A stretch of 64,000 nucleotides of DNA from a virus (taxonomy: Duplodnaviria; Caudoviricetes). This document shows positions 1-64,000 of the stretch, one piece after another. The DNA lies in IMG/VR virus record IMGVR_UViG_3300044701_003213, positions 1,508 to 65,507 of that record. One strand, written 5' to 3'. A model generated the notes under the pieces. It was not told the origin of the DNA. It saw only the letters and a list, made by a program, of their open reading frames with translations, and did not search any database. How positions within the stretch are numbered: the first letter of the stretch is position 1; every line of letters starts with the position of its first letter. Both the position numbers and the translations under genes were made by a program.

Positions 1-1
1 C

Positions 2-547
2 TCCTTTGGTGTAGCAGCAATCTTCAGGTTTCTTTTATTCCTTCAGGGTTTCCATAACTGGACTCTCAATCCCTTCCACATGATGGGAGTTGCTGGTATA
101 CTTGGTGGAGCACTGCTCTGTGCGATTCATGGAGCAACTGTAGAAAATACTCTATTTGAAGATAGTGATCAAGCAAACACTTTCAAAGCATTTGAACCTA
201 CACAAGAAGAAGAGACCTATTCGATGGTTACAGCAAATCGTTTTTGGTCACAGATTTTCGGCATTGCTTTTAGTAACAAGCGTTGGCTTCATTTTTTCAT
301 GCTGTTTGTACCTGTCATGGGGTTATGGACTAGTAGCATTGGTATTATCGGTCTGGCTCTTAATCTTCGTGCTTACGACTTTGTAAGTCAGGAGATTAGA
401 GCGGCAGAGGATCCTGAGTTTGAAACGTTCTATACAAAGAACATCCTCCTTAATGAGGGACTTCGAGCGTGGATGGCTCCAGTAGATCAACCACACGAGA
501 ACTTTGTGTTCCCAGAGGAAGTCTTGCCTAGAGGTAATGCTCTGTGA
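2..547 (+). CDS. psbD: Photosystem II D2 protein (5'-truncated by window edge)
   Basis: Frame open from position 2: [32 protein letters not shown]...[10 protein letters not shown], the canonical D2 C-terminus. Confidence 0.98.
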
Positions 548-553
548 TATACT

Positions 554-576
554 AGGAGGGGAAACCCTCCTTTTTT
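554..576 (+). terminator. Intrinsic terminator after psbD
   Basis: aggaggg-gaaa-ccctcct hairpin (GNRA loop) followed by T-run. Confidence 0.85.
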
Positions 577-1326
577 ATGATTAGTTTAAAAACAATTCAT
601 GAATTAGTAGATATACTAGAAAATATTGATCCCAATCTATCCAATAAATTTAAAAAAATAAAAACACCAATTAATTTTTTTGATGTACTAAACATATTTG
701 GATATAATGAGTTACCAAAAATAATAGTATATAAAGATACTAATATAAAAATAGAAATATGTGATGAAGAATTTCATTTGTTATTATCTAATAATAGGTG
801 GATGACATTTTCTCCTTATACATTCGAGCAAATATTTGAACTATACTCTCATTATTCTTTAGCTGAAGGTCATTGTATTTGCACTGGACTAGGATTTGGA
901 TTAAGAGAAAAATGGTTACTATCAAATAAAAAAGTTTCTAAAGTAACAGTTTTAGAAAATAGCAAAGAGATAATAGAATATCACAAAAAGGTAAATCCAA
1001 ACCTAGTAGAACAAATTGAAATTATTAATTGTAATGCTTCTGAATTTAAAGGAAAATGTGATACTTTATTATTAGATCATTATGAATATGAATCTACATT
1101 CAATCTAAAAACTTTTTCTGATTTTGATAATATAAAAATTTGCTCAGAAAACATAGATCACAAAAAACTATGGTTTTGGCCAATAGAGGAGATTATTTCT
1201 AGAAATGATTTAGCAGATGAATATGCAACATATCAACTCTTAAGAAAAGAATATCAAACTCTACCTAATATAGAAAAAGATAAGTTGATTTCTTATTGTA
1301 AAATATTTAATTTTTTTAGTCGATGA
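577..1326 (+). CDS. Class I SAM-dependent methyltransferase / spermidine synthase-like protein
   Basis: ICTGLGFGL motif I, VTVLENS acidic strand 2, DTLLLDH; very AT-rich. Confidence 0.55.
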   Translation: MISLKTIHELVDILENIDPNLSNKFKKIKTPINFFDVLNIFGYNELPKIIVYKDTNIKIEICDEEFHLLLSNNRWMTFSPYTFEQIFELYSHYSLAEGHCICTGLGFGLREKWLLSNKKVSKVTVLENSKEIIEYHKKVNPNLVEQIEIINCNASEFKGKCDTLLLDHYEYESTFNLKTFSDFDNIKICSENIDHKKLWFWPIEEIISRNDLADEYATYQLLRKEYQTLPNIEKDKLISYCKIFNFFSR

Positions 1327-1700
1327 ATATGATTAGTTCAGAAACTCCATATAAATTAGCAGAAATCATACGAGATACTTGGCCACAACTTTATTTTAAT
1401 AATAAATACAATACAAAAAAAATTACAAAGGAATTGAAGAATATGGAAATTAAGAAGAATGTTTTTGTAGTTTATTCTAAAGATGGATGCCCTTGGTGTG
1501 TAAAGATTAAACAAGCTTTAGAGCTTGCAGAAGTTACTCATGTTGTATATAATCTAGATGAACATTTTACTAGAGAGGATTTTTACAAAGAGTTTGGTGA
1601 AGATTCAACTTTTCCTCAAGTAATGATAGATGGAACTCCAATTGGTGGATGTTCTGATACTATTAAATATATGAAAGAGCAAAAAATCGTTAACTTTTAA
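1323..1700 (+). CDS. Glutaredoxin (NrdC-like); core probably starts at ATG 1443
   Basis: YSKDGCPWC, TFPQV, IGGC motifs. Confidence 0.9.
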   Translation: MNMISSETPYKLAEIIRDTWPQLYFNNKYNTKKITKELKNMEIKKNVFVVYSKDGCPWCVKIKQALELAEVTHVVYNLDEHFTREDFYKEFGEDSTFPQVMIDGTPIGGCSDTIKYMKEQKIVNF

Positions 1701-2065
1701 TGGAAAATAATTTTAAAAATTTAGAAATTTTTTTTGATGTAGAAAAAGCTATTGATTATGCTTTTGAGGGTAGATTCGTTCTTAATTTTTATGAATATTT
1801 AAAAGTAAAAGAATCTAAGAGAAAAGACGTTGAAGAATTTCTGAACAGTTCTTGCTATAAAAACATAGTAGAGATTGTTAAAAATCTAGAGGAGTATCTA
1901 GAAGGCGGATCGGATAATGCACATAAGCAATTGAGAGAAGCATACGGACATATCTCTAAACCAGAAGCGAGGAAAATTAAAAATTACTTAATTGAAATTT
2001 TAGAAGATTCGGAAAAATATTTAAATGATAAAAGACCAGGAAGGAAAAGAAAACAAACTAAATAA
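1700..2065 (+). CDS. Cyanophage-type hypothetical protein
   Basis: 121-aa ORF in tight operon; EYLEGGSDNAHKQLREAYGHI. Confidence 0.75.
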   Translation: MENNFKNLEIFFDVEKAIDYAFEGRFVLNFYEYLKVKESKRKDVEEFLNSSCYKNIVEIVKNLEEYLEGGSDNAHKQLREAYGHISKPEARKIKNYLIEILEDSEKYLNDKRPGRKRKQTK

Positions 2066-2237
2066 GTCAGATCTCCAAATCAACAGGGGATTTGAGTTGA
2101 TGTTGAGAACTACTAACAGAGGAGGAGATAAAAAACCAAAGACTTTCGAAATAAGTTTTGGTAAAATGTTTAGTCTCTTTAAAAGAGAAATACATTTTAA
2201 CTTAAACTTCTTCTTAAATATAACCCAAAAACAATAA
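2025..2237 (+). CDS. Hypothetical protein
   Basis: 70-aa ORF filling the gap between operon genes; start uncertain. Confidence 0.55.
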   Translation: MIKDQEGKENKLNKSDLQINRGFELMLRTTNRGGDKKPKTFEISFGKMFSLFKREIHFNLNFFLNITQKQ

Positions 2238-2249
2238 GGGAGAAAAACC

Positions 2250-2477
2250 ATGTTAGCAGTAACTCTCACTTTAGGTACACTAATATCTGTAATGTTCTTT
2301 TTTGTGGGAGGCGTTATTGGATGGACAGCAAAGCAATATTTTGTAGAAAAAAATTATATTGCATATACTCATCCAGAAATGTTTGACCAAAATGGTAATA
2401 TAATACCCGACGAAATTTTAGCCGTGAGATTTGAAAACGATTATGACTACAACGAAGACGAAGACGAAAACGAATAG
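2250..2477 (+). CDS. Small membrane protein
   Basis: GGAG RBS; N-terminal TM helix; HPEMFD-NGN motif. Confidence 0.75.
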   Translation: MLAVTLTLGTLISVMFFFVGGVIGWTAKQYFVEKNYIAYTHPEMFDQNGNIIPDEILAVRFENDYDYNEDEDENE

Positions 2478-3021
2478 TTCCGTAGAACTTCCACCAAATG
2501 CTTTTCAATATGAAATTTTAGAGTTAGTTTCCATTCAAAAAACTAACTCTAAAAAAATTGAAATCTTGCAAAAATATGCTAATGATGCATTGAAGGTTAT
2601 TCTTGTTTGGAATTTTGATGATTCTGTAATATCACTTCTTCCCCCCGGAGAAGTTCCCTACTCTGGTATTGAAGAACAAACTCTATTGAATGGAAGTTTG
2701 AGTGATAATTTAACTAAGAGAGCGAATAATCAATCTCCAGAAACTATTGCTTTTGCTGGTACTGAAGAACGTGTAGATGCTCAACACACGTCCATAAGAT
2801 CCGAGTATAAAAATTTTTACAACTTTGTTAAAGGTGGAAATGACAGTATTTCTTCAATGAGAAGAGAGTTGATGTTTATAAACATCCTAAAAGGATTGCA
2901 CCCTAAAGAAGCAGAAATTTTGTGTTTGGTAAAAGATAAAAAACTTGCCGATAAATATAAAATATCTCTTGAAGTAGTAAAAGAAGCCTATCCTGATATT
3001 ACTTGGGGTGGTCGCTCATGA
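2443..3021 (+). CDS. T4-like cyanophage hypothetical protein
   Basis: WNFDDSVISLLPPGEVPY and RRELMFINILKGLHPKEAE motifs. Confidence 0.8.
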   Translation: MTTTKTKTKTNSSVELPPNAFQYEILELVSIQKTNSKKIEILQKYANDALKVILVWNFDDSVISLLPPGEVPYSGIEEQTLLNGSLSDNLTKRANNQSPETIAFAGTEERVDAQHTSIRSEYKNFYNFVKGGNDSISSMRRELMFINILKGLHPKEAEILCLVKDKKLADKYKISLEVVKEAYPDITWGGRS

Positions 3022-3350
3022 GAGGAGTAGTAGCAGGTAAAAAAATGGAGCAATGGACTCAACAAGAAAAGAAAGAACTTCCAACTCAGTATGGATGCGA
3101 ATTGCTCTTTGAAAGAGCTACCTTAGAACAAGTCAAGGATAAAAGTCTTCCTAGTGATGCGTATATTATTATCTACGAAGTAGATGGAAATTCATATATG
3201 GATTTATGTAGGGGAACTAAGGTTAAAATTTTTGATCTTTATTATGATAAGTTTGGTCCTGGGTCAGTTAAAAAAATTGATTTTGGATACGGACGTACTA
3301 ATCCCAAACTATGGGGATATAAACAACCAGAAAAAAAGAAAAAAAGATGA
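3018..3350 (+). CDS. Hypothetical protein
   Basis: ATGA overlap with upstream gene; IFDLYYDKFG, GYGRTNPKLWG. Confidence 0.75.
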   Translation: MRGVVAGKKMEQWTQQEKKELPTQYGCELLFERATLEQVKDKSLPSDAYIIIYEVDGNSYMDLCRGTKVKIFDLYYDKFGPGSVKKIDFGYGRTNPKLWGYKQPEKKKKR

Positions 3351-3529
3351 GTGAAGGTTTTACTAATAAGAAATCTGATAAAAGATCTTACAACGAAGAA
3401 GTTCAAGATATTCTAAGAAAGTATAAAAAAATTAAAAAATATATGCGTTCTTCTCTTTTCAATGTTAAAATGATTGATGGTACAGAAAAGATCGTGAGTG
3501 AACTTATGAAAGATCAAGGAGCAAATTGA
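3347..3529 (+). CDS. Hypothetical protein
   Basis: ATGA overlap, 60 aa. Confidence 0.65.
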   Translation: MSEGFTNKKSDKRSYNEEVQDILRKYKKIKKYMRSSLFNVKMIDGTEKIVSELMKDQGAN

Positions 3530-3535
3530 AGAGAA

Positions 3536-3862
3536 GTGGGAAAGCATTACTTACTTAACTTGTACGGATGCTCGTTTGTCCTTTTGGATGACGAGCGTTG
3601 TCTTATTGACTTACTAGAAAACGCAGCAGTTGCTAGTGGTGCTACTGTGATTCAGACTATCTCAAAGAAGTTTGAACCACAAGGAGTTACTGTAGTCTGC
3701 TTGCTTTCGGAAAGTCATATCAGTATTCATACTTGGCCTGAGGAAGGTAAAGCAGCAGTTGATGTTTATACTTGTGGCGATTGTAACCCAAAGATCGGGT
3801 GTGATATGATCATCCATCAACTTTATGCTCAAGATCATACGCTCAGTTATATTGAGCGGTAA
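3536..3862 (+). CDS. speD: S-adenosylmethionine decarboxylase proenzyme
   Basis: FEPQGVT, LSESHISIHTWPE (self-cleavage site), DVYTCG. Confidence 0.95.
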   Translation: MGKHYLLNLYGCSFVLLDDERCLIDLLENAAVASGATVIQTISKKFEPQGVTVVCLLSESHISIHTWPEEGKAAVDVYTCGDCNPKIGCDMIIHQLYAQDHTLSYIER

Positions 3863-3889
3863 CTAAATACACTATATCTGGAGAAGACT

Positions 3890-4207
3890 ATGCTCTCTAC
3901 TCAGTACCGTTTGCGCCTTGAAGCAATTTGTGAACGTATTGCAAAAGGCGAATCTGTAGAGCTAAGTGATATGATTTGGGCTGAAAAACTTGCTAAATCA
4001 AATCGTTCTGCTGCAACTATTCTGAGGCAGGCACGAAGACGTGCTGCTAATCCTGATATGCAGGAGGGTAGCCTTGATGATTTCATGAATGCTCTGGACC
4101 TTGGTGATCCAGATCCTTCAAATCATAGAACTGGATTTTATAGCGCGGATGATATAATTGATTTCTTTTCTGGAGATAAACCAGATGATTGGAGACAAAG
4201 GGATTAA
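3890..4207 (+). CDS. Cyanophage-type hypothetical protein
   Basis: GGAG RBS; upstream CTAAATA late-promoter-like motif; MLSTQYRLRLE...DDWRQRD. Confidence 0.8.
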   Translation: MLSTQYRLRLEAICERIAKGESVELSDMIWAEKLAKSNRSAATILRQARRRAANPDMQEGSLDDFMNALDLGDPDPSNHRTGFYSADDIIDFFSGDKPDDWRQRD

Positions 4208-4211
4208 AAAT

Positions 4212-4227
4212 TGTATCACATTTTACA
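4212..4227. promoter_or_regulatory. Putative NtcA binding site
   Basis: tGTAtcacatttTACa matches TGTA-N8-TACA exactly. Confidence 0.6.
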
Positions 4228-4234
4228 AAAAGAC

Positions 4235-4264
4235 TTGTCTATATAGAGGCAATAGGTCTATAAT
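4235..4264 (+). promoter_or_regulatory. Sigma70-type promoter for the riboswitch transcript
   Basis: TTGTCT-N18-TATAAT; predicted start about 4270-4271, just before the aptamer. Confidence 0.6.
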
Positions 4265-4271
4265 GACCTTA

Positions 4272-4487
4272 CGTTCATCCCTATGGGACGGAAGTAAGCC
4301 GACTCGGAACGGATCGTTCATCTATGGAAGCACTCCTTTTAACCTGCCTACAAGCAAATTTTATTATTGGAAGGGTACTTACTCATCCAAAGTTAGATGC
4401 CCAACAAAAAAATGATATCGTTTGGGAATTAAAACAAGTAACTAGAAAAGGTTGTTTCATAGACGCAAAAGCCGACTGAAGGAACGC
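4272..4487 (+). ncRNA. Tandem glutamine riboswitch (glnA / Downstream-peptide family); second aptamer interrupted by an ORF
   Basis: CGTTCATCC-..-GGACGGAAGTAAGCCGAC-..-GGAACG, then CGTTCATCTATG...CATAGACGCAAAAGCCGACTGAAGGAACG; lies upstream of a DUF4278 gene as in picocyanobacteria. Confidence 0.75.
4324..4479 (+). CDS. 51-aa peptide nested in the riboswitch (MEALLLTCLQANFIIGRV...KGCFIDAKAD)
   Basis: Manual translation, ATG 4324 to TGA 4477-4479; below the ORF-track cut-off. Confidence 0.6.
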   Translation: MEALLLTCLQANFIIGRVLTHPKLDAQQKNDIVWELKQVTRKGCFIDAKAD

Positions 4488-4517
4488 TCTTTAACCACAA
4501 AATTAAGGAGAACCCTA

Positions 4518-4682
4518 ATGTCTAAAGTTGTATATCGTGGTGTCGAATACGATACTACAGATCGTCCTAATCAAAATGTAAGACCACCAGCACACGTAGA
4601 AATCTATCGTGGGGTTTTATTTTATGTTGATGAAAATGGAAACAAACTCTCTATGGAAAAATCCAAGGGAGGTGCAAAATGA
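4518..4682 (+). CDS. DUF4278 family protein
   Basis: AAGGAG RBS; MSKVVYRGVEYD...EIYRGV with two YRG motifs. Confidence 0.8.
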   Translation: MSKVVYRGVEYDTTDRPNQNVRPPAHVEIYRGVLFYVDENGNKLSMEKSKGGAK

Positions 4683-4780
4683 ACACTTACTTCGTTCGTT
4701 ATCTTAAGAAAAAAGCAAAGAAAGAAAATCTTCTTAAAGCTGCACAATTAAATATGGCGAAGCAACCACAGATTGCTTGA
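4679..4780 (+). CDS. 33-aa basic peptide (MNTYFVRYLKKKAKKENLLKAAQLNMAKQPQIA)
   Basis: ATGA overlap with DUF4278 stop; GGAGG RBS; ends just before a terminator. Confidence 0.65.
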   Translation: MNTYFVRYLKKKAKKENLLKAAQLNMAKQPQIA

Positions 4781-4783
4781 TCA

Positions 4784-4813
4784 AAGAGGGGACTTGACTC
4801 CCCTCTTTTTTTT
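4784..4813 (+). terminator. Intrinsic terminator closing the DUF4278 unit
   Basis: aagagggga...tcccctctt hairpin plus T-run. Confidence 0.85.
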
Positions 4814-4822
4814 GTGTATAAT
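4794..4822 (+). promoter_or_regulatory. Sigma70-type promoter overlapping the terminator
   Basis: TTGACT-N17-TATAAT. Confidence 0.75.
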
Positions 4823-4844
4823 TACCTTTGTCGAGGTTGATTAA

Positions 4845-5012
4845 ATGGATAGAGAGAAGCTTAAAGTAATCATAACTCAGATGGAAACTTTACTTGATGT
4901 TCTTAAATCAGAGGTTTACTCTGATCCATCTTCGTACTATAATAATGAGAAGCATATTCCTATTTTGGATTATGATGAAATCTATGACGATGATGATGGT
5001 TACCCAGATTAA
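4845..5012 (+). CDS. Small acidic hypothetical protein (55 aa)
   Basis: GAGG RBS; MDREKLKVII...LKSEVYSD...DYDEIYDDDDGYPD, manual translation. Confidence 0.7.
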   Translation: MDREKLKVIITQMETLLDVLKSEVYSDPSSYYNNEKHIPILDYDEIYDDDDGYPD

Positions 5013-5014
5013 AC

Positions 5015-5203
5015 ATGTATGAAGATTTAACTGCTTTCGAAAGAGCACTTGCTAGGTTTGGAGATAAGGTCCAATATGTAATTGGACTTGAGATTACAAA
5101 CAGAATGAGTCCTGAAACTGCATATCAGGAAATAAAAGAAATGATGAAGGAACTTAAAAAACTTCGTAAAAAAGAAAAAGAAACTTGGGAGAATGGCGAA
5201 TGA
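5015..5203 (+). CDS. Hypothetical protein
   Basis: 62-aa ORF overlapping the thyX start. Confidence 0.7.
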   Translation: MYEDLTAFERALARFGDKVQYVIGLEITNRMSPETAYQEIKEMMKELKKLRKKEKETWENGE

Positions 5204-5892
5204 CTCAAAGTGTAAAACTTATTAGTGTAACTCCAGGAGCTGAAAAGCACATGGCGTACTGTGCTCGTGTAAGTAATCCTAATAATCAAGAGAATGAAAA
5301 TTTTACTGGACTAATTAAGTATTGTATTAAGCATCAGCATTGGAGTATTTTTGAGCAGGCATTTATGACTGTTGAAATTAATACAACACGAGGACTAGCA
5401 GCACAAATTCTACGTCACCGTTCATTTACATATCAAGAATTTTCACAGAGGTATGCTGATACTTCCCTCCTAACCGATCATATTCCTGTTCCAGATCTTC
5501 GTCGTCAGGATGAAAAGAATAGGCAAAACTCCACCGATGATCTTGAAGGATATCTAAAGTTAACTCTTCAGGGAGAGATTGCTAATCACTTTGCTAACGC
5601 GAATGCCCTCTACAAGCGTCTTCTGAACGCAGGAGTTGCTAAAGAATGTGCAAGGTTCGTACTTCCTCTAGCAACCCCTACACGCCTCTATATGACCGGT
5701 TCTGTGCGGTCTTGGATCCATTACATTGATCTTCGTTCTGCTAATGGAACTCAGAAGGAACATATGGAAATTGCAGAACTTGTAAGGTGTATTTTCTGCT
5801 GTCAATTCCCAACTGTATCTGAAGCACTTGGATGGACGCCTAAAGATTATTGCCCAGAATGTGTGGATGCCCCTTCAATAACTATTGAATAA
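5200..5892 (+). CDS. thyX: FAD-dependent thymidylate synthase
   Basis: RHRSFTYQEFSQRY signature (RHRx7S); HWSIFE; ECARFVLP. Confidence 0.96.
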   Translation: MTQSVKLISVTPGAEKHMAYCARVSNPNNQENENFTGLIKYCIKHQHWSIFEQAFMTVEINTTRGLAAQILRHRSFTYQEFSQRYADTSLLTDHIPVPDLRRQDEKNRQNSTDDLEGYLKLTLQGEIANHFANANALYKRLLNAGVAKECARFVLPLATPTRLYMTGSVRSWIHYIDLRSANGTQKEHMEIAELVRCIFCCQFPTVSEALGWTPKDYCPECVDAPSITIE

Positions 5893-5924
5893 ATATAATG
5901 TATTAAATTTTTATAAGATGGTTT

Positions 5925-6497
5925 ATGAGAGTATTTCAAAACATTAAACCAGATATAATCGTAGGATTAATTGTAAATTGCGGTGTAGTAGCAATATTTC
6001 AAGGTAGATCAGAAGCTGGTCCCAGAGCTCTTGGTAATAGATCCTTGCTTTTTAATCCATTAATGTCTCGTGGTAGAGAGTATGTAAACAAGTTGAAAAA
6101 GAGAGAGCAGTGGAGACCTTTTGCTGGAGTAGTTTCTCTAGATGACGTACACGATTGGTTTGATATTGGTAGATTAGATAGTTCTCCTTTCATGACTTAT
6201 GCAGTCAATGTAAAAGAAAATACTGAATTTAAACTACACTCTATCACTCACAATGATGGAACTTGTAGGATTCAAACTATAACGGAAGAGCAGAATAAGC
6301 ATTTGTATGCATTGCTTATGACCTTAAAGGATCAAGGTCTTCCTCCTATTCTAGGAAATACCTCTTTTAATCTAGCTGGAGAACCTCTTGTTGAAACATA
6401 TGATGATGCAATAAATACATTGAAAAATTCAGAACTTGAGTTCTTGTATCTTCCTGAGACAATGGAATTAGTCTACATCGCAAACGAAACAAAATGA
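5925..6497 (+). CDS. Carbamoyltransferase C-terminal (YrdC-like) domain, stand-alone (C1)
   Basis: FQGRSEAGPRALGNRSLL, KKREQWRPFA, HNDGTCRIQT, NTSFNLAGEP. Confidence 0.9.
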   Translation: MRVFQNIKPDIIVGLIVNCGVVAIFQGRSEAGPRALGNRSLLFNPLMSRGREYVNKLKKREQWRPFAGVVSLDDVHDWFDIGRLDSSPFMTYAVNVKENTEFKLHSITHNDGTCRIQTITEEQNKHLYALLMTLKDQGLPPILGNTSFNLAGEPLVETYDDAINTLKNSELEFLYLPETMELVYIANETK

Positions 6498-7654
6498 AAA
6501 TATTAGGAATTAACATTTCTCATCATTCTTCATCATGTCTTTTAGAAGATGGGAATATTCTTTACTTTTTAGAAGAGGAAAGAATCTCTAGGATAAAAGA
6601 ACACTGTTATCTTTGGAATGGTGAGACTGCATTTTTTATTAATAAATTAAAATCATACACAAACCATGTAGATTACATTATCTTTTCCTCTTTTGGTAGA
6701 GAAATTGGAGATGATTCTGGTAAGTATTCCAATCATGATAAAGATCCAGACAAATATTTGGTTGAAAAACTTTTAACACAAATCAAAGAGTCTGGTATTG
6801 GTGTTGGTGAAGTTGTGTTTAGTAAAAATGAACATCATTTATACCATGCATCAAATGCTTTTTATGGATCTGGATTTGATGATGCAGTTTGTTTGGTGAT
6901 GGATGGTGGAGGCGCTTTGTATAATGACGAGGATAAATCTTTAGCGCGATTAACTGGCGAAGAAGATCCTTTGTTCCGAGAGATAGAATCATATTATCAA
7001 TTCTCATACGGACAAGAACCAAAAACTCTTCATAAACACTACACTTATGAAGATGATTTTGAGAAATCATTTGTTTATAAGCATAATGGTAATGTATTTT
7101 CTAGTACCAGAAGTAATGGTGGATTATTTAATATTCTAGGGTCTGTTCTTGGTTTTAATTCTGGAGTGGATGCTGGTAAAGTTATGGGTTTATCTTCTTA
7201 TGCAAAGAAAGAAAAAGGAGATTCTGATAGGTGGTATGAAAACATTGATTGGTTCGTAGAGAAAGAGGGGGAGTGGATAACTTCTGAAAAAGTTAGAATT
7301 AAGGATTTTGATGATAACTGCAAGTTTAATAGGTTTAAGTTTGAAGAAGAGGATCTTAGACTAAAATCTAAATTAGCAAAGAAACTTCAAGATGAAACTT
7401 TAAATCATACAAATCGATTAATTAAAAAAGCTTTCGAACTATCAGACTCTAAAAATATTGTTCTGTCTGGTGGTTATTCTTTGAATTGCTTAAACAACTT
7501 CAAGTATCTTGATTCTTTACCATCGGATGCTAATATTTTTATTGATCCTATTTCTAATGATGCTGGTACTGCTATGGGAGCAGCAAAATATCTGTGGTAT
7601 AAATTGAGCGGGTCTACAAATAAAAATCCCCTTAAAAATTTATTTTTAGGTTAA
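6494..7654 (+). CDS. Carbamoyltransferase N-terminal (Kae1-like) domain, stand-alone (N1)
   Basis: EEERISRIK, HHLYHA, DGGG, GKVMGLS, LSGGYSLN, NDAGTAMGAA. Confidence 0.9.
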   Translation: MKILGINISHHSSSCLLEDGNILYFLEEERISRIKEHCYLWNGETAFFINKLKSYTNHVDYIIFSSFGREIGDDSGKYSNHDKDPDKYLVEKLLTQIKESGIGVGEVVFSKNEHHLYHASNAFYGSGFDDAVCLVMDGGGALYNDEDKSLARLTGEEDPLFREIESYYQFSYGQEPKTLHKHYTYEDDFEKSFVYKHNGNVFSSTRSNGGLFNILGSVLGFNSGVDAGKVMGLSSYAKKEKGDSDRWYENIDWFVEKEGEWITSEKVRIKDFDDNCKFNRFKFEEEDLRLKSKLAKKLQDETLNHTNRLIKKAFELSDSKNIVLSGGYSLNCLNNFKYLDSLPSDANIFIDPISNDAGTAMGAAKYLWYKLSGSTNKNPLKNLFLG

Positions 7655-7655
7655 T

Positions 7656-8219
7656 ATGAATTGTATTGAAGATGTTTCTTATTTTGATGTAATTCAAAAG
7701 ATCCTAGAGTCAAAGATAGTAGCAATATTTCAAGGAAAATCTGAGGGTGGTCCTAGAGCTTTGGGTAATAGGTCAATACTATTTGACCCAAGAGTGCCTA
7801 ATGGGAAAGATATTGTTAATACTGTAAAGAAAAGAGAATCATTTAGACCTTTTGCTGGGTCTATTTTGTATGAACATTCTCACGATTGGTTTGATATGTT
7901 GGGTTTAGATGAGTCTCCATTCATGACCTATGCTTTTCAATGCAGAGAAGATAAAAAGAAATTTATACCTTCCATTGTTCATATTGATGGTACATGCAGA
8001 ATACAGACAGTTAAAAAGAAACAAAATGAAGTATATTATTCTTTAATTCATGAGTTTTATAATCAAACTGGCGTTCCCATATTATTAAATACTTCTTTCA
8101 ATCTAGCTGGAGAAGCAATGGTTGAAACTCCCGAAGATGCTATTCATACCTTTAAAAATTCGGGTATTGATTTTTTGTATTTTCCGGAAATAAAATGCTT
8201 ATTGGAGAAGAATAGATGA
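7656..8219 (+). CDS. Carbamoyltransferase C-terminal domain, stand-alone (C2)
   Basis: GPRALGNRSIL, KKRESFRPFA, HIDGTCRIQTV, NTSFNLAGE. Confidence 0.9.
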   Translation: MNCIEDVSYFDVIQKILESKIVAIFQGKSEGGPRALGNRSILFDPRVPNGKDIVNTVKKRESFRPFAGSILYEHSHDWFDMLGLDESPFMTYAFQCREDKKKFIPSIVHIDGTCRIQTVKKKQNEVYYSLIHEFYNQTGVPILLNTSFNLAGEAMVETPEDAIHTFKNSGIDFLYFPEIKCLLEKNR

Positions 8220-9385
8220 AATGGACTTTAGGTGTAAGTGTTGCAAACCATGACGCATCAATATGCTTATTGAGAGATCATAAGATAGAACTTTTTTTGC
8301 AAGAAGAACGTTCTTCTAGGTATAAGCATGATTCGGATTTACCACTAAAGAGTCTCGATGAAGTAAAAAAAATTACTCATACTATTGATGATTTGGTCAT
8401 AGTAAATTGTCCCAGCGAAGAAAGATTTCTTATTAGAAGTTCTTTAGTGAAGATGGGAGTTAAAGTTTTAAATTTAACTGATTGGGGAGATAAGTTTCAT
8501 CACTTATATCATGCTGCTTCTGGATTTTATCATTCTGGTTTTAAGAAAGCTTTCTGTTTGGTTATAGATGGGTGGGGAGACGCTACTAATATTTCCCTTG
8601 ACGATGAATATGGAAAAATAGAAGGATATGAAACTACTTCTATTTTTACAGCAGAAAGCACGGGTCAATTTAATTTGTTATATAAACATTTGCATTATGA
8701 TCCATCAAAAACTGATGTTCTAGCTACAACTTCAGTCGATCCAGAAAAGTTTTTGCGTAAAGATAGTCGATATGATGTCAGTCATCGAATAGATATTGGT
8801 GTTTTATATGGAACAGTAGCATCACATGTTGGTTTTGATCCAGTTGAAGGTGGTGGAAAGTTGATGGGAATGGCTCCTTATGGATTTGATGATGATAGCA
8901 TTCCTTCATTTTTTATCAATGAAAAGTTGGATACTAATATGAATCTTTTTACAAATAGTAGAATTCTTGATATTTTTGCACACCCACATTTGAAGGAATA
9001 TAAAAATAATTTTCAAAAAAAGGCTAACCTAGCATACGCAGCACAGAAAGCATTAGAAAAAAAGTTTGAGCAGAGAGTCAATTTTATTCTTAATAATTTT
9101 AGGACAGAAACTCGTGACTATTTTGATGATGATAAAATAAGAATTGTTATTAGTGGAGGTTGTGCTTTAAATGTTGTTGGTAATTCTTATCTGAAAGAAA
9201 AGTTCCCAACAGTAGAGTTTTACATTGACCCTATTCCTAATGATGCTGGGCAATCAATAGGAGCAGCTAAAATAGCTTACTATACTACTAGTGAATGTGA
9301 TATAATAGAGAGGACCGAATCATTGTATACTGGTCCATCTTATAGTCCAGATTATATTAGAAAAGCAATTTCAAAAGAGATTTAA
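8216..9385 (+). CDS. Carbamoyltransferase N-terminal domain, stand-alone (N2)
   Basis: HDAS, QEERSSRYKHD, HHLYHA, DGWGD, GKLMGMAPYG, SGGCALN, NDAGQSIGAA. Confidence 0.9.
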   Translation: MKWTLGVSVANHDASICLLRDHKIELFLQEERSSRYKHDSDLPLKSLDEVKKITHTIDDLVIVNCPSEERFLIRSSLVKMGVKVLNLTDWGDKFHHLYHAASGFYHSGFKKAFCLVIDGWGDATNISLDDEYGKIEGYETTSIFTAESTGQFNLLYKHLHYDPSKTDVLATTSVDPEKFLRKDSRYDVSHRIDIGVLYGTVASHVGFDPVEGGGKLMGMAPYGFDDDSIPSFFINEKLDTNMNLFTNSRILDIFAHPHLKEYKNNFQKKANLAYAAQKALEKKFEQRVNFILNNFRTETRDYFDDDKIRIVISGGCALNVVGNSYLKEKFPTVEFYIDPIPNDAGQSIGAAKIAYYTTSECDIIERTESLYTGPSYSPDYIRKAISKEI

Positions 9386-9429
9386 TTTCTAAAAATAAAT
9401 ACAATTGTGAATTTAAGTTTTGTAACTTT

Positions 9430-9672
9430 ATGCCTACGTATCCTGTTAAGAATATGAAAACCGGAGAGACACAAGAAATCGTGATGTCTGTTCCTGATTA
9501 TGAACAATGGAGAAAAGATAATCCAGATTGGGATAAAGATTGGAGCAAAGGATGTGCTAGTCTAGGTGAAGTTGGTGAATGGAAAGACAGACTTGTGAGA
9601 GAAAGACCAGGATGGAATGATGTCCTGGAAAAAGCATCACAAGCACCCGGTTCTAAAGTAAAGAAAATCTAA
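9430..9672 (+). CDS. Conserved small protein upstream of phoH (FmdB-like)
   Basis: MPTYPVKN..TGE start; upstream ATAAATA late promoter; usual position before phoH. Confidence 0.7.
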   Translation: MPTYPVKNMKTGETQEIVMSVPDYEQWRKDNPDWDKDWSKGCASLGEVGEWKDRLVRERPGWNDVLEKASQAPGSKVKKI

Positions 9673-10427
9673 TGGCAAGAAAAAGAAGAAATCCCGATCA
9701 ACCAATTGGCGTTGGAATGACTGCTAAGCAGATGAAGAGAAAGAAGCCTATTAATTATGATTTATTAATAGACATCGATCCATTAACAGATAATCAAAAA
9801 ACTTTATTTGAATCTTATGCGAACAATAAAAATTTAGTAGCATATGGTGCTGCTGGAACTGGTAAAACTTTTATCACTCTTTATAATGCAATTCAAGATG
9901 TATTAGATGAAAATTCCCCATATGAAAAGATTTATATTGTTCGTTCACTTGTAGCAACACGCGAAATTGGTTTTCTCCCTGGTGATCATGAAGATAAGTC
10001 ATCTCTTTACCAGATTCCATATAAGAACATGGTGAAGTATATGTTTCAAATGCCTACAGAAGCAGATTTTGAAATGCTTTACGGTAATCTGAAAACTCAG
10101 GGAACAATTAGTTTTTGGTCCACTTCTTTTTTGAGAGGAACTACTTTAGATAAATCAATTATTATTGTAGATGAATTCCAAAACTTGAATTTTCATGAAC
10201 TTGATAGTATAATTACTCGTGTGGGAGAAGATTCTAAGATTATGTTCTGTGGTGACGCAACTCAATCGGACTTGGTAAAAACCAATGAACGTAATGGAAT
10301 CGTAGATTTTATGAGAATTCTTAGAGTTATGCCTTCATTTGATATTATTGAATTTGGTGTAGAAGATATTGTAAGATCTGGAATCTGTAAGGAATACTTA
10401 ATTGCAAAAACAGAACTAGGACTTTGA
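9672..10427 (+). CDS. phoH: PhoH-family ATPase
   Basis: GAAGTGKT Walker A, IGFLPG, FLRGTT, DEFQN, CGDATQSD. Confidence 0.96.
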   Translation: MARKRRNPDQPIGVGMTAKQMKRKKPINYDLLIDIDPLTDNQKTLFESYANNKNLVAYGAAGTGKTFITLYNAIQDVLDENSPYEKIYIVRSLVATREIGFLPGDHEDKSSLYQIPYKNMVKYMFQMPTEADFEMLYGNLKTQGTISFWSTSFLRGTTLDKSIIIVDEFQNLNFHELDSIITRVGEDSKIMFCGDATQSDLVKTNERNGIVDFMRILRVMPSFDIIEFGVEDIVRSGICKEYLIAKTELGL

Positions 10428-10428
10428 T

Positions 10429-11112
10429 ATGACTCTGCATAAAATTTTTTATTATAAAAAAGATCCAGGCAAAGATATTATCAAGACGGGAGAACTGTTT
10501 GATACTGGAGACCGATATTCATACCAGGAATGTCCTGTATGGTTGCATAAAGCAAGTAGAACATTCGTATATCATTCTTCATTCGAATTTTGTTTGTCTG
10601 TGAACCAAGAAGATGGTTCAATGGATTATTCAAGTAATCTTAAAGATTCTGGTCAATATTTTAAAATTGAAGAATCACTTGAATATGATGATTTTTATGG
10701 TTCAAATCCAGTAATTCAGTACAGCTATCCAGAATACTTTTTTTGGACAGAAAGTGAAGATATTTGGATTGAATTTTTAGATCATCCATTAACATCATTT
10801 AATAATAATCTTGTAACTCTTAGTGGTTGGTGGAATTTATCCAACTATCCAAGAAGCATGAGCATTGCATTTCAAATTGTTGATTCTCAAGTAGATGTTT
10901 CTGTTCAACCAGGAGATCCTCTTTATAGAATAAAATTCTTTTCTAAAAATTTTGACGACGTATTTTCTATAGTTGAAAAAACAAAAATAGATTTTGATGA
11001 AGCATCCAGGAATAAACTTCAGGATGATATTAAATCTGATAAAATCTTATTGCAAGATACTCTATTTAAAAAATCTTGTCCTTTTAACTCCGAAATAAAT
11101 GATAATGTTTAA
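10429..11112 (+). CDS. Hypothetical accessory protein
   Basis: 227-aa ORF inserted between phoH and the exonuclease; YQECPVW and terminal SCPF. Confidence 0.7.
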   Translation: MTLHKIFYYKKDPGKDIIKTGELFDTGDRYSYQECPVWLHKASRTFVYHSSFEFCLSVNQEDGSMDYSSNLKDSGQYFKIEESLEYDDFYGSNPVIQYSYPEYFFWTESEDIWIEFLDHPLTSFNNNLVTLSGWWNLSNYPRSMSIAFQIVDSQVDVSVQPGDPLYRIKFFSKNFDDVFSIVEKTKIDFDEASRNKLQDDIKSDKILLQDTLFKKSCPFNSEINDNV

Positions 11113-11800
11113 TCATGTTGATATTGATTTGCCTGTCTTAGATAGAGAAACTATTGATGGAGTAAGGTATTATAAAGTTCCAGATAACGATGAATTAATT
11201 AGATTAGTTTCTATTACCTCTGTTACTAGTCATAAAAATCGCCAGTTTTTTGCTAACTGGCGTAAAAAAATTGGGGAAGAAGAAGCAGATAAGATTACAC
11301 GACAGGCAACTAGTCGTGGAACTGATATGCATACTCTTACTGAAAATTACCTTTCCAATAATTTAGATCTTCCCAAAGTTCAACCTTTATCTGAGTATCT
11401 TTTTAAAATTTCTAAACCAGAACTGAACAAGATAAATAATATTCATGCTCTCGAAAGTTCCCTTTACAGCAAAGTTTTGGGGATTGCTGGGACAGTTGAT
11501 TGTATTGCTGAGTATACAGGAAAGAATAATACTCCAGAATTAGCGATAATCGACTTCAAGACTTCAAAAAAACCAAAACCAGTAGAATGGATTGAGCATT
11601 ACTTTGTTCAATGTGCAGCTTATGCTTGTATGTTATATGAAATTACTGGTATAATGGTAAAGAAGTTTGTAATTATAATGTCATGCGAAAATGGAGAATG
11701 TATTGTTTATGAAGAGTATAACAAATCAAAATACATCAAACTTCTCACCGAATATATTAGAGAGTTTGTTAAATTTAAATTGGGACAGTATGGAGAGTAA
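11105..11800 (+). CDS. PD-(D/E)XK exonuclease (Cas4-like phage exonuclease)
   Basis: RGTDMH, AGTVDCIAE, IIDFKTS, QCAAYA. Confidence 0.88.
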   Translation: MFNHVDIDLPVLDRETIDGVRYYKVPDNDELIRLVSITSVTSHKNRQFFANWRKKIGEEEADKITRQATSRGTDMHTLTENYLSNNLDLPKVQPLSEYLFKISKPELNKINNIHALESSLYSKVLGIAGTVDCIAEYTGKNNTPELAIIDFKTSKKPKPVEWIEHYFVQCAAYACMLYEITGIMVKKFVIIMSCENGECIVYEEYNKSKYIKLLTEYIREFVKFKLGQYGE

Positions 11801-12059
11801 AGTAGAAAATGAACTAGAGAAAGTATTAGAGAGTAAATTCTTTTGCCCTTCAAAATTTGCTCAAGAAATAGAAAGTCTTGTTAAAATGAATTCAGAAATG
11901 AATTACATCGATGCTATAATTTATTTCTGTGAAGAGAATAATATTGATTTAGAATCAGTTCCTAAGTTAATATCAAAACCGTTAAAGGAAAAGATAAAAT
12001 ATAATGCAATGGAATTAAATTTTCTAAAGAGAACTTCCAGGGCAAAATTGGTTTTTTAA
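11790..12059 (+). CDS. 33: Late transcription co-activator gp33
   Basis: YIDAIIYFCEENNID..VPKLISKPLKEKIK; synteny with 59 and 32. Confidence 0.88.
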   Translation: MESKVENELEKVLESKFFCPSKFAQEIESLVKMNSEMNYIDAIIYFCEENNIDLESVPKLISKPLKEKIKYNAMELNFLKRTSRAKLVF

Positions 12060-12112
12060 TCCATTTTTGGGCGAAAAAAATCCCGGTAAATTTTTCTCTA
12101 TATTACTTTTTT

Positions 12113-12700
12113 ATGAGTCCATTTGAATGCTATAAAACATATCTAGCACTAAAAAATCATTTTAGTAAAGATAACTATGATTATCACAAATACTGTGGTA
12201 AAAGCAGAGCAAGTCTTCAATCTTTTTATAAGAGAAAAGATCGGTATTGGTTTGAAAAACTATCTAGAAATAAAACAGATAAAGAAGTAGAAAATTTCTT
12301 TATCTCTAATTTTGTTTCATGTGATGATCCGCAGTCATTGTGGATTGGTAGTATTATTAGAGAAGGAGAAACTATATACAAAAATTGGACAAAAAAAATT
12401 CAGTCTCTATCTTATGTTTTTAAGGAAGAGACTGATATTTTATTTTCTACCAATAAATTGGAGGAAGCTTTTGATTGCTCTAAGGGGCACCCTCCCGTTT
12501 TAAAAAAGTTCCTGAGCGGGAAAATTTCACTAGAAACCCTAGTGATTTATGATAAGATTTTCCTGTTCGGGAATAATTTTGATAAGAAACTGAAAGATCC
12601 AGTGTGGGATATTGTGAGAAATAAAATAAAGAAATATAAGCCATTTCTAAATATTGATATATTTTATTACAAAAAAATATTAAAGGAGCGTTTTTTATGA
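12113..12700 (+). CDS. 59: Helicase loader gp59
   Basis: YLALKNHF, YDYHKYCGK, FYKRKDRYWFEKL, ISLETL. Confidence 0.92.
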   Translation: MSPFECYKTYLALKNHFSKDNYDYHKYCGKSRASLQSFYKRKDRYWFEKLSRNKTDKEVENFFISNFVSCDDPQSLWIGSIIREGETIYKNWTKKIQSLSYVFKEETDILFSTNKLEEAFDCSKGHPPVLKKFLSGKISLETLVIYDKIFLFGNNFDKKLKDPVWDIVRNKIKKYKPFLNIDIFYYKKILKERFL

Positions 12701-13029
12701 GTTTTTTTGATTCCGAGATAGTAAGATCCGAAATGGTCGAAATATCAGAATTGCAAGAGCAGTTATATAATACTGTATTTAAATTTCCATCTTTTAATAA
12801 AGAAGAGAAGATACGTCACATTGAATTGATGGAAAAACTTTTAGAAAAACAAAGAGTTTTATATACTCGTTTGTCTTTATCTGACGATAAGCAAGCTAAA
12901 GAAATGGTAAGTAAAATATCTGAATCTACAAAACTAATGGGTTTAGATTCTAATGTTGATATTAGTGTATTATTTGGAAATATGGTAAAATTAATTCAAT
13001 CAATGAAAAATAATATTATTAATAACTGA
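12697..13029 (+). CDS. DUF1825-like cyanophage protein
   Basis: MSFFDSEIVR..., LYTRLSLSDD; follows gp59. Confidence 0.75.
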   Translation: MSFFDSEIVRSEMVEISELQEQLYNTVFKFPSFNKEEKIRHIELMEKLLEKQRVLYTRLSLSDDKQAKEMVSKISESTKLMGLDSNVDISVLFGNMVKLIQSMKNNIINN

Positions 13030-13032
13030 TTT

Positions 13033-13770
13033 ATGTTTAAAACTTATTTTGGAACTTGCTCTACCTCTACTCTAGGTATGCCCTTTTTTATTAATAAATT
13101 GGGAGAAGATTTGAATGGTTTACTTCTTGGAGTTGGTGAAGCAGTATGCGCTTGTATCTTACTTCAAGAATCTCCATTAATTAAGAAACTAGATTTGGTA
13201 GATGCATATCTCCCATACTATGATTATATTGGTGGTATTACTTATACAAATAAAGAATATTCAACATTTCGTGGATCATATTGTAGTGAGTGTGAACTAT
13301 TAGATATTTTTTCTGGAAAATCTACGGAAGAAGTTCATAATATTCTATCAAAAGATCCTTCTGAATTTCCTGATGTTTATCCAGATGAGTTTCAGCAAGA
13401 GGAAATATCAGATATATTTGATAAAGCAAAAACAAATTTATTATCTTCTGGGTACATTGATAAAGTTAATTTACATGTAACTGATACTAATAAATTTCTA
13501 ACATCAGTTAGCGATGATTATTATGATTTTATTTTTATAGACTGCCACTTATCTTATAATCAACTTTATTCTGATTTGGAAAAATGGTTACCCAAAGTTA
13601 GGTCTGGTGGTATTATTAGTGGTCATGATTACATGAGTGTTGAAACTTATTATGCAGTCAAAAATTTTAGAGAAAAAAATGGAATAACCGATAGAATGTA
13701 TAGAGCTCACAATGACTGTTTTTTATGGTTTAAAAATGTACCAAATGGAGTAAGTGGACTTTCCTCATGA
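13033..13770 (+). CDS. Class I SAM-dependent methyltransferase (Methyltransf_24-like)
   Basis: YDFIFIDCH.Y...D...WLPKVRSGGIISGHDY. Confidence 0.75.
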   Translation: MFKTYFGTCSTSTLGMPFFINKLGEDLNGLLLGVGEAVCACILLQESPLIKKLDLVDAYLPYYDYIGGITYTNKEYSTFRGSYCSECELLDIFSGKSTEEVHNILSKDPSEFPDVYPDEFQQEEISDIFDKAKTNLLSSGYIDKVNLHVTDTNKFLTSVSDDYYDFIFIDCHLSYNQLYSDLEKWLPKVRSGGIISGHDYMSVETYYAVKNFREKNGITDRMYRAHNDCFLWFKNVPNGVSGLSS

Positions 13771-14363
13771 TTTGCGAATTATTTGATAATATATTTGATC
13801 CATTGTATATTCATGAAACTCACTCTGCAATCATGGATATACCAGTTTCTCCAAATAATGTAGCGAATAGATATACTAAACCATATGGATTTGAAGGATC
13901 TCATAGGTTATATGGTAAAACTATTTTTGAGAGGAAGGATATTAATCGAGTAGATGTTTTAGATTTAGAGCACTCTCGTTTATTTTTTGATATGTATGAT
14001 ATGATTGAAGACCTAATTGGAGTTAGGTTTTATCTTAGCCAAATATCATTAAATGTTCAACATACTGGTTGTGATGGAACTCCTCATATTGATTGTAATA
14101 TAGATGATGAGGATGAGTATACAATACTTGTTATGACTAATTCTTCTTGGGAAAAGAGTTGGGGTGGAGAATTTCAGATAATGAATGATAAAAATCTAAC
14201 TGAAGTTGTAGAAGAGCATGATTATGTTCCTGGGAGGGTGGTTATTTTGCCCTCAAATCGTCACCACAGAGGTCTTGGTCCAAAAGAGAAGTACAAATAT
14301 AGGACTTCTGTTGTTTTCCGAGTGACTCCAAATTTTTCAAAACACGTTCCCGAAATGCCTTGA
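13767..14363 (+). CDS. 2OG-Fe(II) oxygenase
   Basis: HID, WGGEF, PGRVVILPS..HHRG, RTSVVF. Confidence 0.85.
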   Translation: MICELFDNIFDPLYIHETHSAIMDIPVSPNNVANRYTKPYGFEGSHRLYGKTIFERKDINRVDVLDLEHSRLFFDMYDMIEDLIGVRFYLSQISLNVQHTGCDGTPHIDCNIDDEDEYTILVMTNSSWEKSWGGEFQIMNDKNLTEVVEEHDYVPGRVVILPSNRHHRGLGPKEKYKYRTSVVFRVTPNFSKHVPEMP

Positions 14364-14388
14364 CCATAAATAGGAAGACTGCTATGAT
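14360..14388 (+). promoter_or_regulatory. Composite early plus late promoter of gene 32
   Basis: TTGACC-N17-TATGAT with ATAAATA inside the spacer. Confidence 0.7.
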
Positions 14389-14436
14389 AGCAGTGTCTTA
14401 AACAAAGGCCAAATCCAATTAATCCGAGGTAATCCA

Positions 14437-15378
14437 ATGTCTTTTGCAGATCTTAAAAAGCAATCCAAACTTGGCTCTCTAACTTCTAAACTTGTTAAAG
14501 AAGTTGAAAAAATGAATACTACAGGTGGAGGTGAAGATGATCGTCTCTGGAAACCTGAACTTGATAAGACTGGAAACGGTTTTGCAGTTATTCGTTTCCT
14601 CCCTGCTCCCGAAGCAGAAGATCTTCCCTGGGCAAAACTCTACACCCACGCTTTTCAGGGACCTGGCGGATGGTATATTGAAAACTCTTTGACTACTCTT
14701 GGTCAAAAAGATCCTGTTTCCGAATATAATCGTGAACTATGGAATAGCGGTAGTGATAAGGATAAAGAAACTGTTCGTAAGCAGAAGCGTAAACTCTCTT
14801 ACTACTCTAATATCTACGTTGTGAAGGATCCTGTTAATCCACAAAATGAGGGTAAAGTCTTTCTATTTAAGTATGGTAAAAAAATCTTTGATAAAATTAT
14901 GGCTGCTATGCAACCAGAATTTGAAGATGAAACCCCAATCAATCCTTTCGACTTTTGGGAAGGTGCAAACTTTAAATTGAAGATTCGTAAGGTAGATGGT
15001 TATTGGAACTATGATAAGTCTGAATTTGATCGTCCTGCTGCACTTCTCGATGATGATGAGGCAATGGAAGCAATTTGGAAAAAGCAGTATTCTCTAGTTT
15101 CAGTTACTGCTCAAGATCAATTTAAAACCTATGAGCAACTTGAATCACGTCTGAAGATGGTCCTTGGGCAAAAATCGTCTTCTCGTCCTCGTCTTGACGA
15201 AGAAGTTGATGATGAAGATAATGATCGCGGATCTTATACACCAGATTTTGGTTCTCGTCGTCAAGAATCTCAACTACCAGAAGATCTTAGTTCTCAATTG
15301 AATTCTTTGAGTTCTTCTAATGTTGATGAAGAAGATGATGATGCTCTTAGTTATTTTCAACGTCTAGCAGAAAGTTGA
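14437..15378 (+). CDS. 32: Single-stranded DNA-binding protein gp32
   Basis: DDRLWKP..DKTGNGFAVIRFLP, YGKKIFDKI, GANFKLK, acidic C-terminus. Confidence 0.97.
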   Translation: MSFADLKKQSKLGSLTSKLVKEVEKMNTTGGGEDDRLWKPELDKTGNGFAVIRFLPAPEAEDLPWAKLYTHAFQGPGGWYIENSLTTLGQKDPVSEYNRELWNSGSDKDKETVRKQKRKLSYYSNIYVVKDPVNPQNEGKVFLFKYGKKIFDKIMAAMQPEFEDETPINPFDFWEGANFKLKIRKVDGYWNYDKSEFDRPAALLDDDEAMEAIWKKQYSLVSVTAQDQFKTYEQLESRLKMVLGQKSSSRPRLDEEVDDEDNDRGSYTPDFGSRRQESQLPEDLSSQLNSLSSSNVDEEDDDALSYFQRLAES

Positions 15379-15388
15379 TATAAAAAGT

Positions 15389-15413
15389 AAAGGGGGCAAC
15401 GCCCCCTTTTTTT
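15389..15413. terminator. Bidirectional terminator between converging genes 32 and 53
   Basis: aaaggggg(c)-aac-gcccccttttttt with A-runs upstream. Confidence 0.85.
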
Positions 15414-16071
15414 ATTCGTATAATCTAGGATTATCGCATCTTTTCAAGAATTTCGATCTATATTGAATGGTTCCATTTTCATATGGCATGAGTCTATCAA
15501 TATCTTCAAGTATTACTCCAATATAAGTTGCTTTCAGTAAGTAAATATTTCTTTTTTGATTTTCTCTTTCTTCTTCTAATTGATAGTTAGTTACTGGAAC
15601 AGTTACATTAGTTATTATGGTGTCTGCATCAAGTAAGTAATCATAATATGAAACACTATAATTTCTAGGTACTCTTAATCCTTTTGGTACTATCACCTCT
15701 CCAGCTCTATTTGTAATTTCTATTGTTTCATAGTGATTAATTTCATTTATTTTATCATAAGTTTTATATTTGTTTATTAAATAATCGTCAAATGATTGTT
15801 GTGTTAAAGGCCATTCACTCTGAACATTTATTATATTATTTGTGAGCAAAATTATCCAATCAAATCCAGGATCTCCATATACATCATTTGCTACATTATC
15901 TGGTCTATCATCTCCAATTATTTGATATTTTTCAAAGAAAGACACATTTTCTAATAAATCCTCCCTGATTTTTACTTTTTTGAATATATTTTTAGCGAGC
16001 ACATAATTGTTTAATCCCTCTGCGTTCCTATCAATATATTCTATATTTGGAATGTTTTCGAAATAAGCCAT
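15412..16071 (-). CDS. 53: Baseplate wedge protein gp53
   Basis: MAYF...RPDNVA..VYGDP..DWIILLTNNI..VQSEWP. Confidence 0.9.
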   Translation of the reverse strand: MAYFENIPNIEYIDRNAEGLNNYVLAKNIFKKVKIREDLLENVSFFEKYQIIGDDRPDNVANDVYGDPGFDWIILLTNNIINVQSEWPLTQQSFDDYLINKYKTYDKINEINHYETIEITNRAGEVIVPKGLRVPRNYSVSYYDYLLDADTIITNVTVPVTNYQLEEERENQKRNIYLLKATYIGVILEDIDRLMPYENGTIQYRSKFLKRCDNPRLYE

Positions 16072-16074
16072 TTC

Positions 16075-17457
16075 TTAGTACCCCATACCTGTTGCACCTT
16101 CACCTTCATCATAATCATTTGCGTATACTGGATCGATCTCAGCAAAGGTCATATTTAATTCATATGCAGTCATTGAAGAATCTTCCAGATAAGTCATATA
16201 TTGACCATCTGGAGTATAATTAACACTAAAATCTTTTAACGCGCATTTTTTAATTCTATTTAAGTATGGGTGTTGCACTGCTGAATTACTATTATTTTTC
16301 GTGCTCATATATTTAATTTTAAAAATATTAGGTGCTAGTAGGAATAGTTGTGATGGAGTTACTTCTGGTTGCATCTCTCTTTTAAAAAGTCTGATTATAT
16401 CTTTTATTGCTTTAGTCTCTCTATTATTTCTTGGTGTTAGTCTGAATGTAAATGTGAAAGACCTTAGTTGTGGACCAGAAAATAATAATTCTAAATTATT
16501 GTTAATAGCAGCACCTGCTGTTCTTGATAATAAATTTTGCACTTGGCCACCCATTGCTTGTTGGGTGAAATAATTTATCAGCATCTGTCTAAGTTCTGGT
16601 GATGAATCTTTACTCGTCAAATTACCAGCAATAGCCTCTAGACCTGCTCCAAATGTTGCAAATGGATTTCCACCAGATCCTGATGATGCTATAGTTCCAT
16701 ATGCTAAACCAGCGAATTGTGCTGTGAGTGGGTTTATTTCTCCCTGTCCCCAGTCAACTGATGCTGAATCCGTAATTCCCGATTGTATTGGTAGTAATAC
16801 TGTACTTAAAAGATTAGTTTCTCTTTGTTCTTGTCCAATAAGTCCAAATCCTTTTCCTTTTTCTGGGGTTTGCAAACCAGATTTTCTATATTCTATAAGT
16901 TGTATTTGTATATAATCTCCAGTTATTTTTTCTGGATATTTTAATATTGGTGGATATGATACTGTTTTTCTTTGAGAAACTACTGTAATTTTTGCTAATT
17001 CTTCTGGTGTAAGTGTATTAGATTCTGATGCTGAATTGTTTCCTGATTGTTGCTCGGAAGTTCCTGTTTCTGGTGCTTTATTTTGAATTCCATTGTATTC
17101 TTTTGTTCTAGTTAATTGCTCTTTTACTTCTGCTGGTGCTTTTGCAGAAACTATTTCTTTTGCCTTTGCTGCTGAATTTGCTTTCAAGTTAGTAATATAT
17201 GAAGCACCACCTCTCTGTTCTAAATCAGCATATCTTTCACCTTTAGTTACTGTTCCATCTGCAGAAACATTCATTACTAATTTGTTTCCAAGAACTCCAT
17301 ATTCATATATATCCCTTGCTCCAGTTTTTGTATTAACATTATATACAAACTTTCTACCTAGTGTGTCTATAATACCAGATTCATATACGTCAAAATTTGA
17401 TTGACTTTGCTTCCATCCAGAAGTTTTTCTTGCAGATATGGTTTCCTGATTGGGCAT
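16075..17457 (-). CDS. 48: Baseplate tail-tube cap gp48-like
   Basis: NLELLFSGPQLRSFTFTF.LTPR, CAL.DFSVNYTPDG, LNMTFAEI. Confidence 0.8.
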   Translation of the reverse strand: MPNQETISARKTSGWKQSQSNFDVYESGIIDTLGRKFVYNVNTKTGARDIYEYGVLGNKLVMNVSADGTVTKGERYADLEQRGGASYITNLKANSAAKAKEIVSAKAPAEVKEQLTRTKEYNGIQNKAPETGTSEQQSGNNSASESNTLTPEELAKITVVSQRKTVSYPPILKYPEKITGDYIQIQLIEYRKSGLQTPEKGKGFGLIGQEQRETNLLSTVLLPIQSGITDSASVDWGQGEINPLTAQFAGLAYGTIASSGSGGNPFATFGAGLEAIAGNLTSKDSSPELRQMLINYFTQQAMGGQVQNLLSRTAGAAINNNLELLFSGPQLRSFTFTFRLTPRNNRETKAIKDIIRLFKREMQPEVTPSQLFLLAPNIFKIKYMSTKNNSNSAVQHPYLNRIKKCALKDFSVNYTPDGQYMTYLEDSSMTAYELNMTFAEIDPVYANDYDEGEGATGMGY

Positions 17458-17490
17458 TAATCTAGTTTATACCTATTAGAAATATTTAGA

Positions 17491-17934
17491 CTACTTTATA
17501 CCAAGATCATCCTCCGTTATAACTTTGAATTCTATTAATCTATCCTTACAAAATTCATCTGCAGCTTTCCATTTTGCTTGATTGACTGAATAGGTTTTAA
17601 TCTCATTAATATATGACTTTGTAATTCTTGATTTCTTTTTTGGCGGCATAGTTTGCTTTTTTGGTTTTACTTCTACGACATATACCTTTGCATTTCCATG
17701 TTTATCTTTTACTTTTATTATAAAGTCTGGAAAATATTTGTGAACTCTATTGTCTACTGGTGAGATATAGGGAATCCAAAACTCTTCACTTCCCCATTCT
17801 ATAATATTTTCGTTCAGATCGCACCACCTACAAAATTTTCTTTCCCAACTACTTCTGCAGATTATATTGTTTGGATTACCTTTGTATTTTTCGGGATATT
17901 CTGGTTTATACCTACTTTTTATACTTTCTGCCAT
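17491..17934 (-). CDS. 4: Head completion protein gp4
   Basis: PEKYKG..NIICRSSWE, WGSEE, YFPDF, VEVKP, NQAKWKAA. Confidence 0.92.
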   Translation of the reverse strand: MAESIKSRYKPEYPEKYKGNPNNIICRSSWERKFCRWCDLNENIIEWGSEEFWIPYISPVDNRVHKYFPDFIIKVKDKHGNAKVYVVEVKPKKQTMPPKKKSRITKSYINEIKTYSVNQAKWKAADEFCKDRLIEFKVITEDDLGIK

Positions 17935-17977
17935 ATTTGATTATACATAATATATAAGTACATCTATTTATTTCAAG

Positions 17978-18967
17978 ATGCCTGCACCAGCGCCTAGACA
18001 TTTATCAATGTCTTCCTTGAAGGAGAAGATATTACAACCAGCGCAGACATCTGTTTATCTAGTGAATGTTGTTCCTGCTAAGGCAACTGGTTTGCAGGGT
18101 TTCTTTAATCAAGGTGGAAGAAAAAATAATTTTAGTTTAACAACAGATGCTGAATTACTAAACCTTTCATGCTGTGAAGCATCTCTTCCTGGTAGTGGTC
18201 TTGCTACTCACGAAGTTACTGGTGATTTTCATGGTGTAACAGAGAAAATGGCCTACAGAAGAATATATGATGATAGTATAGATTTGACTTTTTATGTTGA
18301 CCATAACTATAAAGTTTTAGAATTTTTTGAGACTTGGATGAATTACATTGTAGGAGAAGGATCAACTTTTCCGTATTCGGATTATTTGAGGAATAATGCA
18401 TATTATAGGATGAATTATCCAGATAATTATAGATGCGAAATTTTTCTAACAAAATTTGAAAAGTTGAATGTAGTAGCTCAACCAGTATTATCTTATACAT
18501 TTGTTGATGCATTTCCAATAAATGTATCTTCAATTCCTATATCATATGATGCTTCTGAACTTTTAAAAGTTACAGTATCATTTTCTTATACAAGATATAA
18601 TAGAGTAAGGGAATTGAAGAGGAATTCTTCTTATTCTGGAGAAGCTTCTAGAAATCAAAACGCTACTAATCCCGGTCTTCAGTTTAATCCGCTATCCCAA
18701 GCGGCATTTAACTCACCTGGAAATCCAGAACTTGCTCAATTTGCAAATCCAAGTTTTGGTGTTGATCCCGGTGGACTAAGTGGTATAGATTTTGGATTGT
18801 TAGTTCCAGCAGATACCCAAGGCAATAGAAATGGAACACCATACGCTGCTAATCTTCGTGATGAGGGAAGTGAAATAATTGATGCAGTTAATAATAGGAG
18901 TAGAAGAGTCGAGGAAGGTCTACCATTCGTTGGAAGAAATAGGGGACCTATAGCTCCGTTTATTTGA
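17978..18967 (+). CDS. Baseplate tail-tube initiator / tube-fold protein (gp54-like)
   Basis: CEASLPG, LTFYVD, FFETW, AFPINV, VTVSFSY; position between genes 4 and 26. Confidence 0.7.
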   Translation: MPAPAPRHLSMSSLKEKILQPAQTSVYLVNVVPAKATGLQGFFNQGGRKNNFSLTTDAELLNLSCCEASLPGSGLATHEVTGDFHGVTEKMAYRRIYDDSIDLTFYVDHNYKVLEFFETWMNYIVGEGSTFPYSDYLRNNAYYRMNYPDNYRCEIFLTKFEKLNVVAQPVLSYTFVDAFPINVSSIPISYDASELLKVTVSFSYTRYNRVRELKRNSSYSGEASRNQNATNPGLQFNPLSQAAFNSPGNPELAQFANPSFGVDPGGLSGIDFGLLVPADTQGNRNGTPYAANLRDEGSEIIDAVNNRSRRVEEGLPFVGRNRGPIAPFI

Positions 18968-19006
18968 CTAAATATATGGAAATGAATGAATTTTCTATAG
19001 AAAGTT

Positions 19007-19726
19007 ATGCCGTTACCTACAATTTCTACACCATCGTATGAACTTGAGTTGCCTTCAAGTGGACAAAAGATTAGATATAGACCATTTTTAGTTAGAGAAG
19101 AAAAACTATTAGTTCTAGCACTAGAAACGGAAGATATAAAAGAAATAACCAACGCAATTAAAACAGTAATTAAAAGTTGCATTCAAACAAAAAATGTTAA
19201 AGTGGAAACTTTACCAACTTTTGATATTGAATACTTATTCTTAAATATAAGAGGTAAATCTGTTGGAGAAGATATTGAAGTTAATTTGATATGTCCAGAT
19301 GATCAACAAAGCGTTGTTTCTACTACAATAAATGTAGACGATATACAAGTACATAAGAATCCAGACCATAATAATAAAATACAATTGGATTCTTCTTTGA
19401 TTATGGAGATGAAATATCCTTCACTAGATGAGTTTATAAAATCTAATTTTGATTTTTCATCTAATACTGGTATGGATCAATCTTTTGATCTTATCACATC
19501 ATGCATTGATAAAATTTATAATGAAGAAGAAGTTTGGGTTTCTAGTGATGTGACCAAGAAAGAATTATTTGAGTTCCTAGATCAAATGAATACAAGTCAA
19601 TTTAAGCAAATTGAAAAGTTCTTTGAAACGATGCCTAAACTTAGTCATAAAGTTAAGATTAAAAATCCTAATACTGGTGTTGAAAGTGAAGTTCTTCTGG
19701 AGGGATTAGCATCTTTTTTCGGTTAG
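19007..19726 (+). CDS. 26: Baseplate hub subunit gp26
   Basis: MPLP..TPSYEL.LPS, RPFLVREEK, FDIEYLFLNIRGKSVGE, LEGLASFF. Confidence 0.93.
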   Translation: MPLPTISTPSYELELPSSGQKIRYRPFLVREEKLLVLALETEDIKEITNAIKTVIKSCIQTKNVKVETLPTFDIEYLFLNIRGKSVGEDIEVNLICPDDQQSVVSTTINVDDIQVHKNPDHNNKIQLDSSLIMEMKYPSLDEFIKSNFDFSSNTGMDQSFDLITSCIDKIYNEEEVWVSSDVTKKELFEFLDQMNTSQFKQIEKFFETMPKLSHKVKIKNPNTGVESEVLLEGLASFFG

Positions 19727-19728
19727 GA

Positions 19729-19899
19729 ATGGTCCATATGGATCTTGAAAATTATTATAAGTTAAATTTTGCTTTGATTCAGTATCATAAATATTCATTG
19801 ACTGAGATTGAAAATATGATGCCCTGGGAAAGGGATGTTTATGTCTCATTATTACAACAACATTTGGACGATGAGAAATTAAAGCAACAACAGAGATAA
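19729..19899 (+). CDS. 51: Baseplate hub assembly catalyst gp51-like (56 aa)
   Basis: Manual translation: LENYYKLNFALIQYHKYSLTEIENMMPWERDVY. Confidence 0.85.
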   Translation: MVHMDLENYYKLNFALIQYHKYSLTEIENMMPWERDVYVSLLQQHLDDEKLKQQQR

Positions 19900-19902
19900 A
19901 AG

Positions 19903-22221
19903 ATGGCGGTAGATTCTCCAAATACACCAAAAACTGAATCTACTAATGTAGAAGATCTTGCGGAAGAAAATATAGATCCGAGGGTTTTGGAACTTCTCGG
20001 ATTGCAAGATATCTTCGATTTAGATTATGGCGACTATAAAACGCTTTTAATTGGAAAGCTAAATGAAAATGATCTTTTATCTTCAAAAGGCAAAGGTCTA
20101 GAAACTGATGATGTTACTTTACTTAGAGAAGAATTATTAAGAGTTAGAAAGAAAAGATCTGGAAGATTTAAAGTAAGTACTAAAAAAATAAAAGCAAATA
20201 AATTTTTTGATAAGGATTCTGGATCTGATGCTACACAGGCACCCAAAAAGGTAAATCTTTTACCTCATGCTAATGTTCCTGGTGCTATTCAAAAACTTCC
20301 TGATAATATTCAAGATGAAAATGGCGATCAAAAAAATGTAGAACTACAGAATAAAAAAGATGATGAAATATTATCTGTAGTTAAGGAAATAAAAGAACTT
20401 GTAATTACAATTGCCGATTCAATGAAAAAGCAATTGCAAGAAAAACAAAAATTAGCATCTCTTTCCTCTAGAGAATCTGAAAAAGCAGGTAGATCATCAA
20501 GAGAAAAAAAGATGGAGCAAAAACCATCTTTTGCTACTAAAATGGTTGAACAAGCAACGAAACCGTTTGTAAGTATTTTTGATACAATTAAAAATTTCCT
20601 GTTGAATGTTCTACTTGGTAGTTTGGCTAATTGGTTGTTCTCTGTAATACAAAATCCAAAAATGCTTTTACAACCAATACAGAGTTTATTGGATGGTATT
20701 TTTGGATTTTTTAATAATATTCTTCAATTCATTGATAATAATGTAGTACAACCAGTAAGAAGTTTTATTGATTTAATTAACTCGGCAATTAGTGGATTTA
20801 TTGGAATTATTAATAAAGCGATGAGTATCATTCCTGGATCTACTCCTATTGATGCTCCACAAGTACCGAATATTCCCGATATTCCTGATATAAAAGCACC
20901 AAATATAACAGGCACAGAAACTGCTGAACCACAAAAATCACAACCAAACATTCAAGTAAAGAATCAGGGTGGAAATATAGTTGGTAGTGATATTAAAATT
21001 CTTAAGAGCATTCAAAATCTAAACGTTGATAATTCGCAAAAAATCAATAATGTTGTTCAAAAAACTTCTGGTGGGGGAGTTCCAAAAATGAACAATAAAA
21101 TTGCTGAAACTGGTGGAATTGTTAGTGGATCGACAGGATTGGATATTAGTGGACTTGGACCTGATACTCAATTAACTGCATTGAAGAAAAATGAATTTGT
21201 CCTTGTTCCTGGTGCAGCTCAAGCAATAGGAATTCCATTTTTGGAATCTATGAATAAAAAGTATGGTGGTAATAATGCCTCAACATTTGCTTCAGTTAAT
21301 GATATAAAGATAAGAACAGCTGCAGGTGGTGGAGGAATAGATCTTTGGGGAATTAGTCCATCAAGAAATACAAAATTATCATCAAGTTCTGATTTTTCCA
21401 GTGTTCCATCGCACCATAGATCTTATTCTGCTTTCCGAGGAGCAATTCCAGCAGATTATGCTGTCGTTAGAACTGGTATTAATCCCGCTGCAGTTCCTTC
21501 TCATGGAAGAGGATTGAGTGTTGTTTCTGGTGTGTCCGGAAAGGTTGGATTTGCTGGATATGCTGACGGTGCAGGAAATATGGTAGAGATTGTTAATAAT
21601 AAAGGGGAAAAATTAATAAGATTGCTGCATTTAGATAAGATAAAAACAAAAACTGGTTCAACAGTTAGTCCTTCTACTATCATAGGAACACAAGGAAATA
21701 CGGGAACTAGAGATATCCACGTCCATGTTGATGGTAGTAAAGCGGTTCATACTAATTGGATTAGAGCCACTTTAGGTGGTAATTATGCAGCGGGGCAATT
21801 AGCGCCAGATTCGGGTGGAGGGGGCGGCGGTGCAGGTGGAGGGGGCGGAGGTAGTGGATCACAACCTCCAGCAGAAGAGTCTGTTGATTTTAGTAAGTTT
21901 GCTGAAATTTTGGGTGATAAGAGAGGTGATATTATTATGTCTGGCGAACAAAAATCTGCTTATGAGAAAGCTGGTATGTTACCGCCATCAGCAGCTCAGA
22001 TTGCTCCAACCCCACCAAAATCTAATGTTCCAACTCCCCCAACCGCTGGAACTCCTCAGATTCTTAATTTAGCAGCAGCAAATCTTTCTGCTAAACCAGT
22101 GACTAGTGGTTCTATGACTGGTAATACTGGAACTCCTCCAGTCAATTTCTCTTCTATAAACATGGCAGAATTTAGTCATTATACTGCTGTAAAGTCTCTT
22201 CTAAACATACTGGAGTATTGA
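19903..22221 (+). CDS. Tail/hub-associated protein with M23-like peptidase domain
   Basis: GNMVEI...LLHL, IGTQGNTG..IHVH (HxH); coiled-coil and amphipathic N-terminal half. Confidence 0.65.
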   Translation: MAVDSPNTPKTESTNVEDLAEENIDPRVLELLGLQDIFDLDYGDYKTLLIGKLNENDLLSSKGKGLETDDVTLLREELLRVRKKRSGRFKVSTKKIKANKFFDKDSGSDATQAPKKVNLLPHANVPGAIQKLPDNIQDENGDQKNVELQNKKDDEILSVVKEIKELVITIADSMKKQLQEKQKLASLSSRESEKAGRSSREKKMEQKPSFATKMVEQATKPFVSIFDTIKNFLLNVLLGSLANWLFSVIQNPKMLLQPIQSLLDGIFGFFNNILQFIDNNVVQPVRSFIDLINSAISGFIGIINKAMSIIPGSTPIDAPQVPNIPDIPDIKAPNITGTETAEPQKSQPNIQVKNQGGNIVGSDIKILKSIQNLNVDNSQKINNVVQKTSGGGVPKMNNKIAETGGIVSGSTGLDISGLGPDTQLTALKKNEFVLVPGAAQAIGIPFLESMNKKYGGNNASTFASVNDIKIRTAAGGGGIDLWGISPSRNTKLSSSSDFSSVPSHHRSYSAFRGAIPADYAVVRTGINPAAVPSHGRGLSVVSGVSGKVGFAGYADGAGNMVEIVNNKGEKLIRLLHLDKIKTKTGSTVSPSTIIGTQGNTGTRDIHVHVDGSKAVHTNWIRATLGGNYAAGQLAPDSGGGGGGAGGGGGGSGSQPPAEESVDFSKFAEILGDKRGDIIMSGEQKSAYEKAGMLPPSAAQIAPTPPKSNVPTPPTAGTPQILNLAAANLSAKPVTSGSMTGNTGTPPVNFSSINMAEFSHYTAVKSLLNILEY

Positions 22222-22222
22222 T

Positions 22223-25066
22223 ATGTTACCACTTCTCGCTACTGCTGGTAGAATGTTAGCAACCTCTGCTGCTAGAGGAGCTATAAGCGGTGGTGCAAGG
22301 ACAGCAGCAGGTGGCGGTGGAAACATAATAAAGGGAATGGTAAAAGATAAAGCAGAGAAAGAAATAAAAGGAAAAATAGTCAAAGTAACTACTGAAAAAT
22401 TTTTAGCAAAGAAAACTCAATTACCAAATTTAAACTCTTCTGGAACAGACTCTAAAGGTGGAGCATTAGTTAAATCTGAGTCATCTGCACTTGTTAAAAA
22501 AGAATCCGATAATCCATTACTTGATGAATTATTGATAATAAAAAGTACTCTAGTCACTATAAAATCATTAATGGATAAGAGTGCTTTATTTGATAAAAAT
22601 GAGTATACTAGAAAGAGAAAAGAGTTAGAACGACAAAAAAGAAAATCTAAAGAAGATGAATTAGAAAAGAAACCATCTAAAACTAAAAAAATTGGAAAGG
22701 GAGCACCAAAACCTTCTGGTAATATATTCGATTTTATTACAAATTATTTGTTAAATGTTTTTCTTGGTAGTTTAGCAAACTGGGCATTTAATTATATTCC
22801 GCAAATAATTGATGTTATCAAAGGAATTTCTTCTGGTGTTGATAATTTGTGGAAAGTTCTTAAATTCGGAATAATATCATTAGCTACTAATTTTCCTAAA
22901 CAAATTAAATTTCTAGCTAAGTTATCAGCAAAAATATTTGGTGGGCCAATAAAATTAATTGGAAAATTATTATTCAAGGCTGGATCTTTATTGACAGGTC
23001 TCTTAAAAAAAGCTGGTGGATATATATTCAACTTAGTTGGTGGTCCATTAAAATCAATTGCTAAAAAAATACTTGGGCAAACTGGAACTGAAGCAGCAAA
23101 GAAAGTAGCACAAACTGCATCGAAAGCAGCAGCTTCTGGATCGAAAAAGGCTGCGGATCTTGCTGCAACTCAAGGTGCTAAAAAACTTGTTGGTAGATTG
23201 AAAGCATTTAGTAAAATATTTAAAAGAGTTCCTGTTATTGGTGCAATATTGGGAATTGCTATAGATTTAGCTATGGGAGAACCTCTAGATAGGGCAATAG
23301 TTGGTGCGATTGGAGCATCTATCGGCGGTGCTATTGGTGGTGCTATTGGTACTGGATTGATTCCAATACCAGTTGTTGGAACAGCTGTTGGTGGATTTGT
23401 TGGTGCTGCTATTGGAGATTGGTTTGCGAAATCAATGTATAAAAATCTAACCGGAAGGGTTAGTCAAGCAGAAAAGGAAGCTTCAAAAGTAGAACAAAAA
23501 GCAAAGGGTGGTAAAGTACAGAAGCTTACAAGACCAACATCAGGATCATCTCCTTCTGGTATAACTAGAGAAACTGGAGTTCAAAAAAGAACATTTGAAT
23601 CTAAGGAAAGCAAAAAGGCAGTTTTGAATAGATCAAGACCTTTTGCAATTTCTCAAAAAGCAATTAAAAATTCAAAATCTTTCTTTGGTGACGATCAATC
23701 AAAATATCTACTCAAACTAAGTGATGGTTTTAAAAAGTCAACATTTATTGGAGATTTGTTGAGAATCGGTATGGCCATCGCTATGGGCGAAACTATATTA
23801 AAATCCACAACTGATGGTGCTGCCGATAATATGTCCTATGAGATGTTCAAGGCATATGAAAATGGATTAATAGATGTTGATGATGATATAGATACAAGTT
23901 CACTATCATATTCTTTTAGGAAATGGGCTAGAAATAGAATCTATGCAGAAGTTTCTGCTAGCAAAAAATATCAACAAAATATGAAGTCTCGCCCTGGAGC
24001 ATCCTCTGGAGATGGTGGCGATGGTGGAGGCGGCGATGGTGGAGGCGGTGATGGTGGTGGAGGAGGTGGTCAGGCAGGAGGTGCTGTTGAACCATCTTCG
24101 ATATATTCAAAGATGGGATTTACTAAAGAAGATTGGGACTTGTTTAGGAATACTGTTGCAAAGATAGAGTCTGGTGGTAGATATGATATTGCTGGAGGTA
24201 GTGGAGGACATTATGATGGAAGATATCAGATGGGTGCAGCTGCAAAAACTGATGGATCAAGACATGCTGGTGTACCAGATCCAGGACATACTCCTTCAGC
24301 TAGAGCAGCTTTTAGAAAAAATCCACAGTTACAAGAAACACTATTTGCTGGGTATACGAAGGCAAATCATACTTACTTGATGGGAAATGCAAAATATAAA
24401 AATGCTAATCCTCAAAGAAAACTTCAGATTTTGGGTTATGCTCATAACCAAGGAATGGGTGGTGCTGAAAGATGGTTGAATACGGGTCAAGTTGGTGCGG
24501 ATGGATTTGGAACTAAGGGGACTAAATATACAGATGCTATTGCTGCAGAATTTAGAAAAAGAGGTAAGGGATCTGGATCCACTCCACCACCAACTTCAGA
24601 TCCAATTGCTTCCGCACCACCACCATCGACATCATCAGCACCTTCAGCACCAGTATCATCAGAATCTGAAACTACAGATTTTAGTAAGTTTGCTGAAATT
24701 TTAGGAGATAAAAAGGGGAAAATTTTAGGTCCAAAGGGGGAAAGTGTCGAATTGAACATGAATGCTCCTTTTGTTAGTGTTCCTGTTAAACCAGCCCCTC
24801 AAGCATCTCAACAACCCGCTAAACCAAGTCAAGCAGCAGTATCTTCAACTAAACCCAAAGTGTCTCCGAGTGCTATTAGTCAATCTGCTAGTTATGATAG
24901 AAAATCCCCATCAACTATAATACTTCCTCCACCACAGCAAGCAGCAAATACTGCTTTGGGAAGTGCTGGACAGACTTCGAGACCAAGAATAGATTATGAT
25001 TCCAGCATGTTAAATAGTGATAGTAGAAATATGTTTAAGCAAGTTCTATCAGCCGCTCTCTATTAA
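22223..25066 (+). CDS. Tail/hub-associated protein with lysozyme/lytic-transglycosylase-like domain
   Basis: IAKIES-like VAKIESGG, GRYQM, YAHNQGMG; Gly/Ala-rich hydrophobic segment. Confidence 0.65.
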   Translation: MLPLLATAGRMLATSAARGAISGGARTAAGGGGNIIKGMVKDKAEKEIKGKIVKVTTEKFLAKKTQLPNLNSSGTDSKGGALVKSESSALVKKESDNPLLDELLIIKSTLVTIKSLMDKSALFDKNEYTRKRKELERQKRKSKEDELEKKPSKTKKIGKGAPKPSGNIFDFITNYLLNVFLGSLANWAFNYIPQIIDVIKGISSGVDNLWKVLKFGIISLATNFPKQIKFLAKLSAKIFGGPIKLIGKLLFKAGSLLTGLLKKAGGYIFNLVGGPLKSIAKKILGQTGTEAAKKVAQTASKAAASGSKKAADLAATQGAKKLVGRLKAFSKIFKRVPVIGAILGIAIDLAMGEPLDRAIVGAIGASIGGAIGGAIGTGLIPIPVVGTAVGGFVGAAIGDWFAKSMYKNLTGRVSQAEKEASKVEQKAKGGKVQKLTRPTSGSSPSGITRETGVQKRTFESKESKKAVLNRSRPFAISQKAIKNSKSFFGDDQSKYLLKLSDGFKKSTFIGDLLRIGMAIAMGETILKSTTDGAADNMSYEMFKAYENGLIDVDDDIDTSSLSYSFRKWARNRIYAEVSASKKYQQNMKSRPGASSGDGGDGGGGDGGGGDGGGGGGQAGGAVEPSSIYSKMGFTKEDWDLFRNTVAKIESGGRYDIAGGSGGHYDGRYQMGAAAKTDGSRHAGVPDPGHTPSARAAFRKNPQLQETLFAGYTKANHTYLMGNAKYKNANPQRKLQILGYAHNQGMGGAERWLNTGQVGADGFGTKGTKYTDAIAAEFRKRGKGSGSTPPPTSDPIASAPPPSTSSAPSAPVSSESETTDFSKFAEILGDKKGKILGPKGESVELNMNAPFVSVPVKPAPQASQQPAKPSQAAVSSTKPKVSPSAISQSASYDRKSPSTIILPPPQQAANTALGSAGQTSRPRIDYDSSMLNSDSRNMFKQVLSAALY

Positions 25067-25072
25067 TAATAT

Positions 25073-26383
25073 ATGGCTCTTCCCGATTCTAATAATAAAT
25101 CGACTGGTAATATAGTTTCTTTCAAAGTATATTCTAATACTGGAAAATCTTCCGAGATTAAGGGGTTAGCACCGGAAATAAAGTATTATGAAAATTTACT
25201 ATCAAATTCCATTACATTTACTGCTGTAGTTGCTGATACTGGTGGATTGGACCCAGAAAATAAAAAACCAATGCCTGGTATACTTGATGGTCTTCCAATT
25301 AGAGGTGGAGAAAAAACTGATCTGATTATTGAAGATGCATATAAAAATAAACTATCTTTTATTGGTGATAAGTCATTTTATGTTAATAGAATAAAAGCTG
25401 CTGATCCTGGAACACAGAAAGACTTATACTTTCTAGATTTTTGTTCTTTAGAATTTTTAAAAAATGAGCAAACTAGAATAATAAAAAGATATGATATAAA
25501 AATATCTGAAGCAGTAAAAAAAATATTAACAGATCCACCACCATTTGGATTGGGTACTAAGAAAGAAACTGTGATAGATGAGACTGGTGTTCCCTATAAT
25601 TTTATAGGAAACCAATGGAAACCATTTCACGTTTGCACTTGGTTAGCTTCTAGATCTGCTCCAACTAAAAGTATAAATCAAGCAGCAGGATATTTTTTCT
25701 ATGAAACCTATGATGGGTTTCAATTTAGATCAATTGATTTATTGATGGAACAAGAACCGACTAAAAAATATTTGTATACAAATAGCACTCAAACAAAACC
25801 TGGATTTGAACCAATACAAGACATGTATATTGAGAAAGACATGGACTTGCAGCAAAAATTGATTCTTGGTACATATGCTAACAGAACATTGTATTTTGAT
25901 GCATTCGCCTTTGAATGGGTTTCTAGACCATATGATATAAGTGAACAGCAAGGTGGTCTAAGTTTAGCTGGTGCTGACTTAGATTATGTTGCTGAGCAAT
26001 TTAGACAAACACCAACTAGATTTATGACTAGAGTGTTGGATAATGGATGGCTTCCTGTTGGAAAAAAAGCAGAAGAGCAATTATCAACATGGAAAGGTCA
26101 ACCTAAACAACCTGTTTTTGATGCACCGAAATTAATGTCTCAAACTATTATGAGATATAATCAATTATATTCGGTAAAAACTAATATAACTATTAGGGGA
26201 GACTTTACTTTGAGAGCGGGACAAACAGTATACTGTGAATTCCCAGATCTTCAGGATGATATTGCGAGACGCCCCAACCAACAAACTAGCGGAAAATATA
26301 TGATAGCTAGTTTATGTCATAGAATCACACCAAAAGATTGTCTAACTAGTTTAACTCTTGTTAGAGATTCCTATTCTAAGTAA
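25073..26383 (+). CDS. Baseplate hub protein (gp27-like)
   Basis: YYENL, LPIRGGE, GYFFYET.DGFQFRSI, SGKYMIASLCH..LTLVRDS. Confidence 0.65.
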   Translation: MALPDSNNKSTGNIVSFKVYSNTGKSSEIKGLAPEIKYYENLLSNSITFTAVVADTGGLDPENKKPMPGILDGLPIRGGEKTDLIIEDAYKNKLSFIGDKSFYVNRIKAADPGTQKDLYFLDFCSLEFLKNEQTRIIKRYDIKISEAVKKILTDPPPFGLGTKKETVIDETGVPYNFIGNQWKPFHVCTWLASRSAPTKSINQAAGYFFYETYDGFQFRSIDLLMEQEPTKKYLYTNSTQTKPGFEPIQDMYIEKDMDLQQKLILGTYANRTLYFDAFAFEWVSRPYDISEQQGGLSLAGADLDYVAEQFRQTPTRFMTRVLDNGWLPVGKKAEEQLSTWKGQPKQPVFDAPKLMSQTIMRYNQLYSVKTNITIRGDFTLRAGQTVYCEFPDLQDDIARRPNQQTSGKYMIASLCHRITPKDCLTSLTLVRDSYSK

Positions 26384-26389
26384 AAAATC

Positions 26390-26602
26390 ATGGAAAACAT
26401 TAACGATCACATCGCCAAGGACAAAAAACTTCTTGATGATCCAACAATTTCTCCGCAAGCACGTAGACATACTGAAGAAGAACTTTCTGCTTTAGAACAT
26501 TATCATCAAAATCATCCAGAGGATGAACATGATCCAACAGCACTTGAGTTATACTGTGATATGCACCCAGATGCTTTAGAGTGTAGAGTATACGAAGACT
26601 GA
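26390..26602 (+). CDS. cp12: CP12 Calvin-cycle inhibitor
   Basis: LELYCDMHPDALECRVYED C-terminal CP12 motif. Confidence 0.92.
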   Translation: MENINDHIAKDKKLLDDPTISPQARRHTEEELSALEHYHQNHPEDEHDPTALELYCDMHPDALECRVYED

Positions 26603-26604
26603 TT

Positions 26605-29364
26605 ATGATTGATCACGAATTAGTCAAAAAATATTTTGTTGGTAGGGATGGATTTATATGGTGGATCGGGCAAGTAACGTCCGAAGATAAGTGGACACCC
26701 AATATTCCTGGTAGGAGAGTTCCTACAATGAAGGAAGTTAAGGGATATGCTGACCGATATAAAGTAAGAATATTTGGATATCATGATCTTGAGTATGAAG
26801 ATAATGCTTTAACAGATGATGATTTACCGTGGGCACAGTTAATGCTTCCAGTTACTGCTGGGGGTGGTGGTGGAGCATCTTTTCAAACACCAAACATAAG
26901 ACAGGGGACATTTGTATTTGGATTCTTTTTGGATGGAGAAGATGCTCAACAACCCGTTATTATGGGTATATTGGGATATAATAATTACACTCTAGTAGAT
27001 AAGCAAATACCAAAAGTTAAATTCGTCCCCTTTGATGGTTATGGTCCTAAAGATAAAGTACCTGAAAGTCATATAAGAACCTCCCCTGAGGTATCAAAAA
27101 CTGTAACTGGGGAGAATGCAGTTCCTGATAAAGATTCTACTGCACCAAAACCTAAAGCAAGTGGTATTATTATTACAGGAGCTCAGGATCAATTAAAAGA
27201 ATATGCTAGTAAAAATCAAGAGCAAGATGGTAGAAAGGCATCATCTCTAAAAAAACCTATACGTTGTGAAGAGAATCAAGGTGTAGGTGGGGTAGCATTA
27301 GAAATAAAAAATTTATTAACAAAAATTCAGGAAGTACAAGAAAAACTTAATAGTTGGGAAGCAGCAATTAATGGAAAAATTGATGGAATACAGCAAAGAA
27401 TTGATAAATTGATTGATTTGGCTTCTAAAAAAGTTGCTGAATTTATGAAAATCATTGTTGATAATGTTAGAAAATATACTATAGAACTCGTACAGGATAA
27501 GGCAAAAGATTTTTACTTCTTACTATTTCCCAATGAAAGAGATGAATTAAAAGAAGTTCAGTTAAAAGTTGTTGATGGATTGAATTGTCTTTTTAACAAT
27601 GTTATTGCTGGACTAATTGATCTTATTAAAGGAATGTTGAAAGATTTAGTTGGTAAAGTTTTAAATGCACCAGCTTGTATGGTTGAAAATGTTCTTGGAA
27701 CTATTTTTGGAAGTATTTTTGGTAACCTAACATCTGCTATAGATTCCATTGTTGGAGCTATTTCCGATGTAATCGGTTCTGTTTTTAGTCTTGCTGGTGA
27801 TATTATTTCCTTCATTAAAGATTTGTTAGGATTCTTTTTGTGCGATGAAGATCTTCAATGTCCAGAAACTGAAGAATGGAGTATATGGAAAGGCGAAGCA
27901 AATAAAGGTCCTGCACCATCAATAAAAAATATTGTTGGTAAGGCAAAGGGTTTGAAAGATAAAGCAAAAGGCACTGTTAATGCAGCTGTTTCTGGTGCTC
28001 AGGGCGCTGTTTCTGGTGTTACTGGAGCAGCTAATAACATAGTTGCATCGTTTAATACAGCATTTGGTGATGCTCTTAATGCGTGTGATATTGGTCCATT
28101 GTTATGCGGTCCACCTACTATTTCTATTTCTGGTGGAGGCGGAATTGGTGCAGTTGGTAATGCAATTATTTCTCAAGCAGGAGAAATAATGGGAGTTGAT
28201 ATACTTAATGGTGGATATGGGTACACTGAACCTCCAACAATATCACTCCAAGACGCTTGCGGAAAGGGGTCTGGCGCTAAATTAATTCCCGTTATGAAAC
28301 CAATATCACGCGATAGAAGCAATAAGGGATCTCCAGAATCAGAAAAATCTGGAATATCATCCGTAACTGCCGGAAATGCTGAAATTGGAGAACCAGAAGT
28401 TACTATAACCGTTACTCCAGCTGGTATCATTCAACCTGGAGAATCTGCTACTGTATGCTGGGACATTAAAAATGGAACTTCAGTATTAAATTCCAATTTT
28501 GGTGTTAATAGTAATAAAGGATGTGTAGAGATTAAAGATGTTTATAAGGGACAAACCTTAGTATTAACAGCATCTAATGGAAGTAAACAAGCAACTGCCT
28601 CAATACGGGTTGCTGTTGGTAATGGATCCACCACAACAAAATTATACACAGTAGATAATGTAATTGTTCTTGATCCCGGAACTGGTTATTTGCAGAGACC
28701 AGATGGTAGTTTTGGTAGTTTTGGTAATCTTTGGGCAAAAAAAGAAGAAACTATTGTAAGAAATCCGGATTTTGTTTGGAGATCACCAATTAAACCTGGA
28801 GAATTTGTAGAAGTACAACCAGGATCTCTTGTTATTGCACCAAAAGAAATTGTTGGATTTGGTTCTGATTCTCAGGAAAGTACTATTATCCCAGCAGGAA
28901 CAAAATATATTGTAAAGCAATATACTAGATTTACTGCACCGGATATAAGAACCGAAGAAGATGTAATTTTACAACAAACTAAAAAAACAGAGGTATTTAA
29001 ACCTGTACTATCTACCGGTGAATATGGGGTTACTTTATATCTGTGTGGTGTAGAAATTGTGTCTGGTGGATTAAATTATGACGATAGAATTGATGAAGTT
29101 ACGATTGAACCAGATTTTGGTGCTCAATTGAAAATAAAAACAGGTCCTTTTGGTATTATAGAAAAAGTTGATATTATTTCTCCTGGTTCTGGATTTTCAG
29201 AGTATCCCAATATCACAATAAATAGTAGCACAGGATTCAATGCAGATCTTGTTCCAATTTTCTGTATTAAAAAAATTGGAGATGAGGATCCAGAAACTAT
29301 TGCATCTTCTGTACCAGAAAGATCTATTATTACTGTTATGAATTGTGTAGGGGCACGAGAATAA
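26605..29364 (+). CDS. 5: Baseplate hub/spike protein gp5-like
   Basis: GRDGFIWWIGQV, RYKVRIFGYH, LPWA, VFGFFLDG..QQPVIMG OB domain; G.GY..PPTI repeats. Confidence 0.85.
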   Translation: MIDHELVKKYFVGRDGFIWWIGQVTSEDKWTPNIPGRRVPTMKEVKGYADRYKVRIFGYHDLEYEDNALTDDDLPWAQLMLPVTAGGGGGASFQTPNIRQGTFVFGFFLDGEDAQQPVIMGILGYNNYTLVDKQIPKVKFVPFDGYGPKDKVPESHIRTSPEVSKTVTGENAVPDKDSTAPKPKASGIIITGAQDQLKEYASKNQEQDGRKASSLKKPIRCEENQGVGGVALEIKNLLTKIQEVQEKLNSWEAAINGKIDGIQQRIDKLIDLASKKVAEFMKIIVDNVRKYTIELVQDKAKDFYFLLFPNERDELKEVQLKVVDGLNCLFNNVIAGLIDLIKGMLKDLVGKVLNAPACMVENVLGTIFGSIFGNLTSAIDSIVGAISDVIGSVFSLAGDIISFIKDLLGFFLCDEDLQCPETEEWSIWKGEANKGPAPSIKNIVGKAKGLKDKAKGTVNAAVSGAQGAVSGVTGAANNIVASFNTAFGDALNACDIGPLLCGPPTISISGGGGIGAVGNAIISQAGEIMGVDILNGGYGYTEPPTISLQDACGKGSGAKLIPVMKPISRDRSNKGSPESEKSGISSVTAGNAEIGEPEVTITVTPAGIIQPGESATVCWDIKNGTSVLNSNFGVNSNKGCVEIKDVYKGQTLVLTASNGSKQATASIRVAVGNGSTTTKLYTVDNVIVLDPGTGYLQRPDGSFGSFGNLWAKKEETIVRNPDFVWRSPIKPGEFVEVQPGSLVIAPKEIVGFGSDSQESTIIPAGTKYIVKQYTRFTAPDIRTEEDVILQQTKKTEVFKPVLSTGEYGVTLYLCGVEIVSGGLNYDDRIDEVTIEPDFGAQLKIKTGPFGIIEKVDIISPGSGFSEYPNITINSSTGFNADLVPIFCIKKIGDEDPETIASSVPERSIITVMNCVGARE

Positions 29365-29960
29365 TGGCCAAAAAGAAAAATTTTCATACTATTAGATACG
29401 GACAAAAAGATGCCGAAATAAAATATGGTCATATCCATGATGATGAAGTAACTTCGGGATTTATGATAAGAATGGGTCCCGATGGTGGAAGGCACTATTC
29501 TACTTGGGAACTTGATAGTATAAGAAAAGGTTGGACCGTACATAGATGTCCAGGAGTATTTGAAATCAAATGTGGAGATGATATTCCATATAACACTCCA
29601 TCTCTTTATATCGAAGCAGTAGAAGGTGATATTGTAATTAATGCCAAAAACGGCAGAATAAGAATGGAAGCCGAAAATATTGATATGATAGCTTCTGGTG
29701 CTGATAATAAAAATGGAGTTATATCTTTAAATTCTAATGAAAAAATAGAACTCAGATCAAAAAATATTGAATTAAATGCAACTTCTGTTGCTAAGTTCTT
29801 TTCTTCTGGATTGGTAGAGATGATAGGTGATAGTATCTTGAATATATACGGTGGATTAGTTGATGTTGCAGATGGCGCAACACAAGTTAAAAGATCTAAA
29901 GCTGTTTCTTCTTTGGAAAAGCAAGAAGCAGGATTCCCTTCTGGTCTACCATTTTTCTAA
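29364..29960 (+). CDS. gp5-associated beta-helical structural protein
   Basis: GDIVINAKNGRIRMEAENI; overlaps the gp5 stop. Confidence 0.6.
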   Translation: MAKKKNFHTIRYGQKDAEIKYGHIHDDEVTSGFMIRMGPDGGRHYSTWELDSIRKGWTVHRCPGVFEIKCGDDIPYNTPSLYIEAVEGDIVINAKNGRIRMEAENIDMIASGADNKNGVISLNSNEKIELRSKNIELNATSVAKFFSSGLVEMIGDSILNIYGGLVDVADGATQVKRSKAVSSLEKQEAGFPSGLPFF

Positions 29961-29979
29961 TTTTTTGGAGATTAATTAA

Positions 29980-30792
29980 ATGAAAGCATCGGATTTATTT
30001 TTAGGTAAAAGATTATTTGTTGGAAATGGAAAACCAGAATGTTTGGGTAGAGGTCCAGCAGAAATAAGAGGATCTGCATATGTTGAAGGACCATTAGTAT
30101 TTGGAAGTCCAAGCGTGTTTCCTAATGTATGGGCAACATGCATGATAGGTCCCGTTGTAAACTCAGATTCTCCCCCAGCATTTATTCCTGGCATTATACC
30201 TGCATGTACTCCAGTAAATAATAGTCCATATTCATTAGCAGTTCAAGGCGATGCAGCAATTCTGGATAATTGTGATGTTAATAGGAATATTACTCTCGGA
30301 GGGACTCTTAATGCTGGTGGAAATATTATTGCACTGGGAGAGGTGATGTCTCGTTGTGGAGCACATATTCTTTCTGCTAAAAAGAATTTTGATATTCCAC
30401 ATCCATCTAAAGATGGATGGAGATTGAGGCACACTTGCGTAGAAGCACCATATAATGATATTTACGTTAGAGGAAGAATTACAAATAAAACACAAATAGA
30501 ACTTCCAAAATACTGGAAACATTTTGTTGATATTCAGTCAATAAGTGTTCAATTACAGCCAATTGGATCTCATCAAGATGTAATTGTAAAAAGGATAGAT
30601 GAAAATTTCGTCTATCTTCAGTCTAAAGGTGGTATGCCTATCGATTGCTATTATCATATATACGCAGAAAGAATAGATGGGGAAAAGTTAATTCCGGAAT
30701 ATAAAGGAACTTCACCATCAGACTATCCTGGGAACAATAATGAATATTCTATTTCAGGATATCACTACGACACTAAAATGGAGAAAAAATAA
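29980..30792 (+). CDS. Structural protein with KxFDIPHP...RGR domain
   Basis: KKNFDIPHPSK..RLRHTCVE..YVRGR..IELPKYW; paralog of next gene. Confidence 0.7.
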   Translation: MKASDLFLGKRLFVGNGKPECLGRGPAEIRGSAYVEGPLVFGSPSVFPNVWATCMIGPVVNSDSPPAFIPGIIPACTPVNNSPYSLAVQGDAAILDNCDVNRNITLGGTLNAGGNIIALGEVMSRCGAHILSAKKNFDIPHPSKDGWRLRHTCVEAPYNDIYVRGRITNKTQIELPKYWKHFVDIQSISVQLQPIGSHQDVIVKRIDENFVYLQSKGGMPIDCYYHIYAERIDGEKLIPEYKGTSPSDYPGNNNEYSISGYHYDTKMEKK

Positions 30793-30795
30793 AAA

Positions 30796-31419
30796 ATGTC
30801 CGAATTTTCTACAGAAATACCCAAATCAGTAGCACAACCTGCTTGTGATGGTGTATTTAATGGTATTCCAACTTCTGAGTGGAGATACCCAATTTATCCT
30901 TGGACTGGTGATAATAATTATCCATCAGATGCTTGCCCTATCAGAAGGCATGATTTTGTTCAGTGTACTGATTTAAAATGGGCTGGTGGAATTTTATCGG
31001 TTAAGGCTCCTATTTGGGATTCTAAAAAATCTTTTGATATTCCTCACCCAACTAAAGAAAACCATCGTCTTAGATATATTTGTTTAGAAGGTCCAGAGGC
31101 TGAAGTTTATACTAGAGGTAGGTTGGAAAATAACACTGTTATAGATCTACCAGATTATTGGAGAGAACTTGTCGATGCCGAAACAATTGGAGTTACTTTA
31201 ACACCAATTGGTGTATATCAAGAATTATTTGTTGAAAAAATTGAATGGGGAACGCGAATTATTATTAAAAATAATGCTGGAGGGATCATAAATTGTACAT
31301 ATGTTGTATATGGGCAAAGAAAGGACGTATCCAGAAATATTTCGGAATATTTGGGAAATGCCCCCAGCGATTATCCCGGAGACAATCGTGAATATGTTAT
31401 TAATGGTGGGAGGGCTTGA
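30796..31419 (+). CDS. Structural protein, paralog of preceding gene
   Basis: KKSFDIPHPTK..RLRYICLEGPE..YTRGR..IDLPDYW, PSDYPG. Confidence 0.7.
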   Translation: MSEFSTEIPKSVAQPACDGVFNGIPTSEWRYPIYPWTGDNNYPSDACPIRRHDFVQCTDLKWAGGILSVKAPIWDSKKSFDIPHPTKENHRLRYICLEGPEAEVYTRGRLENNTVIDLPDYWRELVDAETIGVTLTPIGVYQELFVEKIEWGTRIIIKNNAGGIINCTYVVYGQRKDVSRNISEYLGNAPSDYPGDNREYVINGGRA

Positions 31420-31444
31420 CGCCTGAGCGCCCATGCCCTATAAT
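31416..31444 (+). promoter_or_regulatory. Sigma70-type promoter ahead of the tRNA cluster
   Basis: TTGACG-N17-TATAAT. Confidence 0.8.
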
Positions 31445-31470
31445 ATGTGGGTAATCAACGGACGACCCGA

Positions 31471-31653
31471 ATGCAAGATGACTATCTAACAAGGTGTGTT
31501 GTTGATCCAATTAAGAGGACAGTATATCTCTACTCAAATTCTGGAGCAGAGAAGCAAGTTTCTTGTGAAACAGTTGATGAGTTTATGAATGTCCTAGAAT
31601 TTGTTAGGAGTGTTTTGGATGAGGACACACTTGCATATTCGAGTCCATTTTAA
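31471..31653 (+). CDS. Hypothetical protein
   Basis: 60-aa ORF downstream of the promoter. Confidence 0.7.
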   Translation: MQDDYLTRCVVDPIKRTVYLYSNSGAEKQVSCETVDEFMNVLEFVRSVLDEDTLAYSSPF

Positions 31654-31659
31654 GGTTAT

Positions 31660-31731
31660 GCTTCTGTCGCCTATTGGTTAAGGCCCACTGCTTATAACGG
31701 TGTGAACGGGGTTCAATTCCCTGCAGAAGCA
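31660..31731 (+). tRNA. trnI: tRNA-Ile(UAU)
   Basis: GCTTCTG/CAGAAGC acceptor; cactg-ctTATaa-cggtg anticodon arm; GGTTCAATTCC T-arm. Confidence 0.88.
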
Positions 31732-31735
31732 CCTT

Positions 31736-31808
31736 GCTGGTTTAGCTATCTGGTGAAAGCACCCGACTCATAATCGGATATAGGCGAGTTCGATCCTCGC
31801 AACCAGCA
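31736..31808 (+). tRNA. tRNA with CAU anticodon (elongator Met or Ile2)
   Basis: GCTGGTT/AACCAGC acceptor with G1:C72; ccga-ctCATaa-tcgg; GTTCGATC T-loop. Confidence 0.85.
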
Positions 31809-31852
31809 CTAGACAATCAAAGCAACTCATGCTATGATTGTCTCACCACCAC

Positions 31853-31936
31853 GGGGCGGTGGCGGAAGTGGTAGACGCACCGGACTTAAAATCCGTTGGG
31901 AGTAATCCCGTGGGGGTTCAAGTCCCCCTCGCCCTA
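31853..31936 (+). tRNA. trnL: tRNA-Leu(UAA)
   Basis: cgga-ctTAAaa-tccg, long variable arm, GGTTCAAGTCC; TAGACA-N17-TATGAT promoter upstream. Confidence 0.9.
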
Positions 31937-31951
31937 TTTCTGGAGATAAAA

Positions 31952-32452
31952 ATGATTACAATTTATGATAATTTTATTACTCCAGAAAAATGTGTAGAAT
32001 TTTACAAATACTGCACAAAACTCTCTTATTCTTATGGCGAAACCGATCATGAAGAATCTCCACCAGTTGGACTAGCGTGTGACCTAAATTCTAAAAATGA
32101 ATGGGTTGAATTTTTTGTTGAACAAGTTAAAAATAAATTCTCGCTACACAATGTAGTTGATAGATGTTATATAAATTTGTTCTTACCTGGAGAAAGACCT
32201 TATTATCATACTGATGGTGAGGAAGATGAGATTACTTTTCTTTATTATGCAAACATTGAATGGGATTTAGACGAAGGAGGAGAAACAAAATTTGTTGTTG
32301 GTGATAAAAATGAAGAAATTAGGGGTGTTTTGCCTATTCCCAACCGAGCAATTATTTTCCCCGCTAATATGATACATTCTGCTTCTTCATTTAGAACTAA
32401 AGCAAGGTATAGTTTAGCGATTAAATATTGTTCTCTAGATATATCCCTTTAG
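31952..32452 (+). CDS. 2OG-Fe(II) oxygenase
   Basis: GGAG RBS; HTD, EGGET, NRAIIFP...H, RYSLA. Confidence 0.85.
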   Translation: MITIYDNFITPEKCVEFYKYCTKLSYSYGETDHEESPPVGLACDLNSKNEWVEFFVEQVKNKFSLHNVVDRCYINLFLPGERPYYHTDGEEDEITFLYYANIEWDLDEGGETKFVVGDKNEEIRGVLPIPNRAIIFPANMIHSASSFRTKARYSLAIKYCSLDISL

Positions 32453-32491
32453 AAAAACCTCTAAATATAACAAACTAATAGGAACCTTCCT

Positions 32492-32761
32492 ATGAAGTAT
32501 CGAATTGATTCTAGATATGTTTGGTATAATAAGGGAACTCAAATAGTTCTAATGTATTTTATAAATAGCATACCATTTACTTTTGATGAATTACCAGATT
32601 CATACATGTATGATCTAGAAATAATTCGATTAGCTGATAATGAAAGAAGATTTGATCCAGAAGATCTATATAAAACATCTTTCTACTTAATTGATGAATT
32701 ATGTCATCCACTTATGTTTGAATTGGATCTTGAAAATCCAGAAATGTTACCAAGTGATTAA
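32492..32761 (+). CDS. Cyanophage-type hypothetical protein
   Basis: CTAAATA late-promoter-like motif at 32461; IPFTFDEL, HPLMFE. Confidence 0.75.
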   Translation: MKYRIDSRYVWYNKGTQIVLMYFINSIPFTFDELPDSYMYDLEIIRLADNERRFDPEDLYKTSFYLIDELCHPLMFELDLENPEMLPSD

Positions 32762-32767
32762 TATTTT

Positions 32768-32839
32768 GCCTCTGTAGCTCAGTGGTAGAGCAACGGTTTT
32801 GTAAACCGTTGGTCGCAGGTTCAAATCCTGTCGGGGGCT
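32768..32839 (+). tRNA. trnT: tRNA-Thr(UGU)
   Basis: GCCTCTG/CGGGGGC acceptor; acggt-ttTGTaa-accgt; GGTTCAAATCC. Confidence 0.92.
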
Positions 32840-33160
32840 TTCCGAAAAATAATTTTTCGGAAATATGTTAGCTAACAGCAAACAAACTATATTAAAAATT
32901 TAAAAGAATTTTATTTCGCGGATAAAGTTCTATAATTTTTAATATCTCTTGCCGAAATTTTTATTTCAGCCCGCTTACTCCATCAGACTCGATGCGGTTT
33001 AAATTAAGGATAGTCTGAACTTAGCAGAGAATTTTAAGAAATTTATATTTCTTAAAAGGACAAAAAGCTAAATTTAATGATTCTATGATATGAAAGTAGC
33101 ATTTATTGCAAAATCAAATCTTAAGTAGAGTCGCCAAGGGGGGAGCATTCCCCCCTACCT
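32840..33160 (+). ncRNA. Candidate structured ncRNA after tRNA-Thr (possibly manA-motif-like)
   Basis: About 330 nt with no long ORF; several hairpins and a pseudoknot (tcagact 32983-89 / agtctga 33012-18). Confidence 0.5.
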
Positions 33161-33171
33161 TTTTATTTTTT
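33138..33171 (+). terminator. GC-rich hairpin, probable terminator
   Basis: gggggg-agcatt-cccccc then T-rich tract. Confidence 0.55.
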
Positions 33172-33181
33172 GGAGAAAACA

Positions 33182-33364
33182 ATGTCTCTCTTATCAAATA
33201 AAGATAGAAAATTAGCAATTGAAGCACTAGAGCATTATAATGGACATTTAGCGACTCTATCTTATGATTATCCATTTGTTAAAGAGAAAATAGGACAAGT
33301 AACAACTTTAATCAATTGGATAAAATTGGAAGAATTTAAAAATAAATCAGAAGATGAAGATTAA
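33182..33364 (+). CDS. Hypothetical protein
   Basis: GGAG RBS; MSLLSNKDRKLAIEALE..LINWIKLE. Confidence 0.7.
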   Translation: MSLLSNKDRKLAIEALEHYNGHLATLSYDYPFVKEKIGQVTTLINWIKLEEFKNKSEDED

Positions 33365-33515
33365 TTTATGGCACTGCAAAGAAATGCAGCAATGGCGTTG
33401 GACTCTGACTGATGATTCTAGACCAATTATAAAACAAGAATCTGGACAAAGACCAAATCTTCAAGATGCTATGAATGATATCGCCAATACTGTTGAATAT
33501 ATTTTAACTAAGTAA
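33354..33515 (+). CDS. Small hypothetical protein (53 aa)
   Basis: Manual translation: MKINLWHCKEMQQWRWTL...AMNDIANTVEY. Confidence 0.7.
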   Translation: MKINLWHCKEMQQWRWTLTDDSRPIIKQESGQRPNLQDAMNDIANTVEYILTK

Positions 33516-33524
33516 TTGTAACTT

Positions 33525-34214
33525 ATGGGACTGAATACGATACTTCCCACTTCGATATACACATATGATCTGAATCCTTCAGAAAAAGTATATAACATGA
33601 TGCTATCTTATATGGATGATTTCTTAGAAAGATCTAAAGATGAAATAAAAGATACTAATGTTACTGGAGATATACTCAATGAATACTTGATATTTAATAA
33701 TCCCACTTTTTCTTGGTTGAATAGTCAAGTTGCATATCATGTTAAAAGATATTTAAAGTCTCTGAATGCGGATGTATTTCAAACATCCATTCATATACAA
33801 AAAGCTTGGCCAGTAATAGTAAATCCTCAAGGAGGTAGTGTTGGTAAGCATACTCATAGAAATTCACATTTAAGTTTAGTTTATTATATAAAAACTCAAA
33901 AACAATATGATAGAAATCATTGTGGTGGAGATTTGATATTTCATGAGTCTATGAGAAGTACAATGAATCTACTTCCTATACATTGTAGTAAAGCTGACTC
34001 TCGGTATAGACATATAGATTATTTTATAGAACCATCAAATAATAAGATGGTAATATTCCCATCCACTTTAGAACATGAAGTATCAAAGTATTATGGAGAT
34101 GATTATAGGTACTCTGTTTCTTATGACCTAATGATAACTACTAGAAAGAATCCATTAGAAATTGATTTGGAATTATCTACTCTTCACCCTAGTATGTGGT
34201 TAGAAATATCTTGA
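33525..34214 (+). CDS. 2OG-Fe(II) oxygenase (TIGR02466-like)
   Basis: HTH.NSHLSLVYY, MVIFPSTLEHEV, RYSVSYD. Confidence 0.85.
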   Translation: MGLNTILPTSIYTYDLNPSEKVYNMMLSYMDDFLERSKDEIKDTNVTGDILNEYLIFNNPTFSWLNSQVAYHVKRYLKSLNADVFQTSIHIQKAWPVIVNPQGGSVGKHTHRNSHLSLVYYIKTQKQYDRNHCGGDLIFHESMRSTMNLLPIHCSKADSRYRHIDYFIEPSNNKMVIFPSTLEHEVSKYYGDDYRYSVSYDLMITTRKNPLEIDLELSTLHPSMWLEIS

Positions 34215-34249
34215 TTTAAAAATATAACTAGTAATTTATACCTACTTCA

Positions 34250-34846
34250 ATGAAGTCTGAATTCTATATAGAAAGAGTGAGTAAAAATGAAATTAAAGAT
34301 TTATTATATACTCATCACTATTTAAAAGACGAATCTAAAGATTTTAAATCTGGATATAATTATGGACTCTTCAGATATACTGACTGGGAATGCCCCATTA
34401 GAATTGGCGGGTGTCTTGGTGCTTGCGTTTTTACTGGTCTCCCAGTTCCAGAAATTGCCGTAGGTGCCTTTGGTCTTCAAAGAGATGATCAAGAAGGTTT
34501 ATTTGAACTTTCTCGTCTTTGTATAGATCCAGAGGTGCAAAGAGAAGAATATAATATCACTTCATGGTTTGTTAGTAAATGTATTAAGAGGTTTAGAAAA
34601 GATGCCCGCGTTCGTGCTATTCTTAGTTACGCTGATGCTAATCACCACGTTGGAACTATATACAGAGCTTGTAATTTTACTTACTACGGTCTAACTGATC
34701 CTAAGAAAGACTTTTACTATGCTGATGGTACTAAGCATTCAAGAGGTTCTATCAAAGGTAAAGATGGTGAATGGAGAGATCGTAGTCGTAAACACAGATA
34801 TTTAATGATTTTTGATAAAAATTTAAAAGTTATGTGGAAAAATTAA
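34250..34846 (+). CDS. Mom-like GNAT-fold DNA modification protein
   Basis: HHYL, ELSRL, ILSYAD..HHVGTIYRACNF.YYG motifs of the Mu Mom family. Confidence 0.75.
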   Translation: MKSEFYIERVSKNEIKDLLYTHHYLKDESKDFKSGYNYGLFRYTDWECPIRIGGCLGACVFTGLPVPEIAVGAFGLQRDDQEGLFELSRLCIDPEVQREEYNITSWFVSKCIKRFRKDARVRAILSYADANHHVGTIYRACNFTYYGLTDPKKDFYYADGTKHSRGSIKGKDGEWRDRSRKHRYLMIFDKNLKVMWKN

Positions 34847-34853
34847 TTTTTTT

Positions 34854-34880
34854 AGGGAGATCTTCGAATCTCTCTTTTTT
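34854..34880 (+). terminator. Intrinsic terminator
   Basis: agggagat-cttcga-atctctct plus T-run; followed by ATAAATA late promoter. Confidence 0.7.
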
Positions 34881-34923
34881 ATGGGAATAAATAAAACATA
34901 GAAGATTTTTACAAAGAAATACA

Positions 34924-37900
34924 ATGGGTCTTAGTCGCTTAGATAATTTTCTAAAAAATACAAAAGGGGAGATACTCTATGTTGATCCTTCTAGCTTAGA
35001 CTCAACAGATAGTATTGAGAATCAAGGAAACTCTCTCGCAAGACCCTTCAAAACTATCCAAAGAGCTTTAGTTGAAGCAGCTAGATTTTCATACCAAGTT
35101 GGTAGAGAAAATGATAGATTTGGAAAAACTACTATCCTTCTCTATCCAGGAGAACATATTGTAGATAATAGACCTGGATGGATACCAACAGGAGATGGTA
35201 ACTATTATACTAGGTCTGGTAATTTTACGAATGATTTGCCGCCATTTGATCTAACTACAAATTTTGATCTACTAGCTGATAATAATAGTCTTTATAAACT
35301 CAATAGTATTCATGGTGGTGTTATAGTACCTAGAGGTACTTCTATCGTTGGTCTTGATTTAAGAAAAACAAAGATAAGACCAAGATATGTCCCCAACCCA
35401 GAAAATGATAATATCGAGAGATCTGCGGTCTTTAGATTAACTGGATCCTGCTACATGTGGCAGTTTAGTCTATTTGATGCTGATCCAAATGCAATTTGCT
35501 ATAAGGATTATACAAATAATACTTTTGTTCCAAACTTTTCTCATCATAAATTAACTTGCTTTGAATATGCCGATGGTGTAAATCCAGTCAATATTAATGA
35601 TGACTTTTTAGTATGGTTTGATGGTAACAAAACAGACTTAGATTGCTATTATAATAAGATTGGTGCAGTTTATGGAACGAGCAGCGGTAGACCTATTGAA
35701 CCTGAAACTGTAAATAATCCACTAGATATTGAAGCAAAAGTTGATGAGTATAGAATTGTAGGATCTAGAGGTGCAGAAGTGGGTATCTCTAGCATTAGAG
35801 CTGGAGATGGTGTTATTTCATCAAATACAATCACGGTAACACTAAATGAACCATTAGATGGATTGGATGTTGATACTCCTATTCAAATCCAAGGTATTAC
35901 TGTTAATGGATATACCGGACAATTTGTTGTTAGTGAAATAATTAGTGATACCGTAATTGAGTATCAATCTCAAACGGCACCATTAACTCCTTTACCATCC
36001 GTATCTGAAATTGCAGAAGCGAGTCTAAGTATAGTCGCTGATACCGTAACATCAGCATCTCCATATATCTTTAATATTTCTCTACGTTCCGTATATGGAA
36101 TGTGTGGATTACATGCTGATGGAAGCAAAGCTGATGGATTTAAGAGTATTGTTGTAGCACAGTTCACTGGTATTGGTCTTCAAAAAGATAATAAGGCTTT
36201 CGTTAAGTATAACCCAGAGTCTGGATCATATGAAGATTCTTCTAGTATCGCTAATCTATATTCAGATTCTTTATCCAGATACAAACCATCTTATGAGAGT
36301 TATCATGTAAAGGCAAGTAATAATGCTTTCATTCAAATAGTTTCTGTATTTGCTATTGGTTATGGAGTTCATTTCCTCGCAACAAGTGGAGGAGATCTTT
36401 CCATAACAAACTCAAACTCCAACTTTGGAGCAAAATCTTTAGTATCAAAAGGATTTAGAAATAAATCTTTTCCAAAAGATGATGTTGGATATATTACTCA
36501 TATAATTCCACCAAGAGAAACAGAATTTTCTGATATTAGTGTTGAATTTACCTCCATTGATATTCAACAGAGTGTCGGTGTTGGAACTACATCTCATCTT
36601 TATTTGTATAATGAAAAAAATCAAGTCATATCTCCAGAAACAGTAATTGATGGATATAGACTTGGAGCTAAACGAAATGATAGACTGTATGTTGATATAG
36701 AGGTTTCTGGAATATCAACTCAATATCAGGCTAGAATAGTGATGCCTGGTACTGAAACCAGTTATGAAAAGTCATTTACTGTTGCTAAGAAGGTAAATGG
36801 AATATCAAATGAAATAACAGCAAATACTATAACATTTATAGAAAATCATAGTTTTGAAAATGGCGAGACAATAAGAATAGTTAGTGATACTGGTCAAATA
36901 CCAGATGGATTAATTAATGGTCAAGTTTATTATGCAATTACTAGTGGTTTGTCTGCAGATAAGATTCAAATTGCTAAAACATTTAATGATGCATTAATTG
37001 GACAAGAAACGACAATTTATAGCAATGAAACAAGCACTGTACGTGTTATTAGTAGAGTATCCGATAAGAAGTCTGGAGAAATTGGACATCCTATCCAATG
37101 GGATACTTTTAACAATCAGTGGTACGTTAATGTTTCTAGTACTGATAATACAATAACCCCATTACTATCATCGTTATCTGGACAATCTACACCAAGAACA
37201 TATATTCTAAGACAACCAGATACTAGACCATTAACTGATAGAATATACAGATTGCGGTATGTAATACCAAAAGATACTCCGTTTACATCTAGACCCCCTA
37301 CTGAAGGATATGTTATTCAAGAGTCTAGTGATGTGTTCAGTACCCAATCTGAAACTGAAAAATATTATAGTCTTTCCGAAAAAACACTTTCAGATAGTTC
37401 AGAGCTAAGAAACTTTAGATTTATATCAAATGCTACCTGGAGTGCTGGATCAGTTACCTTCACTACAGAACTTCCCCATAATTTGAGTATTGGATCTATT
37501 GTTTATATTGGTAATGTAACAAGTACTCAAAATCCATCTGGAGATGACTATGTTGCATATAATGGAGAATATTATGTTGATTCTATTCCAAATTCAAGGC
37601 AATTTGTAGTAGAGTTGTCGAGTGATCCTGGGACATTTACAAATAATACCTCAGTAAGAAATGAAAATCTACCTTATTTCTATAAGAGTAGATATACTGG
37701 AACATATACGATTTATAGGTCTGAGGAAGTTCAGAGATACGTTAGAGATCAACAAGATGGTGTATATTATTTAATAGTAACAAATACATCGAATACCCCT
37801 ATAGTATCTCCTTTTGAACTTGAGAATTTTGGACAACCAATTCAGAATCTTTATCCACAGATCAATAGAGATAATCCAACAATAGATCCAAAGGCATCTG

Positions 37901-40900
37901 TATCATATGCTCTTCCCGATCCAGTTGGTCAGGTGATAGTAGATGATCCAGAATCTAGTATTACAAAAGAGACTATCAATAAAATCTACTCTGATTTTAA
38001 TGTTGGTATTGCTATTACTAATATTATATCCACACCGTCTTCAGGAATAGCTCATACAATATACACTAGCATTGACCATAACTTAAATAGAATTTCAAAA
38101 CTTTCCATTATTAATCCTGGATTTGGATATGGTAGTGGTTCTAATCAGGTAGTGTACAATGCATCTCTAGTAGGAACATCAAATTCTGTAACTGGAAATA
38201 ATGCAACTGCTGTTATCAGTATTGATGGAACTGGATCACTTACTGGCGTCAAAGTTATGGACGGTGGAGGTGGTTATAATATTGGTGATAGATTATTTGT
38301 TGTTGGCGTTGGAACAACCGTAGGATATACTACAGCAATCGTAGAAGTTTCTAAGACTTATAATAATATTGGTGATACTCTTTATGTTAATAATATAGAT
38401 TCACTATATGATGAGTATAATACTCTATACAGAATTACTGGTATATCAACATTAAGTCAAAGAGTCTTATTTGTCGAATCCTCTAGACAAATAAATGGTA
38501 TCTCTACACTTGGAGTTGGACAAACAGTTGTTAATTCTGCGAAAGCATATATTTTAGGTCCAACTATTGGTATTTCTTCTTTATCATATAACCAAAATAC
38601 TGGTGTTGTTTCCTTCACCACATTGCAAAATCACCCATTCTTACTTGGTGATAAAGTTAGAATTAGCGGTGCTAACTATAGCGGATACAATGATGATTTC
38701 ATTGTTACTAAGTTTGTTAATAACACAAGATTTGAGGTTAATGTTGGTATTGGTACAACTGTTCCAAATGCACTAGGAACAATATATGCATATAAAAATG
38801 GATTTGATTCGCGTGGTGGATTAATTACAAGACAAAATGAAAGTATTTCTGGAAGACAAATTCCAACTTATGATAACCTAAGTACAACTCTTTCTGGTGC
38901 AGTTTCCTCAGCAGACATTGCAAATATCAGTCTCACATCAGTCAATGATCTTGACTTGGAGTTGGGTGATTATTTACAAATTAATGATGAGGTAATGAGA
39001 GTTAGAGAATCTGTTGATGGTAATCCAGTTTCTGTATTCAGAGGAGTTCTTGGATCCAGAAGAAGCACTCACAATGTTGGCGCTGTAGTTAGAAGAATTA
39101 GACCAATACCAGTAGAATTAAGAAGAAACTCTATTATCAGAGCATCTGGTCACACTTTCGAATATCTTGGATATGGTTCTGGAAATTATTCAACTGCTTT
39201 CCCAGAAAGGCAAGATAGACAACTAACTGCCCAAGAAGAACTTCTTTCTCAATCATCTAAAGTTGATGGTGGAGTTGTCGCATTCACTGCGATGAATAGT
39301 AATGGTGATTTCTATATTGGAAATAAAAAATTAAATTCCACAACAGGAAAAGAAGAAGTATTTGATGCTCCAGTTCCAACTGTAACTGGAGAAGATATTA
39401 CATCTCCAGATTCTGTTGGATTTGATGTTCAAAATGTAGCGGAAACAACTGTAAGAAGATCAATAAAAGTTGAAGGTGGAACTGATGGAAACATTATTTC
39501 AGAATTCAATGGTCCAGTTATCTTTAATAACAAGGTAACATCAACTTCAACTAAAGGAATTGAAGCTGAATCTCTGTATCTGCAGGGAGATGTGAAAATT
39601 TCAAGAAAGTATACTACATCAAATACTAAGCCAACTTATGAAGGAAATGCGGGAGACGTAGTTTATAATGCATCTCCTGATAGTGGAGGAACTTTTGGAT
39701 GGGTTTACACTACATCCAATAGATGGGAAGATTTTGGTCTTATTTCTGAAATAGTTCCATTATCTAGAAACCTTGGAATTTCTACTTACGGAGAATATCT
39801 TGGAGTTACAACTAGTTTAAATCTTATTGGACTTGGCGTATCTATTTCTGGTGGAGTAGATGTTAGTAGTGGAATTGCTACATTAACTTTATTCTCAAGT
39901 TCAGTAGAGCCACAATATCTACTTGTTGCTGGAGTATCAACATTCCAGAATGATGTTATAACTAATGATATTGTATTTGTTAATAGAGGAGCTGTAGTTG
40001 CAGGAGTGACTACATTTAATTCCCAAATTAGAGCAAATGCTGGTATTCAAGTTTTCAGTGGAGCATCCATTGACGATTTAAATGTTACTGGGTCAATCAT
40101 TACTACGGAATTAAATACTACTAATTTTACAAATTCTACAGCAAACTTTGCTGGTGATGTATCTGCAGGAAATACATCAAGATCTGCAAACACAGTTATT
40201 CAGTCTCTATCAGGAGATAATAATACAGCAGGTTTTGAAGCATTTGGCGATACACAAGGGACTGGATATCTTTATGTTGGATCACGTTCAACAAGAGGTG
40301 GAGGAGTTTCTTATAATGGAAACCTGTCCCCATCTTTTGCATTAAATGAGGAAGCAGATTCTATTTCATTCTACAGAAGAAATTCTAGTATTAATAGTGT
40401 AGTATTTTCGTATCCATACAACTCCAATGATGTTACTTTTACTGGTAATATTTTTGCAAATGATATTACTATATCAAATGTTGCAGCATCTGGAAACTTA
40501 TCAGTAACTGGTAGTATATCTACTTCCAGAAATATAAATTCTACTGGTATTTCTACACTACCAACTATTGTAACAAATTCAGTTAGTGTTAATAATTCAC
40601 TGAATATTACTGGAACAGTATCCCAGAATGTAGTTTCTGTTGGAGTAGGAACTGTTATTAATTGCTCACTAGGTAATTACTTTACTGCTACTGTTAATTC
40701 TAATACTACATTCTCATTTAGTAATGTTCCTGCTTCTGGTGTATTTGGTGTTACGATTGAAATCACTCATGTATCTGGAAGTATTTCGTGGCCTTCTTCT
40801 GTTAAATTCCCAGAGGATCAAGCTCCCTTGTTAACAGCAGGAAAAACTCATCTATTCATGTTTGTTACCGATAATGGTGGATCCAGATGGAGAGGTGCCG

Positions 40901-40923
40901 CTCTATTTGATTATGTGGATTGA
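34924..40923 (+). CDS. Large virion structural / tail-fibre-like protein (1999 aa)
   Basis: MGLSRLDNFLKN..ILYV..GNSLARPFKTIQRAL start; beta-rich S/T/G/N composition; C-terminal GNYFTATV...WPSSVKFP domain. Confidence 0.8.
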   Translation: MGLSRLDNFLKNTKGEILYVDPSSLDSTDSIENQGNSLARPFKTIQRALVEAARFSYQVGRENDRFGKTTILLYPGEHIVDNRPGWIPTGDGNYYTRSGNFTNDLPPFDLTTNFDLLADNNSLYKLNSIHGGVIVPRGTSIVGLDLRKTKIRPRYVPNPENDNIERSAVFRLTGSCYMWQFSLFDADPNAICYKDYTNNTFVPNFSHHKLTCFEYADGVNPVNINDDFLVWFDGNKTDLDCYYNKIGAVYGTSSGRPIEPETVNNPLDIEAKVDEYRIVGSRGAEVGISSIRAGDGVISSNTITVTLNEPLDGLDVDTPIQIQGITVNGYTGQFVVSEIISDTVIEYQSQTAPLTPLPSVSEIAEASLSIVADTVTSASPYIFNISLRSVYGMCGLHADGSKADGFKSIVVAQFTGIGLQKDNKAFVKYNPESGSYEDSSSIANLYSDSLSRYKPSYESYHVKASNNAFIQIVSVFAIGYGVHFLATSGGDLSITNSNSNFGAKSLVSKGFRNKSFPKDDVGYITHIIPPRETEFSDISVEFTSIDIQQSVGVGTTSHLYLYNEKNQVISPETVIDGYRLGAKRNDRLYVDIEVSGISTQYQARIVMPGTETSYEKSFTVAKKVNGISNEITANTITFIENHSFENGETIRIVSDTGQIPDGLINGQVYYAITSGLSADKIQIAKTFNDALIGQETTIYSNETSTVRVISRVSDKKSGEIGHPIQWDTFNNQWYVNVSSTDNTITPLLSSLSGQSTPRTYILRQPDTRPLTDRIYRLRYVIPKDTPFTSRPPTEGYVIQESSDVFSTQSETEKYYSLSEKTLSDSSELRNFRFISNATWSAGSVTFTTELPHNLSIGSIVYIGNVTSTQNPSGDDYVAYNGEYYVDSIPNSRQFVVELSSDPGTFTNNTSVRNENLPYFYKSRYTGTYTIYRSEEVQRYVRDQQDGVYYLIVTNTSNTPIVSPFELENFGQPIQNLYPQINRDNPTIDPKASVSYALPDPVGQVIVDDPESSITKETINKIYSDFNVGIAITNIISTPSSGIAHTIYTSIDHNLNRISKLSIINPGFGYGSGSNQVVYNASLVGTSNSVTGNNATAVISIDGTGSLTGVKVMDGGGGYNIGDRLFVVGVGTTVGYTTAIVEVSKTYNNIGDTLYVNNIDSLYDEYNTLYRITGISTLSQRVLFVESSRQINGISTLGVGQTVVNSAKAYILGPTIGISSLSYNQNTGVVSFTTLQNHPFLLGDKVRISGANYSGYNDDFIVTKFVNNTRFEVNVGIGTTVPNALGTIYAYKNGFDSRGGLITRQNESISGRQIPTYDNLSTTLSGAVSSADIANISLTSVNDLDLELGDYLQINDEVMRVRESVDGNPVSVFRGVLGSRRSTHNVGAVVRRIRPIPVELRRNSIIRASGHTFEYLGYGSGNYSTAFPERQDRQLTAQEELLSQSSKVDGGVVAFTAMNSNGDFYIGNKKLNSTTGKEEVFDAPVPTVTGEDITSPDSVGFDVQNVAETTVRRSIKVEGGTDGNIISEFNGPVIFNNKVTSTSTKGIEAESLYLQGDVKISRKYTTSNTKPTYEGNAGDVVYNASPDSGGTFGWVYTTSNRWEDFGLISEIVPLSRNLGISTYGEYLGVTTSLNLIGLGVSISGGVDVSSGIATLTLFSSSVEPQYLLVAGVSTFQNDVITNDIVFVNRGAVVAGVTTFNSQIRANAGIQVFSGASIDDLNVTGSIITTELNTTNFTNSTANFAGDVSAGNTSRSANTVIQSLSGDNNTAGFEAFGDTQGTGYLYVGSRSTRGGGVSYNGNLSPSFALNEEADSISFYRRNSSINSVVFSYPYNSNDVTFTGNIFANDITISNVAASGNLSVTGSISTSRNINSTGISTLPTIVTNSVSVNNSLNITGTVSQNVVSVGVGTVINCSLGNYFTATVNSNTTFSFSNVPASGVFGVTIEITHVSGSISWPSSVKFPEDQAPLLTAGKTHLFMFVTDNGGSRWRGAALFDYVD

Positions 40924-40925
40924 TA

Positions 40926-40982
40926 GGACAGTTTAAAAGGTGTCCACTGAACCCATCGGATCGATCCGATGGGTTTTATAAT
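40926..40982 (+). promoter_or_regulatory. Repeated early-promoter element, copy 1 (contains a perfect 26-bp palindrome, 40950-40975)
   Basis: GGACA-N10-TGTCC; TATAAT at 40977. Confidence 0.7.
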
Positions 40983-41002
40983 ATGGAGAGACGCAAGGCA
41001 TT

Positions 41003-41110
41003 ATGAGGTTTTCAAACCTAGATCGAATCCTATTTGTTGGAAGTTTTATGCTTCTTATGAATTGGGGAGTTCGTATTACTAATGCACTTTTAAATTATGC
41101 TTTCTCTTGA
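41003..41110 (+). CDS. Small membrane peptide (35 aa)
   Basis: Manual translation: MRFSNLDRILFVGSFMLLMNWGVRITNALLNYAFS. Confidence 0.55.
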   Translation: MRFSNLDRILFVGSFMLLMNWGVRITNALLNYAFS

Positions 41111-41525
41111 ATTATCTGGTTACAATTATAGCAAAAAACTATGCAGAAGTATAGTCAATTGGTTTATTACTAAGCACTTACCAAATCATAAACTTTTTAT
41201 TGAGGTAAATCATAGAGGACTTTATCGAGAAGGAGTTTATGGTTGGTGTACTGTAGAAGATTGCAATTATCGTCCTAGAGAATTTTTGATAGAAATTCAT
41301 AATTTTCTTACAGTTGAAGACTATACCAAAACTTTATTGCATGAATTGTGGCATGTTTATCAGCATGTAAAGGGACACCTGAAAGATAAACATCAAAAAC
41401 GTTTGTGGAAAGGTATTGATTATACTGATACTGACTATGAAAATCAACCTTGGGAAATTCAATCTCGATCAATGGAACAAGTTCTGTATCTGTATTACTT
41501 GACAGATACCCAGTGTCCTGTCTAG
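41097..41525 (+). CDS. HExxH zinc metallopeptidase-like protein
   Basis: TLLHELWHVYQH, YENQPWE. Confidence 0.75.
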   Translation: MLSLELSGYNYSKKLCRSIVNWFITKHLPNHKLFIEVNHRGLYREGVYGWCTVEDCNYRPREFLIEIHNFLTVEDYTKTLLHELWHVYQHVKGHLKDKHQKRLWKGIDYTDTDYENQPWEIQSRSMEQVLYLYYLTDTQCPV

Positions 41526-41528
41526 AAT
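41499..41528 (+). promoter_or_regulatory. Sigma70-type promoter
   Basis: TTGACA-N18-TAGAAT. Confidence 0.6.
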
Positions 41529-41567
41529 GCCTTTGTTGCGCTTAGAAAAAATCTAACTAAAATTAAA

Positions 41568-41789
41568 ATGGAAACTAAAAAGAAAAAGTCTAAGATTGTC
41601 TGCGTTACACCAGTTTCAAGTAAAGCTAAAAATCGATTTTGCAACATTATGAATAATCTTCATAGTTGTGTTGTTGAGAATGAAAAAATTATCGATGGTG
41701 TTGAATGTTTCTTTTTAGTTTCTCTAAATAAACAGTACTGTTTTTGGATTCCTAAGGTAGGAAATGAGCATTGGAAAATTGAAAAATGA
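41568..41789 (+). CDS. Hypothetical protein
   Basis: PVSSKAKNRF.N.M..LHSC. Confidence 0.7.
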   Translation: METKKKKSKIVCVTPVSSKAKNRFCNIMNNLHSCVVENEKIIDGVECFFLVSLNKQYCFWIPKVGNEHWKIEK

Positions 41790-41959
41790 AAGCATCCAAA
41801 TCAGATCTAATGCATCACAGATTGCAAGCTTGGCTTAGAGAAAACAGATGTAGTGATCTGGAGTATCTTGGCTTGCAAAATGGAGAACATTATTATAGAA
41901 TAGGATCACATAGAGTACCAGTTTCAAATATTGAGGGGTTTGATTTAGCCGATGAGTAA
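41786..41959 (+). CDS. Hypothetical protein (57 aa)
   Basis: ATGA overlap; manual translation MHHRLQAWLREN..DLEYLG. Confidence 0.65.
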   Translation: MKASKSDLMHHRLQAWLRENRCSDLEYLGLQNGEHYYRIGSHRVPVSNIEGFDLADE

Positions 41960-42671
41960 ACATCTTTTTAATAGTAATGCTGAAAAATTTTCAGCACCAA
42001 TACAAGTGGAAACAACATGTCATTTTATGCCCATGTTCAGTGTGCCTCTTCTTCATATTAGGATTAACAATTGGGAAGAAAAAAAACAAGATTTGCTGCA
42101 AATTTATTCATATTCCAAGAAAAATGCAATTCAAATAGGCGGTCCTGGTGATGTAAATACGGATTATCATTATAATTCTAAAAATTGCAATTCATACAGT
42201 CCTGCAATTTATGATATTCTTGAAGAAGAAATTCTCCTAGCAAAAGATGTTCTTTTCAATAAAGATGATTTTGAGCAGAAAAAAGATCCAGGATCTGAAT
42301 ATATGTTAGCTCCAGATGATCTTGATGATATCGATCTTGTAATGGAGAATTCATGGTTTGAAACAAGCACAAAGTTAACTCATCACGAAGTTCATACTCA
42401 TGGTCCTGTTGGATATAGTGTCGTTGTTTATATTCAATATGACGAGAGAGTTCATACACCAACTCAATTTGTGAATCCATATTTGTCCAATTTTATTGGT
42501 AATCCTCAAATTTATTCTCCTGCTCATCTGGTACAAGAAGGATCTATGATCTTATTTCCATCATCAGTTCTACATTACACATCTCCAAACTCTAGTGATG
42601 TTGAAAGAATTGTCCTCTCATTTAATTTTGTAACAAAAACAAAGTCAACTAGGGAGTATGTATTTGTATGA
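41952..42671 (+). CDS. 2OG-Fe(II) oxygenase (TIGR02466-like)
   Basis: HTHG, EGSMILFPSSVLHY, RIVLSFN. Confidence 0.85.
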   Translation: MSKHLFNSNAEKFSAPIQVETTCHFMPMFSVPLLHIRINNWEEKKQDLLQIYSYSKKNAIQIGGPGDVNTDYHYNSKNCNSYSPAIYDILEEEILLAKDVLFNKDDFEQKKDPGSEYMLAPDDLDDIDLVMENSWFETSTKLTHHEVHTHGPVGYSVVVYIQYDERVHTPTQFVNPYLSNFIGNPQIYSPAHLVQEGSMILFPSSVLHYTSPNSSDVERIVLSFNFVTKTKSTREYVFV

Positions 42672-43294
42672 TTCACTTTTTTCATTCTCCTTTTGTATTC
42701 TGGACAAAAGTTCCAAATCACAATCAACTAAAAGAATATCTTTTACCAAAAATTGAGAAAGATTATAGATTGAATGGTAAATCTTACCGAGATGAATCTT
42801 GTTGGGAATGCAACTCAACTTCATCTTTTCACTCCCCAGTTGATGTTGATAAGAGTATCTTAGCATATGAACCTCTTATTGATGCTATCTGGAATTCTTA
42901 CTCTGAATTTATTGATGAATTGATTGATTCGCAAATGTTATGTACTGAGGCGGAAATTGGAAATTATTCTGAATCTAGTCTCAGTAATCTTTGGTATAAT
43001 TATTACAATAAAGGAGAATTTCAAGAAACTCACGATCATAGCAATAAAAATGATTTCTCTGGCATCTATCTCCTTTCAATTCCAGAAGAATATAATACTA
43101 CTGCTTGGTACAATTATAATGCAGCAATTACTCCATTTGAAAATGGTTTATATTTTGGACAAAAAGATGCCCAAGAGCATGGAATTGGTGAGGGACACAT
43201 GCTCATTTTCCCATCAAAATTACTCCATCATGTACCACCCGCTTCTGGGACTAGGATAACTATTTCATATAATTTTAGATCTCCCAATGCCTAA
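42668..43294 (+). CDS. 2OG-Fe(II) oxygenase (TIGR02466-like)
   Basis: QETHDH, FSGIY, EGHMLIFPSKLLHHV, RITISYN. Confidence 0.85.
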   Translation: MIHFFHSPFVFWTKVPNHNQLKEYLLPKIEKDYRLNGKSYRDESCWECNSTSSFHSPVDVDKSILAYEPLIDAIWNSYSEFIDELIDSQMLCTEAEIGNYSESSLSNLWYNYYNKGEFQETHDHSNKNDFSGIYLLSIPEEYNTTAWYNYNAAITPFENGLYFGQKDAQEHGIGEGHMLIFPSKLLHHVPPASGTRITISYNFRSPNA

Positions 43295-43874
43295 AACATA
43301 TGCAAAAGTAATAAAGAAATTTATTTCTGAAAATGAAATAGATTCATTAAATTTATGGTCTATTAATAATTTTCAAAAAAATAGACATCAATATCATGAT
43401 CCTCATATGGATGACTATTATGAAGAAACTAGGTTTACTACAAGATTAGGAAACTCTGAGGATCACTCTAAAAAGGAATATCAAATTCAATATCCAAAAG
43501 TAGCTTTTGATATCCAAGATAGAATTATTGATTTATTTCGGATGGACGGAGTAAAAACTCCTCCATCTTATTTTAATGGTATTGTGAATGGAATTGGATT
43601 CGAAAATGGTTCAATATGTAAACATGTAGATCCAACATATTATGAAGGAACAGAGACCATGCACTGCAATATAATTACACAAAAAGCAGAGTCTGGTGGA
43701 ATTACGATTATTGAAGATGTAGAATATGATATTGAGGAGGGAGACTTATTATGCTATATTGTCTCTAAACAATATCATGAGGTAACAAAGACAACTGGAA
43801 AAAGAAATAGGATTTTGTGGGTGTTTGGATTCTGTATAGATCAAGAAAAAATAAATCACATTTTTGGTGATTGA
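43287..43874 (+). CDS. 2OG-Fe(II) oxygenase-like protein
   Basis: HVD, ESGG, YHEV, RILWVFGF. Confidence 0.75.
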   Translation: MPKTYAKVIKKFISENEIDSLNLWSINNFQKNRHQYHDPHMDDYYEETRFTTRLGNSEDHSKKEYQIQYPKVAFDIQDRIIDLFRMDGVKTPPSYFNGIVNGIGFENGSICKHVDPTYYEGTETMHCNIITQKAESGGITIIEDVEYDIEEGDLLCYIVSKQYHEVTKTTGKRNRILWVFGFCIDQEKINHIFGD

Positions 43875-43902
43875 TTAAATACTAACGGTAGCAATTAAGG
43901 AC

Positions 43903-44076
43903 ATGGACCAAAATCCAAAAATTATAGCAATAGATCTAATGATAGAAGATCTACATACCCGACATCATGAAATAAGATCTAATGCTAGTTATAATGAGTG
44001 TGCTGAAGAGTTGGAACTGATTAAAACTCAACTCATTGAATATTTGCACACAATGAGAAGTAATTTAGATGTTTAA
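43903..44076 (+). CDS. Hypothetical protein (57 aa)
   Basis: AAGGA RBS; manual translation MDQNPKIIAIDLMIEDLH. Confidence 0.6.
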   Translation: MDQNPKIIAIDLMIEDLHTRHHEIRSNASYNECAEELELIKTQLIEYLHTMRSNLDV

Positions 44077-44326
44077 TACTTCATACTACTTATCAATCTT
44101 TTTTGTATTCATTGTACTTGCATATATGATCTCCGTAGATCAAAATGTGGCTAGGTATATAATTTTATTGGGTAAACAAATAAAGATATTTTTTGAAAGA
44201 TTAATTTATATGATTAGATACCATCCTTCAAATCCAATAAGTAATTATCTTCTAACCAGAAGATCCTATAAAATAGCCAAAGAGTTACAAAAAGAATTTG
44301 AACTTAAAAATGAAAAAAGTGATTGA
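44069..44326 (+). CDS. Small membrane protein
   Basis: N-terminal TM segment; HPSNPI. Confidence 0.65.
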   Translation: MFNTSYYLSIFFVFIVLAYMISVDQNVARYIILLGKQIKIFFERLIYMIRYHPSNPISNYLLTRRSYKIAKELQKEFELKNEKSD

Positions 44327-44519
44327 TCAACAAGTCCACTCCGAAAAAAAATTTCATGAAGTGTTTCCATATGCACTAGAGTGGTTCGTTAAAGAAGGAA
44401 AGAAAAACCTTCAACATAACGCATATTTCCCATACGAAGATTATAGAAATGATTATGCAAGAAAACTTAAATCAAGTGGAGCAATTAAAATCAGAAGATA
44501 CAAAACAGAACCTAAGTAA
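44310..44519 (+). CDS. Hypothetical protein
   Basis: ORF overlapping both neighbours. Confidence 0.55.
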   Translation: MKKVIDQQVHSEKKFHEVFPYALEWFVKEGKKNLQHNAYFPYEDYRNDYARKLKSSGAIKIRRYKTEPK

Positions 44520-44715
44520 ATTGTATGATGATTGCTTTTATGTCCAACAAAAAAAATATGGACTCTGGTATTCTACCGACAAAGAAGGACAGGGACTTAT
44601 CACGGCTCTCACTGAAGAGCAATGTGTATCAGCAACCCGTTTTTATCTTAAGGGACGGCAGGAAGGTTTCTCTGAATCCAAAACTTATCAAGGCGAAGTG
44701 GGAGGGAAGTTGTGA
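44449..44715 (+). CDS. Hypothetical protein
   Basis: YDDCFYV..YGLW, TRFYLKGRQEG, GEVGGKL; start uncertain. Confidence 0.65.
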   Translation: MIMQENLNQVEQLKSEDTKQNLSKLYDDCFYVQQKKYGLWYSTDKEGQGLITALTEEQCVSATRFYLKGRQEGFSESKTYQGEVGGKL

Positions 44716-45170
44716 CTCATTCTCATAATGTATCAATTGAAAGAACATGTGGAGATTGCACATCCTGTTGTGAAGGGTGGTTATATGGTGAAGCATATGG
44801 ACACCAATTTAATCCTGGTCAACCATGTTTTTATCTATGCAAAAGTGGTTGTTCAATTTATGAAAAAAGACCAGAAGATCCATGTAGATTATTTAAATGT
44901 GTGTGGCTTGAAGAAGCAGATGTGTTTCCAGAATGGATGAAACCTAGTGAATCTAATATTATTTGTATAGAGAGAGAATGGGTTAATGAAAAAAAGGAAA
45001 CTACAGCATATCTAGCATTTACTGCTACTGGAAAAGAAATTGATACAAAAGCATATCATTGGATTATGAAATTTCATTATGAAAATAAAATCCCAATTAC
45101 AGTTCAACTTCATGATGATATTGGAATCTATGGTCCAGATGAATTTATTGACTACATACGTAATACGTGA
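44712..45170 (+). CDS. YkgJ-like cysteine-cluster (CxxCxxCC) protein
   Basis: CGDCTSCC...C...GCSIYEKRP..C..FKC. Confidence 0.75.
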   Translation: MTHSHNVSIERTCGDCTSCCEGWLYGEAYGHQFNPGQPCFYLCKSGCSIYEKRPEDPCRLFKCVWLEEADVFPEWMKPSESNIICIEREWVNEKKETTAYLAFTATGKEIDTKAYHWIMKFHYENKIPITVQLHDDIGIYGPDEFIDYIRNT

Positions 45171-45195
45171 TATAGTATAATTTTATATCAATTTT

Positions 45196-45333
45196 ATGAC
45201 TAAAAGAACTTATACGCAAAAAGATGGAACAATTTGGGAATGGGACGAGACTCCAGAACTTCTTCAGATCCTTAAAGAACTACACACAAACAACAACACA
45301 CCCAGCACTGGATCCAACAACCCCGTGGTATGA
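45196..45333 (+). CDS. Small hypothetical protein (45 aa)
   Basis: Manual translation MTKRTYTQKDGTIWEWDETPE; promoter-like TTGACT/TATAAT upstream. Confidence 0.55.
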   Translation: MTKRTYTQKDGTIWEWDETPELLQILKELHTNNNTPSTGSNNPVV

Positions 45334-45445
45334 TTGTTTATGCTATTGCGAAATCTGCGAAAGTTTGGGACCAATTCCTGGGCAACCATCTATTCGCAGA
45401 TTTATGGCTTATAGAAATTATTTAAAATCTGTTGGCGTACTGTGA
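45224..45445 (+). CDS. Hypothetical Cys-containing protein (start uncertain)
   Basis: LDPTTPWY..CYCEICESL; overlaps the preceding ORF. Confidence 0.5.
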   Translation: MEQFGNGTRLQNFFRSLKNYTQTTTHPALDPTTPWYDCLCYCEICESLGPIPGQPSIRRFMAYRNYLKSVGVL

Positions 45446-45654
45446 TGGTTAATAAACTCATAGAATGGTTTTTTTCTCCAACAGAAAAAATGATAGTTGA
45501 GGAAATTGATGTCTATTCAAAATTAATTGAATTAGAAGAAAAATACAATAAATTACTAGATGATGTGAAAATATTGCAGGAAGAAAATATAGAAACAACG
45601 AACATTCTTTACGAAATAGAAAATACACTGGATATGTATCAGAAAAATGATTAA
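45442..45654 (+). CDS. Hypothetical coiled-coil protein
   Basis: LQEENIETTNILYE. Confidence 0.65.
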   Translation: MMVNKLIEWFFSPTEKMIVEEIDVYSKLIELEEKYNKLLDDVKILQEENIETTNILYEIENTLDMYQKND

Positions 45655-46324
45655 TATATTCGAAGTAAATGATCTATCAAACATGATAGAAGAAAGATTT
45701 GGAGATAGTAGAATATTCTATATGGATAATTTTTACAAGTATCCAGATCTAATTCGTGACCATATAATGAATACCAATTGTCCAGTATGGAAACAACAGG
45801 AAGGTAATGGAAATACTCATAATATGAGATATTTTGAGGATAGAAGGCATGAATTATTCTATGATGAATTGAAAGATGTCTTTTGGGATATAGTTGATAT
45901 AATTGGAGATGGAAAAACAGTACCTCTAGATGATACTGAGTTCGTCACTAATATGACTAAATTCTATGATGTTCCATATAATGATTTTGAAAATAATTAT
46001 TGGTGGCCTCACAGAGATGCGGGGTGGAACGGTATAGTATATTTTAATGATTATTCTGATGGTGAATGTGGGACCAACATTTATCAGAGAATGTATAAAG
46101 ATCCAGACTATGATAATATCCCAGAACATTTGAATGCTTGGGTTCCAAAAGAGCATTGGAAAGTTATAGGAAAATTTAAATCAAAATATAATAGGTTCGT
46201 TTGTTTTGAAGGTGATAGATTCCATCATGGAATGAATATAACCGATAAAAGATATTTTGGGACAAAAGAGAGTAATAATTACAGGATTAATCAGGTATTC
46301 TTCTTCAAGGATAAAAACAAATAA
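45647..46324 (+). CDS. 2OG-Fe(II) oxygenase-like protein (DUF6445-like)
   Basis: MDNFYKYPD, PHRD, GTNIY, YNRFV..FHHG, RINQVFF. Confidence 0.75.
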   Translation: MINIFEVNDLSNMIEERFGDSRIFYMDNFYKYPDLIRDHIMNTNCPVWKQQEGNGNTHNMRYFEDRRHELFYDELKDVFWDIVDIIGDGKTVPLDDTEFVTNMTKFYDVPYNDFENNYWWPHRDAGWNGIVYFNDYSDGECGTNIYQRMYKDPDYDNIPEHLNAWVPKEHWKVIGKFKSKYNRFVCFEGDRFHHGMNITDKRYFGTKESNNYRINQVFFFKDKNK

Positions 46325-46328
46325 TATT

Positions 46329-46970
46329 ATGGCCGTTCACAAACACAGAGTAAATCCTTACAGATCCAATATAGAAATATCGGATGTAGAAGCTTTTGAT
46401 ATTTTTCCTACAACAGTGTGGGCAGGAAAAGTTAATGTTGATAATGATGTTATATTAAATGAATGCTATTCTCTTCGAGATAAATATCCTGATGGAGTAA
46501 GAAAATCTAATTTTGGGGGATGGCAAAGTGATGTATATAATCTTGATGAAATTGTAACTGAAGTCGAACTCCCTGCAGTATCTGATCTAGGAACTAAAAT
46601 ATTATTTTTTGCTAATAAACTGTGTGAAGAAGAATTGAATTCACAAAGAATGTTCCAAGAATCTGGAACAGGATTTTGGATTAATATAAATGAACAATTT
46701 TGTTATAATGTACTTCATTCTCACCCAAAGTGTGATTTAATAGCTCTTTATTATGCAAAGATTAATTTTACGCAAGGTAACTTAAATTTGATGAGAAATG
46801 ATGGGTCAGCTCACACTCTTCTTTATGAAAATTTAGATAATGGTAGTTTTTTTAAATTGAATGCTGAACCTGGAGTTGTATATCTATTTCCTGCTCATAT
46901 TCTTCATTATGTTGAACCAAATCTTGTAGATGATACTAGAGTTTCTATCTCTTTTAATATTAGTTTCTAA
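46329..46970 (+). CDS. 2OG-Fe(II) oxygenase (TIGR02466 family)
   Basis: SNFGGWQS, HSHP, LFPAHILHYV, RVSISFN. Confidence 0.88.
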   Translation: MAVHKHRVNPYRSNIEISDVEAFDIFPTTVWAGKVNVDNDVILNECYSLRDKYPDGVRKSNFGGWQSDVYNLDEIVTEVELPAVSDLGTKILFFANKLCEEELNSQRMFQESGTGFWININEQFCYNVLHSHPKCDLIALYYAKINFTQGNLNLMRNDGSAHTLLYENLDNGSFFKLNAEPGVVYLFPAHILHYVEPNLVDDTRVSISFNISF

Positions 46971-47020
46971 TTTAAATACTAAATAGTAAAAGCATAATTG
47001 GAGGATGAAATAAAAATATT

Positions 47021-47533
47021 ATGTCAGTCTTAACAGTAGATGGTATTAATTTTAGCGATGGTACATCTCTAAATTCAAGATACGGAATTATACCTCAAAA
47101 TTCTGTTGTAGTTTTCTATCAAGCGTCTGCTCCAACTGGATGGACTCAATTAACAACTCAAAATAATAAAGCTCTAAGGGTTGTTAGTGGAACTGGTGGA
47201 GGTTCTGGTGGAAGTATTGCCTTTACATCTGCTTTTCCCGGAACATTAAAACCAATCACAGGTATTGTAACGACAACAGGTACTGTTGGAGATACTACAC
47301 TAATAACATCACAACTTCCATCTCACTCTCACGGGGCTGGATCTGAAGTCAACGTTAGACCAGGAGCTCCTAGTGTTACTGGACGTTTAGCAAACACTGA
47401 TGCTCCAAATACTGGACTTACTGGTGGCGGATTACCTCATAATCACCCATTCGTTTCTGGAGACTCTCCTTGGTCAACTACAATTGACTTAAGAGTGCAG
47501 TATATTGATGTAATAATTTGTAGATTTAATTGA
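47021..47533 (+). CDS. Short tail-fibre tip / collar-type protein with HxH motifs
   Basis: FYQASAPTGW..NKALRVV collar motif; TTL..SQLPSHSH, GGGLPHNH; CTAAATA late promoter at 46979. Confidence 0.7.
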   Translation: MSVLTVDGINFSDGTSLNSRYGIIPQNSVVVFYQASAPTGWTQLTTQNNKALRVVSGTGGGSGGSIAFTSAFPGTLKPITGIVTTTGTVGDTTLITSQLPSHSHGAGSEVNVRPGAPSVTGRLANTDAPNTGLTGGGLPHNHPFVSGDSPWSTTIDLRVQYIDVIICRFN

Positions 47534-47558
47534 TAAAAGATTAGGAGGAGGGTAATAA

Positions 47559-49043
47559 ATGGCTATTTTAACAGCAACCAGTATAGTATTTGGGGATAGT
47601 TCCGCAATTAATTCCTTCTATGGAATTATACCTAAAAATACCACTGTGGTTTTTTATCAAGCAAATGCTCCGACTGGTTGGGCTAAAACTACATCTCAAG
47701 ATAATAAAGCTCTTAGGGTTGTTAGTTCTACTGGTGGAGCTACTGGTGGAAATGTACCTTTTACTTCCGCCTTTCCTAGTGTATCAAATGTAAGTATTGC
47801 TGCTACAACAGTTGGTGTTGGTACTGTTGGAGATACTACATTAACTATTAGTCAAATAGCACCTCACGCTCACGGTTCAGGAGGAGCGAATACTGGTATT
47901 GCTGCGGGACCTGCTACTCCTTCTAGGTATCTGGAAAGAACTCCTATACAATATGGTATTAGGGTAGCTTACGCACAGGTTAGAAACTATCAACAACCAC
48001 AAGCTTATAGACAACCTCAAACATATTCACAACCCCAATCATTTAGACAACCACAAGCGTATAGGCAACCAAAAACATATCAACAACCATTAACTTATCA
48101 GCAGCCATCTACTTATCGGCAACCATCAGTATATACAGTTCCTATTGTTAACAGACAACCGACTCAAACTCAACAACCATACAGAACTCCAGTAATTAGA
48201 AACTATCGTCAACCATTTACTTCTCCTGTTAACGCTGGTGTTCCTGTTCAGCAACCGAGATCATATCCATTTACAAGGAATTATCAGTCACCATTTACTT
48301 CTCCTATCAACACTCAATCTACAGTCGTAATTAACCGACAGGCTCCTTTTGGAAACAGAGGTCGAAATGTATTTGGGGAAAGGGATAGAAATAATAATGC
48401 TAGAAGAGGTCGAATTATCCGACCAAATAGGAATAGGGTAGTTCGTAACTATGCTCAACCAAGAAGTTATAGTTTTCCACAACCAAGATCTTATCAACAA
48501 CCAAGAAGAAGCCCTATTAGTAGATCATTGCAGAACAATACTAGAGCAAACGTTCAGCAACCAAGATCTTATCAACAACCAAGAAGAAATCCAATTGCTG
48601 TTGGTTACAGACAACCAAGAACAACACCAGTTGTTGCTAGAAATCCACTAACATATCAGCAACCAAGGAATTTAAGAAGTCCTGCACCTAAAAGGACTCC
48701 TATTGTTAATAGATCACCGATTGTTAACCGAGTAATTGCGAACAAAAGAGTTATTGCAAATACTTATATTCAGGCATCCAAAAGAATCGTTGCTAACAAA
48801 AATGTTCCTCTTGTAAATTACAATCCCGTAAGATATCCACAATTAGTGAATGCTAGATATGCTACAAGAATACTTGTTCCTGGTGGGCAGATAAGAACTG
48901 CAAACACTAATGGTCCAGATACTGGATTAACAGGCGGTGATGGATCTCATAATCACCCATATACTGGCGGACTCATAAGTATTTCTTCCTCAGTAGATTT
49001 AAGAGTTCAATACATAGATGTTATTCTTTGCTATTTGCAATAA
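47559..49043 (+). CDS. Paralogous fibre protein with ~324-aa Arg/Gln/Pro-rich repeat insertion
   Basis: N- and C-termini align with the 170-aa neighbour; insertion lies between PHAH and SHNH; AGGAGG RBS. Confidence 0.8.
   Translation: MAILTATSIVFGDSSAINSFYGIIPKNTTVVFYQANAPTGWAKTTSQDNKALRVVSSTGGATGGNVPFTSAFPSVSNVSIAATTVGVGTVGDTTLTISQIAPHAHGSGGANTGIAAGPATPSRYLERTPIQYGIRVAYAQVRNYQQPQAYRQPQTYSQPQSFRQPQAYRQPKTYQQPLTYQQPSTYRQPSVYTVPIVNRQPTQTQQPYRTPVIRNYRQPFTSPVNAGVPVQQPRSYPFTRNYQSPFTSPINTQSTVVINRQAPFGNRGRNVFGERDRNNNARRGRIIRPNRNRVVRNYAQPRSYSFPQPRSYQQPRRSPISRSLQNNTRANVQQPRSYQQPRRNPIAVGYRQPRTTPVVARNPLTYQQPRNLRSPAPKRTPIVNRSPIVNRVIANKRVIANTYIQASKRIVANKNVPLVNYNPVRYPQLVNARYATRILVPGGQIRTANTNGPDTGLTGGDGSHNHPYTGGLISISSSVDLRVQYIDVILCYLQ
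47982..48850 (+). repeat. Coding hexapeptide repeats (xxYxQP and IVNRxP/ANKRVI)
   Basis: 18-nt periodic caacc repeats; exact 31-nt duplication at 48480-48510 and 48558-48588. Confidence 0.85.
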
Positions 49044-49080
49044 ATACAGTATAATTTACATATTATTAATTTGACTTGTA

Positions 49081-49458
49081 ATGAAAAATAATTATTGTCC
49101 ATTGATTAAAAAAGAATGCATTCAAAATAAATGTGCATGGTATACTCATATTAGAGGTATAAATCCAAATACTGGACAAGAAGTTGATGAATGGAATTGC
49201 ACCATTTCTTGGATTCCAATGCTTTTGATTGAAAATTCACAGCAGCAACGTTCTACTGGAGCAGCTGTTGAATCCTTTAGAAATGAAATGGTAAAAGCAA
49301 ATGAAAGCAATCTAAATATTCTAGAAGCAGCAGCAAACATGTTTTATGGTGCATCTGAGGCAGTTGAAGAAATTAGGTTTTTTGAGGAGTCTCAGCAAAA
49401 TCTAATTGAAAATAATGAAGAAGATCAAAACCTATTAAATCCTGAAGGAGGAAACTAG
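49081..49458 (+). CDS. Cys-rich fibre-associated protein
   Basis: CPL..C....CAW...C...W, then ENSQQQRSTGAAVESFRNEM; ATAAATA upstream. Confidence 0.75.
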   Translation: MKNNYCPLIKKECIQNKCAWYTHIRGINPNTGQEVDEWNCTISWIPMLLIENSQQQRSTGAAVESFRNEMVKANESNLNILEAAANMFYGASEAVEEIRFFEESQQNLIENNEEDQNLLNPEGGN

Positions 49459-49463
49459 TAAAA

Positions 49464-50882
49464 ATGAGAGTTACAATTATTCCTAGTGAAAAGAAAGTAG
49501 TAGTAGATGGTAGACCAATCATATTTGATTCTTGGAATTTTAATGATGGACACATTCATGCTATTCAATGGAATCACGATAAAGGTCATATTGAATTCGT
49601 AACTAGAGATCCTAATCAGGAAATCGAGTCTCTTGATTATATTCAAAAATATTTGGATATCTTTTTCGATGAAATTCCTAAGATCGAACAGATCCGTATG
49701 AAAAGGGAAGAGGAAGAGAGGCAGCGTAAAGAACAAGAGTCTCTCGAACTCCAAAGTGTAGATGAGGAAAAAGAGCAATTAAAGAAAATGGTAGAGCATA
49801 CCATTGAAGAAAATAAAAAAATAAGAGAAGCAAAAAATGCATTAGAAGTGCAAAGAACAAAAGAAATTGTTGAAAGTGAAAATGAAGCGAGACGACTGGA
49901 AATCGAAAAGCAAAGATTAGAAGCAGAAAATAAGAGACTTCAATCAGAACAGGAGATTTCTGCTAGGGAAAAATTCTGGAATGAACATTTCCAAAAACAA
50001 AATGAAGATCTTTTAAAAGCTCATGATGAGATGGGGAAAGTAGCAGAAAAAGTAGATAATACAGTAAAATCTTATTTTGATAAAATTGATGAAAAGAAGA
50101 GTGTAATTGAAGAATCTATCAATGCACAAATCAATCAATTAAAAGAATCTGAGAATATTTTAAACGAAAAAAATAAATTATCTCAAGATGAAATTTCAGC
50201 GCAATATCAAAGAATTAATGAGTTAAATACAAAGTTAGCTGAAGAAAAGGAAATTACATTTACCGATATTAACAAGAGGTATGAAGAGCTTGAGGAAAGA
50301 ACTTCTCAAATTCAAAGACTAAGAGATTTAGCTGAATCAAGTGCTCAATCAATGATTCAACAAAATGAACTTCAATTAGAGCAAATCAAATTGGAAAGAA
50401 AAAAGATTGATGAGATGAAACAAGCTCACGATCAATCAATTGAGATTATGACTCAAACTCTGGAACTTCAGAGATCTGAAATTGAAATTCATAGAAAAGA
50501 ACTTGAAAATAGAGAGAAGGAACTTCAGTCTAAGATTGTTGAAAAAGATGTTGAATATGAAATGAGATCATATGAACAACTTAAGAATCTAGCAATTGAA
50601 AATCTTGTTGAGCAAGAGACACGAAATATTGTTAGAGATGAAGCTCAGAATAGAGCTGCAAAAGCAATTACTAAAATTGCACAATCTGAAGATCCACTAG
50701 ATATCTTTAAGGCAGCTATGATGGATCCTACTATTACTCTAGAGACTTTACCAATAGACAAAATCATTGGATGGTTCTCTAAGATTCAGAAGGCACAAGA
50801 GCTATGTAAGAAGTATAATATTACCTATGAGCAACTTCTTGAGTCTAAAGAAATGAGAGATATGCTAAACTTTACTTTCTAA
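49464..50882 (+). CDS. Putative fibre-assembly protein with long Glu/Lys-rich coiled coil
   Basis: N-terminal RVTIIP..VVVDG..IHAIQW...GHIEF domain, ~330-aa helical segment, small C-terminal domain. Confidence 0.65.
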   Translation: MRVTIIPSEKKVVVDGRPIIFDSWNFNDGHIHAIQWNHDKGHIEFVTRDPNQEIESLDYIQKYLDIFFDEIPKIEQIRMKREEEERQRKEQESLELQSVDEEKEQLKKMVEHTIEENKKIREAKNALEVQRTKEIVESENEARRLEIEKQRLEAENKRLQSEQEISAREKFWNEHFQKQNEDLLKAHDEMGKVAEKVDNTVKSYFDKIDEKKSVIEESINAQINQLKESENILNEKNKLSQDEISAQYQRINELNTKLAEEKEITFTDINKRYEELEERTSQIQRLRDLAESSAQSMIQQNELQLEQIKLERKKIDEMKQAHDQSIEIMTQTLELQRSEIEIHRKELENREKELQSKIVEKDVEYEMRSYEQLKNLAIENLVEQETRNIVRDEAQNRAAKAITKIAQSEDPLDIFKAAMMDPTITLETLPIDKIIGWFSKIQKAQELCKKYNITYEQLLESKEMRDMLNFTF

Positions 50883-50911
50883 TAAATTTTAATAGTTTAT
50901 AATATAAGATA

Positions 50912-52438
50912 ATGAATGATTTCTTACTAGAAAATAACCATATAGTAATTCCTAATTTCATATGCAGTGATAGAGCCAAAGAATTAGCAAGAGAGTTTAA
51001 GTTAGTATCCGAAGAATACAATTTTCCATCTGATAAACAAGCTCTAAACTCTCACAGTTGTTATAATTATCTTCCAGCTCTAGAATTACTATGTGAAAAA
51101 ACATCACATGTTTCTGATATTATTGGAACACCAGTATTGCCTACTTACACCTATGGTAGAATATATAAAAATGATTCTGTATTAGAAAAGCATACTGATA
51201 GACCAGCTTGTGAAATATCAGCAACAGTTCATTTAGATGGAGATCGTCCGTGGTCAATATGGATAGAAACTCCAGAAGGAAATCCAAGATGTGTTAATCT
51301 AAATCCAGGAGACGCAATGATCTACCTTGGATGTGTTGCTCCTCATTGGAGAGATGCATATAGAGGAGAATGGTATGCTCAGTTTTTCACTCATTATGTG
51401 AGAGCATATGGACCATGTTCTGATGTTTACTTTGATAAGTATAAAGTAAGTAATAATGAAGAGTCAGCGATGCTCAAAAAATTATATGAAGAGCAAAGCA
51501 CAAAAAATCTAGCATTAGAAAATAAATTGTTTGCTAGTTCAGATGATGTCCAACAATTCGAGCAACATTCGGACAATTTTGTAAAAAAGGTTTTAAAAAA
51601 TAAAAACATTAAGGAAAAGGAGGTGAACGTGATGAGTCCAGCTATTACTTTTGAGAGTGAGTTAGAAGAACTAGTTAAAAAAATCGCTGGTAGTGTAAAT
51701 AAAGAACCAGATAGTCCTATTGATAATGAGACAAATGAAAAAGCTTTTATCAATTACATTACTGATGAAAGTAAAGAAAATACTTCAGTAACAAAATCAA
51801 TAAAGGATAAATTTATCTACAGAAAATTTGCTGAAGATAATAATGATAATGCATTGATTACTTCAACTACATCAACTACGAAACTATCTGACTATATCGT
51901 AGTAGTCGATGATGTTATTCCATTGGAATTGTGTGATGAAATATTGGATGAATATATTAATACTGATTTGTGGAACAATGCACTGACTGGTGGAGGTCTT
52001 GATAAAGAATCTAGACGTTGTAATGTAATTGGATTATCTGAACCAGAGGTTATCAACCAAAATCCAGATTATAGATCTAAGATAGATTCTGCACTCTATG
52101 AATGTGTGGCTAATGCATTATCAAAATATCAAGCAAAATTCCCATATTTTGATATAGAAATAAATGAAGACAGTGGATATGAATTACTAAGATATAAAAC
52201 TGGAGATTTTTATGTTCAGCATACTGATTCATTTAAACAACAACCAAGAGCAATATCTTGTACAATGTGCCTAAATGATGATTATGGCGGTGGTGAATTT
52301 GGTTTCTTTGATAGAGAGGTTGTTCTTAGACCAAACAAAGGATCTGTAATTATGTTCCCATCAAACTTTATGTATCCCCATGAAGTAATGCCTGTAACTA
52401 GCGGAACTAGATATTCTATTATTACATGGTTAGTTTGA
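50912..52438 (+). CDS. Two-domain 2OG-Fe(II) oxygenase (C-terminal domain prolyl-4-hydroxylase-like)
   Basis: Domain 1: HTDRPACEIS..HWR; domain 2: HTD..LNDDYGGGEF..FPSNFMYPHEV..GTRYSIITW. Confidence 0.88.
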   Translation: MNDFLLENNHIVIPNFICSDRAKELAREFKLVSEEYNFPSDKQALNSHSCYNYLPALELLCEKTSHVSDIIGTPVLPTYTYGRIYKNDSVLEKHTDRPACEISATVHLDGDRPWSIWIETPEGNPRCVNLNPGDAMIYLGCVAPHWRDAYRGEWYAQFFTHYVRAYGPCSDVYFDKYKVSNNEESAMLKKLYEEQSTKNLALENKLFASSDDVQQFEQHSDNFVKKVLKNKNIKEKEVNVMSPAITFESELEELVKKIAGSVNKEPDSPIDNETNEKAFINYITDESKENTSVTKSIKDKFIYRKFAEDNNDNALITSTTSTTKLSDYIVVVDDVIPLELCDEILDEYINTDLWNNALTGGGLDKESRRCNVIGLSEPEVINQNPDYRSKIDSALYECVANALSKYQAKFPYFDIEINEDSGYELLRYKTGDFYVQHTDSFKQQPRAISCTMCLNDDYGGGEFGFFDREVVLRPNKGSVIMFPSNFMYPHEVMPVTSGTRYSIITWLV

Positions 52439-52439
52439 T

Positions 52440-53168
52440 ATGGATTTGGAGCATTCTCATCAGTTTTTTATTGGTTCGTATGATGATTGTTTAACAAAAG
52501 AAGAGTGTGATATTCTAATAGATTTTTTTGAAGGTAGAGGTGATAGGAAACACTTAGGTCTAAATCAATTTGATGAATATAAGCATCTTGGAAGACATGA
52601 TCTTCAAATAAATCTATTAAACTTTAAAGATGATGAGAAAATCCAACCAGTTGTTACTAAACTTCTAGAATCTGTAGATAAGTGTGTAGAAGTCTATAAA
52701 AATGTATTTTTTACATATAATCAAATTTTATATTCTGATATTCTTGATAGACTAACTAACCCAGCAGTAAAAATTCAAAAAACTCCAATACGCGGAGGAT
52801 ATCATGTATGGCATTGTGAAACAACTGATGTTAGTTCTTTAGAAAGATCTCTAGCATGGATTTTATATTTAAATGATATTCCAGAGGGTGAAGGAGAGAC
52901 TGAATTTTTATGGCAAGGTGTAAGAATTCAACCAAAAGTGGGAAGATGTGTTCTATGGCCTGCTCAATTTACTCATGTTCATAGAGGAAATCCTGTATAT
53001 ACAAAAGAGAAGTACATAGCAACTGGATGGATCTGTTATAAAGATGTTATAGAAAATCATGCACATTCTCCATTTATCTATGACCCACAAAGAGACTTTA
53101 CCTGGAAAAAAACAACTGATGAGAGACTAAAGAGAGAGGGTTATAGGAGAAGAACTGAGGATGATTGA
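52440..53168 (+). CDS. 2OG-Fe(II) oxygenase (prolyl-hydroxylase-like)
   Basis: GGYHVWHCE, YLND..GETEF, WPAQFTHVHRGN, KYIATGW. Confidence 0.9.
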   Translation: MDLEHSHQFFIGSYDDCLTKEECDILIDFFEGRGDRKHLGLNQFDEYKHLGRHDLQINLLNFKDDEKIQPVVTKLLESVDKCVEVYKNVFFTYNQILYSDILDRLTNPAVKIQKTPIRGGYHVWHCETTDVSSLERSLAWILYLNDIPEGEGETEFLWQGVRIQPKVGRCVLWPAQFTHVHRGNPVYTKEKYIATGWICYKDVIENHAHSPFIYDPQRDFTWKKTTDERLKREGYRRRTEDD

Positions 53169-53219
53169 CTAATCCTACAATTTACGATACAATTTGACTA
53201 TGATACATACCTTAAAATA

Positions 53220-53450
53220 ATGGCTCTATCAAAATCAGTCGAAGAATCTCTGAAAGAAGCAGAGGCTGCCCTAAGAAATGCATTAGCATATGCTGCCCGC
53301 CAAGAAAGACCCGTTGTTTGTAATGGGATCGCTGAAATGATTTGTAGGATTGATCAAATTCAATCCTTTGATGGTATTCTTGATAAAATTGAAGATATGA
53401 AAAATTCTGACGGAAAAAATTGGGGATCTTTCTTTTCGACGGATGGTTGA
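53220..53450 (+). CDS. Hypothetical protein
   Basis: MALSKSVEESL..LRNALAYAARQERP. Confidence 0.7.
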   Translation: MALSKSVEESLKEAEAALRNALAYAARQERPVVCNGIAEMICRIDQIQSFDGILDKIEDMKNSDGKNWGSFFSTDG

Positions 53451-53452
53451 TA

Positions 53453-53707
53453 ATGGCTTTACCAAAGGATTTTGATGGTAAGTTTACTCTTAAAAAATCA
53501 AATGGTTTTGGGTTCTTACCAGAAGATGATTCTTCAGATATCTTTACCGTTTGGTTTTATCGAAGAGAGAGTGAAAATAAAACCATTAAAGAGTTTTTAG
53601 ATAGTCTAGATCCAGAAAATATTGGATTTGATAAACCTTCAAATCAATTATTCTATAAATCTATTTCAGGTCAGATTTATAGAATGGATTTTACCAAGGT
53701 CAAATAA
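53453..53707 (+). CDS. Hypothetical protein
   Basis: ORF in operon. Confidence 0.6.
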   Translation: MALPKDFDGKFTLKKSNGFGFLPEDDSSDIFTVWFYRRESENKTIKEFLDSLDPENIGFDKPSNQLFYKSISGQIYRMDFTKVK

Positions 53708-53801
53708 TATTACAAATCGTAACACAATCCCAAAGAGAACATTAAGTTTCTAGATAGTAGTGTATTGGTATGCTAACATTGAGATATATCGCAAAGAGAC
53801 C

Positions 53802-53966
53802 ATGACCTACTTCCAAAATAAAGATAAAAATCTAACAGATGATGAGTGGAATGAGATGAATGCTCTGAGAACGGTTATGAATCAAAATCCAGCAGCTTTG
53901 CACCCAGATAAAATGGAACAATTCACTGAATATCTCATTCGTTCCATGCGAGGAACGGATCAATAA
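53802..53966 (+). CDS. Hypothetical protein
   Basis: LTDDEWNEMNALR..P..LHPDKMEQFT. Confidence 0.6.
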   Translation: MTYFQNKDKNLTDDEWNEMNALRTVMNQNPAALHPDKMEQFTEYLIRSMRGTDQ

Positions 53967-54019
53967 GTGGCACACTGGTGGTTGCAGGACACCCCTCTTG
54001 CCCTATAATACTCTCATAC
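53953..54019 (+). promoter_or_regulatory. Repeated early-promoter element, copy 2
   Basis: GAACG-N10-TGGCA; TATAAT at 54004. Confidence 0.65.
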
Positions 54020-54030
54020 GCAACAAACTG

Positions 54031-54405
54031 ATGATCACTCCCACTCGCCAAGAGTTCAGCGACTTCTGTGCTCAGCGTGATGCTCAAAATACTATTCATC
54101 TTAATATTGTTAAGTATGGTCTGATGTTGTGTGATGCTTTGACTGCTGATGCTAGTCACCTTAAAGCAGCAAACTATGGGTTTGAACTCGACTCTTCTGG
54201 TCGAAAGTACCATAAAGTTTTCATGTATATTAATGGTCGTCGTGATAGCATTCACGCTTTTATTGATAAGAAGACTGGTGATGTATTGAAACCTGCTAGC
54301 GTAAAAGCACCCGCTAAGGGTGTTCGTTACAATGTTCTCTCTATTCCTTCCCGTGAATCAATGTTTGAGCGTTGTGATTGGGCAGGTGGTTATCTTTATA
54401 AGTAA
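54031..54405 (+). CDS. Conserved phage early protein
   Basis: GRKYHKV..SIHAFIDKKTGDVLKPASVKAPAKGVRYN..DWAGGYLY. Confidence 0.75.
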   Translation: MITPTRQEFSDFCAQRDAQNTIHLNIVKYGLMLCDALTADASHLKAANYGFELDSSGRKYHKVFMYINGRRDSIHAFIDKKTGDVLKPASVKAPAKGVRYNVLSIPSRESMFERCDWAGGYLYK

Positions 54406-54425
54406 TAGTAAATGATAAAACAAGT

Positions 54426-54656
54426 ATGAAATTTCTTTTACTGTTGCCGATTGTATTCACATCAATACCATCACATGCGATTACCTGGAAAGAGTTTTGG
54501 GAACCTTTTGATAGTGAAATTCATGTATACCAAAGTCCACCTATGTGTAGAAGACGTGTATATAGAGAGCAATATGTACCAGGAACAGAATGGAATCCTG
54601 GATATGTTAGACGTTGGTATGATGTAGTCAGACAACCTTGTAGTTCACGTTATTGA
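54426..54656 (+). CDS. Small exported hypothetical protein
   Basis: Signal-peptide-like N-terminus. Confidence 0.6.
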   Translation: MKFLLLLPIVFTSIPSHAITWKEFWEPFDSEIHVYQSPPMCRRRVYREQYVPGTEWNPGYVRRWYDVVRQPCSSRY

Positions 54657-54658
54657 TC

Positions 54659-54946
54659 ATGCCTACTTACAAAGCAGAAATTAAAACAGTTCCAACGGGA
54701 TCTAGTTATACTGTAACTGTAGAATCTGGATCTATGAGTACCGCTAGACAAGAGATTGAGCATCTTTATGAACCAATTTACATTCGAAATTTACGTCAAG
54801 TTGGATCTGAATCTGGTAGTGATGGATCTATCGAAGGTACATGGTTTCTAATTGCTATTTTAGTTACAATTGTTATTGCAATTCAATTCTGGCCTATCAC
54901 ACTTGCACTTCTGGTAATTTGGGGTCTTTATAAGATTTTTAGTTGA
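54659..54946 (+). CDS. Membrane protein
   Basis: C-terminal hydrophobic segment. Confidence 0.65.
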   Translation: MPTYKAEIKTVPTGSSYTVTVESGSMSTARQEIEHLYEPIYIRNLRQVGSESGSDGSIEGTWFLIAILVTIVIAIQFWPITLALLVIWGLYKIFS

Positions 54947-54950
54947 GCTG

Positions 54951-55019
54951 TGACGGTTTAGAAACCTGCACACAGGGTTCCTTCGGGGACCCTTTTTTGC
55001 TATAATACTCTCATACGCG
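54951..55019 (+). promoter_or_regulatory. Repeated early-promoter element, copy 3 (with TTCG terminator hairpin)
   Basis: TGACG-N10-CTGCA; agggttcc-ttcg-gggaccct-T-run; TATAAT at 55001. Confidence 0.65.
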
Positions 55020-56264
55020 ATGAATCCAGTGATCCAACTCCGTCCCCACCAGACCCGCGCTACTGCTGCTATGGAAAAGTATAGCAAAGGTCAGGTTATC
55101 GTTCCTACTGGCGGCGGCAAGACTCTGAAGATGATCTTCGACGCTATCCGCCAATTCAAGTCTGAAACTGCTCAGACCATTGTTATCGTTGCTCCTCGCA
55201 TCCTTCTTGCCGAGCAACTCTCCTCTGAGTTTCTTGAGCACATTGTTGATGTTGAGGTGATGCACGTTCACAGTGGTGAAACTCATCACTTCAGCACCAC
55301 TAAAGTGTCTGAAATTCAAGCTCACGATGCTGCTTGTAAGGTTGCAAATCGCCACCAACTTATTTTCACCACCTACAACTCTTTGAATCGCCTGCAGGCA
55401 GCACAAATTGATGTTGATACCATTTATTTCGATGAAGCACACAATTCAGTCCAACGTCACTTTTTCCCTGCTACGGAGTATTTCTCTTCTGCTTCTAACC
55501 GCTGCTATTTCTTCACTGCTACTCCTAAGCATTCTGCTACTATTTCCAAACCTGGGATGAACGATACTGCCGTTTATGGTCAGGTAATTTGTCAAGTTCC
55601 TGCTCCCGAACTTGTGCAGGGTGGTTTCATCATTCCCCCTAAAGTTGTGGTCAAGCAGATGCAACTTGCTAGCAACTTCACTAGTGTTGCTGCTCGTGAC
55701 TCTGTGAATCTTCTGGAGACTATCGACGACAATCAGTGCGACAAAGTTCTGGTCTGCGCTAAGTCTACCAAGAATATTGTTAACCTCATCTCTGAGTCTG
55801 ATTTCATCACTCAACTGCAGTTCCGTGGTTACTCTTACATGTATATTACAGCAAAGACTGGTGCTGTGATTGATGGTCAGAAGGTCAATCGTGAAGTGTT
55901 CTTCGACACTCTCAGCGACTGGGGTAAGGATGACTCTAAAAAGTTTGTTGTTCTTCACCACAGCATCCTTTCTGAAGGCATCAATGTGTCTGGTCTCAAT
56001 GCTGTGATCTTTATGCGTTCGATGGACTACATCGGCATCTCTCAAACTATCGGTCGTGTGATTCGTCTGCACAAAGATGATGCTGCTGGACTTCGCTCTG
56101 GTACTATCACTCCTGGTGCTCTCGATCAGTACACCAAATCGTTTGGTCTTGTATGTGTCCCTGTGTTCGACAAGGTAGGTATCAGCACTGCCCAGAAGAT
56201 TCAGAACGTCGTTGATATTGTCTTCGAGCAGGGCGATGCAGCAGTTTCCGTTGTGAAGCGGTGA
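55020..56264 (+). CDS. SF2 DEAH-box helicase (ResIII-like)
   Basis: QLRPHQ, PTGGGKT, DEAH, TAT, SEGINV, QTIGRVIR. Confidence 0.9.
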   Translation: MNPVIQLRPHQTRATAAMEKYSKGQVIVPTGGGKTLKMIFDAIRQFKSETAQTIVIVAPRILLAEQLSSEFLEHIVDVEVMHVHSGETHHFSTTKVSEIQAHDAACKVANRHQLIFTTYNSLNRLQAAQIDVDTIYFDEAHNSVQRHFFPATEYFSSASNRCYFFTATPKHSATISKPGMNDTAVYGQVICQVPAPELVQGGFIIPPKVVVKQMQLASNFTSVAARDSVNLLETIDDNQCDKVLVCAKSTKNIVNLISESDFITQLQFRGYSYMYITAKTGAVIDGQKVNREVFFDTLSDWGKDDSKKFVVLHHSILSEGINVSGLNAVIFMRSMDYIGISQTIGRVIRLHKDDAAGLRSGTITPGALDQYTKSFGLVCVPVFDKVGISTAQKIQNVVDIVFEQGDAAVSVVKR

Positions 56265-56390
56265 CCCCCTGGGGTCTCACCCTAGACCCACTGAGAACCC
56301 AGTCTTGGCCTAGGGTGAAAACCCGATTTTTTTGTAATTTCACCCGACAGACCCTAGTGGTCCTCCACCCCAAATAAAAATGAGGATTTT

Positions 56391-56552
56391 ATGAAAGAAG
56401 GATTTATCGTGGGGCAAGGCACCTACGCTGCTATTCCCTACGGGAACCAACTTATGGTAATATATAATGGTCAACAGTTAAAAGTCTGTAGAACTGAAAA
56501 GTCTGCACGGGACTTTATTGCTAAGCACAAGAAGAATCCAAACATTATATGA
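56391..56552 (+). CDS. Small hypothetical protein (53 aa)
   Basis: GAGG RBS; manual translation YAAIPYGNQLMVIYNGQQLKVCRT. Confidence 0.65.
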   Translation: MKEGFIVGQGTYAAIPYGNQLMVIYNGQQLKVCRTEKSARDFIAKHKKNPNII

Positions 56553-57514
56553 GCGTACAAATTTTACAGAAACCCGTAGAAGAAGTTGGTAGTATTGATC
56601 AAACTTTTGATCTGATCTACATGGATCCTCCCTTTGGATTGCAGAGGGATTTTACCATGCAAGAGGAAGATGGTGAAGAAAAGGGATTCTCAGATACCTG
56701 GAGTTCTTTCGACGATTATATCGATTGGTATGCGGGTGTAATCAACAACTGTTGGGCAAAACTCAACAAAGATGGGTGGCTTTATGCTCACAACAATTTC
56801 ATTGGAAATGCTCTGGTTCTGTCCAAGGTAGATCCTAAGATTAGAGATGCATTCTACACTAACATCTCATGGAAACGCAGCGGTCCTAAGAACAACATCA
56901 AAAACGGTTGGGGTAATATTGTAGATTCGATTGTTGTTTTCAGGAAAGGTAGTCCATACTTTGAGGTTGAGTATACCTCTCTTGACCCAGTGTATGCTGC
57001 TAACAGCTTTAACAATAAGGATGAGGTTGGTTACTATGCCTTAGCAAAGGTTACAGGCGAAAAGAGTCGCCCCTGTGCTCGGTTTGAGTACAAAGGATAC
57101 AATCCTCAGTATGGATTCCGTATAACAAAGGAAAAACTTGAAAATTTGGACGAGCAGGGTCTATTGCACTTCGGTAGCAATAACATTTACAAAAAAATCT
57201 ATTCTCATGAGTCTAAGGGCGTCCCTGTACAAAATCTATGGGATGATGTATACTTTATCAGTAGATCTGAGAAGAATAAGCGAAAGTATCCCACACAAAA
57301 GCCACTGAAACTATTAGAACGTATTATAAAGTCATCTTGTCCAGAGGGTGGTTGGGTGCTTGACCCCTTCTGTGGATCTGGGACTACAGCAATTTCTTCA
57401 TTAAATCTAAATAGAAACTGCATCAGCTTGGATGTAAATCCAGATGCTATAAAAATAGCGGAAGATTCAATCAATGAGTTAAACAATCCGCTAACAAAAG
57501 TTCTTTATAGTTAA
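56549..57514 (+). CDS. N6-adenine/N4-cytosine DNA methyltransferase (beta class)
   Basis: DLIYMDPPF; YPTQKP..LLERII; VLDPFCGSGTT. Confidence 0.93.
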   Translation: MSVQILQKPVEEVGSIDQTFDLIYMDPPFGLQRDFTMQEEDGEEKGFSDTWSSFDDYIDWYAGVINNCWAKLNKDGWLYAHNNFIGNALVLSKVDPKIRDAFYTNISWKRSGPKNNIKNGWGNIVDSIVVFRKGSPYFEVEYTSLDPVYAANSFNNKDEVGYYALAKVTGEKSRPCARFEYKGYNPQYGFRITKEKLENLDEQGLLHFGSNNIYKKIYSHESKGVPVQNLWDDVYFISRSEKNKRKYPTQKPLKLLERIIKSSCPEGGWVLDPFCGSGTTAISSLNLNRNCISLDVNPDAIKIAEDSINELNNPLTKVLYS

Positions 57515-57515
57515 T

Positions 57516-58160
57516 ATGAAAAACAAAAAATACCTCCTATATTTCCTTGGGTGTATTCTATTTTCATTAGGAGCAACATTCTTTATTGCATCTAATCTTG
57601 GAACAAATCCATTAGATGTATTCACAACTGGTATTCGTAAACAATTTGGATTATTAATTGGAACAACTCAATCTTTATTTGCGATTGTATGTCTAATTAT
57701 TTGGACGATCATTTACAAGTTTAAACGTATTCCACCAATTTCTACATTTCTAACATTCTTTCTTTGTGGGTATCTCATTGATTTCTTCCTATTTCTCACT
57801 GGAGAACAAACACCACTTAATTCATGGGTAGAACTTTGTATTGCATTGTTCTTATGTACTGAAGCGAGTGCATTGATTATCATGAGTGGATTTGGTATCC
57901 GAGCAATGGATCTTGTAGCGATTGCATTAACTGATAAAACAGGATTACCTTTCTGGGTATACAAAGGTATCGCAGAAGTTTTATTGTTCACTGTTGGTTG
58001 GGCATTAGGTGGAATGTTTGGTATTGGTACGATTGCGTTCTTATTCTTTGTTGGATGGATGATACAACCATTCATTTATGTAAATCAAAGACTAGGTGTA
58101 CCAAACTATGGTCCAGTGGGACTATTAAACAAAGTTAAAGAGGAATCAATTAAAGTTTGA
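57516..58160 (+). CDS. YczE/YitT-like integral membrane protein
   Basis: About six TM helices; LGTNPLDVFTTG and G..GIGT motifs. Confidence 0.7.
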   Translation: MKNKKYLLYFLGCILFSLGATFFIASNLGTNPLDVFTTGIRKQFGLLIGTTQSLFAIVCLIIWTIIYKFKRIPPISTFLTFFLCGYLIDFFLFLTGEQTPLNSWVELCIALFLCTEASALIIMSGFGIRAMDLVAIALTDKTGLPFWVYKGIAEVLLFTVGWALGGMFGIGTIAFLFFVGWMIQPFIYVNQRLGVPNYGPVGLLNKVKEESIKV

Positions 58161-58164
58161 TCAA

Positions 58165-58311
58165 ATGACTAATCTAACTGTGAACAATCTCTCATATGAA
58201 GAGTTAGTATTACTTCAGGAAATTATGCATTATATTAATACTGAAGGAATCTATCTTGATTATGATTTTAAGACCTTTGATTCTTTATTTGAGAAGATAA
58301 TGATCTCTTGA
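58165..58311 (+). CDS. Small hypothetical protein (48 aa)
   Basis: Manual translation MTNLTVNNLSYEEL..FDSLFEKIM. Confidence 0.55.
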   Translation: MTNLTVNNLSYEELVLLQEIMHYINTEGIYLDYDFKTFDSLFEKIMIS

Positions 58312-58315
58312 TAAT

Positions 58316-58372
58316 GGACAGTTGATCAACTGTCCACTCTTCTCTGAAATGGTCCCAGAACCTCTGTATAAT
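58316..58372 (+). promoter_or_regulatory. Repeated early-promoter element, copy 4
   Basis: GGACAGTTGATCAACTGTCC perfect palindrome; TATAAT at 58367. Confidence 0.7.
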
Positions 58373-58395
58373 AACAGAGTTAAATCAAAACGAAC

Positions 58396-58533
58396 ATGAG
58401 CGAAGAAGCAGCAGACCTTTTGAACTTCTACCTCTATGAGTCTGAAACATCTAAAGAATTCTGGGATGATATTGAATCTTCTGCTGCTAAGTATGAAGTA
58501 ACAGTTGATTACTATCTCGCAGAATTTGTATGA
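58396..58533 (+). CDS. Small acidic hypothetical protein (45 aa)
   Basis: Manual translation ..AAKYEVTVDYYLAEFV. Confidence 0.6.
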   Translation: MSEEAADLLNFYLYESETSKEFWDDIESSAAKYEVTVDYYLAEFV

Positions 58534-58637
58534 CCTTTATTGTTGGATTTGCACTTGGAGTGCTTGTAACAATTGCATATTCTCTTCTTTCGATTGCATC
58601 AGATGCAGATGATCACCAGGAAAATTTAGATGACTGA
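58530..58637 (+). CDS. Small membrane peptide (35 aa)
   Basis: ATGA overlap; MTFIVGFALGVLVTIAYSLL. Confidence 0.5.
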   Translation: MTFIVGFALGVLVTIAYSLLSIASDADDHQENLDD

Positions 58638-58800
58638 TGAAGTTAAACTGATTTTAGCACTTCAGCAGATTGATAACCTTACATCTCTAATTGAAGGAAA
58701 TGAGTACCAACATTTTTTATATTCACATTTAATTTCCGTTAGAGTAGAACTGCAGAGGCAGTTGACAAACACTAAACAAACATTTATTATTGAGGAGTAA
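58630..58800 (+). CDS. Small hypothetical protein (56 aa)
   Basis: Manual translation KLILALQQIDNL..VELQRQLT; contains TTGACA-N17-TATTAT. Confidence 0.6.
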   Translation: MTDEVKLILALQQIDNLTSLIEGNEYQHFLYSHLISVRVELQRQLTNTKQTFIIEE

Positions 58801-58813
58801 TTTGACTAAAGAA

Positions 58814-59053
58814 ATGAAAAAAATCTACATCGTTGATCATTATCTTCCATTTCCCACATCAGAATATGGTGGTCTTTGGGTTGTTCTTGCGGATGATGAT
58901 GATGAATGCTTTGATCTGATCGCTGATTATGATGGTTCAGCCGAATATAATCAACAGCACTTCGCAACTCTAAAGGAGAACATTATCAAGGCTAGAATTT
59001 TCTCTGTAGAGAGTACCGAAGAATCCTATGTTGTAGACTCATTTACTACCTGA
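58814..59053 (+). CDS. Hypothetical protein
   Basis: YIVDHYLPFPTSEYGGLW. Confidence 0.7.
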   Translation: MKKIYIVDHYLPFPTSEYGGLWVVLADDDDECFDLIADYDGSAEYNQQHFATLKENIIKARIFSVESTEESYVVDSFTT

Positions 59054-59337
59054 TGAAAGTTCCTAAACTTCCATACAAACCTCCAAAAGGATATTGGTAT
59101 GAAGCTGAACAATTCAAACGTGGTGTTATTCGAATTATGCTCTGTACTGATAGAAAATTCGATTATAATAACGGAAAACCAACAAAAACAATTCACTCCT
59201 TTTACAAACTAAAAACTGAAGAGTTTTATTCCCCTGTTAACTCTACGACGATCGGTGAAGTTGTAGATATAAACGACACTCGACCATGGACAACCATGCC
59301 GATTAAAATTAGTCCTTTGATGAAATTTTTCCAATGA
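59053..59337 (+). CDS. Hypothetical protein
   Basis: PYKPPKGY, TRPWTTMP. Confidence 0.7.
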   Translation: MKVPKLPYKPPKGYWYEAEQFKRGVIRIMLCTDRKFDYNNGKPTKTIHSFYKLKTEEFYSPVNSTTIGEVVDINDTRPWTTMPIKISPLMKFFQ

Positions 59338-59516
59338 ATCAACGTAGTTATGAACTTTGCATTCAAGTCATTGAAGAGTATTATTGCGATAGAATGAGTC
59401 AATTAGTAGATCAAGGAAGGATTGAAGATTCTGACTCTATTTTTAGGGAATTTGTATTGGATTCTGAAAATCCAGATGAATGGACCTTTGCAGAAGATTT
59501 GACCAATGTTCACTGA
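59334..59516 (+). CDS. Hypothetical protein
   Basis: ATGA overlap; 60 aa. Confidence 0.6.
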   Translation: MNQRSYELCIQVIEEYYCDRMSQLVDQGRIEDSDSIFREFVLDSENPDEWTFAEDLTNVH

Positions 59517-59667
59517 AGGAATGAAAGTCTCGTATAAAAATATGCGAGGAGTAATTGACTTCATTGATGAACAATATCTTGTGATACATGTTTCTGCTAT
59601 AGATAATAGGATGGGAGCTAGAATGTTAGTCTACAAGTCTGATCAGAAAAAAATAAAGATCCTGTAG
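59506..59667 (+). CDS. Small hypothetical protein (53 aa)
   Basis: Manual translation MFTEGMKVSYKNMRGVIDFI. Confidence 0.55.
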   Translation: MFTEGMKVSYKNMRGVIDFIDEQYLVIHVSAIDNRMGARMLVYKSDQKKIKIL

Positions 59668-59746
59668 ACGCTTTAATAACTGGCACACACTCATTTCCGA
59701 TCCACCCAACCATCCCTTATAATACTAAGGTAATCGAGAGACGCCC
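59666..59746 (+). promoter_or_regulatory. Repeated early-promoter element, copy 5
   Basis: AGACG-N10-TGGCA; TATAAT at 59718; leader identical to copy 6. Confidence 0.7.
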
Positions 59747-59747
59747 C

Positions 59748-59996
59748 ATGCAACTGTCTTCTATCTCCCAAATCGACGGCAAACCCTCCATGACTGTTGA
59801 TTACTTTCCTGTTAAGGACAGCACCCAATTTATGTTCAAGGTGCTCAAGTTCCGTGGGGTCGATGCTATGTCCTACAAGTGCATCCCCATGCGTGAGTTC
59901 CACCGCGAGATGGATGAGCGTATTGGTATGGGTTGGGAGGTGACTGGTTTCAACACTGAGATCAAGAATGTTAATCCTATGATGGGTGCTTGCTGA
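59748..59996 (+). CDS. Early hypothetical protein
   Basis: First gene after the promoter element; C-rich codon usage. Confidence 0.7.
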   Translation: MQLSSISQIDGKPSMTVDYFPVKDSTQFMFKVLKFRGVDAMSYKCIPMREFHREMDERIGMGWEVTGFNTEIKNVNPMMGAC

Positions 59997-60093
59997 TGTC
60001 TATCATACTGCCCTTCCTGATAATTTCTGCAGGTGTTGGTTGGGCATGTTTTTGTCTTTTTTCTAACTTTTTCAACTACCTACCAAAAGAATA

Positions 60094-60501
60094 ATGTCTA
60101 CAAGAAGCAGAATCGGAATTCAACTCTCTGATAATTCGATCCTCTCTGTTTATCATCATTATGATGGTTATCCTGAGTGGTTGGGTCGTATTCTTAAAAC
60201 TCACTACAACGTCAGAGATAAAGTTGAGGAACTAATTGATGGTGGAGATATGACTTCATGTTGGACTGATAATCGTTGGGATGATAGTGCAGATGGATCT
60301 TATGGTCCACAATACTACAGTCAGCGTGGTGAAGATTGTCCTCCCAGACATGATGATAATATCTACGACTATCTTGCTGATGGAGAAGAGTATGCATATC
60401 TATACACCTTAAGAGAAGGTTGGGTATGTTACGACCGCAAAGATTATGGAAATAAATATCCCGAAATTGTTGAAATCTCAGACTCTCCTCTCCACGTTTG
60501 A
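60094..60501 (+). CDS. Conserved phage protein
   Basis: MSTRSRIGI..SVYHHYDGYP.WLG..EEYAYL. Confidence 0.75.
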   Translation: MSTRSRIGIQLSDNSILSVYHHYDGYPEWLGRILKTHYNVRDKVEELIDGGDMTSCWTDNRWDDSADGSYGPQYYSQRGEDCPPRHDDNIYDYLADGEEYAYLYTLREGWVCYDRKDYGNKYPEIVEISDSPLHV

Positions 60502-60503
60502 TT

Positions 60504-60674
60504 ATGAACATCAATCTTCCTGCAAAGTACATTTTTGCATTCACAACTTTAATATCTCTGTTTTTTGGGTACAATGCATGGTTGATCCAACGTGATTTTG
60601 AAATGTTCAATGCATATGATAAAGTATGTGCTGAACTACCTAAACCACATCCTGATTGTAGATACGCAAAATGA
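60504..60674 (+). CDS. Small membrane protein (56 aa)
   Basis: Manual translation; TM segment and C..LP.PHPDC. Confidence 0.55.
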   Translation: MNINLPAKYIFAFTTLISLFFGYNAWLIQRDFEMFNAYDKVCAELPKPHPDCRYAK

Positions 60675-61051
60675 AAAAAATTCTAGCTTTGATTGCTATT
60701 CTTTCTTTTTCGCCCGCATTAGCAAATACACAACAAACATATCGTCCTTTCCGATACGAAACTCCTTGTCTTCTTGAGGCAGGTATTCAAACTTATCCTG
60801 ATATCTGTGTTGTTATTGAAACTCGTGAAAAAGGTGGAGCACTTCGCACTCGTAACATTTATTCTAACAAACATGGTCTGACTATTAAAGGACGATTTGA
60901 TAAAGAAAAAGGTTATATGACTTGGGACTCTCACAATAAGTATGAATACAAATGGGAGTATAAAATTGGTGGAACTGGTGGTACTGATGGTCTTGGTGCG
61001 TGGACTTATGTAATGCCTGGTTTTCTTATTCAAAATGTTAGTTGGGATTGA
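60671..61051 (+). CDS. Exported hypothetical protein
   Basis: Signal peptide MKKILALIAILSFSPALA. Confidence 0.7.
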   Translation: MKKILALIAILSFSPALANTQQTYRPFRYETPCLLEAGIQTYPDICVVIETREKGGALRTRNIYSNKHGLTIKGRFDKEKGYMTWDSHNKYEYKWEYKIGGTGGTDGLGAWTYVMPGFLIQNVSWD

Positions 61052-61056
61052 TTTAT

Positions 61057-61371
61057 ATGGTTGAAACTTTGATTGCTGGTCTTGCTTGTGGTATTGCTAC
61101 ATACTATGGAATTGGAGATGGTTTCCATGGACAAAAAACCGCCAATGGTGAACGGTTTGATGCTTATCGTTGGACTGCAGCTCATCCTTATCTTCCTATG
61201 GGTACGAGGATTAGGGTAACTAATCAAGATAACATGAAGCAAGTAATTGTCCGTGTAAACGATCGGGGCCCTTTTTCTCATGCTGATCTGGATCTCTCTT
61301 ATGCTGCTTTTGCTCACATTGAATCTGCACGTAAAGGAAACGCCACAGTCTGCTGGAGAGTAATTGGATGA
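61057..61371 (+). CDS. RlpA-like double-psi beta-barrel protein (putative lytic transglycosylase)
   Basis: ATYYG..FHG.KTANGERF..TAAH..LPMGT..VRVNDRGPF..LDLSYAAF. Confidence 0.9.
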   Translation: MVETLIAGLACGIATYYGIGDGFHGQKTANGERFDAYRWTAAHPYLPMGTRIRVTNQDNMKQVIVRVNDRGPFSHADLDLSYAAFAHIESARKGNATVCWRVIG

Positions 61372-61535
61372 CTACAATTATTTCTTCTTGGATTTTAGCA
61401 ACTTGTTTAGATGGAAATATAATCTGCGAGCGTAATATGAAAGTCCCTGCTATCAAGCATTATGAACCAGGAAAAGCATGTTATATTGAAGGTGTATTTT
61501 ACCAATCTTGTCCACAAATGAATTATAAAAAATGA
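61368..61535 (+). CDS. Small Cys-containing protein (55 aa)
   Basis: ATGA overlaps at both ends; YEPGKACYIEGVFYQSC. Confidence 0.55.
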   Translation: MTTIISSWILATCLDGNIICERNMKVPAIKHYEPGKACYIEGVFYQSCPQMNYKK

Positions 61536-61723
61536 AAACTTCTACTGCTGTTGGTGTAATCTTTGTTGCGATTGTTCTTGTAACAGTCAGTATCTTATTT
61601 GAAGCATGGTTACTTGGTCTGATTCTATCTTGGTTTAATGTATCCTTGACTTTCTGGCAGAACCTTGCTATTGTGGTTCTTGCTAATATGATTTTTAAAA
61701 ATACTGGAGGATCTTCAAAATGA
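61532..61723 (+). CDS. Small membrane protein
   Basis: Two hydrophobic segments; LTFWQ. Confidence 0.65.
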   Translation: MKTSTAVGVIFVAIVLVTVSILFEAWLLGLILSWFNVSLTFWQNLAIVVLANMIFKNTGGSSK

Positions 61724-62127
61724 CTCGTTACAATGATCCTAACACTCCTGTTGCTATTGTTCTTGGTGGTGGATTTGTAGTTGTTGTTGCTCTACTATTC
61801 TTTGGTGGACCACTATACAATGTATGGCAACAATCTCTTGCTGGTAAAGCAGAACTTCAGAAGGCAGAATATACTCGCCAAGTAGCAGTTCTGGAAGCAC
61901 AAGCAAAAAAAGATAGTGCTCAACAACTTGCTGATGCTGAAATCATCCGTGCTACTGGTGTTGCTAAAGCAAACCAAATCATCGGTAATAGTCTCAAAGA
62001 CAACCGTGAGTATCTTCAGTATCTGTATATCACTGGTCTTGAAGACGGTAGCAAGAATGGTAATGTAACCATCTATGTACCTACCGAAGGTGGTATGCCT
62101 GTTCCCACACTACAGATGAACAAGTGA
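61720..62127 (+). CDS. Membrane protein with SPFH/band-7-like coiled-coil tail
   Basis: TM helix; AEIIRA.GVAKANQII..L..YLQY, IYVPTEGGMP. Confidence 0.65.
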   Translation: MTRYNDPNTPVAIVLGGGFVVVVALLFFGGPLYNVWQQSLAGKAELQKAEYTRQVAVLEAQAKKDSAQQLADAEIIRATGVAKANQIIGNSLKDNREYLQYLYITGLEDGSKNGNVTIYVPTEGGMPVPTLQMNK

Positions 62128-62405
62128 AACTAATCACATTCAAACATCGCTACGATTACGGTCATGATTGGTATGTTCAAGTCCTTCACACAAAAAACTG
62201 GGCATTGTTTCAGGGTTCTGTGAGTTGGAATGATTATGCCAGTTGGCCATATCTCCAAATTAAATCTGGATGTGGTGGAGTATTAAGTGTAATATTCTGG
62301 GTATATAAATTTGGGATTGATCTTGGATTCTTTGAACGTACATGGAATTGGGATTATCTTGAGGATGTAAAAGATTTTGATTTTGTTAAATCGGATGAAT
62401 GCTAA
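62124..62405 (+). CDS. Hypothetical protein
   Basis: GTGA overlap; Trp-rich. Confidence 0.65.
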   Translation: MKLITFKHRYDYGHDWYVQVLHTKNWALFQGSVSWNDYASWPYLQIKSGCGGVLSVIFWVYKFGIDLGFFERTWNWDYLEDVKDFDFVKSDEC

Positions 62406-62797
62406 TGTACAGCACACCAGTTAGATCAACAGCACCAAAAAAGAATAATAGAACCACCCTCAACTGGTGGGAATACTGGATTGGTCATTGTTGGATGACT
62501 GGATGGCAAACTATTCGTATCAACTTTAGAGTATGGGCAGATCTGATGGGATCATCTTATGTAGATTATTCTCTACTTAAAGATGTTGATCCAGAACAAG
62601 AATGTATTGAATGGTTCTGGGTTGGATTGAATGATGATGATGTTTATCCTAGAGAATTCCTTGAAGGGTTGATGGAAATGATGGATCGTATTGATCGTGG
62701 TGAAGAGAAACTCATTCCACTTGATGAGGATTTCTTTGATAGGTTGAAAGAACTTACTGATGGTGTAGAATTAAATGACGATTGGGACACCCAATGA
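62405..62797 (+). CDS. Hypothetical protein
   Basis: WWEYWIGHCWMTGWQ. Confidence 0.7.
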   Translation: MYSTPVRSTAPKKNNRTTLNWWEYWIGHCWMTGWQTIRINFRVWADLMGSSYVDYSLLKDVDPEQECIEWFWVGLNDDDVYPREFLEGLMEMMDRIDRGEEKLIPLDEDFFDRLKELTDGVELNDDWDTQ

Positions 62798-62864
62798 ACT
62801 GGCACACTCGCTGTTGTGGTGAGTGTTTTTTGTCCTATAATACTAAGGTAATCGAGAGACGCCT
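62785..62864 (+). promoter_or_regulatory. Repeated early-promoter element, copy 6
   Basis: GGACA-N10-TGGCA; hairpin plus T-run; TATAAT at 62836. Confidence 0.7.
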
Positions 62865-62867
62865 CCC

Positions 62868-63062
62868 ATGGTCTTCCACTACACTGCTGGCCGCGGTAAG
62901 CAAGGTATCCTAACCTTAGTTCCTTCTATGTCTCTCTCCAACCCTACCTACGTTGCAGTGGCGACTGTAGAAGGTAAAAGTATGGTTGTGAGTAATCCTC
63001 GTCCATTGGATGAGGCAATGGTGTGGGCTCGCCAATGGTGTGGTTCTTTTTCTATTCTTTGA
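62868..63062 (+). CDS. Early hypothetical protein
   Basis: First gene after the promoter element. Confidence 0.65.
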   Translation: MVFHYTAGRGKQGILTLVPSMSLSNPTYVAVATVEGKSMVVSNPRPLDEAMVWARQWCGSFSIL

Positions 63063-63070
63063 ACATCAGT

Positions 63071-63265
63071 ATGACTTACGACCAACTCTACGATCACATT
63101 ACCTTTTATGTTGATCAAGAACTTGATACCAAGCGTAAATCGTGTTTAATTCTTGGTGCATTTATGGAGTTTATTCTTGACTGCCAAGATGAAGGTGTTG
63201 ATGCTAATGAGATTGATTTGACTTATTTTGTGGGTGAAAAACTTGATGAACTGGAGGGCAAATGA
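63071..63265 (+). CDS. Hypothetical acidic protein
   Basis: MTYDQLYDHI..KSCLILGAFMEFILD. Confidence 0.6.
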   Translation: MTYDQLYDHITFYVDQELDTKRKSCLILGAFMEFILDCQDEGVDANEIDLTYFVGEKLDELEGK

Positions 63266-63522
63266 GATTTCGTGATATTGAGTTCCGTTGGAGTAAATGC
63301 AACAACAAGTATGAACTCGTCAAGTGGTATCAATCTAATGGTTCGGGACAAGAGAACTGTTATGTGATTGCCTTCTTCAATAAAGGTAAAGAATGCTACG
63401 ATATGGAAACTGTAGGTGATAGGTTCTTTGAGGATAAAGATGCTTGGGTTGTTGGTAAGTATGGTTTGGAGTTTCTAAATGAAGTCTTTGAGATTGAAAG
63501 GATTGAAGAGGAACTGAAATAG
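63262..63522 (+). CDS. Hypothetical protein
   Basis: GGAGG RBS; MRFRDIEFRWS. Confidence 0.7.
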   Translation: MRFRDIEFRWSKCNNKYELVKWYQSNGSGQENCYVIAFFNKGKECYDMETVGDRFFEDKDAWVVGKYGLEFLNEVFEIERIEEELK

Positions 63523-63578
63523 GACACTTGAAGAACTGGCACAGGGCATCTCCACAGGTGCCCTTTTTGCCTTATAAT
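63522..63578 (+). promoter_or_regulatory. Repeated early-promoter element, copy 7
   Basis: GGACA-N10-TGGCA; agggca..tgccct-T-run hairpin; TATAAT at 63573. Confidence 0.7.
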
Positions 63579-63600
63579 GACTTCATAAGCAACCAAACCG

Positions 63601-63861
63601 ATGGACTACGAAACTGAAATCATAGATGGACGCAAAGCAGTTGTCCGTCATTTCTTTGAACCACACGAAATCCAAGTTGGTTCTCGTTGGGCACGGGCAG
63701 ATGGTTCCAAAGGTTATGTGACCGTTGAGGGTTTCAATTCTTATGGAGAAACAGACCCTTGGCATGAAGTTGTGTATTCTTGGGAAGAAAATGGTGTGAA
63801 GAAAATCTGGCAAAAAGAAAATTTTATTTTTCAGTGTCTTTATTGTTTGATTGTAGAATGA
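63601..63861 (+). CDS. Early hypothetical protein
   Basis: First gene after the promoter element. Confidence 0.65.
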   Translation: MDYETEIIDGRKAVVRHFFEPHEIQVGSRWARADGSKGYVTVEGFNSYGETDPWHEVVYSWEENGVKKIWQKENFIFQCLYCLIVE

Positions 63862-64000
63862 ATTACCTCTGCATTGTTGATGGTGTCGTAGAATACGGCA
63901 GCACAGACCTCAACGACTTCAACCATTATCGTATGGTGTATTACGAAGACCACAAAGATGCTGAAAATGTAGAGTATCTTGTGCTGACTGATGAAGCATA
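63858..64000 (+). CDS. Hypothetical protein (3'-truncated by window edge)
   Basis: ATGA overlap; open to window end, MNYLCIVDGVVEYGST. Confidence 0.55.
   Translation, partial: MNYLCIVDGVVEYGSTDLNDFNHYRMVYYEDHKDAENVEYLVLTDEA

Follow-up and report, generated by a model that had tools for sequence, protein, structure and literature searches.

The window analysed here is a 64,000-nucleotide stretch of a caudoviral genome (IMG/VR record IMGVR_UViG_3300044701_003213). Between positions 47021 and 53168 it carries six open reading frames (ORFs), all on the + strand and separated by gaps of 1-37 nt, which were found where the initial annotation had placed them (Table 1). We identify this block as the fibre-tip module of a T4-type cyanophage (a cyanomyovirus) resembling S-SCSM1. 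A CTAAATA word, a possible late-promoter core, lies 36 nt 5' of the first fibre ATG; with 11 occurrences in the window against 20.7 expected, the word is not enriched, and the late-promoter word TATAAATA was found there a single time, at 32560.

Table 1 Features of the fibre-tip module and of the oxygenase genes 5' of it, with positions in the window.
Feature	Position	Strand	Basis
2OG-Fe(II) oxygenase, PF13759 type	41952..42671	+	Pfam E 9.9e-11, 42.4 bits (cut-off 27)
2OG-Fe(II) oxygenase, PF13759 type	42668..43294	+	Pfam E 3e-11
Putative 2OG oxygenase	43287..43874	+	46% identity with S-SCSM1 ORF241, named 2OG-Fe(II) oxygenase by its depositors
Putative 2OG oxygenase oxA	45647..46324	+	41% identity with S-SCSM1 ORF242; H122, D124 and H194 invariant in 9 homologues
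2OG-Fe(II) oxygenase oxB, PF13759 type	46326..46970	+	Pfam E 1.5e-14, 54.6 bits
CTAAATA word, possible late-promoter core	46979..46985	+	within the 50-nt gap 5' of fibA
fibA, short HxH fibre-tip protein, 170 aa	47021..47533	+	profile match to solved tail fibres
fibB, long HxH fibre-tip paralogue, 494 aa	47559..49043	+	both ends align with fibA
Polycationic insert, fibB residues 106-463, between two HxH motifs	47874..48947	+	composition, hexad repeats
4-Cys protein, 125 aa	49081..49458	+	conserved family
HAIQW-domain protein, 472 aa	49464..50882	+	AF2 model of N-domain, hhalign, heptad signal, anchor spacing
ox5, two-domain oxygenase, 508 aa	50912..52438	+	N-domain HxD...H; acidic linker; C-domain PF13640
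ox6, 2OG-Fe(II) oxygenase, 242 aa	52440..53168	+	PF13640, 46 bits

The fibA and fibB products are paralogues, with about 105 aa at the N-terminus and about 30 aa at the C-terminus of fibB alignable to fibA. The fibA product shares 60% identity with S-SCSM1 ORF244, annotated as 'tail fiber protein (virion protein)', and a profile of its type matched in the PDB the tail fibres 9qgo_A (E 7.2e-9; listed as a Photorhabdus contractile injection system fibre) and 9nxk_A (E 0.0021; Pseudomonas phage Pa223). This is a sequence-level match, and there too two HxH motifs stand around a loop. The HxH pairs are invariant in the fibre-tip family; the T4 gp12 and gp37 needle are likewise HxH fibre tips. Unlike in the solved HxH tips, the loop of fibB, which is conserved in 26 non-redundant insert-bearing loci and 6 further pairs, is an insert of 278-384 residues with a net charge of +40 to +83 and almost no Lys, for which no solved or described counterpart was found. 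In the window the insert has 358 residues (R 49, P 45, Q 42, N 33; net +49) and includes an 18-nt (6-aa) tandem repeat at 47993-48128, Pro at a period of 6 (power 1.2; at most 0.96 in shuffles) and a cluster of Arg/Gly at its centre (residues 264-295). In the AF2 monomer of fibB (pLDDT 49) strands are confined to 122-188 and 374-440, and the centre is below pLDDT 45. In the GenBank entry of S-SCSM1 a virion note is attached to ORF244 and none to ORF245-247, and the insert-bearing fibre is therefore at most a putative virion component; its Arg density would conceal the insert from tryptic mass spectrometry.

The product encoded after fibB had been described as Cys-rich; the gene was confirmed, but the richness was not, as only four Cys are present. 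These four residues are conserved among the relatives compared. The protein has 567 relatives in viral contigs and 6143 cluster representatives at E <= 1e-5; it had no match in Pfam, PHROG or NCBIfam, and neither a Pfam family nor a functional name was found among the 120 listed of the 6143 representatives. An HxH fibre gene lies 5' of the Cys gene in 80/87 loci and a HAIQW-domain gene 3' of it in 81/91, an order that ties the helical HAIQW protein to the fibre, as had been proposed. As a cassette, the Cys and HAIQW genes are widespread, following such fibres in many myo- and podoviruses.

The HAIQW protein is laid out as a β-domain (residues 1-55), an acidic coiled-coil spacer (about 61-410) and a C-terminal LPIDKxxxWF motif (429-438). 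AF2 predicted six strands in the N-domain (residues 2-54), followed by a helix that starts at residue 61 (pLDDT 89). Residues 73-410 are free of Pro and have a single Gly, the local heptad signal reaches 0.344 (0.258 +/- 0.025 in 200 shuffles), and the Pro-free helix of 338 residues is found in 10/10 proteins of the long class, whose identity to the protein of the window is only 25-37%. The earlier estimate of about 50 nm for this helix is arithmetically sound, provided that the helix is continuous. The N-domain had no match among solved structures, and the protein of the window itself is without PF16778. By hhalign, the N-domain aligned with P-SSM2 PSSM2_030 (97%) and gp41 of Roseobacter phage CRP-361 (99%); in both, PF16778 is present above cut-off, and both match PHROG tail-fibre-assembly families; short HAIQW relatives bear this Pfam tail-assembly-chaperone domain. 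By these alignments the HAIQW protein is kin of tail-fibre assembly chaperones, with the chaperone C-domain replaced by an acidic coiled coil of fixed length (about 350-370 residues). The Tfa proteins of lambda, Mu and P2 are such chaperones. It shares with the PF16778 chaperones a gene position behind the fibre gene, and with PSSM2_030 and CRP-361 gp41 the N-terminal HAIQW domain; unlike them, it has no PF16778, its acidic spacer of about 340-368 residues and its C-terminal motif are distinct, and the 4-Cys gene always stands between the fibre gene and its own.

Three oxygenase domains had been noted 3' of the fibres and two more genes just upstream. Downstream, Pfam supports the ox5 C-domain (PF13640, 67.4 bits) and ox6, but not the ox5 N-domain; upstream, oxA and oxB are present, but the oxygenase-type genes there number five. 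Neither the ox5 N-domain nor oxA matched Pfam or PDB profiles, and both are putative oxygenases by their invariant HxD...H columns (H94, D96 and H145 in 20 homologues of the ox5 N-domain) and the depositors' names of the S-SCSM1 homologues. PHROG matches of ox5 were 3531/2954 on the N-domain and 61 on the C-domain. A TIGR02466 match of oxB and the sole, weak Pfam match of the gene starting at 43287 (WelO5, E 0.008) fell under their cut-offs. The position of the first upstream gene is also occupied by PF13759 in insert-clade loci. The nearest solved chains to ox6 are named prolyl 4-hydroxylases, 3itq and 5hv0 (E about 1e-4), and the ox5 C-domain has weak PDB matches to EGLN1 (E about 4e-3) and 4iw3; two of the oxygenases are prolyl-hydroxylase-like. 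Proline-rich repeats of viral origin are reported as the target of the prolyl 4-hydroxylase of chlorovirus PBCV-1 (Eriksson et al. 1999, cited in PMC9301287), and as in that virus a PF13640 gene resembling this enzyme and that of Bacillus anthracis (3itq, 5hv0) lies here next to a Pro-rich repeat protein. Unlike in PBCV-1, the oxygenase domains around the fibre number as many as eight and belong to at least three types, and ox5 and ox6 are present beside insert-less fibres as well.

The extra oxygenases co-occur with the insert, in support of the initial annotation, being upstream in 16/16 insert loci and in 0/22 insert-less ones. This upstream array is confined to one clade, so it may stem from a single event, and it is quite possible that the oxygenases are unrelated in function to the fibre, being auxiliary genes for 2-oxoglutarate/nitrogen metabolism, DNA or small molecules that were placed here by tandem duplication and inherited order. 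Such is the published reading: 24 oxygenase genes are given for S-SCSM1, with functions that its paper describes as not investigated (PMC9602691), and 2OG/NtcA signalling and DNA repair are proposed by Sullivan et al. 2010 (PMC3037559). Among the flanking genes, three are paralogues of the PF13759 type, and podovirus fibre-Cys-HAIQW cassettes occur without any oxygenase. Against this reading, 7 of the 24 S-SCSM1 genes so counted (ORF240-243, 248, 249, 251) flank the one fibre module, and the order oxygenases-fibres-Cys-HAIQW-ox5 is kept across subclades with 29-48% fibre identity. In S-SCSM2R the Cys-HAIQW-ox5 trio is intact without an adjacent fibre gene, and the virion preparation of that phage is reported to have contained an Ofd1-like prolyl dihydroxylase (PMC12801897). 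The ox5 product of the insert clade, with 443-508 aa and a net charge of -16 to -46 (n=17), exceeds in both length and acidity that found outside it (381-404 aa, net -9 to -24, n=23).

The suggestion that the acidic helix complements the Arg-rich insert was supported, in that the negative charge of the partner tracks the positive charge of the insert. Over 26 loci the net charge is +36 to +87 for the fibre and -26 to -72 for the partner, which nearly cancel to a sum of +5.8 (sd 8.3), with a slope of -0.86 (n=26); for six further insert pairs, found on metagenome contigs, the sums lie between +3 and +19. Insert and partner charge correlate at r = -0.91, or -0.85 with G+C partialled out. Independent contrasts, on a tree with open forks that was obtained in a quick search on proteins of the module itself, gave r = -0.65 (p = 3.5e-4), 18 of the 22 non-zero contrasts being compensating. 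In within-subclade permutation the observed value was reached in 42/20000 shuffles; one subclade (n=3) has the opposite trend. Because the spacer length is nearly fixed, the partner charge changes by substitution and not by length. Control contrasts were weaker but had the same sign (Cys protein r = -0.46; ox5 -0.48; other ORFs -0.33, the last not significant), and since these genes drift like the partner, a composition shared by the whole lineage may account for some of the signal. In phages without an insert the partner is no less acidic (net -10 to -80, median -53, n=35), and no basic ORF lies close to it (maximum +15); the acidity therefore predates the insert.

In another reading the helical protein would be a structural whisker or strut like fibritin, anchored by its β-domain and with a fixed length of about 51-55 nm if the coiled coil is continuous; the charge covariation would be compositional drift of the whole lineage. 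T4 fibritin (wac; 486 aa, about 53 nm), which has a role in fibre assembly, is of similar size and offers an analogous layout of small N-terminal anchor, coiled coil of about 50 nm and small C-terminal element. The heptad signal, a spacer length kept exactly despite low identity and the weaker same-sign trends of the control genes are in line with such a strut. We consider it unlikely, as insert and partner charge still show a partial correlation of -0.87 when background charge is taken into account, ORF247 of S-SCSM1 bears no virion note and the N-domain, unlike that of fibritin, is common to chaperone-type proteins.

In the initial annotation the coiled coil was a splint, ruler or sheath matched in length to a hairpin needle of 50-55 nm, whose Pro/Arg/Asn residues the oxygenases would hydroxylate in a dedicated maturation. 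With the spacer measured between the conserved anchors of the HAIQW protein, the expected scaling was not found across phages, inserts of 278-384 residues standing beside spacers of 351-368. Long partners (431-493 aa) do occur only beside insert-bearing fibres, the raw length correlation is 0.79 (n=61; 0.48 when tree-corrected), and the strictness of the spacer, exactly 368 in 8/8 with inserts of 361-369 (long class) and 351-355 with inserts of 282-299 (medium class), suggests that length matters; the modelled strands on both sides of the insert, the upstream oxygenase array and the hydroxylase-like PF13640 domains agree with this reading as well. However, about 80 extra insert residues accompany about 15 extra spacer residues, rho within the two size classes is 0.01 and 0.35, and the tree-corrected signal is carried by about three contrasts. 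One further locus pairs an insert of 323 with a 447-aa partner, and in contigs of two runs a tentative variant of the insert, lacking 26 codons, stands next to a partner gene that shows no gap. A ruler whose length follows the insert was rejected on the near-constant spacer, the weak within-class rho and insert-less fibres that adjoin partners of 93-573 aa, and with an insert centre modelled as disordered and ox5 and ox6 not confined to insert loci the reading as a whole is very improbable.

From the gene content, homologies, synteny and the length and charge statistics we tentatively favour the HAIQW protein as a charge-matched chaperone or escort of the polycationic fibre tip over an insert-scaled ruler; its binding to the fibre, its chaperone action and any modification are inferred. 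T4 gp57A, a small coiled-coil chaperone on which trimerisation of gp12, gp34 and gp37 depends, resembles it by description as a charged helical protein serving HxH-type fibres, but is about 80 aa long and has no β-domain, and we know of no charge matching of gp57A to a client. A functional analogy may be seen in the acidic escorts of polybasic proteins, the histone and ribosomal-protein chaperones, where a polyanionic partner neutralises a polycation at nearly 1:1. On this reading, the Gly-rich stretch that links the HxH motifs, some 40 residues long in most relatives, has given way in fibB to an extremely Arg-rich projection of 280-380 residues, and the conserved end domains of the HAIQW protein would dock onto the fibre. 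The oxygenases may, by conjecture, hydroxylate the insert or its partners. The polyanionic helix would pair about 1:1 with the insert, keeping it soluble and away from nucleic acids during trimer formation, and the HAIQW protein may leave the fibre after assembly.

All six open reading frames of the module were recovered where the initial annotation had placed them, separated by 1-37 nt. The window belongs to a 65.5-kb viral contig with a completeness of ~31% (CheckV), has a G+C content of ~0.33 and carries nearly all of its genes on a single strand; a baseplate hub/lysozyme homologue, tail proteins and a 1999-aa tail fibre are encoded 5' of the module. Comparison of positions 45000-54000 with phage records (Megablast) returned no match. 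Judged on its proteins, the window comes closest, among cultured phages, to Synechococcus phage S-SCSM1 (Kyanoviridae), in which the gene order is identical: four oxygenases, a 'tail fiber protein (virion protein)' of 178 aa, a 'short tail fiber protein' of 421 aa, hypothetical proteins of 128 and 445 aa, and oxygenases of 453 and 217 aa. The module is real, and its parts are linked via conserved gene order. Across the whole window two short sequences are depleted, TATAAATA (1 found, 9.7 expected) and CTAAATA (11 found, 20.7 expected), the latter occurring just 5' of gene starts at several sites, and the late promoter of the initial annotation was not confirmed. Downstream of the module, the G+C content rises in a segment with helicase and methyltransferase-like genes.

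Coordinates of the module, its surroundings and selected features of related loci
Sequence	Positions	Strand	Feature
Window	17483	minus	CTAAATA
Window	18968		CTAAATA
Window	41952-42671		PF13759 oxygenase
Window	42668-43294		PF13759 oxygenase
Window	45647-46324		oxA, putative oxygenase
Window	46326-46970		oxB, PF13759 oxygenase
Window	46979		CTAAATA
Window	47021-53168	plus	Module
Window	48249-48336		88 nt skipped in contigs of runs X9 and X10
Window	48306-48343		Dense substitutions in runs X5 and X7
Window	49081-49458		Cys protein, 125 aa
Window	50912-52438		ox5, two-domain oxygenase
Window	52440-53168		ox6, oxygenase
Window	54001-58000		G+C 0.40-0.42
L059	7339-9060		HAIQW protein, 573 aa
L078	7336-8991		HAIQW protein, 551 aa
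L085 (Ralstonia phage PY059YO380)	5594-6931		Cys gene and neighbours
L220 (S-SCSM2R)	3293-6054		Cys gene and neighbours

The short (170 aa) and long (494 aa) fibre-tip proteins are paralogues. A profile of 15 homologues of the short protein matched the solved tail fibres 9qgo_A (E 7.2e-9) and 9nxk_A (E 0.0021), from a Photorhabdus contractile injection system and Pseudomonas phage Pa223, respectively. Two HxH motifs are invariant in each protein, at H102, H104, H140 and H142 of the short form (15 sequences) and at H103, H105, H464 and H466 of the long form (22 long fibres). The S-SCSM1 GenBank record annotates the short form (ORF244) as a virion protein and does not so annotate the long form (ORF245). 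In most relatives the HxH motifs are 36-45 residues apart, with about one quarter Gly, as against 358 residues in the long protein of the window.

The insert responsible for this spacing contains 49 Arg, 5 Lys, 45 Pro, 42 Gln, 33 Asn and 25 Tyr and has a net charge of +49. It is built on a hexad, aromatic-R/Q-Q-P-x-x, visible as 18-nt tandem repeats, and its Pro periodicity of 6 exceeds that of all shuffles; a central Arg/Gly cluster spans residues 264-295. Across loci the inserts carry net charges of +40 to +83, with a maximum of 89 Arg per 292 residues, and Lys is nearly absent. A frame artefact was considered and dropped, as the reading frame is uninterrupted and 22 aligned homologues (29-48% identity) retain the flanking sequence. 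The AF2 monomer of the long fibre (pLDDT 49) shows two stretches of long strand, 122-188 and 374-440; residues 189-373 fall below 45 pLDDT. The strands fit a hairpin-like base of the needle proposed earlier, but a fully ordered needle of 50 nm was not supported.

Variants of the insert were seen in contigs of several runs. Those from runs X9 and X10, of two studies, replace the skipped segment by 10 other letters, a net loss of 26 codons (long-fibre residues 231-260) just before the Arg/Gly cluster, with the partner gene ungapped; the short side of the contig joint is 30 letters at 90% likeness, so this shortening is tentative. Runs X5 and X7 combine their substitutions with a compensating +1/-1 indel pair. 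Tentatively, the insert tip seems to be hypervariable in nature.

The protein encoded 3' of the Cys gene, here called the partner, ranges from the HAIQW domain alone (72-104 aa) up to 573 aa, and in the window it has 472 aa. Its N-domain profile matched PSSM2_030 of P-SSM2 (hhalign 97%, E 6e-11) and gp41 of roseophage CRP-361 (99%, E 6.5e-18), proteins of 173 and 145 aa in which the N-domain is followed by PF16778 (Phage_tail_APC; 45.2 and 72.1 bits, respectively, cut-off 26.6). Both also match PHROG tail-fibre-assembly families, and the CRP-361 protein is annotated as a 'tail assembly chaperone protein'. PF16778 was not found in the helical protein of the window, searched whole and as its first 101 and last 92 residues. 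Among short HAIQW proteins it was missing from L139 and L143 and below cut-off in L046, so the chaperone link rests on two cultured phages; no paper on the family was found in the open-access literature. Since the N-domain is common to the PF16778 proteins, the coiled-coil protein is a derived member of a chaperone-type family, not an invention for this fibre. The AF2 model of the N-domain (pLDDT 89) consists of six strands and a helix from residue 61. Foldseek gave no match to it in the PDB at E <= 0.001, and by VIA-align wide (best Z 3.8) no known fold could be named.

Residues 73-410 of the helix are free of Pro. The local a/d contrast of 0.344 is above all 200 shuffles (maximum 0.331); global 3.5-residue Fourier power was not raised, and the periodicity is seen only in local windows. 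A single-sequence search with the helical protein found no relative, and relatives were reached with an alignment query. The HAIQW proteins of L059 and L078 (573 and 551 aa) lie beside insert-less fibres and have an extra C-terminal half of ~250 aa that is aromatic-rich and non-helical by eye, with no family found for it. They were considered as long coiled coils and dropped, the extra half resembling a fused domain.

The initial annotation had proposed that the helix is a splint or ruler whose length matches that of the needle. This was examined in a non-redundant set of 61 myovirus-type loci for which both genes were available in full, podovirus-type fibres (C-terminal tip domain) and truncated genes having been dropped.

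Insert and partner lengths in three classes of locus
Class	Loci	HxH-to-HxH gap (residues)	Partner (aa)
Insert-less	35	36-45	93-573 (median 288)
Medium	16	278-300	431-448
Long	10	361-384	472-493

Gap and partner length correlated at r = 0.79 over the 61 loci, falling to 0.48 by independent contrasts, a value carried by about three of them; within classes rho was 0.01 (medium) and 0.35 (long). The spacer between the QxYxD motif at the N-domain end and the FPVEK-type C-terminal motif measures 351-355 residues in the medium class and exactly 368 in the eight long-class proteins with both anchors (8/8). All ten long-class proteins keep a Pro-free core of 338 residues and are 25-37% identical to the protein of the window. 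Spacers of 351-368 residues therefore serve inserts of 278-384, ~80 more insert residues going with ~15 more of helix, and one metagenome locus has a gap of 323 beside a 447-aa partner. The helix is clearly constrained in length, yet unscaled to the insert, and neither the scaling nor a length-matched splint is supported. A spacer held this constant would also suit a rival reading, in which the helical protein is a fixed-length structural whisker.

Charge behaved differently from length. Over the 26 insert loci, insert and partner charge correlated at r = -0.91, at -0.85 with G+C partialled out and at -0.80 with lengths also removed. Whole-fibre charge runs from +36 to +87 (sd 13.6) and partner charge from -26 to -72 (sd 14.2), and the two sum to +5.8 (sd 8.3) with a slope of -0.86. 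By independent contrasts the correlation was -0.65 (25 contrasts, p = 3.5e-4), with 18 of the 22 non-zero contrasts compensating, and when partners were shuffled within the four subclades, 42 of 20000 permutations attained a covariance as large as the observed one. Within subclades r was -0.72 (n=12), -0.64 (n=4) and -0.38 (n=4), the fourth (n=3) having the opposite sign. Six more insert pairs from metagenome contigs gave charge sums between +3 and +19; one pair is nearly identical to the window, and another shares its lengths and partner charge with locus L089. The window's own pair (+49/-27) exemplifies a low-charge lineage and that of S-SCSM1 (+65/-62) a high-charge one.

The competing explanation that this covariation is mere compositional drift draws on the control contrasts, which drift the same way (Cys protein -0.46, ox5 -0.48, other ORFs -0.33, not significant) and weaken the specificity of the fibre-partner relation; the partial insert-partner correlation given background charge is nevertheless -0.87. 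The strongest counter-argument comes from insert-less phages: their partners reach the same acidity (-10 to -80, median -53) and no basic gene lies close by, so acidity preceded the insert, which seems to have evolved against an already existing acidic partner. The best-supported mechanism, held with somewhat less than even confidence, is that the partner may serve as a charge-matched escort or chaperone for the polycationic fibre-tip insert.

The Cys protein (125 aa) counts 567 relatives among the viral contigs and is 48-62% identical to proteins of P-SSM2, S-B05, an Autographiviridae roseophage and a Ralstonia phage. Marked by CPL...C...CAW...C and then a conserved AVESFRNEMV stretch, the protein is conserved far above its neighbours (loci L003-L152). 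In the protein collection 6143 cluster representatives were found at E <= 1e-5, with no Pfam family or functional name among the 120 listed, and the ESM Atlas held unnamed viral clusters only. With more than 6000 representatives and no annotation among those 120, the family is a large blind spot beside phage receptor-binding genes; the open-access literature text yielded no description of it, of the insert or of the charge relation. One idea is that the Cys protein could assist the HxH sites, by handling metal or by promoting trimerisation.

The collected loci contain 93 distinct Cys proteins. Among those with enough flank to be scored, an HAIQW-domain gene lies directly 3' in 81/91 and an HxH fibre gene 5' in 80/87, and the Cys-HAIQW pair is a widespread cassette. 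In phage S-SCSM2R an oxygenase gene, not a fibre gene, precedes the Cys gene; after the latter come a 140-aa HAIQW protein, an ox5 homologue and three glycosyltransferases, the Cys-HAIQW-ox5 trio staying together with no adjoining fibre gene. In the Ralstonia phage PY059YO380 the Cys gene is flanked on one side by a 128-aa gene that by eye resembles a tail-fibre assembly protein, and on the other by the gene of a small protein with matches to PHROG 462 (lipoprotein) and PHROG 937 (hemolysin), beyond which an L-alanyl-D-glutamate peptidase is encoded; as this locus has no HAIQW partner, the Cys protein can exist without one.

Five oxygenase domains pass Pfam thresholds, and three others rest on invariant HxD...H columns and depositors' names. 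The C-domain of ox5 (67.4 bits) and ox6 (46 bits) match PF13640 (cut-off 27), with the HxD/E...H triad read in their translations, and three upstream genes match PF13759 (2OG-FeII_Oxy_5) at 42.4 to 54.6 bits; a TIGR02466 match to an oxygenase of this type was below cut-off. Invariant triads are H94, D96 and H145 in the ox5 N-domain alignment and H122, D124 and H194 in oxA, for both of which a PDB profile search gave nothing useful. The PDB matches of ox5 and ox6 are weak (E 1e-4 to 6e-3), those of ox6 being chains named prolyl 4-hydroxylase (E ~1e-4) and those of the ox5 C-domain including EGLN1 (E ~4e-3). The upstream oxygenases of the initial annotation are present, but there are five oxygenase-type genes rather than two.

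Two or three oxygenase ORFs lie upstream in 16/16 insert loci with at least 2.6 kb of upstream sequence, against 0/22 insert-less loci; downstream, one to three occur in both groups alike, where the contig reaches. Since the tree would allow the insert clade to have arisen once, this co-occurrence may represent one event. Several observations count for a functional oxygenase-fibre link. The order is kept although the fibre subclades are only 29-48% identical, the trio of S-SCSM2R includes ox5, and 7 of the 24 oxygenase genes of S-SCSM1 flank the fibre module; the PF13640 assignments of the ox5 C-domain and ox6, with their weak PDB matches, the greater length and acidity of ox5 in the insert clade, and an Ofd1-like prolyl dihydroxylase found in the S-SCSM2R virion preparation (PMC12801897) point the same way. 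Against it, ox5 and ox6 also accompany insert-less fibres, podoviruses with the cassette have no oxygenases, and published work treats cyanophage oxygenases as presumed metabolic or DNA-repair genes (PMC9602691, PMC3037559). The ox5 protein has 443-508 aa and a net charge of -16 to -46 in the insert clade, and 381-404 aa and -9 to -24 in insert-less loci; the linker between its two domains is longer and more acidic in the window and its insert-clade homologues, and could act as an arm on which a basic substrate docks. Viral use of P4H has been called cryptic (PMC9301287). Fibre hydroxylation is an attractive conjecture, though on the whole an unlikely one.

A broader reading, also unlikely, is that this cyanomyovirus lineage may have a polycationic fibre-tip projection with a dedicated maturation set. 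The projection would comprise 280-380 residues with up to 89 arginines. Its escort would be a coiled coil of fixed length with negative charge tuned residue by residue to the projection, the conserved 4-Cys factor would participate, and six to eight 2OG oxygenase domains would hydroxylate Pro, Arg or Asn of the projection before or during assembly. If true, a virion appendage would be matured by its own post-translational pathway. A charge-matched (~1:1) pairing of insert with chaperone-like coiled coil would introduce a rule for assembling extreme low-complexity receptor-binding parts that is new. Synechococcus WH 7803 supports S-SCSM1 in culture, so work on the insert-coiled coil pair could begin immediately. 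Cyanophage 2OG oxygenases are among the commonest marine 'auxiliary' genes, and a link to structural proteins would alter their count as metabolic genes.

Follow-up and report, generated by a model that had tools for sequence, protein, structure and literature searches.

The window analysed here is a stretch of 64,000 nucleotides from an IMG/VR virus record (IMGVR_UViG_3300044701_003213, positions 1,508 to 65,507), whose source is best explained as a low-GC marine T4-like cyanomyovirus. In a neighbourhood of baseplate hub and tail fibre genes it carries, on the + strand, two tandem genes for fibre-tip proteins, coreA (47021..47533) and coreB (47559..49043). Megablast of the 8-kb neighbourhood of coreB against phage genomes gives no match, and the C-terminus of a 1999-aa fibre (34924-40923) bears no relation to the core domain of coreA and coreB. 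CoreA is a 170-aa protein of net charge 0 that consists of the HxH fibre-tip domain only. CoreB, the second of the pair and hereafter P0001, is a 494-aa fibre-tip protein of net charge +49 in which the same domain carries an insert of ~320 aa. BLASTP aligns its residues 1-108 with coreA 1-107 (51% identity) and its residues 446-491 with coreA 122-167 (61% identity), bearing out an earlier sequence-only reading in which the two paralogs had both termini in common. The N-terminal part of the core domain (47559..47882, aa 1-108) ends in HxH-1 (H103-A-H105, 47865-47873). It is followed on the same strand by the outbound arm of the insert (47910..48398, aa ~118-280), the return arm (48402..48878, aa ~282-440) and the C-terminal part of the core domain (48879..49043, aa 441-494) with HxH-2 (H464-N-H466, 48948-48956). 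The central Arg/Gly/Asn segment FGNRGRNVFGERDRNNNARRGR lies at residues 264-285 (48348..48413), where that reading had placed it, and the pivot seen in covariation and AF2 models falls at ~aa 281. The two HxH motifs said to flank the extra segment also hold: none of H103, H105, H464 and H466 varies among the 65 homologs aligned, exactly two HxH motifs occur in every protein from P0001 to P0066, and their interval in P0001 is 358 residues.

Both genes belong to a conserved cassette, new here and wholly on the + strand, in which coreA and coreB are followed by genes for a 4-Cys protein, for an acidic helical protein and for a P4H-like oxygenase. The 4-Cys protein p125 (49081..49458, net -10) is small, conserves its four Cys, ends in an acidic tail, always follows coreB, and has no family or PDB match in searches of Pfam, PHROGs, NCBIfam and PDB. 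The acidic helical protein cc472 (49464..50882, net -27) comprises a conserved N-domain of ~85 aa, a 321-aa Pro-free E/K/Q/L helical region and a C-domain of ~65 aa. Oxy508 (50912..52438), a P4H-like 2OG-Fe(II) oxygenase with PF13640 at aa 424-507 and an acidic middle region, occurs in cassettes both with and without insert. A second downstream 2OG-Fe(II) oxygenase, oxy242 (52440..53168, PF13640), follows on the + strand, and directly upstream, also on the + strand, p225 (phrog_1644) and oxy237 (PF13759 2OG-Fe(II) oxygenase; 45647..46970) are found in insert-bearing cassettes only.

The insert is carried by ~65 protein clusters and by the isolate Synechococcus phage S-SCSM1. It is conserved among the ~65 clusters in length class and sequence, with 30-51% identity over full length and 39% mean pairwise identity in its proximal arms; it is not a chance low-complexity stretch. 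S-SCSM1 has an equivalent cassette, in which the coreA orthologue ORF244 carries the annotation 'tail fiber protein (virion protein)'; the coreB orthologue ORF245 (421 aa) is without the 'virion protein' note in the GenBank record. P0001 would be located on the virion. Our search found no longer fused forms of the insert (weak evidence) and our literature search no description of an Arg-rich cyanophage tail-fibre insert; in the main text of the S-SCSM1 paper (PMC9602691) the term 'tail fiber' never occurs.

CoreA as sole query retrieves 4047 representative proteins at E<=1e-3, many of which carry the domain C-terminally on long fibres. The core profile matches in the PDB the trimeric tail-fibre chains 9qgo_A (Photorhabdus PVC fibre Pvc13, E 8.6e-12) and 9nxk_A (Pseudomonas phage Pa223 gp60, E 8.7e-8); the matches cover both HxH motifs and either entry contains three chains. 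No gp37 chain is among the PDB matches of the profile at E<=1. According to the PVC paper, the C-terminal region of Pvc13 is homologous to the domains with which phage short tail fibres bind the host, and the Pa223 preprint likens gp60 residues 124-215 to the T4 gp37 tip. It is through gp60, matched by the HxH...HxH part of the core profile, that P0001 may be linked to gp37. Atlas feature matches of the core are to tail-fibre clusters, with a Gp10_C cluster at 0.88 and Collar on 30% of one cluster. Pfam reveals weak matches to Gp10_C (PF21939) in 5 of 46 core relatives (best E 3e-4). Searches of Pfam, PHROGs and NCBIfam with P0001 return nothing, and coreA hits 0 Pfam families, Gp10_C (PF21939) and Collar (PF07484) included. 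Sequence homology presents the P0001 core as a gp12/gp37-type HxH-bearing receptor-binding tip domain, presumably trimeric. Of the 140 top core relatives, 133 have 0-79 aa between their two HxH motifs, and this loop is long in the insert subfamily only. Pvc13 and Pa223 gp60, with C-terminal fibre domains of the gp12/gp10 type whose homology to the core is detectable by sequence, have a loop of ~40-50 residues and a long N-terminal shaft, whereas P0001 starts directly at the tip domain and has the 358-residue interval.

Residues 109-445 of P0001 hold 48 Arg, 5 Lys and three acidic residues (E126, E274 and D276), in agreement with the few acidic and many Arg residues noticed at first. The polycationic tip proposed on that basis is correct as to the positive charge and not as to its confinement to the tip, the entire insert being polycationic. 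Besides Arg, the insert is rich in Pro (13%), Gln, Asn and Ser, and Val, Ile, Tyr, Phe and Thr are also abundant. The outbound arm has the eight consecutive [YF]xQP hexads originally counted, at aa ~143-191 (47985-48128), with a strict period of 6 and Pro autocorrelation of 0.42 at lag 6 and 0.53 at lag 12. On the return arm, aa 382-435 (48702-48863) form regular columns of IVNR/ANKR-type hexads. In the insert as a whole, IVNR is found at 196, 382 and 388, IANK at 393 and VANK at 411. The proposal of two complementary repeat types, one per arm, is over-simplified, since [YF]xQP occurs six times on the return arm too (298, 306, 312, 338, 350 and 366). The lone outbound IVNRQP (196-201), thought to face LTYQQP (364-369), does so only approximately: at i+j = 562 the partner of residue 196 is 366. 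The 18-nt DNA repeats of coreB are diverged (73-76% matches) and so do not stem from recent slippage, and the gene has no DNA inverted repeats, so that the mirror symmetry of the insert is not that of a DNA palindrome.

AF2 models P0001, as a monomer, with two antiparallel strands, 122-190 and 370-440, at i+j ~561, the pLDDT of 10-residue blocks being 59-76 outbound and 59-77 on return. In P0027 the strands 123-213 and 276-366 pair at i+j = 489, with the GG of RRRGGRRRR as their pivot (block pLDDT 56-83 outbound and 48-81 on return, mostly >67). Overall confidence of these models is low (mean pLDDT 52.9 for P0001 and 58.5 for P0027, pTM 0.20 and 0.18), and their distal third is below 50, as are most of residues 195-368 in P0001. 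Covariation, computed as MI-APC on 91 unique sequences (Neff 47), gives the anti-diagonals 487, 489 and 491 the three highest ranks among 297 (0.102, 0.093 and 0.082 vs -0.0035 +/- 0.019), and 24 of the 50 top long-range pairs fall at i+j 485-493, where 4.2% are expected. The short class alone gives the same top three. When only the long class is used (N 36, Neff 18), anti-diagonals 562, 564, 560 and 566 are the top 4 of 446 (560-566 in P0001 numbering), and no outbound bin between 112 and 271 lacks signal. The covariation is register-specific, has a two-residue periodicity and runs along the whole insert. The alignments behind AF2 and covariation overlap, so the two lines are not independent; both support the antiparallel out-and-back symmetry about the central Arg/Gly/Asn turn that had been proposed, and a hairpin organisation of the insert is probable.

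The two arms also change length together. Outbound and return lengths in 65 homologs correlate with r 0.955 and slope 0.93 when split at the tip column of a MAFFT alignment of this repetitive sequence, in which the placement of a few rows is clearly wrong (P0049/P0062 at 137/135, P0064 at 159/116, totals equal). Long and short length classes interleave on a core-only tree, and the independent length changes are few, ~4-5. P0001 itself has 26-aa tandem duplications at mirrored positions on the outbound arm (aa 211-226/237-252) and on the return arm (aa 306-320/332-346). The earlier idea that length is tuned by paired repeat expansion, for which co-variation of the two sides among homologs had been named as the test, is thereby strengthened.

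How far the hairpin can be taken as a needle is less clear. An out-and-back hairpin on a fibre-tip core that forms some elongated projection is somewhat more plausible than the contrary. To a compact, self-standing six-stranded trimeric needle we give rather less than an even chance: with Pro every sixth residue, ~48 Arg per chain, no His and few large hydrophobics, it is physically questionable. That it is a six-stranded homotrimer we infer from the core being homologous to fibre tips that are trimeric. The three-copy prediction of P0001 residues 115-445 (score 0.00, partner pLDDT <50) speaks neither for nor against it. Foldseek with the P0001 model returns from BFVD only the S-SCSM1 orthologue, whose model does not superpose on the AF2 model (TM 0.20), and nothing significant from PDB, where the best rows (E at least 0.14) are pore-forming proteins with long hairpins.

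In ordinary members of the family the two HxH motifs are joined by a distal loop of 20-60 residues. In our best explanation, this loop is replaced in P0001 by the ~320-residue hexad-repeat module, which would exit the core after HxH-1, extend for ~160 residues, turn at ~aa 281, return antiparallel and join the core again ahead of HxH-2. A trimer with three hairpins of this kind could form a thin polycationic needle of ~+147 charge, tens of nm long. By arithmetic it may reach ~40-50 nm when fully extended, where 50-55 nm had been estimated at first. Its length would change when insertions or duplications arise in pairs, one on either arm. It may serve as a probe or adhesin, long and cationic, that addresses anionic surface layers of the host, and its folding or masking would probably depend on the downstream acidic proteins p125 and cc472. 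A more far-reaching reading, rather unlikely as a whole, is a metal-free Arg/Pro hexad-repeat beta-needle with 125-160 residues per strand, a new type of long, thin polycationic fibre tip within a three-part charge-balanced module. The cationic needle (+28 to +87 per chain) would be matched nearly one-for-one by the negative charge of the 4-Cys protein and of cc472, with its Tfa-like N-domain and a ~48-nm acidic helix that occurs only along with the needle, and these would fold, sheath or mask it until host contact. The P4H-like 2OG oxygenases, which always flank the module, may hydroxylate Pro, Arg or Asn of the hexads.

A related reading, unlikely in our estimate, agrees on the hairpin and differs from our best explanation only in what holds it. 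The three cationic ribbons would not self-pack; they would be folded on, neutralised by or permanently wrapped with cc472 (and p125). The functional form would then be either a hetero-complex or a needle that comes into being only with the help of a chaperone. Homologs of cc472 are 431-502 aa long in 32 insert-bearing cassettes vs 147-266 aa in 16 insert-free ones, although a long helical region that arose once with the insert would make this a lineage effect. The charge of coreB (+28 to +87) correlates with that of cc plus p125 (r -0.88, slope -0.97), and the three sum to a net charge of -4.4 +/- 8.2, but the charges in the window itself (+49, -10 and -27) do not cancel. Independent contrasts, from which the identical rows L020, L026 and L027 were left out and in which no branch was shorter than 0.03, retain the correlation (r -0.62, p 3e-4), while the sign test on them is weak (16 opposite, 11 same). 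Of the neighbours taken as controls, oxy237 has r 0.22 with coreB charge, p225 has -0.01 and oxy242 has 0.39; oxy508 acidity, however, also tracks it (r -0.72), so that a trend across the whole clade could be involved.

Some features of cc472 itself would suit a helper in assembly. Its residues 85-405 contain no Pro and 1 Gly, indicating a helical region that would measure ~48 nm as a single helix, and the long Pro-free region recalls coiled-coil helpers. The Atlas model of the N-domain resembles tail assembly chaperone clusters (Phage_tail_APC, DUF4376 and 'tail fiber assembly') with TM 0.80-0.83 over 85-88 residues, a lead only. The position directly downstream of the fibre-tip genes is the classical one for fibre chaperones. 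Known tail fibre assembly chaperones and coiled-coil helpers are lambda Tfa/Phage_tail_APC-like proteins, T4 gp57A and T4 fibritin; cc472 has no sequence match to any such family in Pfam, NCBIfam, PHROG or PDB. A strict 'ruler', in which the length of the cc472 helix equals that of the needle, fits too loosely and is rejected: cc472 of the long class has only ~29 additional helical residues and a C-terminal extension vs ~36-40 residues per arm, a mismatch that also weighs on wrapped hairpins. We know of no fibre chaperone described with a ~320-residue acidic helix tracking the positive charge of its client; if such a charge-matched partner is real, it would represent an unusual kind of fibre chaperone or sheath, specific to its client.

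An improbable alternative is that the insert is a disordered polycationic tether, for instance for non-specific binding of anionic polysaccharide or nucleic acid, its mirror symmetry being a trace of repeat history. The Arg, Pro, Gln, Asn and Ser composition with 13% Pro is typical of disorder, and the distal pLDDT <50 and the Foldseek result would suit it. However, a tether gives no reason for halves of equal length nor for register-specific anti-diagonal covariation with two-residue periodicity, and it sits poorly with the abundant Val, Ile, Tyr, Phe and Thr and with the conservation of the proximal arms. Left-handed beta-helix hexapeptide-repeat proteins are trimers, with the motif [LIV]-G-x2-[STAV]-x and 18-residue turns that bring i and i+18 into contact. 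That the period-6 aliphatic repeats (IVNRVI ANKRVI ...), which superficially recall such proteins, wind as a left-handed or triple parallel beta-helix is hardly credible, given no covariation at parallel offset 18 (top parallel offsets 6, 4 and 12), long antiparallel strands in the AF2 models of P0001 and P0027, no Pfam hexapeptide match, Pro at a fixed hexad position and halves that change length together.

For the hairpin reading that we prefer, the closest known system is the T4 gp37 tip. The collar-needle-head tip of the T4 long tail fibre is reportedly that of Bartual et al. 2010 (PDB 2XGF), and the gp37 needle has ~60-70 residues per strand. By analogy, P0001 would likewise be the distal receptor-binding tip of a trimeric fibre, with HxH motifs on the axis and a chain that exits the basal domain, runs out and comes back, as the paralog termini, AF2 and covariation suggest for P0001. 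In the gp37 needle HxH pairs provide seven Fe sites over its length, whereas P0001 has two basal HxH only. His is absent between them in 79 of 91 family members, so there would be no gp37-style iron zipper inside the needle, and the Fe once proposed along it could be bound at the two basal motifs only. Its ~160-residue arms are made instead of Arg/Pro/Gln hexads, with ~+49 per chain. The gp37 C-terminal collar-needle-head tip is described in passages of PMC6957217 and PMC11705849, the former stating that gp37 requires gp57A and gp38 for folding. Dedicated chaperones are a further likeness that we propose for the P0001 system.

The range of picocyanobacteria that a cyanophage infects is set by its receptor-binding tips, and to our knowledge almost nothing structural has been reported for marine T4-like cyanophages. 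The insert module would extend the out-and-back principle of gp37 to a much longer needle without metal, with paired duplications on the two arms as a simple route of length tuning. The fixed 2OG oxygenase neighbourhood makes the insert a candidate substrate for a large cyanophage gene family whose viral functions, in the part of the S-SCSM1 paper (PMC9602691) dealing with these genes, are said not to have been specifically investigated. S-SCSM1, which infects both Synechococcus and Prochlorococcus according to the abstract of the same paper, is an isolate in which the needle idea can be tested.

The window is DNA of a T4-like cyanomyovirus with a low GC content (34.4%) and codes for a tail protein (25073-26383), a gp5-like baseplate hub (26605-29364), a 1999-aa tail fibre (34924-40923) and several 2OG-Fe(II) oxygenases. 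The 494-aa fibre-tip protein P0001, or coreB (47559-49043), lies directly downstream of its 170-aa paralog coreA (47021-47533). BLASTP aligns P0001 residues 1-108 to paralog residues 1-107 (51% identity) and residues 446-491 to 122-167 (61% identity), bearing out the common termini proposed by the sequence-only reading; since both ends align, P0001 corresponds to the paralog with about 320-337 residues inserted internally. That reading also described correctly the two HxH motifs (H103-A-H105 and H464-N-H466, invariant across 65 aligned homologs), eight consecutive outbound [YF]xQP hexads (144-191), the return IVNR/ANKR-type hexads (382-435), the single outbound IVNR (196), and the abundance of Arg with few acidic residues (48 Arg, 5 Lys and 3 acidic in 109-445). 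Its assignment of one repeat type to each arm stood only in part: both types are present, but six more [YF]xQP lie on the return arm. The lone outbound PIVNRQP (48140-48162) has 87% DNA identity to TPIVNRSP of the return arm (48698-48720) and is therefore a return-type hexad copied onto the outbound arm.

P0001 and coreA have no Pfam or NCBIfam match, and none in PHROGs beyond one unnamed family. With coreA as query, 4047 representative proteins are found at E<=1e-3, matching either as stand-alone proteins of 160-200 aa or through the last ~165 residues of long fibre proteins. A core profile built from 46 stand-alone members gives hits covering both HxH motifs to the Photorhabdus PVC fibre Pvc13 (9qgo_A, E 8.6e-12) and to gp60 of Pseudomonas phage Pa223 (9nxk_A, E 8.7e-8). 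The matched region of Pvc13 is described as a homolog of the domains with which short tail fibres of phages bind their hosts (PMC12546770), and residues 124-215 of Pa223 gp60 as closely similar to the T4 gp37 tip (10.1101/2025.06.11.659172, preprint). Weak Gp10_C matches in 5 of the 46 core members and Atlas features are also consistent with a fibre-tip identity. The HxH-to-HxH interval is shorter than 80 residues in 133 of the 140 top core relatives and long only in the P0001 subfamily. Core family members differ in how this loop varies: P0120 has four HxH-type motifs that would form a short gp37-like multi-metal needle, and P0127 and P0234 hold three tandem core domains in a single chain.

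A search of 5.8 billion proteins yielded about 65 clusters (411-516 aa) matching P0001 over its full length at 30-51% identity, all with exactly two HxH motifs around an Arg/Pro/Gln/Asn-rich interval of 275-379 residues. Judged from these sequences, the insert is a conserved module. It occurs in one isolate, as ORF245 of Synechococcus phage S-SCSM1, and is undescribed in the literature searched, GenBank giving only the label 'short tail fiber protein'. Mean pairwise identity drops outward from the core (0.53) to the proximal arms (0.39), distal arms (0.29) and tip (0.33), and the hexad repeats of P0001 have diverged at the DNA level.

AlphaFold2 models, covariation, arm lengths and mirrored duplications, taken together, are best read as an out-and-back antiparallel insert turning near A281 in DRNNNARRGR, in agreement with the proposed hairpin; the first two draw on common alignment information and are not independent lines. 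The P0001 monomer model (mean pLDDT 52.9) pairs strands 122-190 and 370-440 (i+j ~561, pLDDT 59-77), residues 195-368 being mostly below 50. That of P0027, a homolog of the short insert class (mean pLDDT 58.5), pairs 123-213 with 276-366 (i+j = 489, pLDDT mostly 67-83) and pivots exactly at the GG of RRRGGRRRR. MI-APC analysis covered 91 unique sequences with an Neff of 47. Of the 297 anti-diagonals, 487, 489 and 491 score highest, with means of 0.102, 0.093 and 0.082 versus a background of -0.0035 +/- 0.019 and a highest mean of 0.0355 among the remaining odd sums; of the 50 long-range pairs with the strongest signal, 24 fall in sums 485-493, versus 4.2% by chance. A parallel offset of 18 does not stand out in these data. 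The same three sums lead when the short class is taken by itself (N 51). For the 36 long-class sequences analysed separately (Neff 18), the four best of 446 sums in P0001 numbering are 562, 564, 560 and 566, with signal in each 20-residue outbound bin over 112-271, including the part unmodelled by AlphaFold2. Searched against the PDB, the P0001 model finds no significant structural match, and it does not superpose on the model that BFVD holds for the S-SCSM1 orthologue (TM 0.20).

The predicted co-variation of the arms is found among the 65 homologs: arm lengths, counted from H105 to the tip column for the outbound arm and from there to P441 for the return arm, correlate with r 0.955 and slope 0.93, the tip column depending on an alignment of repeats in which a few rows are misplaced. 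Typical pairs are 138/123, 161/136, 165/146, 175/158 and 192/164. Long and short classes interleave on a tree of core columns only; several independent changes therefore altered both arms together. P0001 carries a 26-residue tandem duplication in each arm (211-226/237-252 outbound, 306-320/332-346 return), and these face each other when reflected through i+j = 562, overlapping in 11 of 15 residues each. The gene has no DNA inverted repeat.

The proposed likeness to the T4 gp37 tip holds for topology and position but not for metal sites along the extension. The gp37 needle is described with seven iron-histidine sites along its length (PMC6957217, PMC11705849). In 79 of 91 P0001 family members the extension is free of His, so that a gp37-type iron-histidine device is possible only at the base. 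Since this HxH-metal-zipper, the defining feature of gp37, is absent along the needle and there is no direct match to gp37 itself, P0001 is not placed as a gp37-type member. A presumed-trimer rod with a charge of about +147 and Pro at each sixth residue is not obviously stable by itself.

Comparison of 80 viral-contig loci, 80 metagenome loci and S-SCSM1, with 48 unique complete cassettes, reveals the kept order coreA, coreB, p125, cc472 homolog and PF13640 oxygenase. The cc472 homolog is 431-502 aa long in the 32 cassettes with the insert versus 147-266 aa in the 16 without. All share an N-domain of ~85 aa; a ~320-residue Pro-free E/K/Q/L helical region and a C-domain occur only in insert-bearing loci (12 with and 6 without aligned). 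In its Atlas model, the N-domain is similar in structure to clusters of tail assembly chaperones (TM 0.80-0.83), a lead only, for which no sequence support was found. The protein p125 (49081-49458) matches no family or PDB entry. Four of its Cys are conserved (C-x6-C-x4-C ... C) and the block IENSQQQRSTGAAVESFRNEMVKAN is nearly invariant, whether or not the cassette has the insert. The fuller cassette of the window (45647-53168) reads p225, oxy237, coreA, coreB, p125, cc472, oxy508 and oxy242, of which p225, oxy237 and oxy242 are seen solely in insert-bearing loci. Among insert-free loci, the two compared for these genes, L039 and L051, have the PF13640 oxygenase as sole downstream Pfam match, L039 with a radical SAM gene upstream, and L076, L077 and L080 carry not two but three core paralogs in tandem (208, 199 and 202 aa), preceding the same p125, cc and oxygenase genes.

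Among cassettes with the insert, cc472 (-26 to -72; r -0.81) and p125 carry net charges that mirror that of coreB (+28 to +87), the acidic tail of p125 scaling with coreB charge (r -0.84). Against their sum the correlation reaches r -0.88 with a slope of -0.97, and the three proteins total -4.4 +/- 8.2. Independent contrasts retain the relation (r -0.62, p 3e-4); their sign test is weak (16 opposite, 11 same). The control neighbours oxy237 (r 0.22), p225 (r -0.01) and oxy242 (r 0.39) do not track coreB. That cc472 and p125 help the needle to fold, or mask it, is a tentative idea to which we give rather less than even weight. The P4H-like oxygenase oxy508 (50912-52438) does track coreB charge (r -0.72), which may be a clade trend, or oxy508 may bind to the Arg-rich needle, which would then be its substrate. 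Its net charge, -16 to -48, comes mostly from an acidic middle linker.

Five or more genes for 2OG-Fe(II) oxygenases are found no further than 12 kb from the fibre-tip pair (41952-43294, 46257-46970 and 50912-53168). S-SCSM1 is described with 24 such genes, a number termed uncommon (PMC9602691). The listed TTG start of oxy237 (46257-46970) makes a 68-nt overlap with the preceding gene, and an internal ATG (MAVHKHRV...) is more likely to be the true start.
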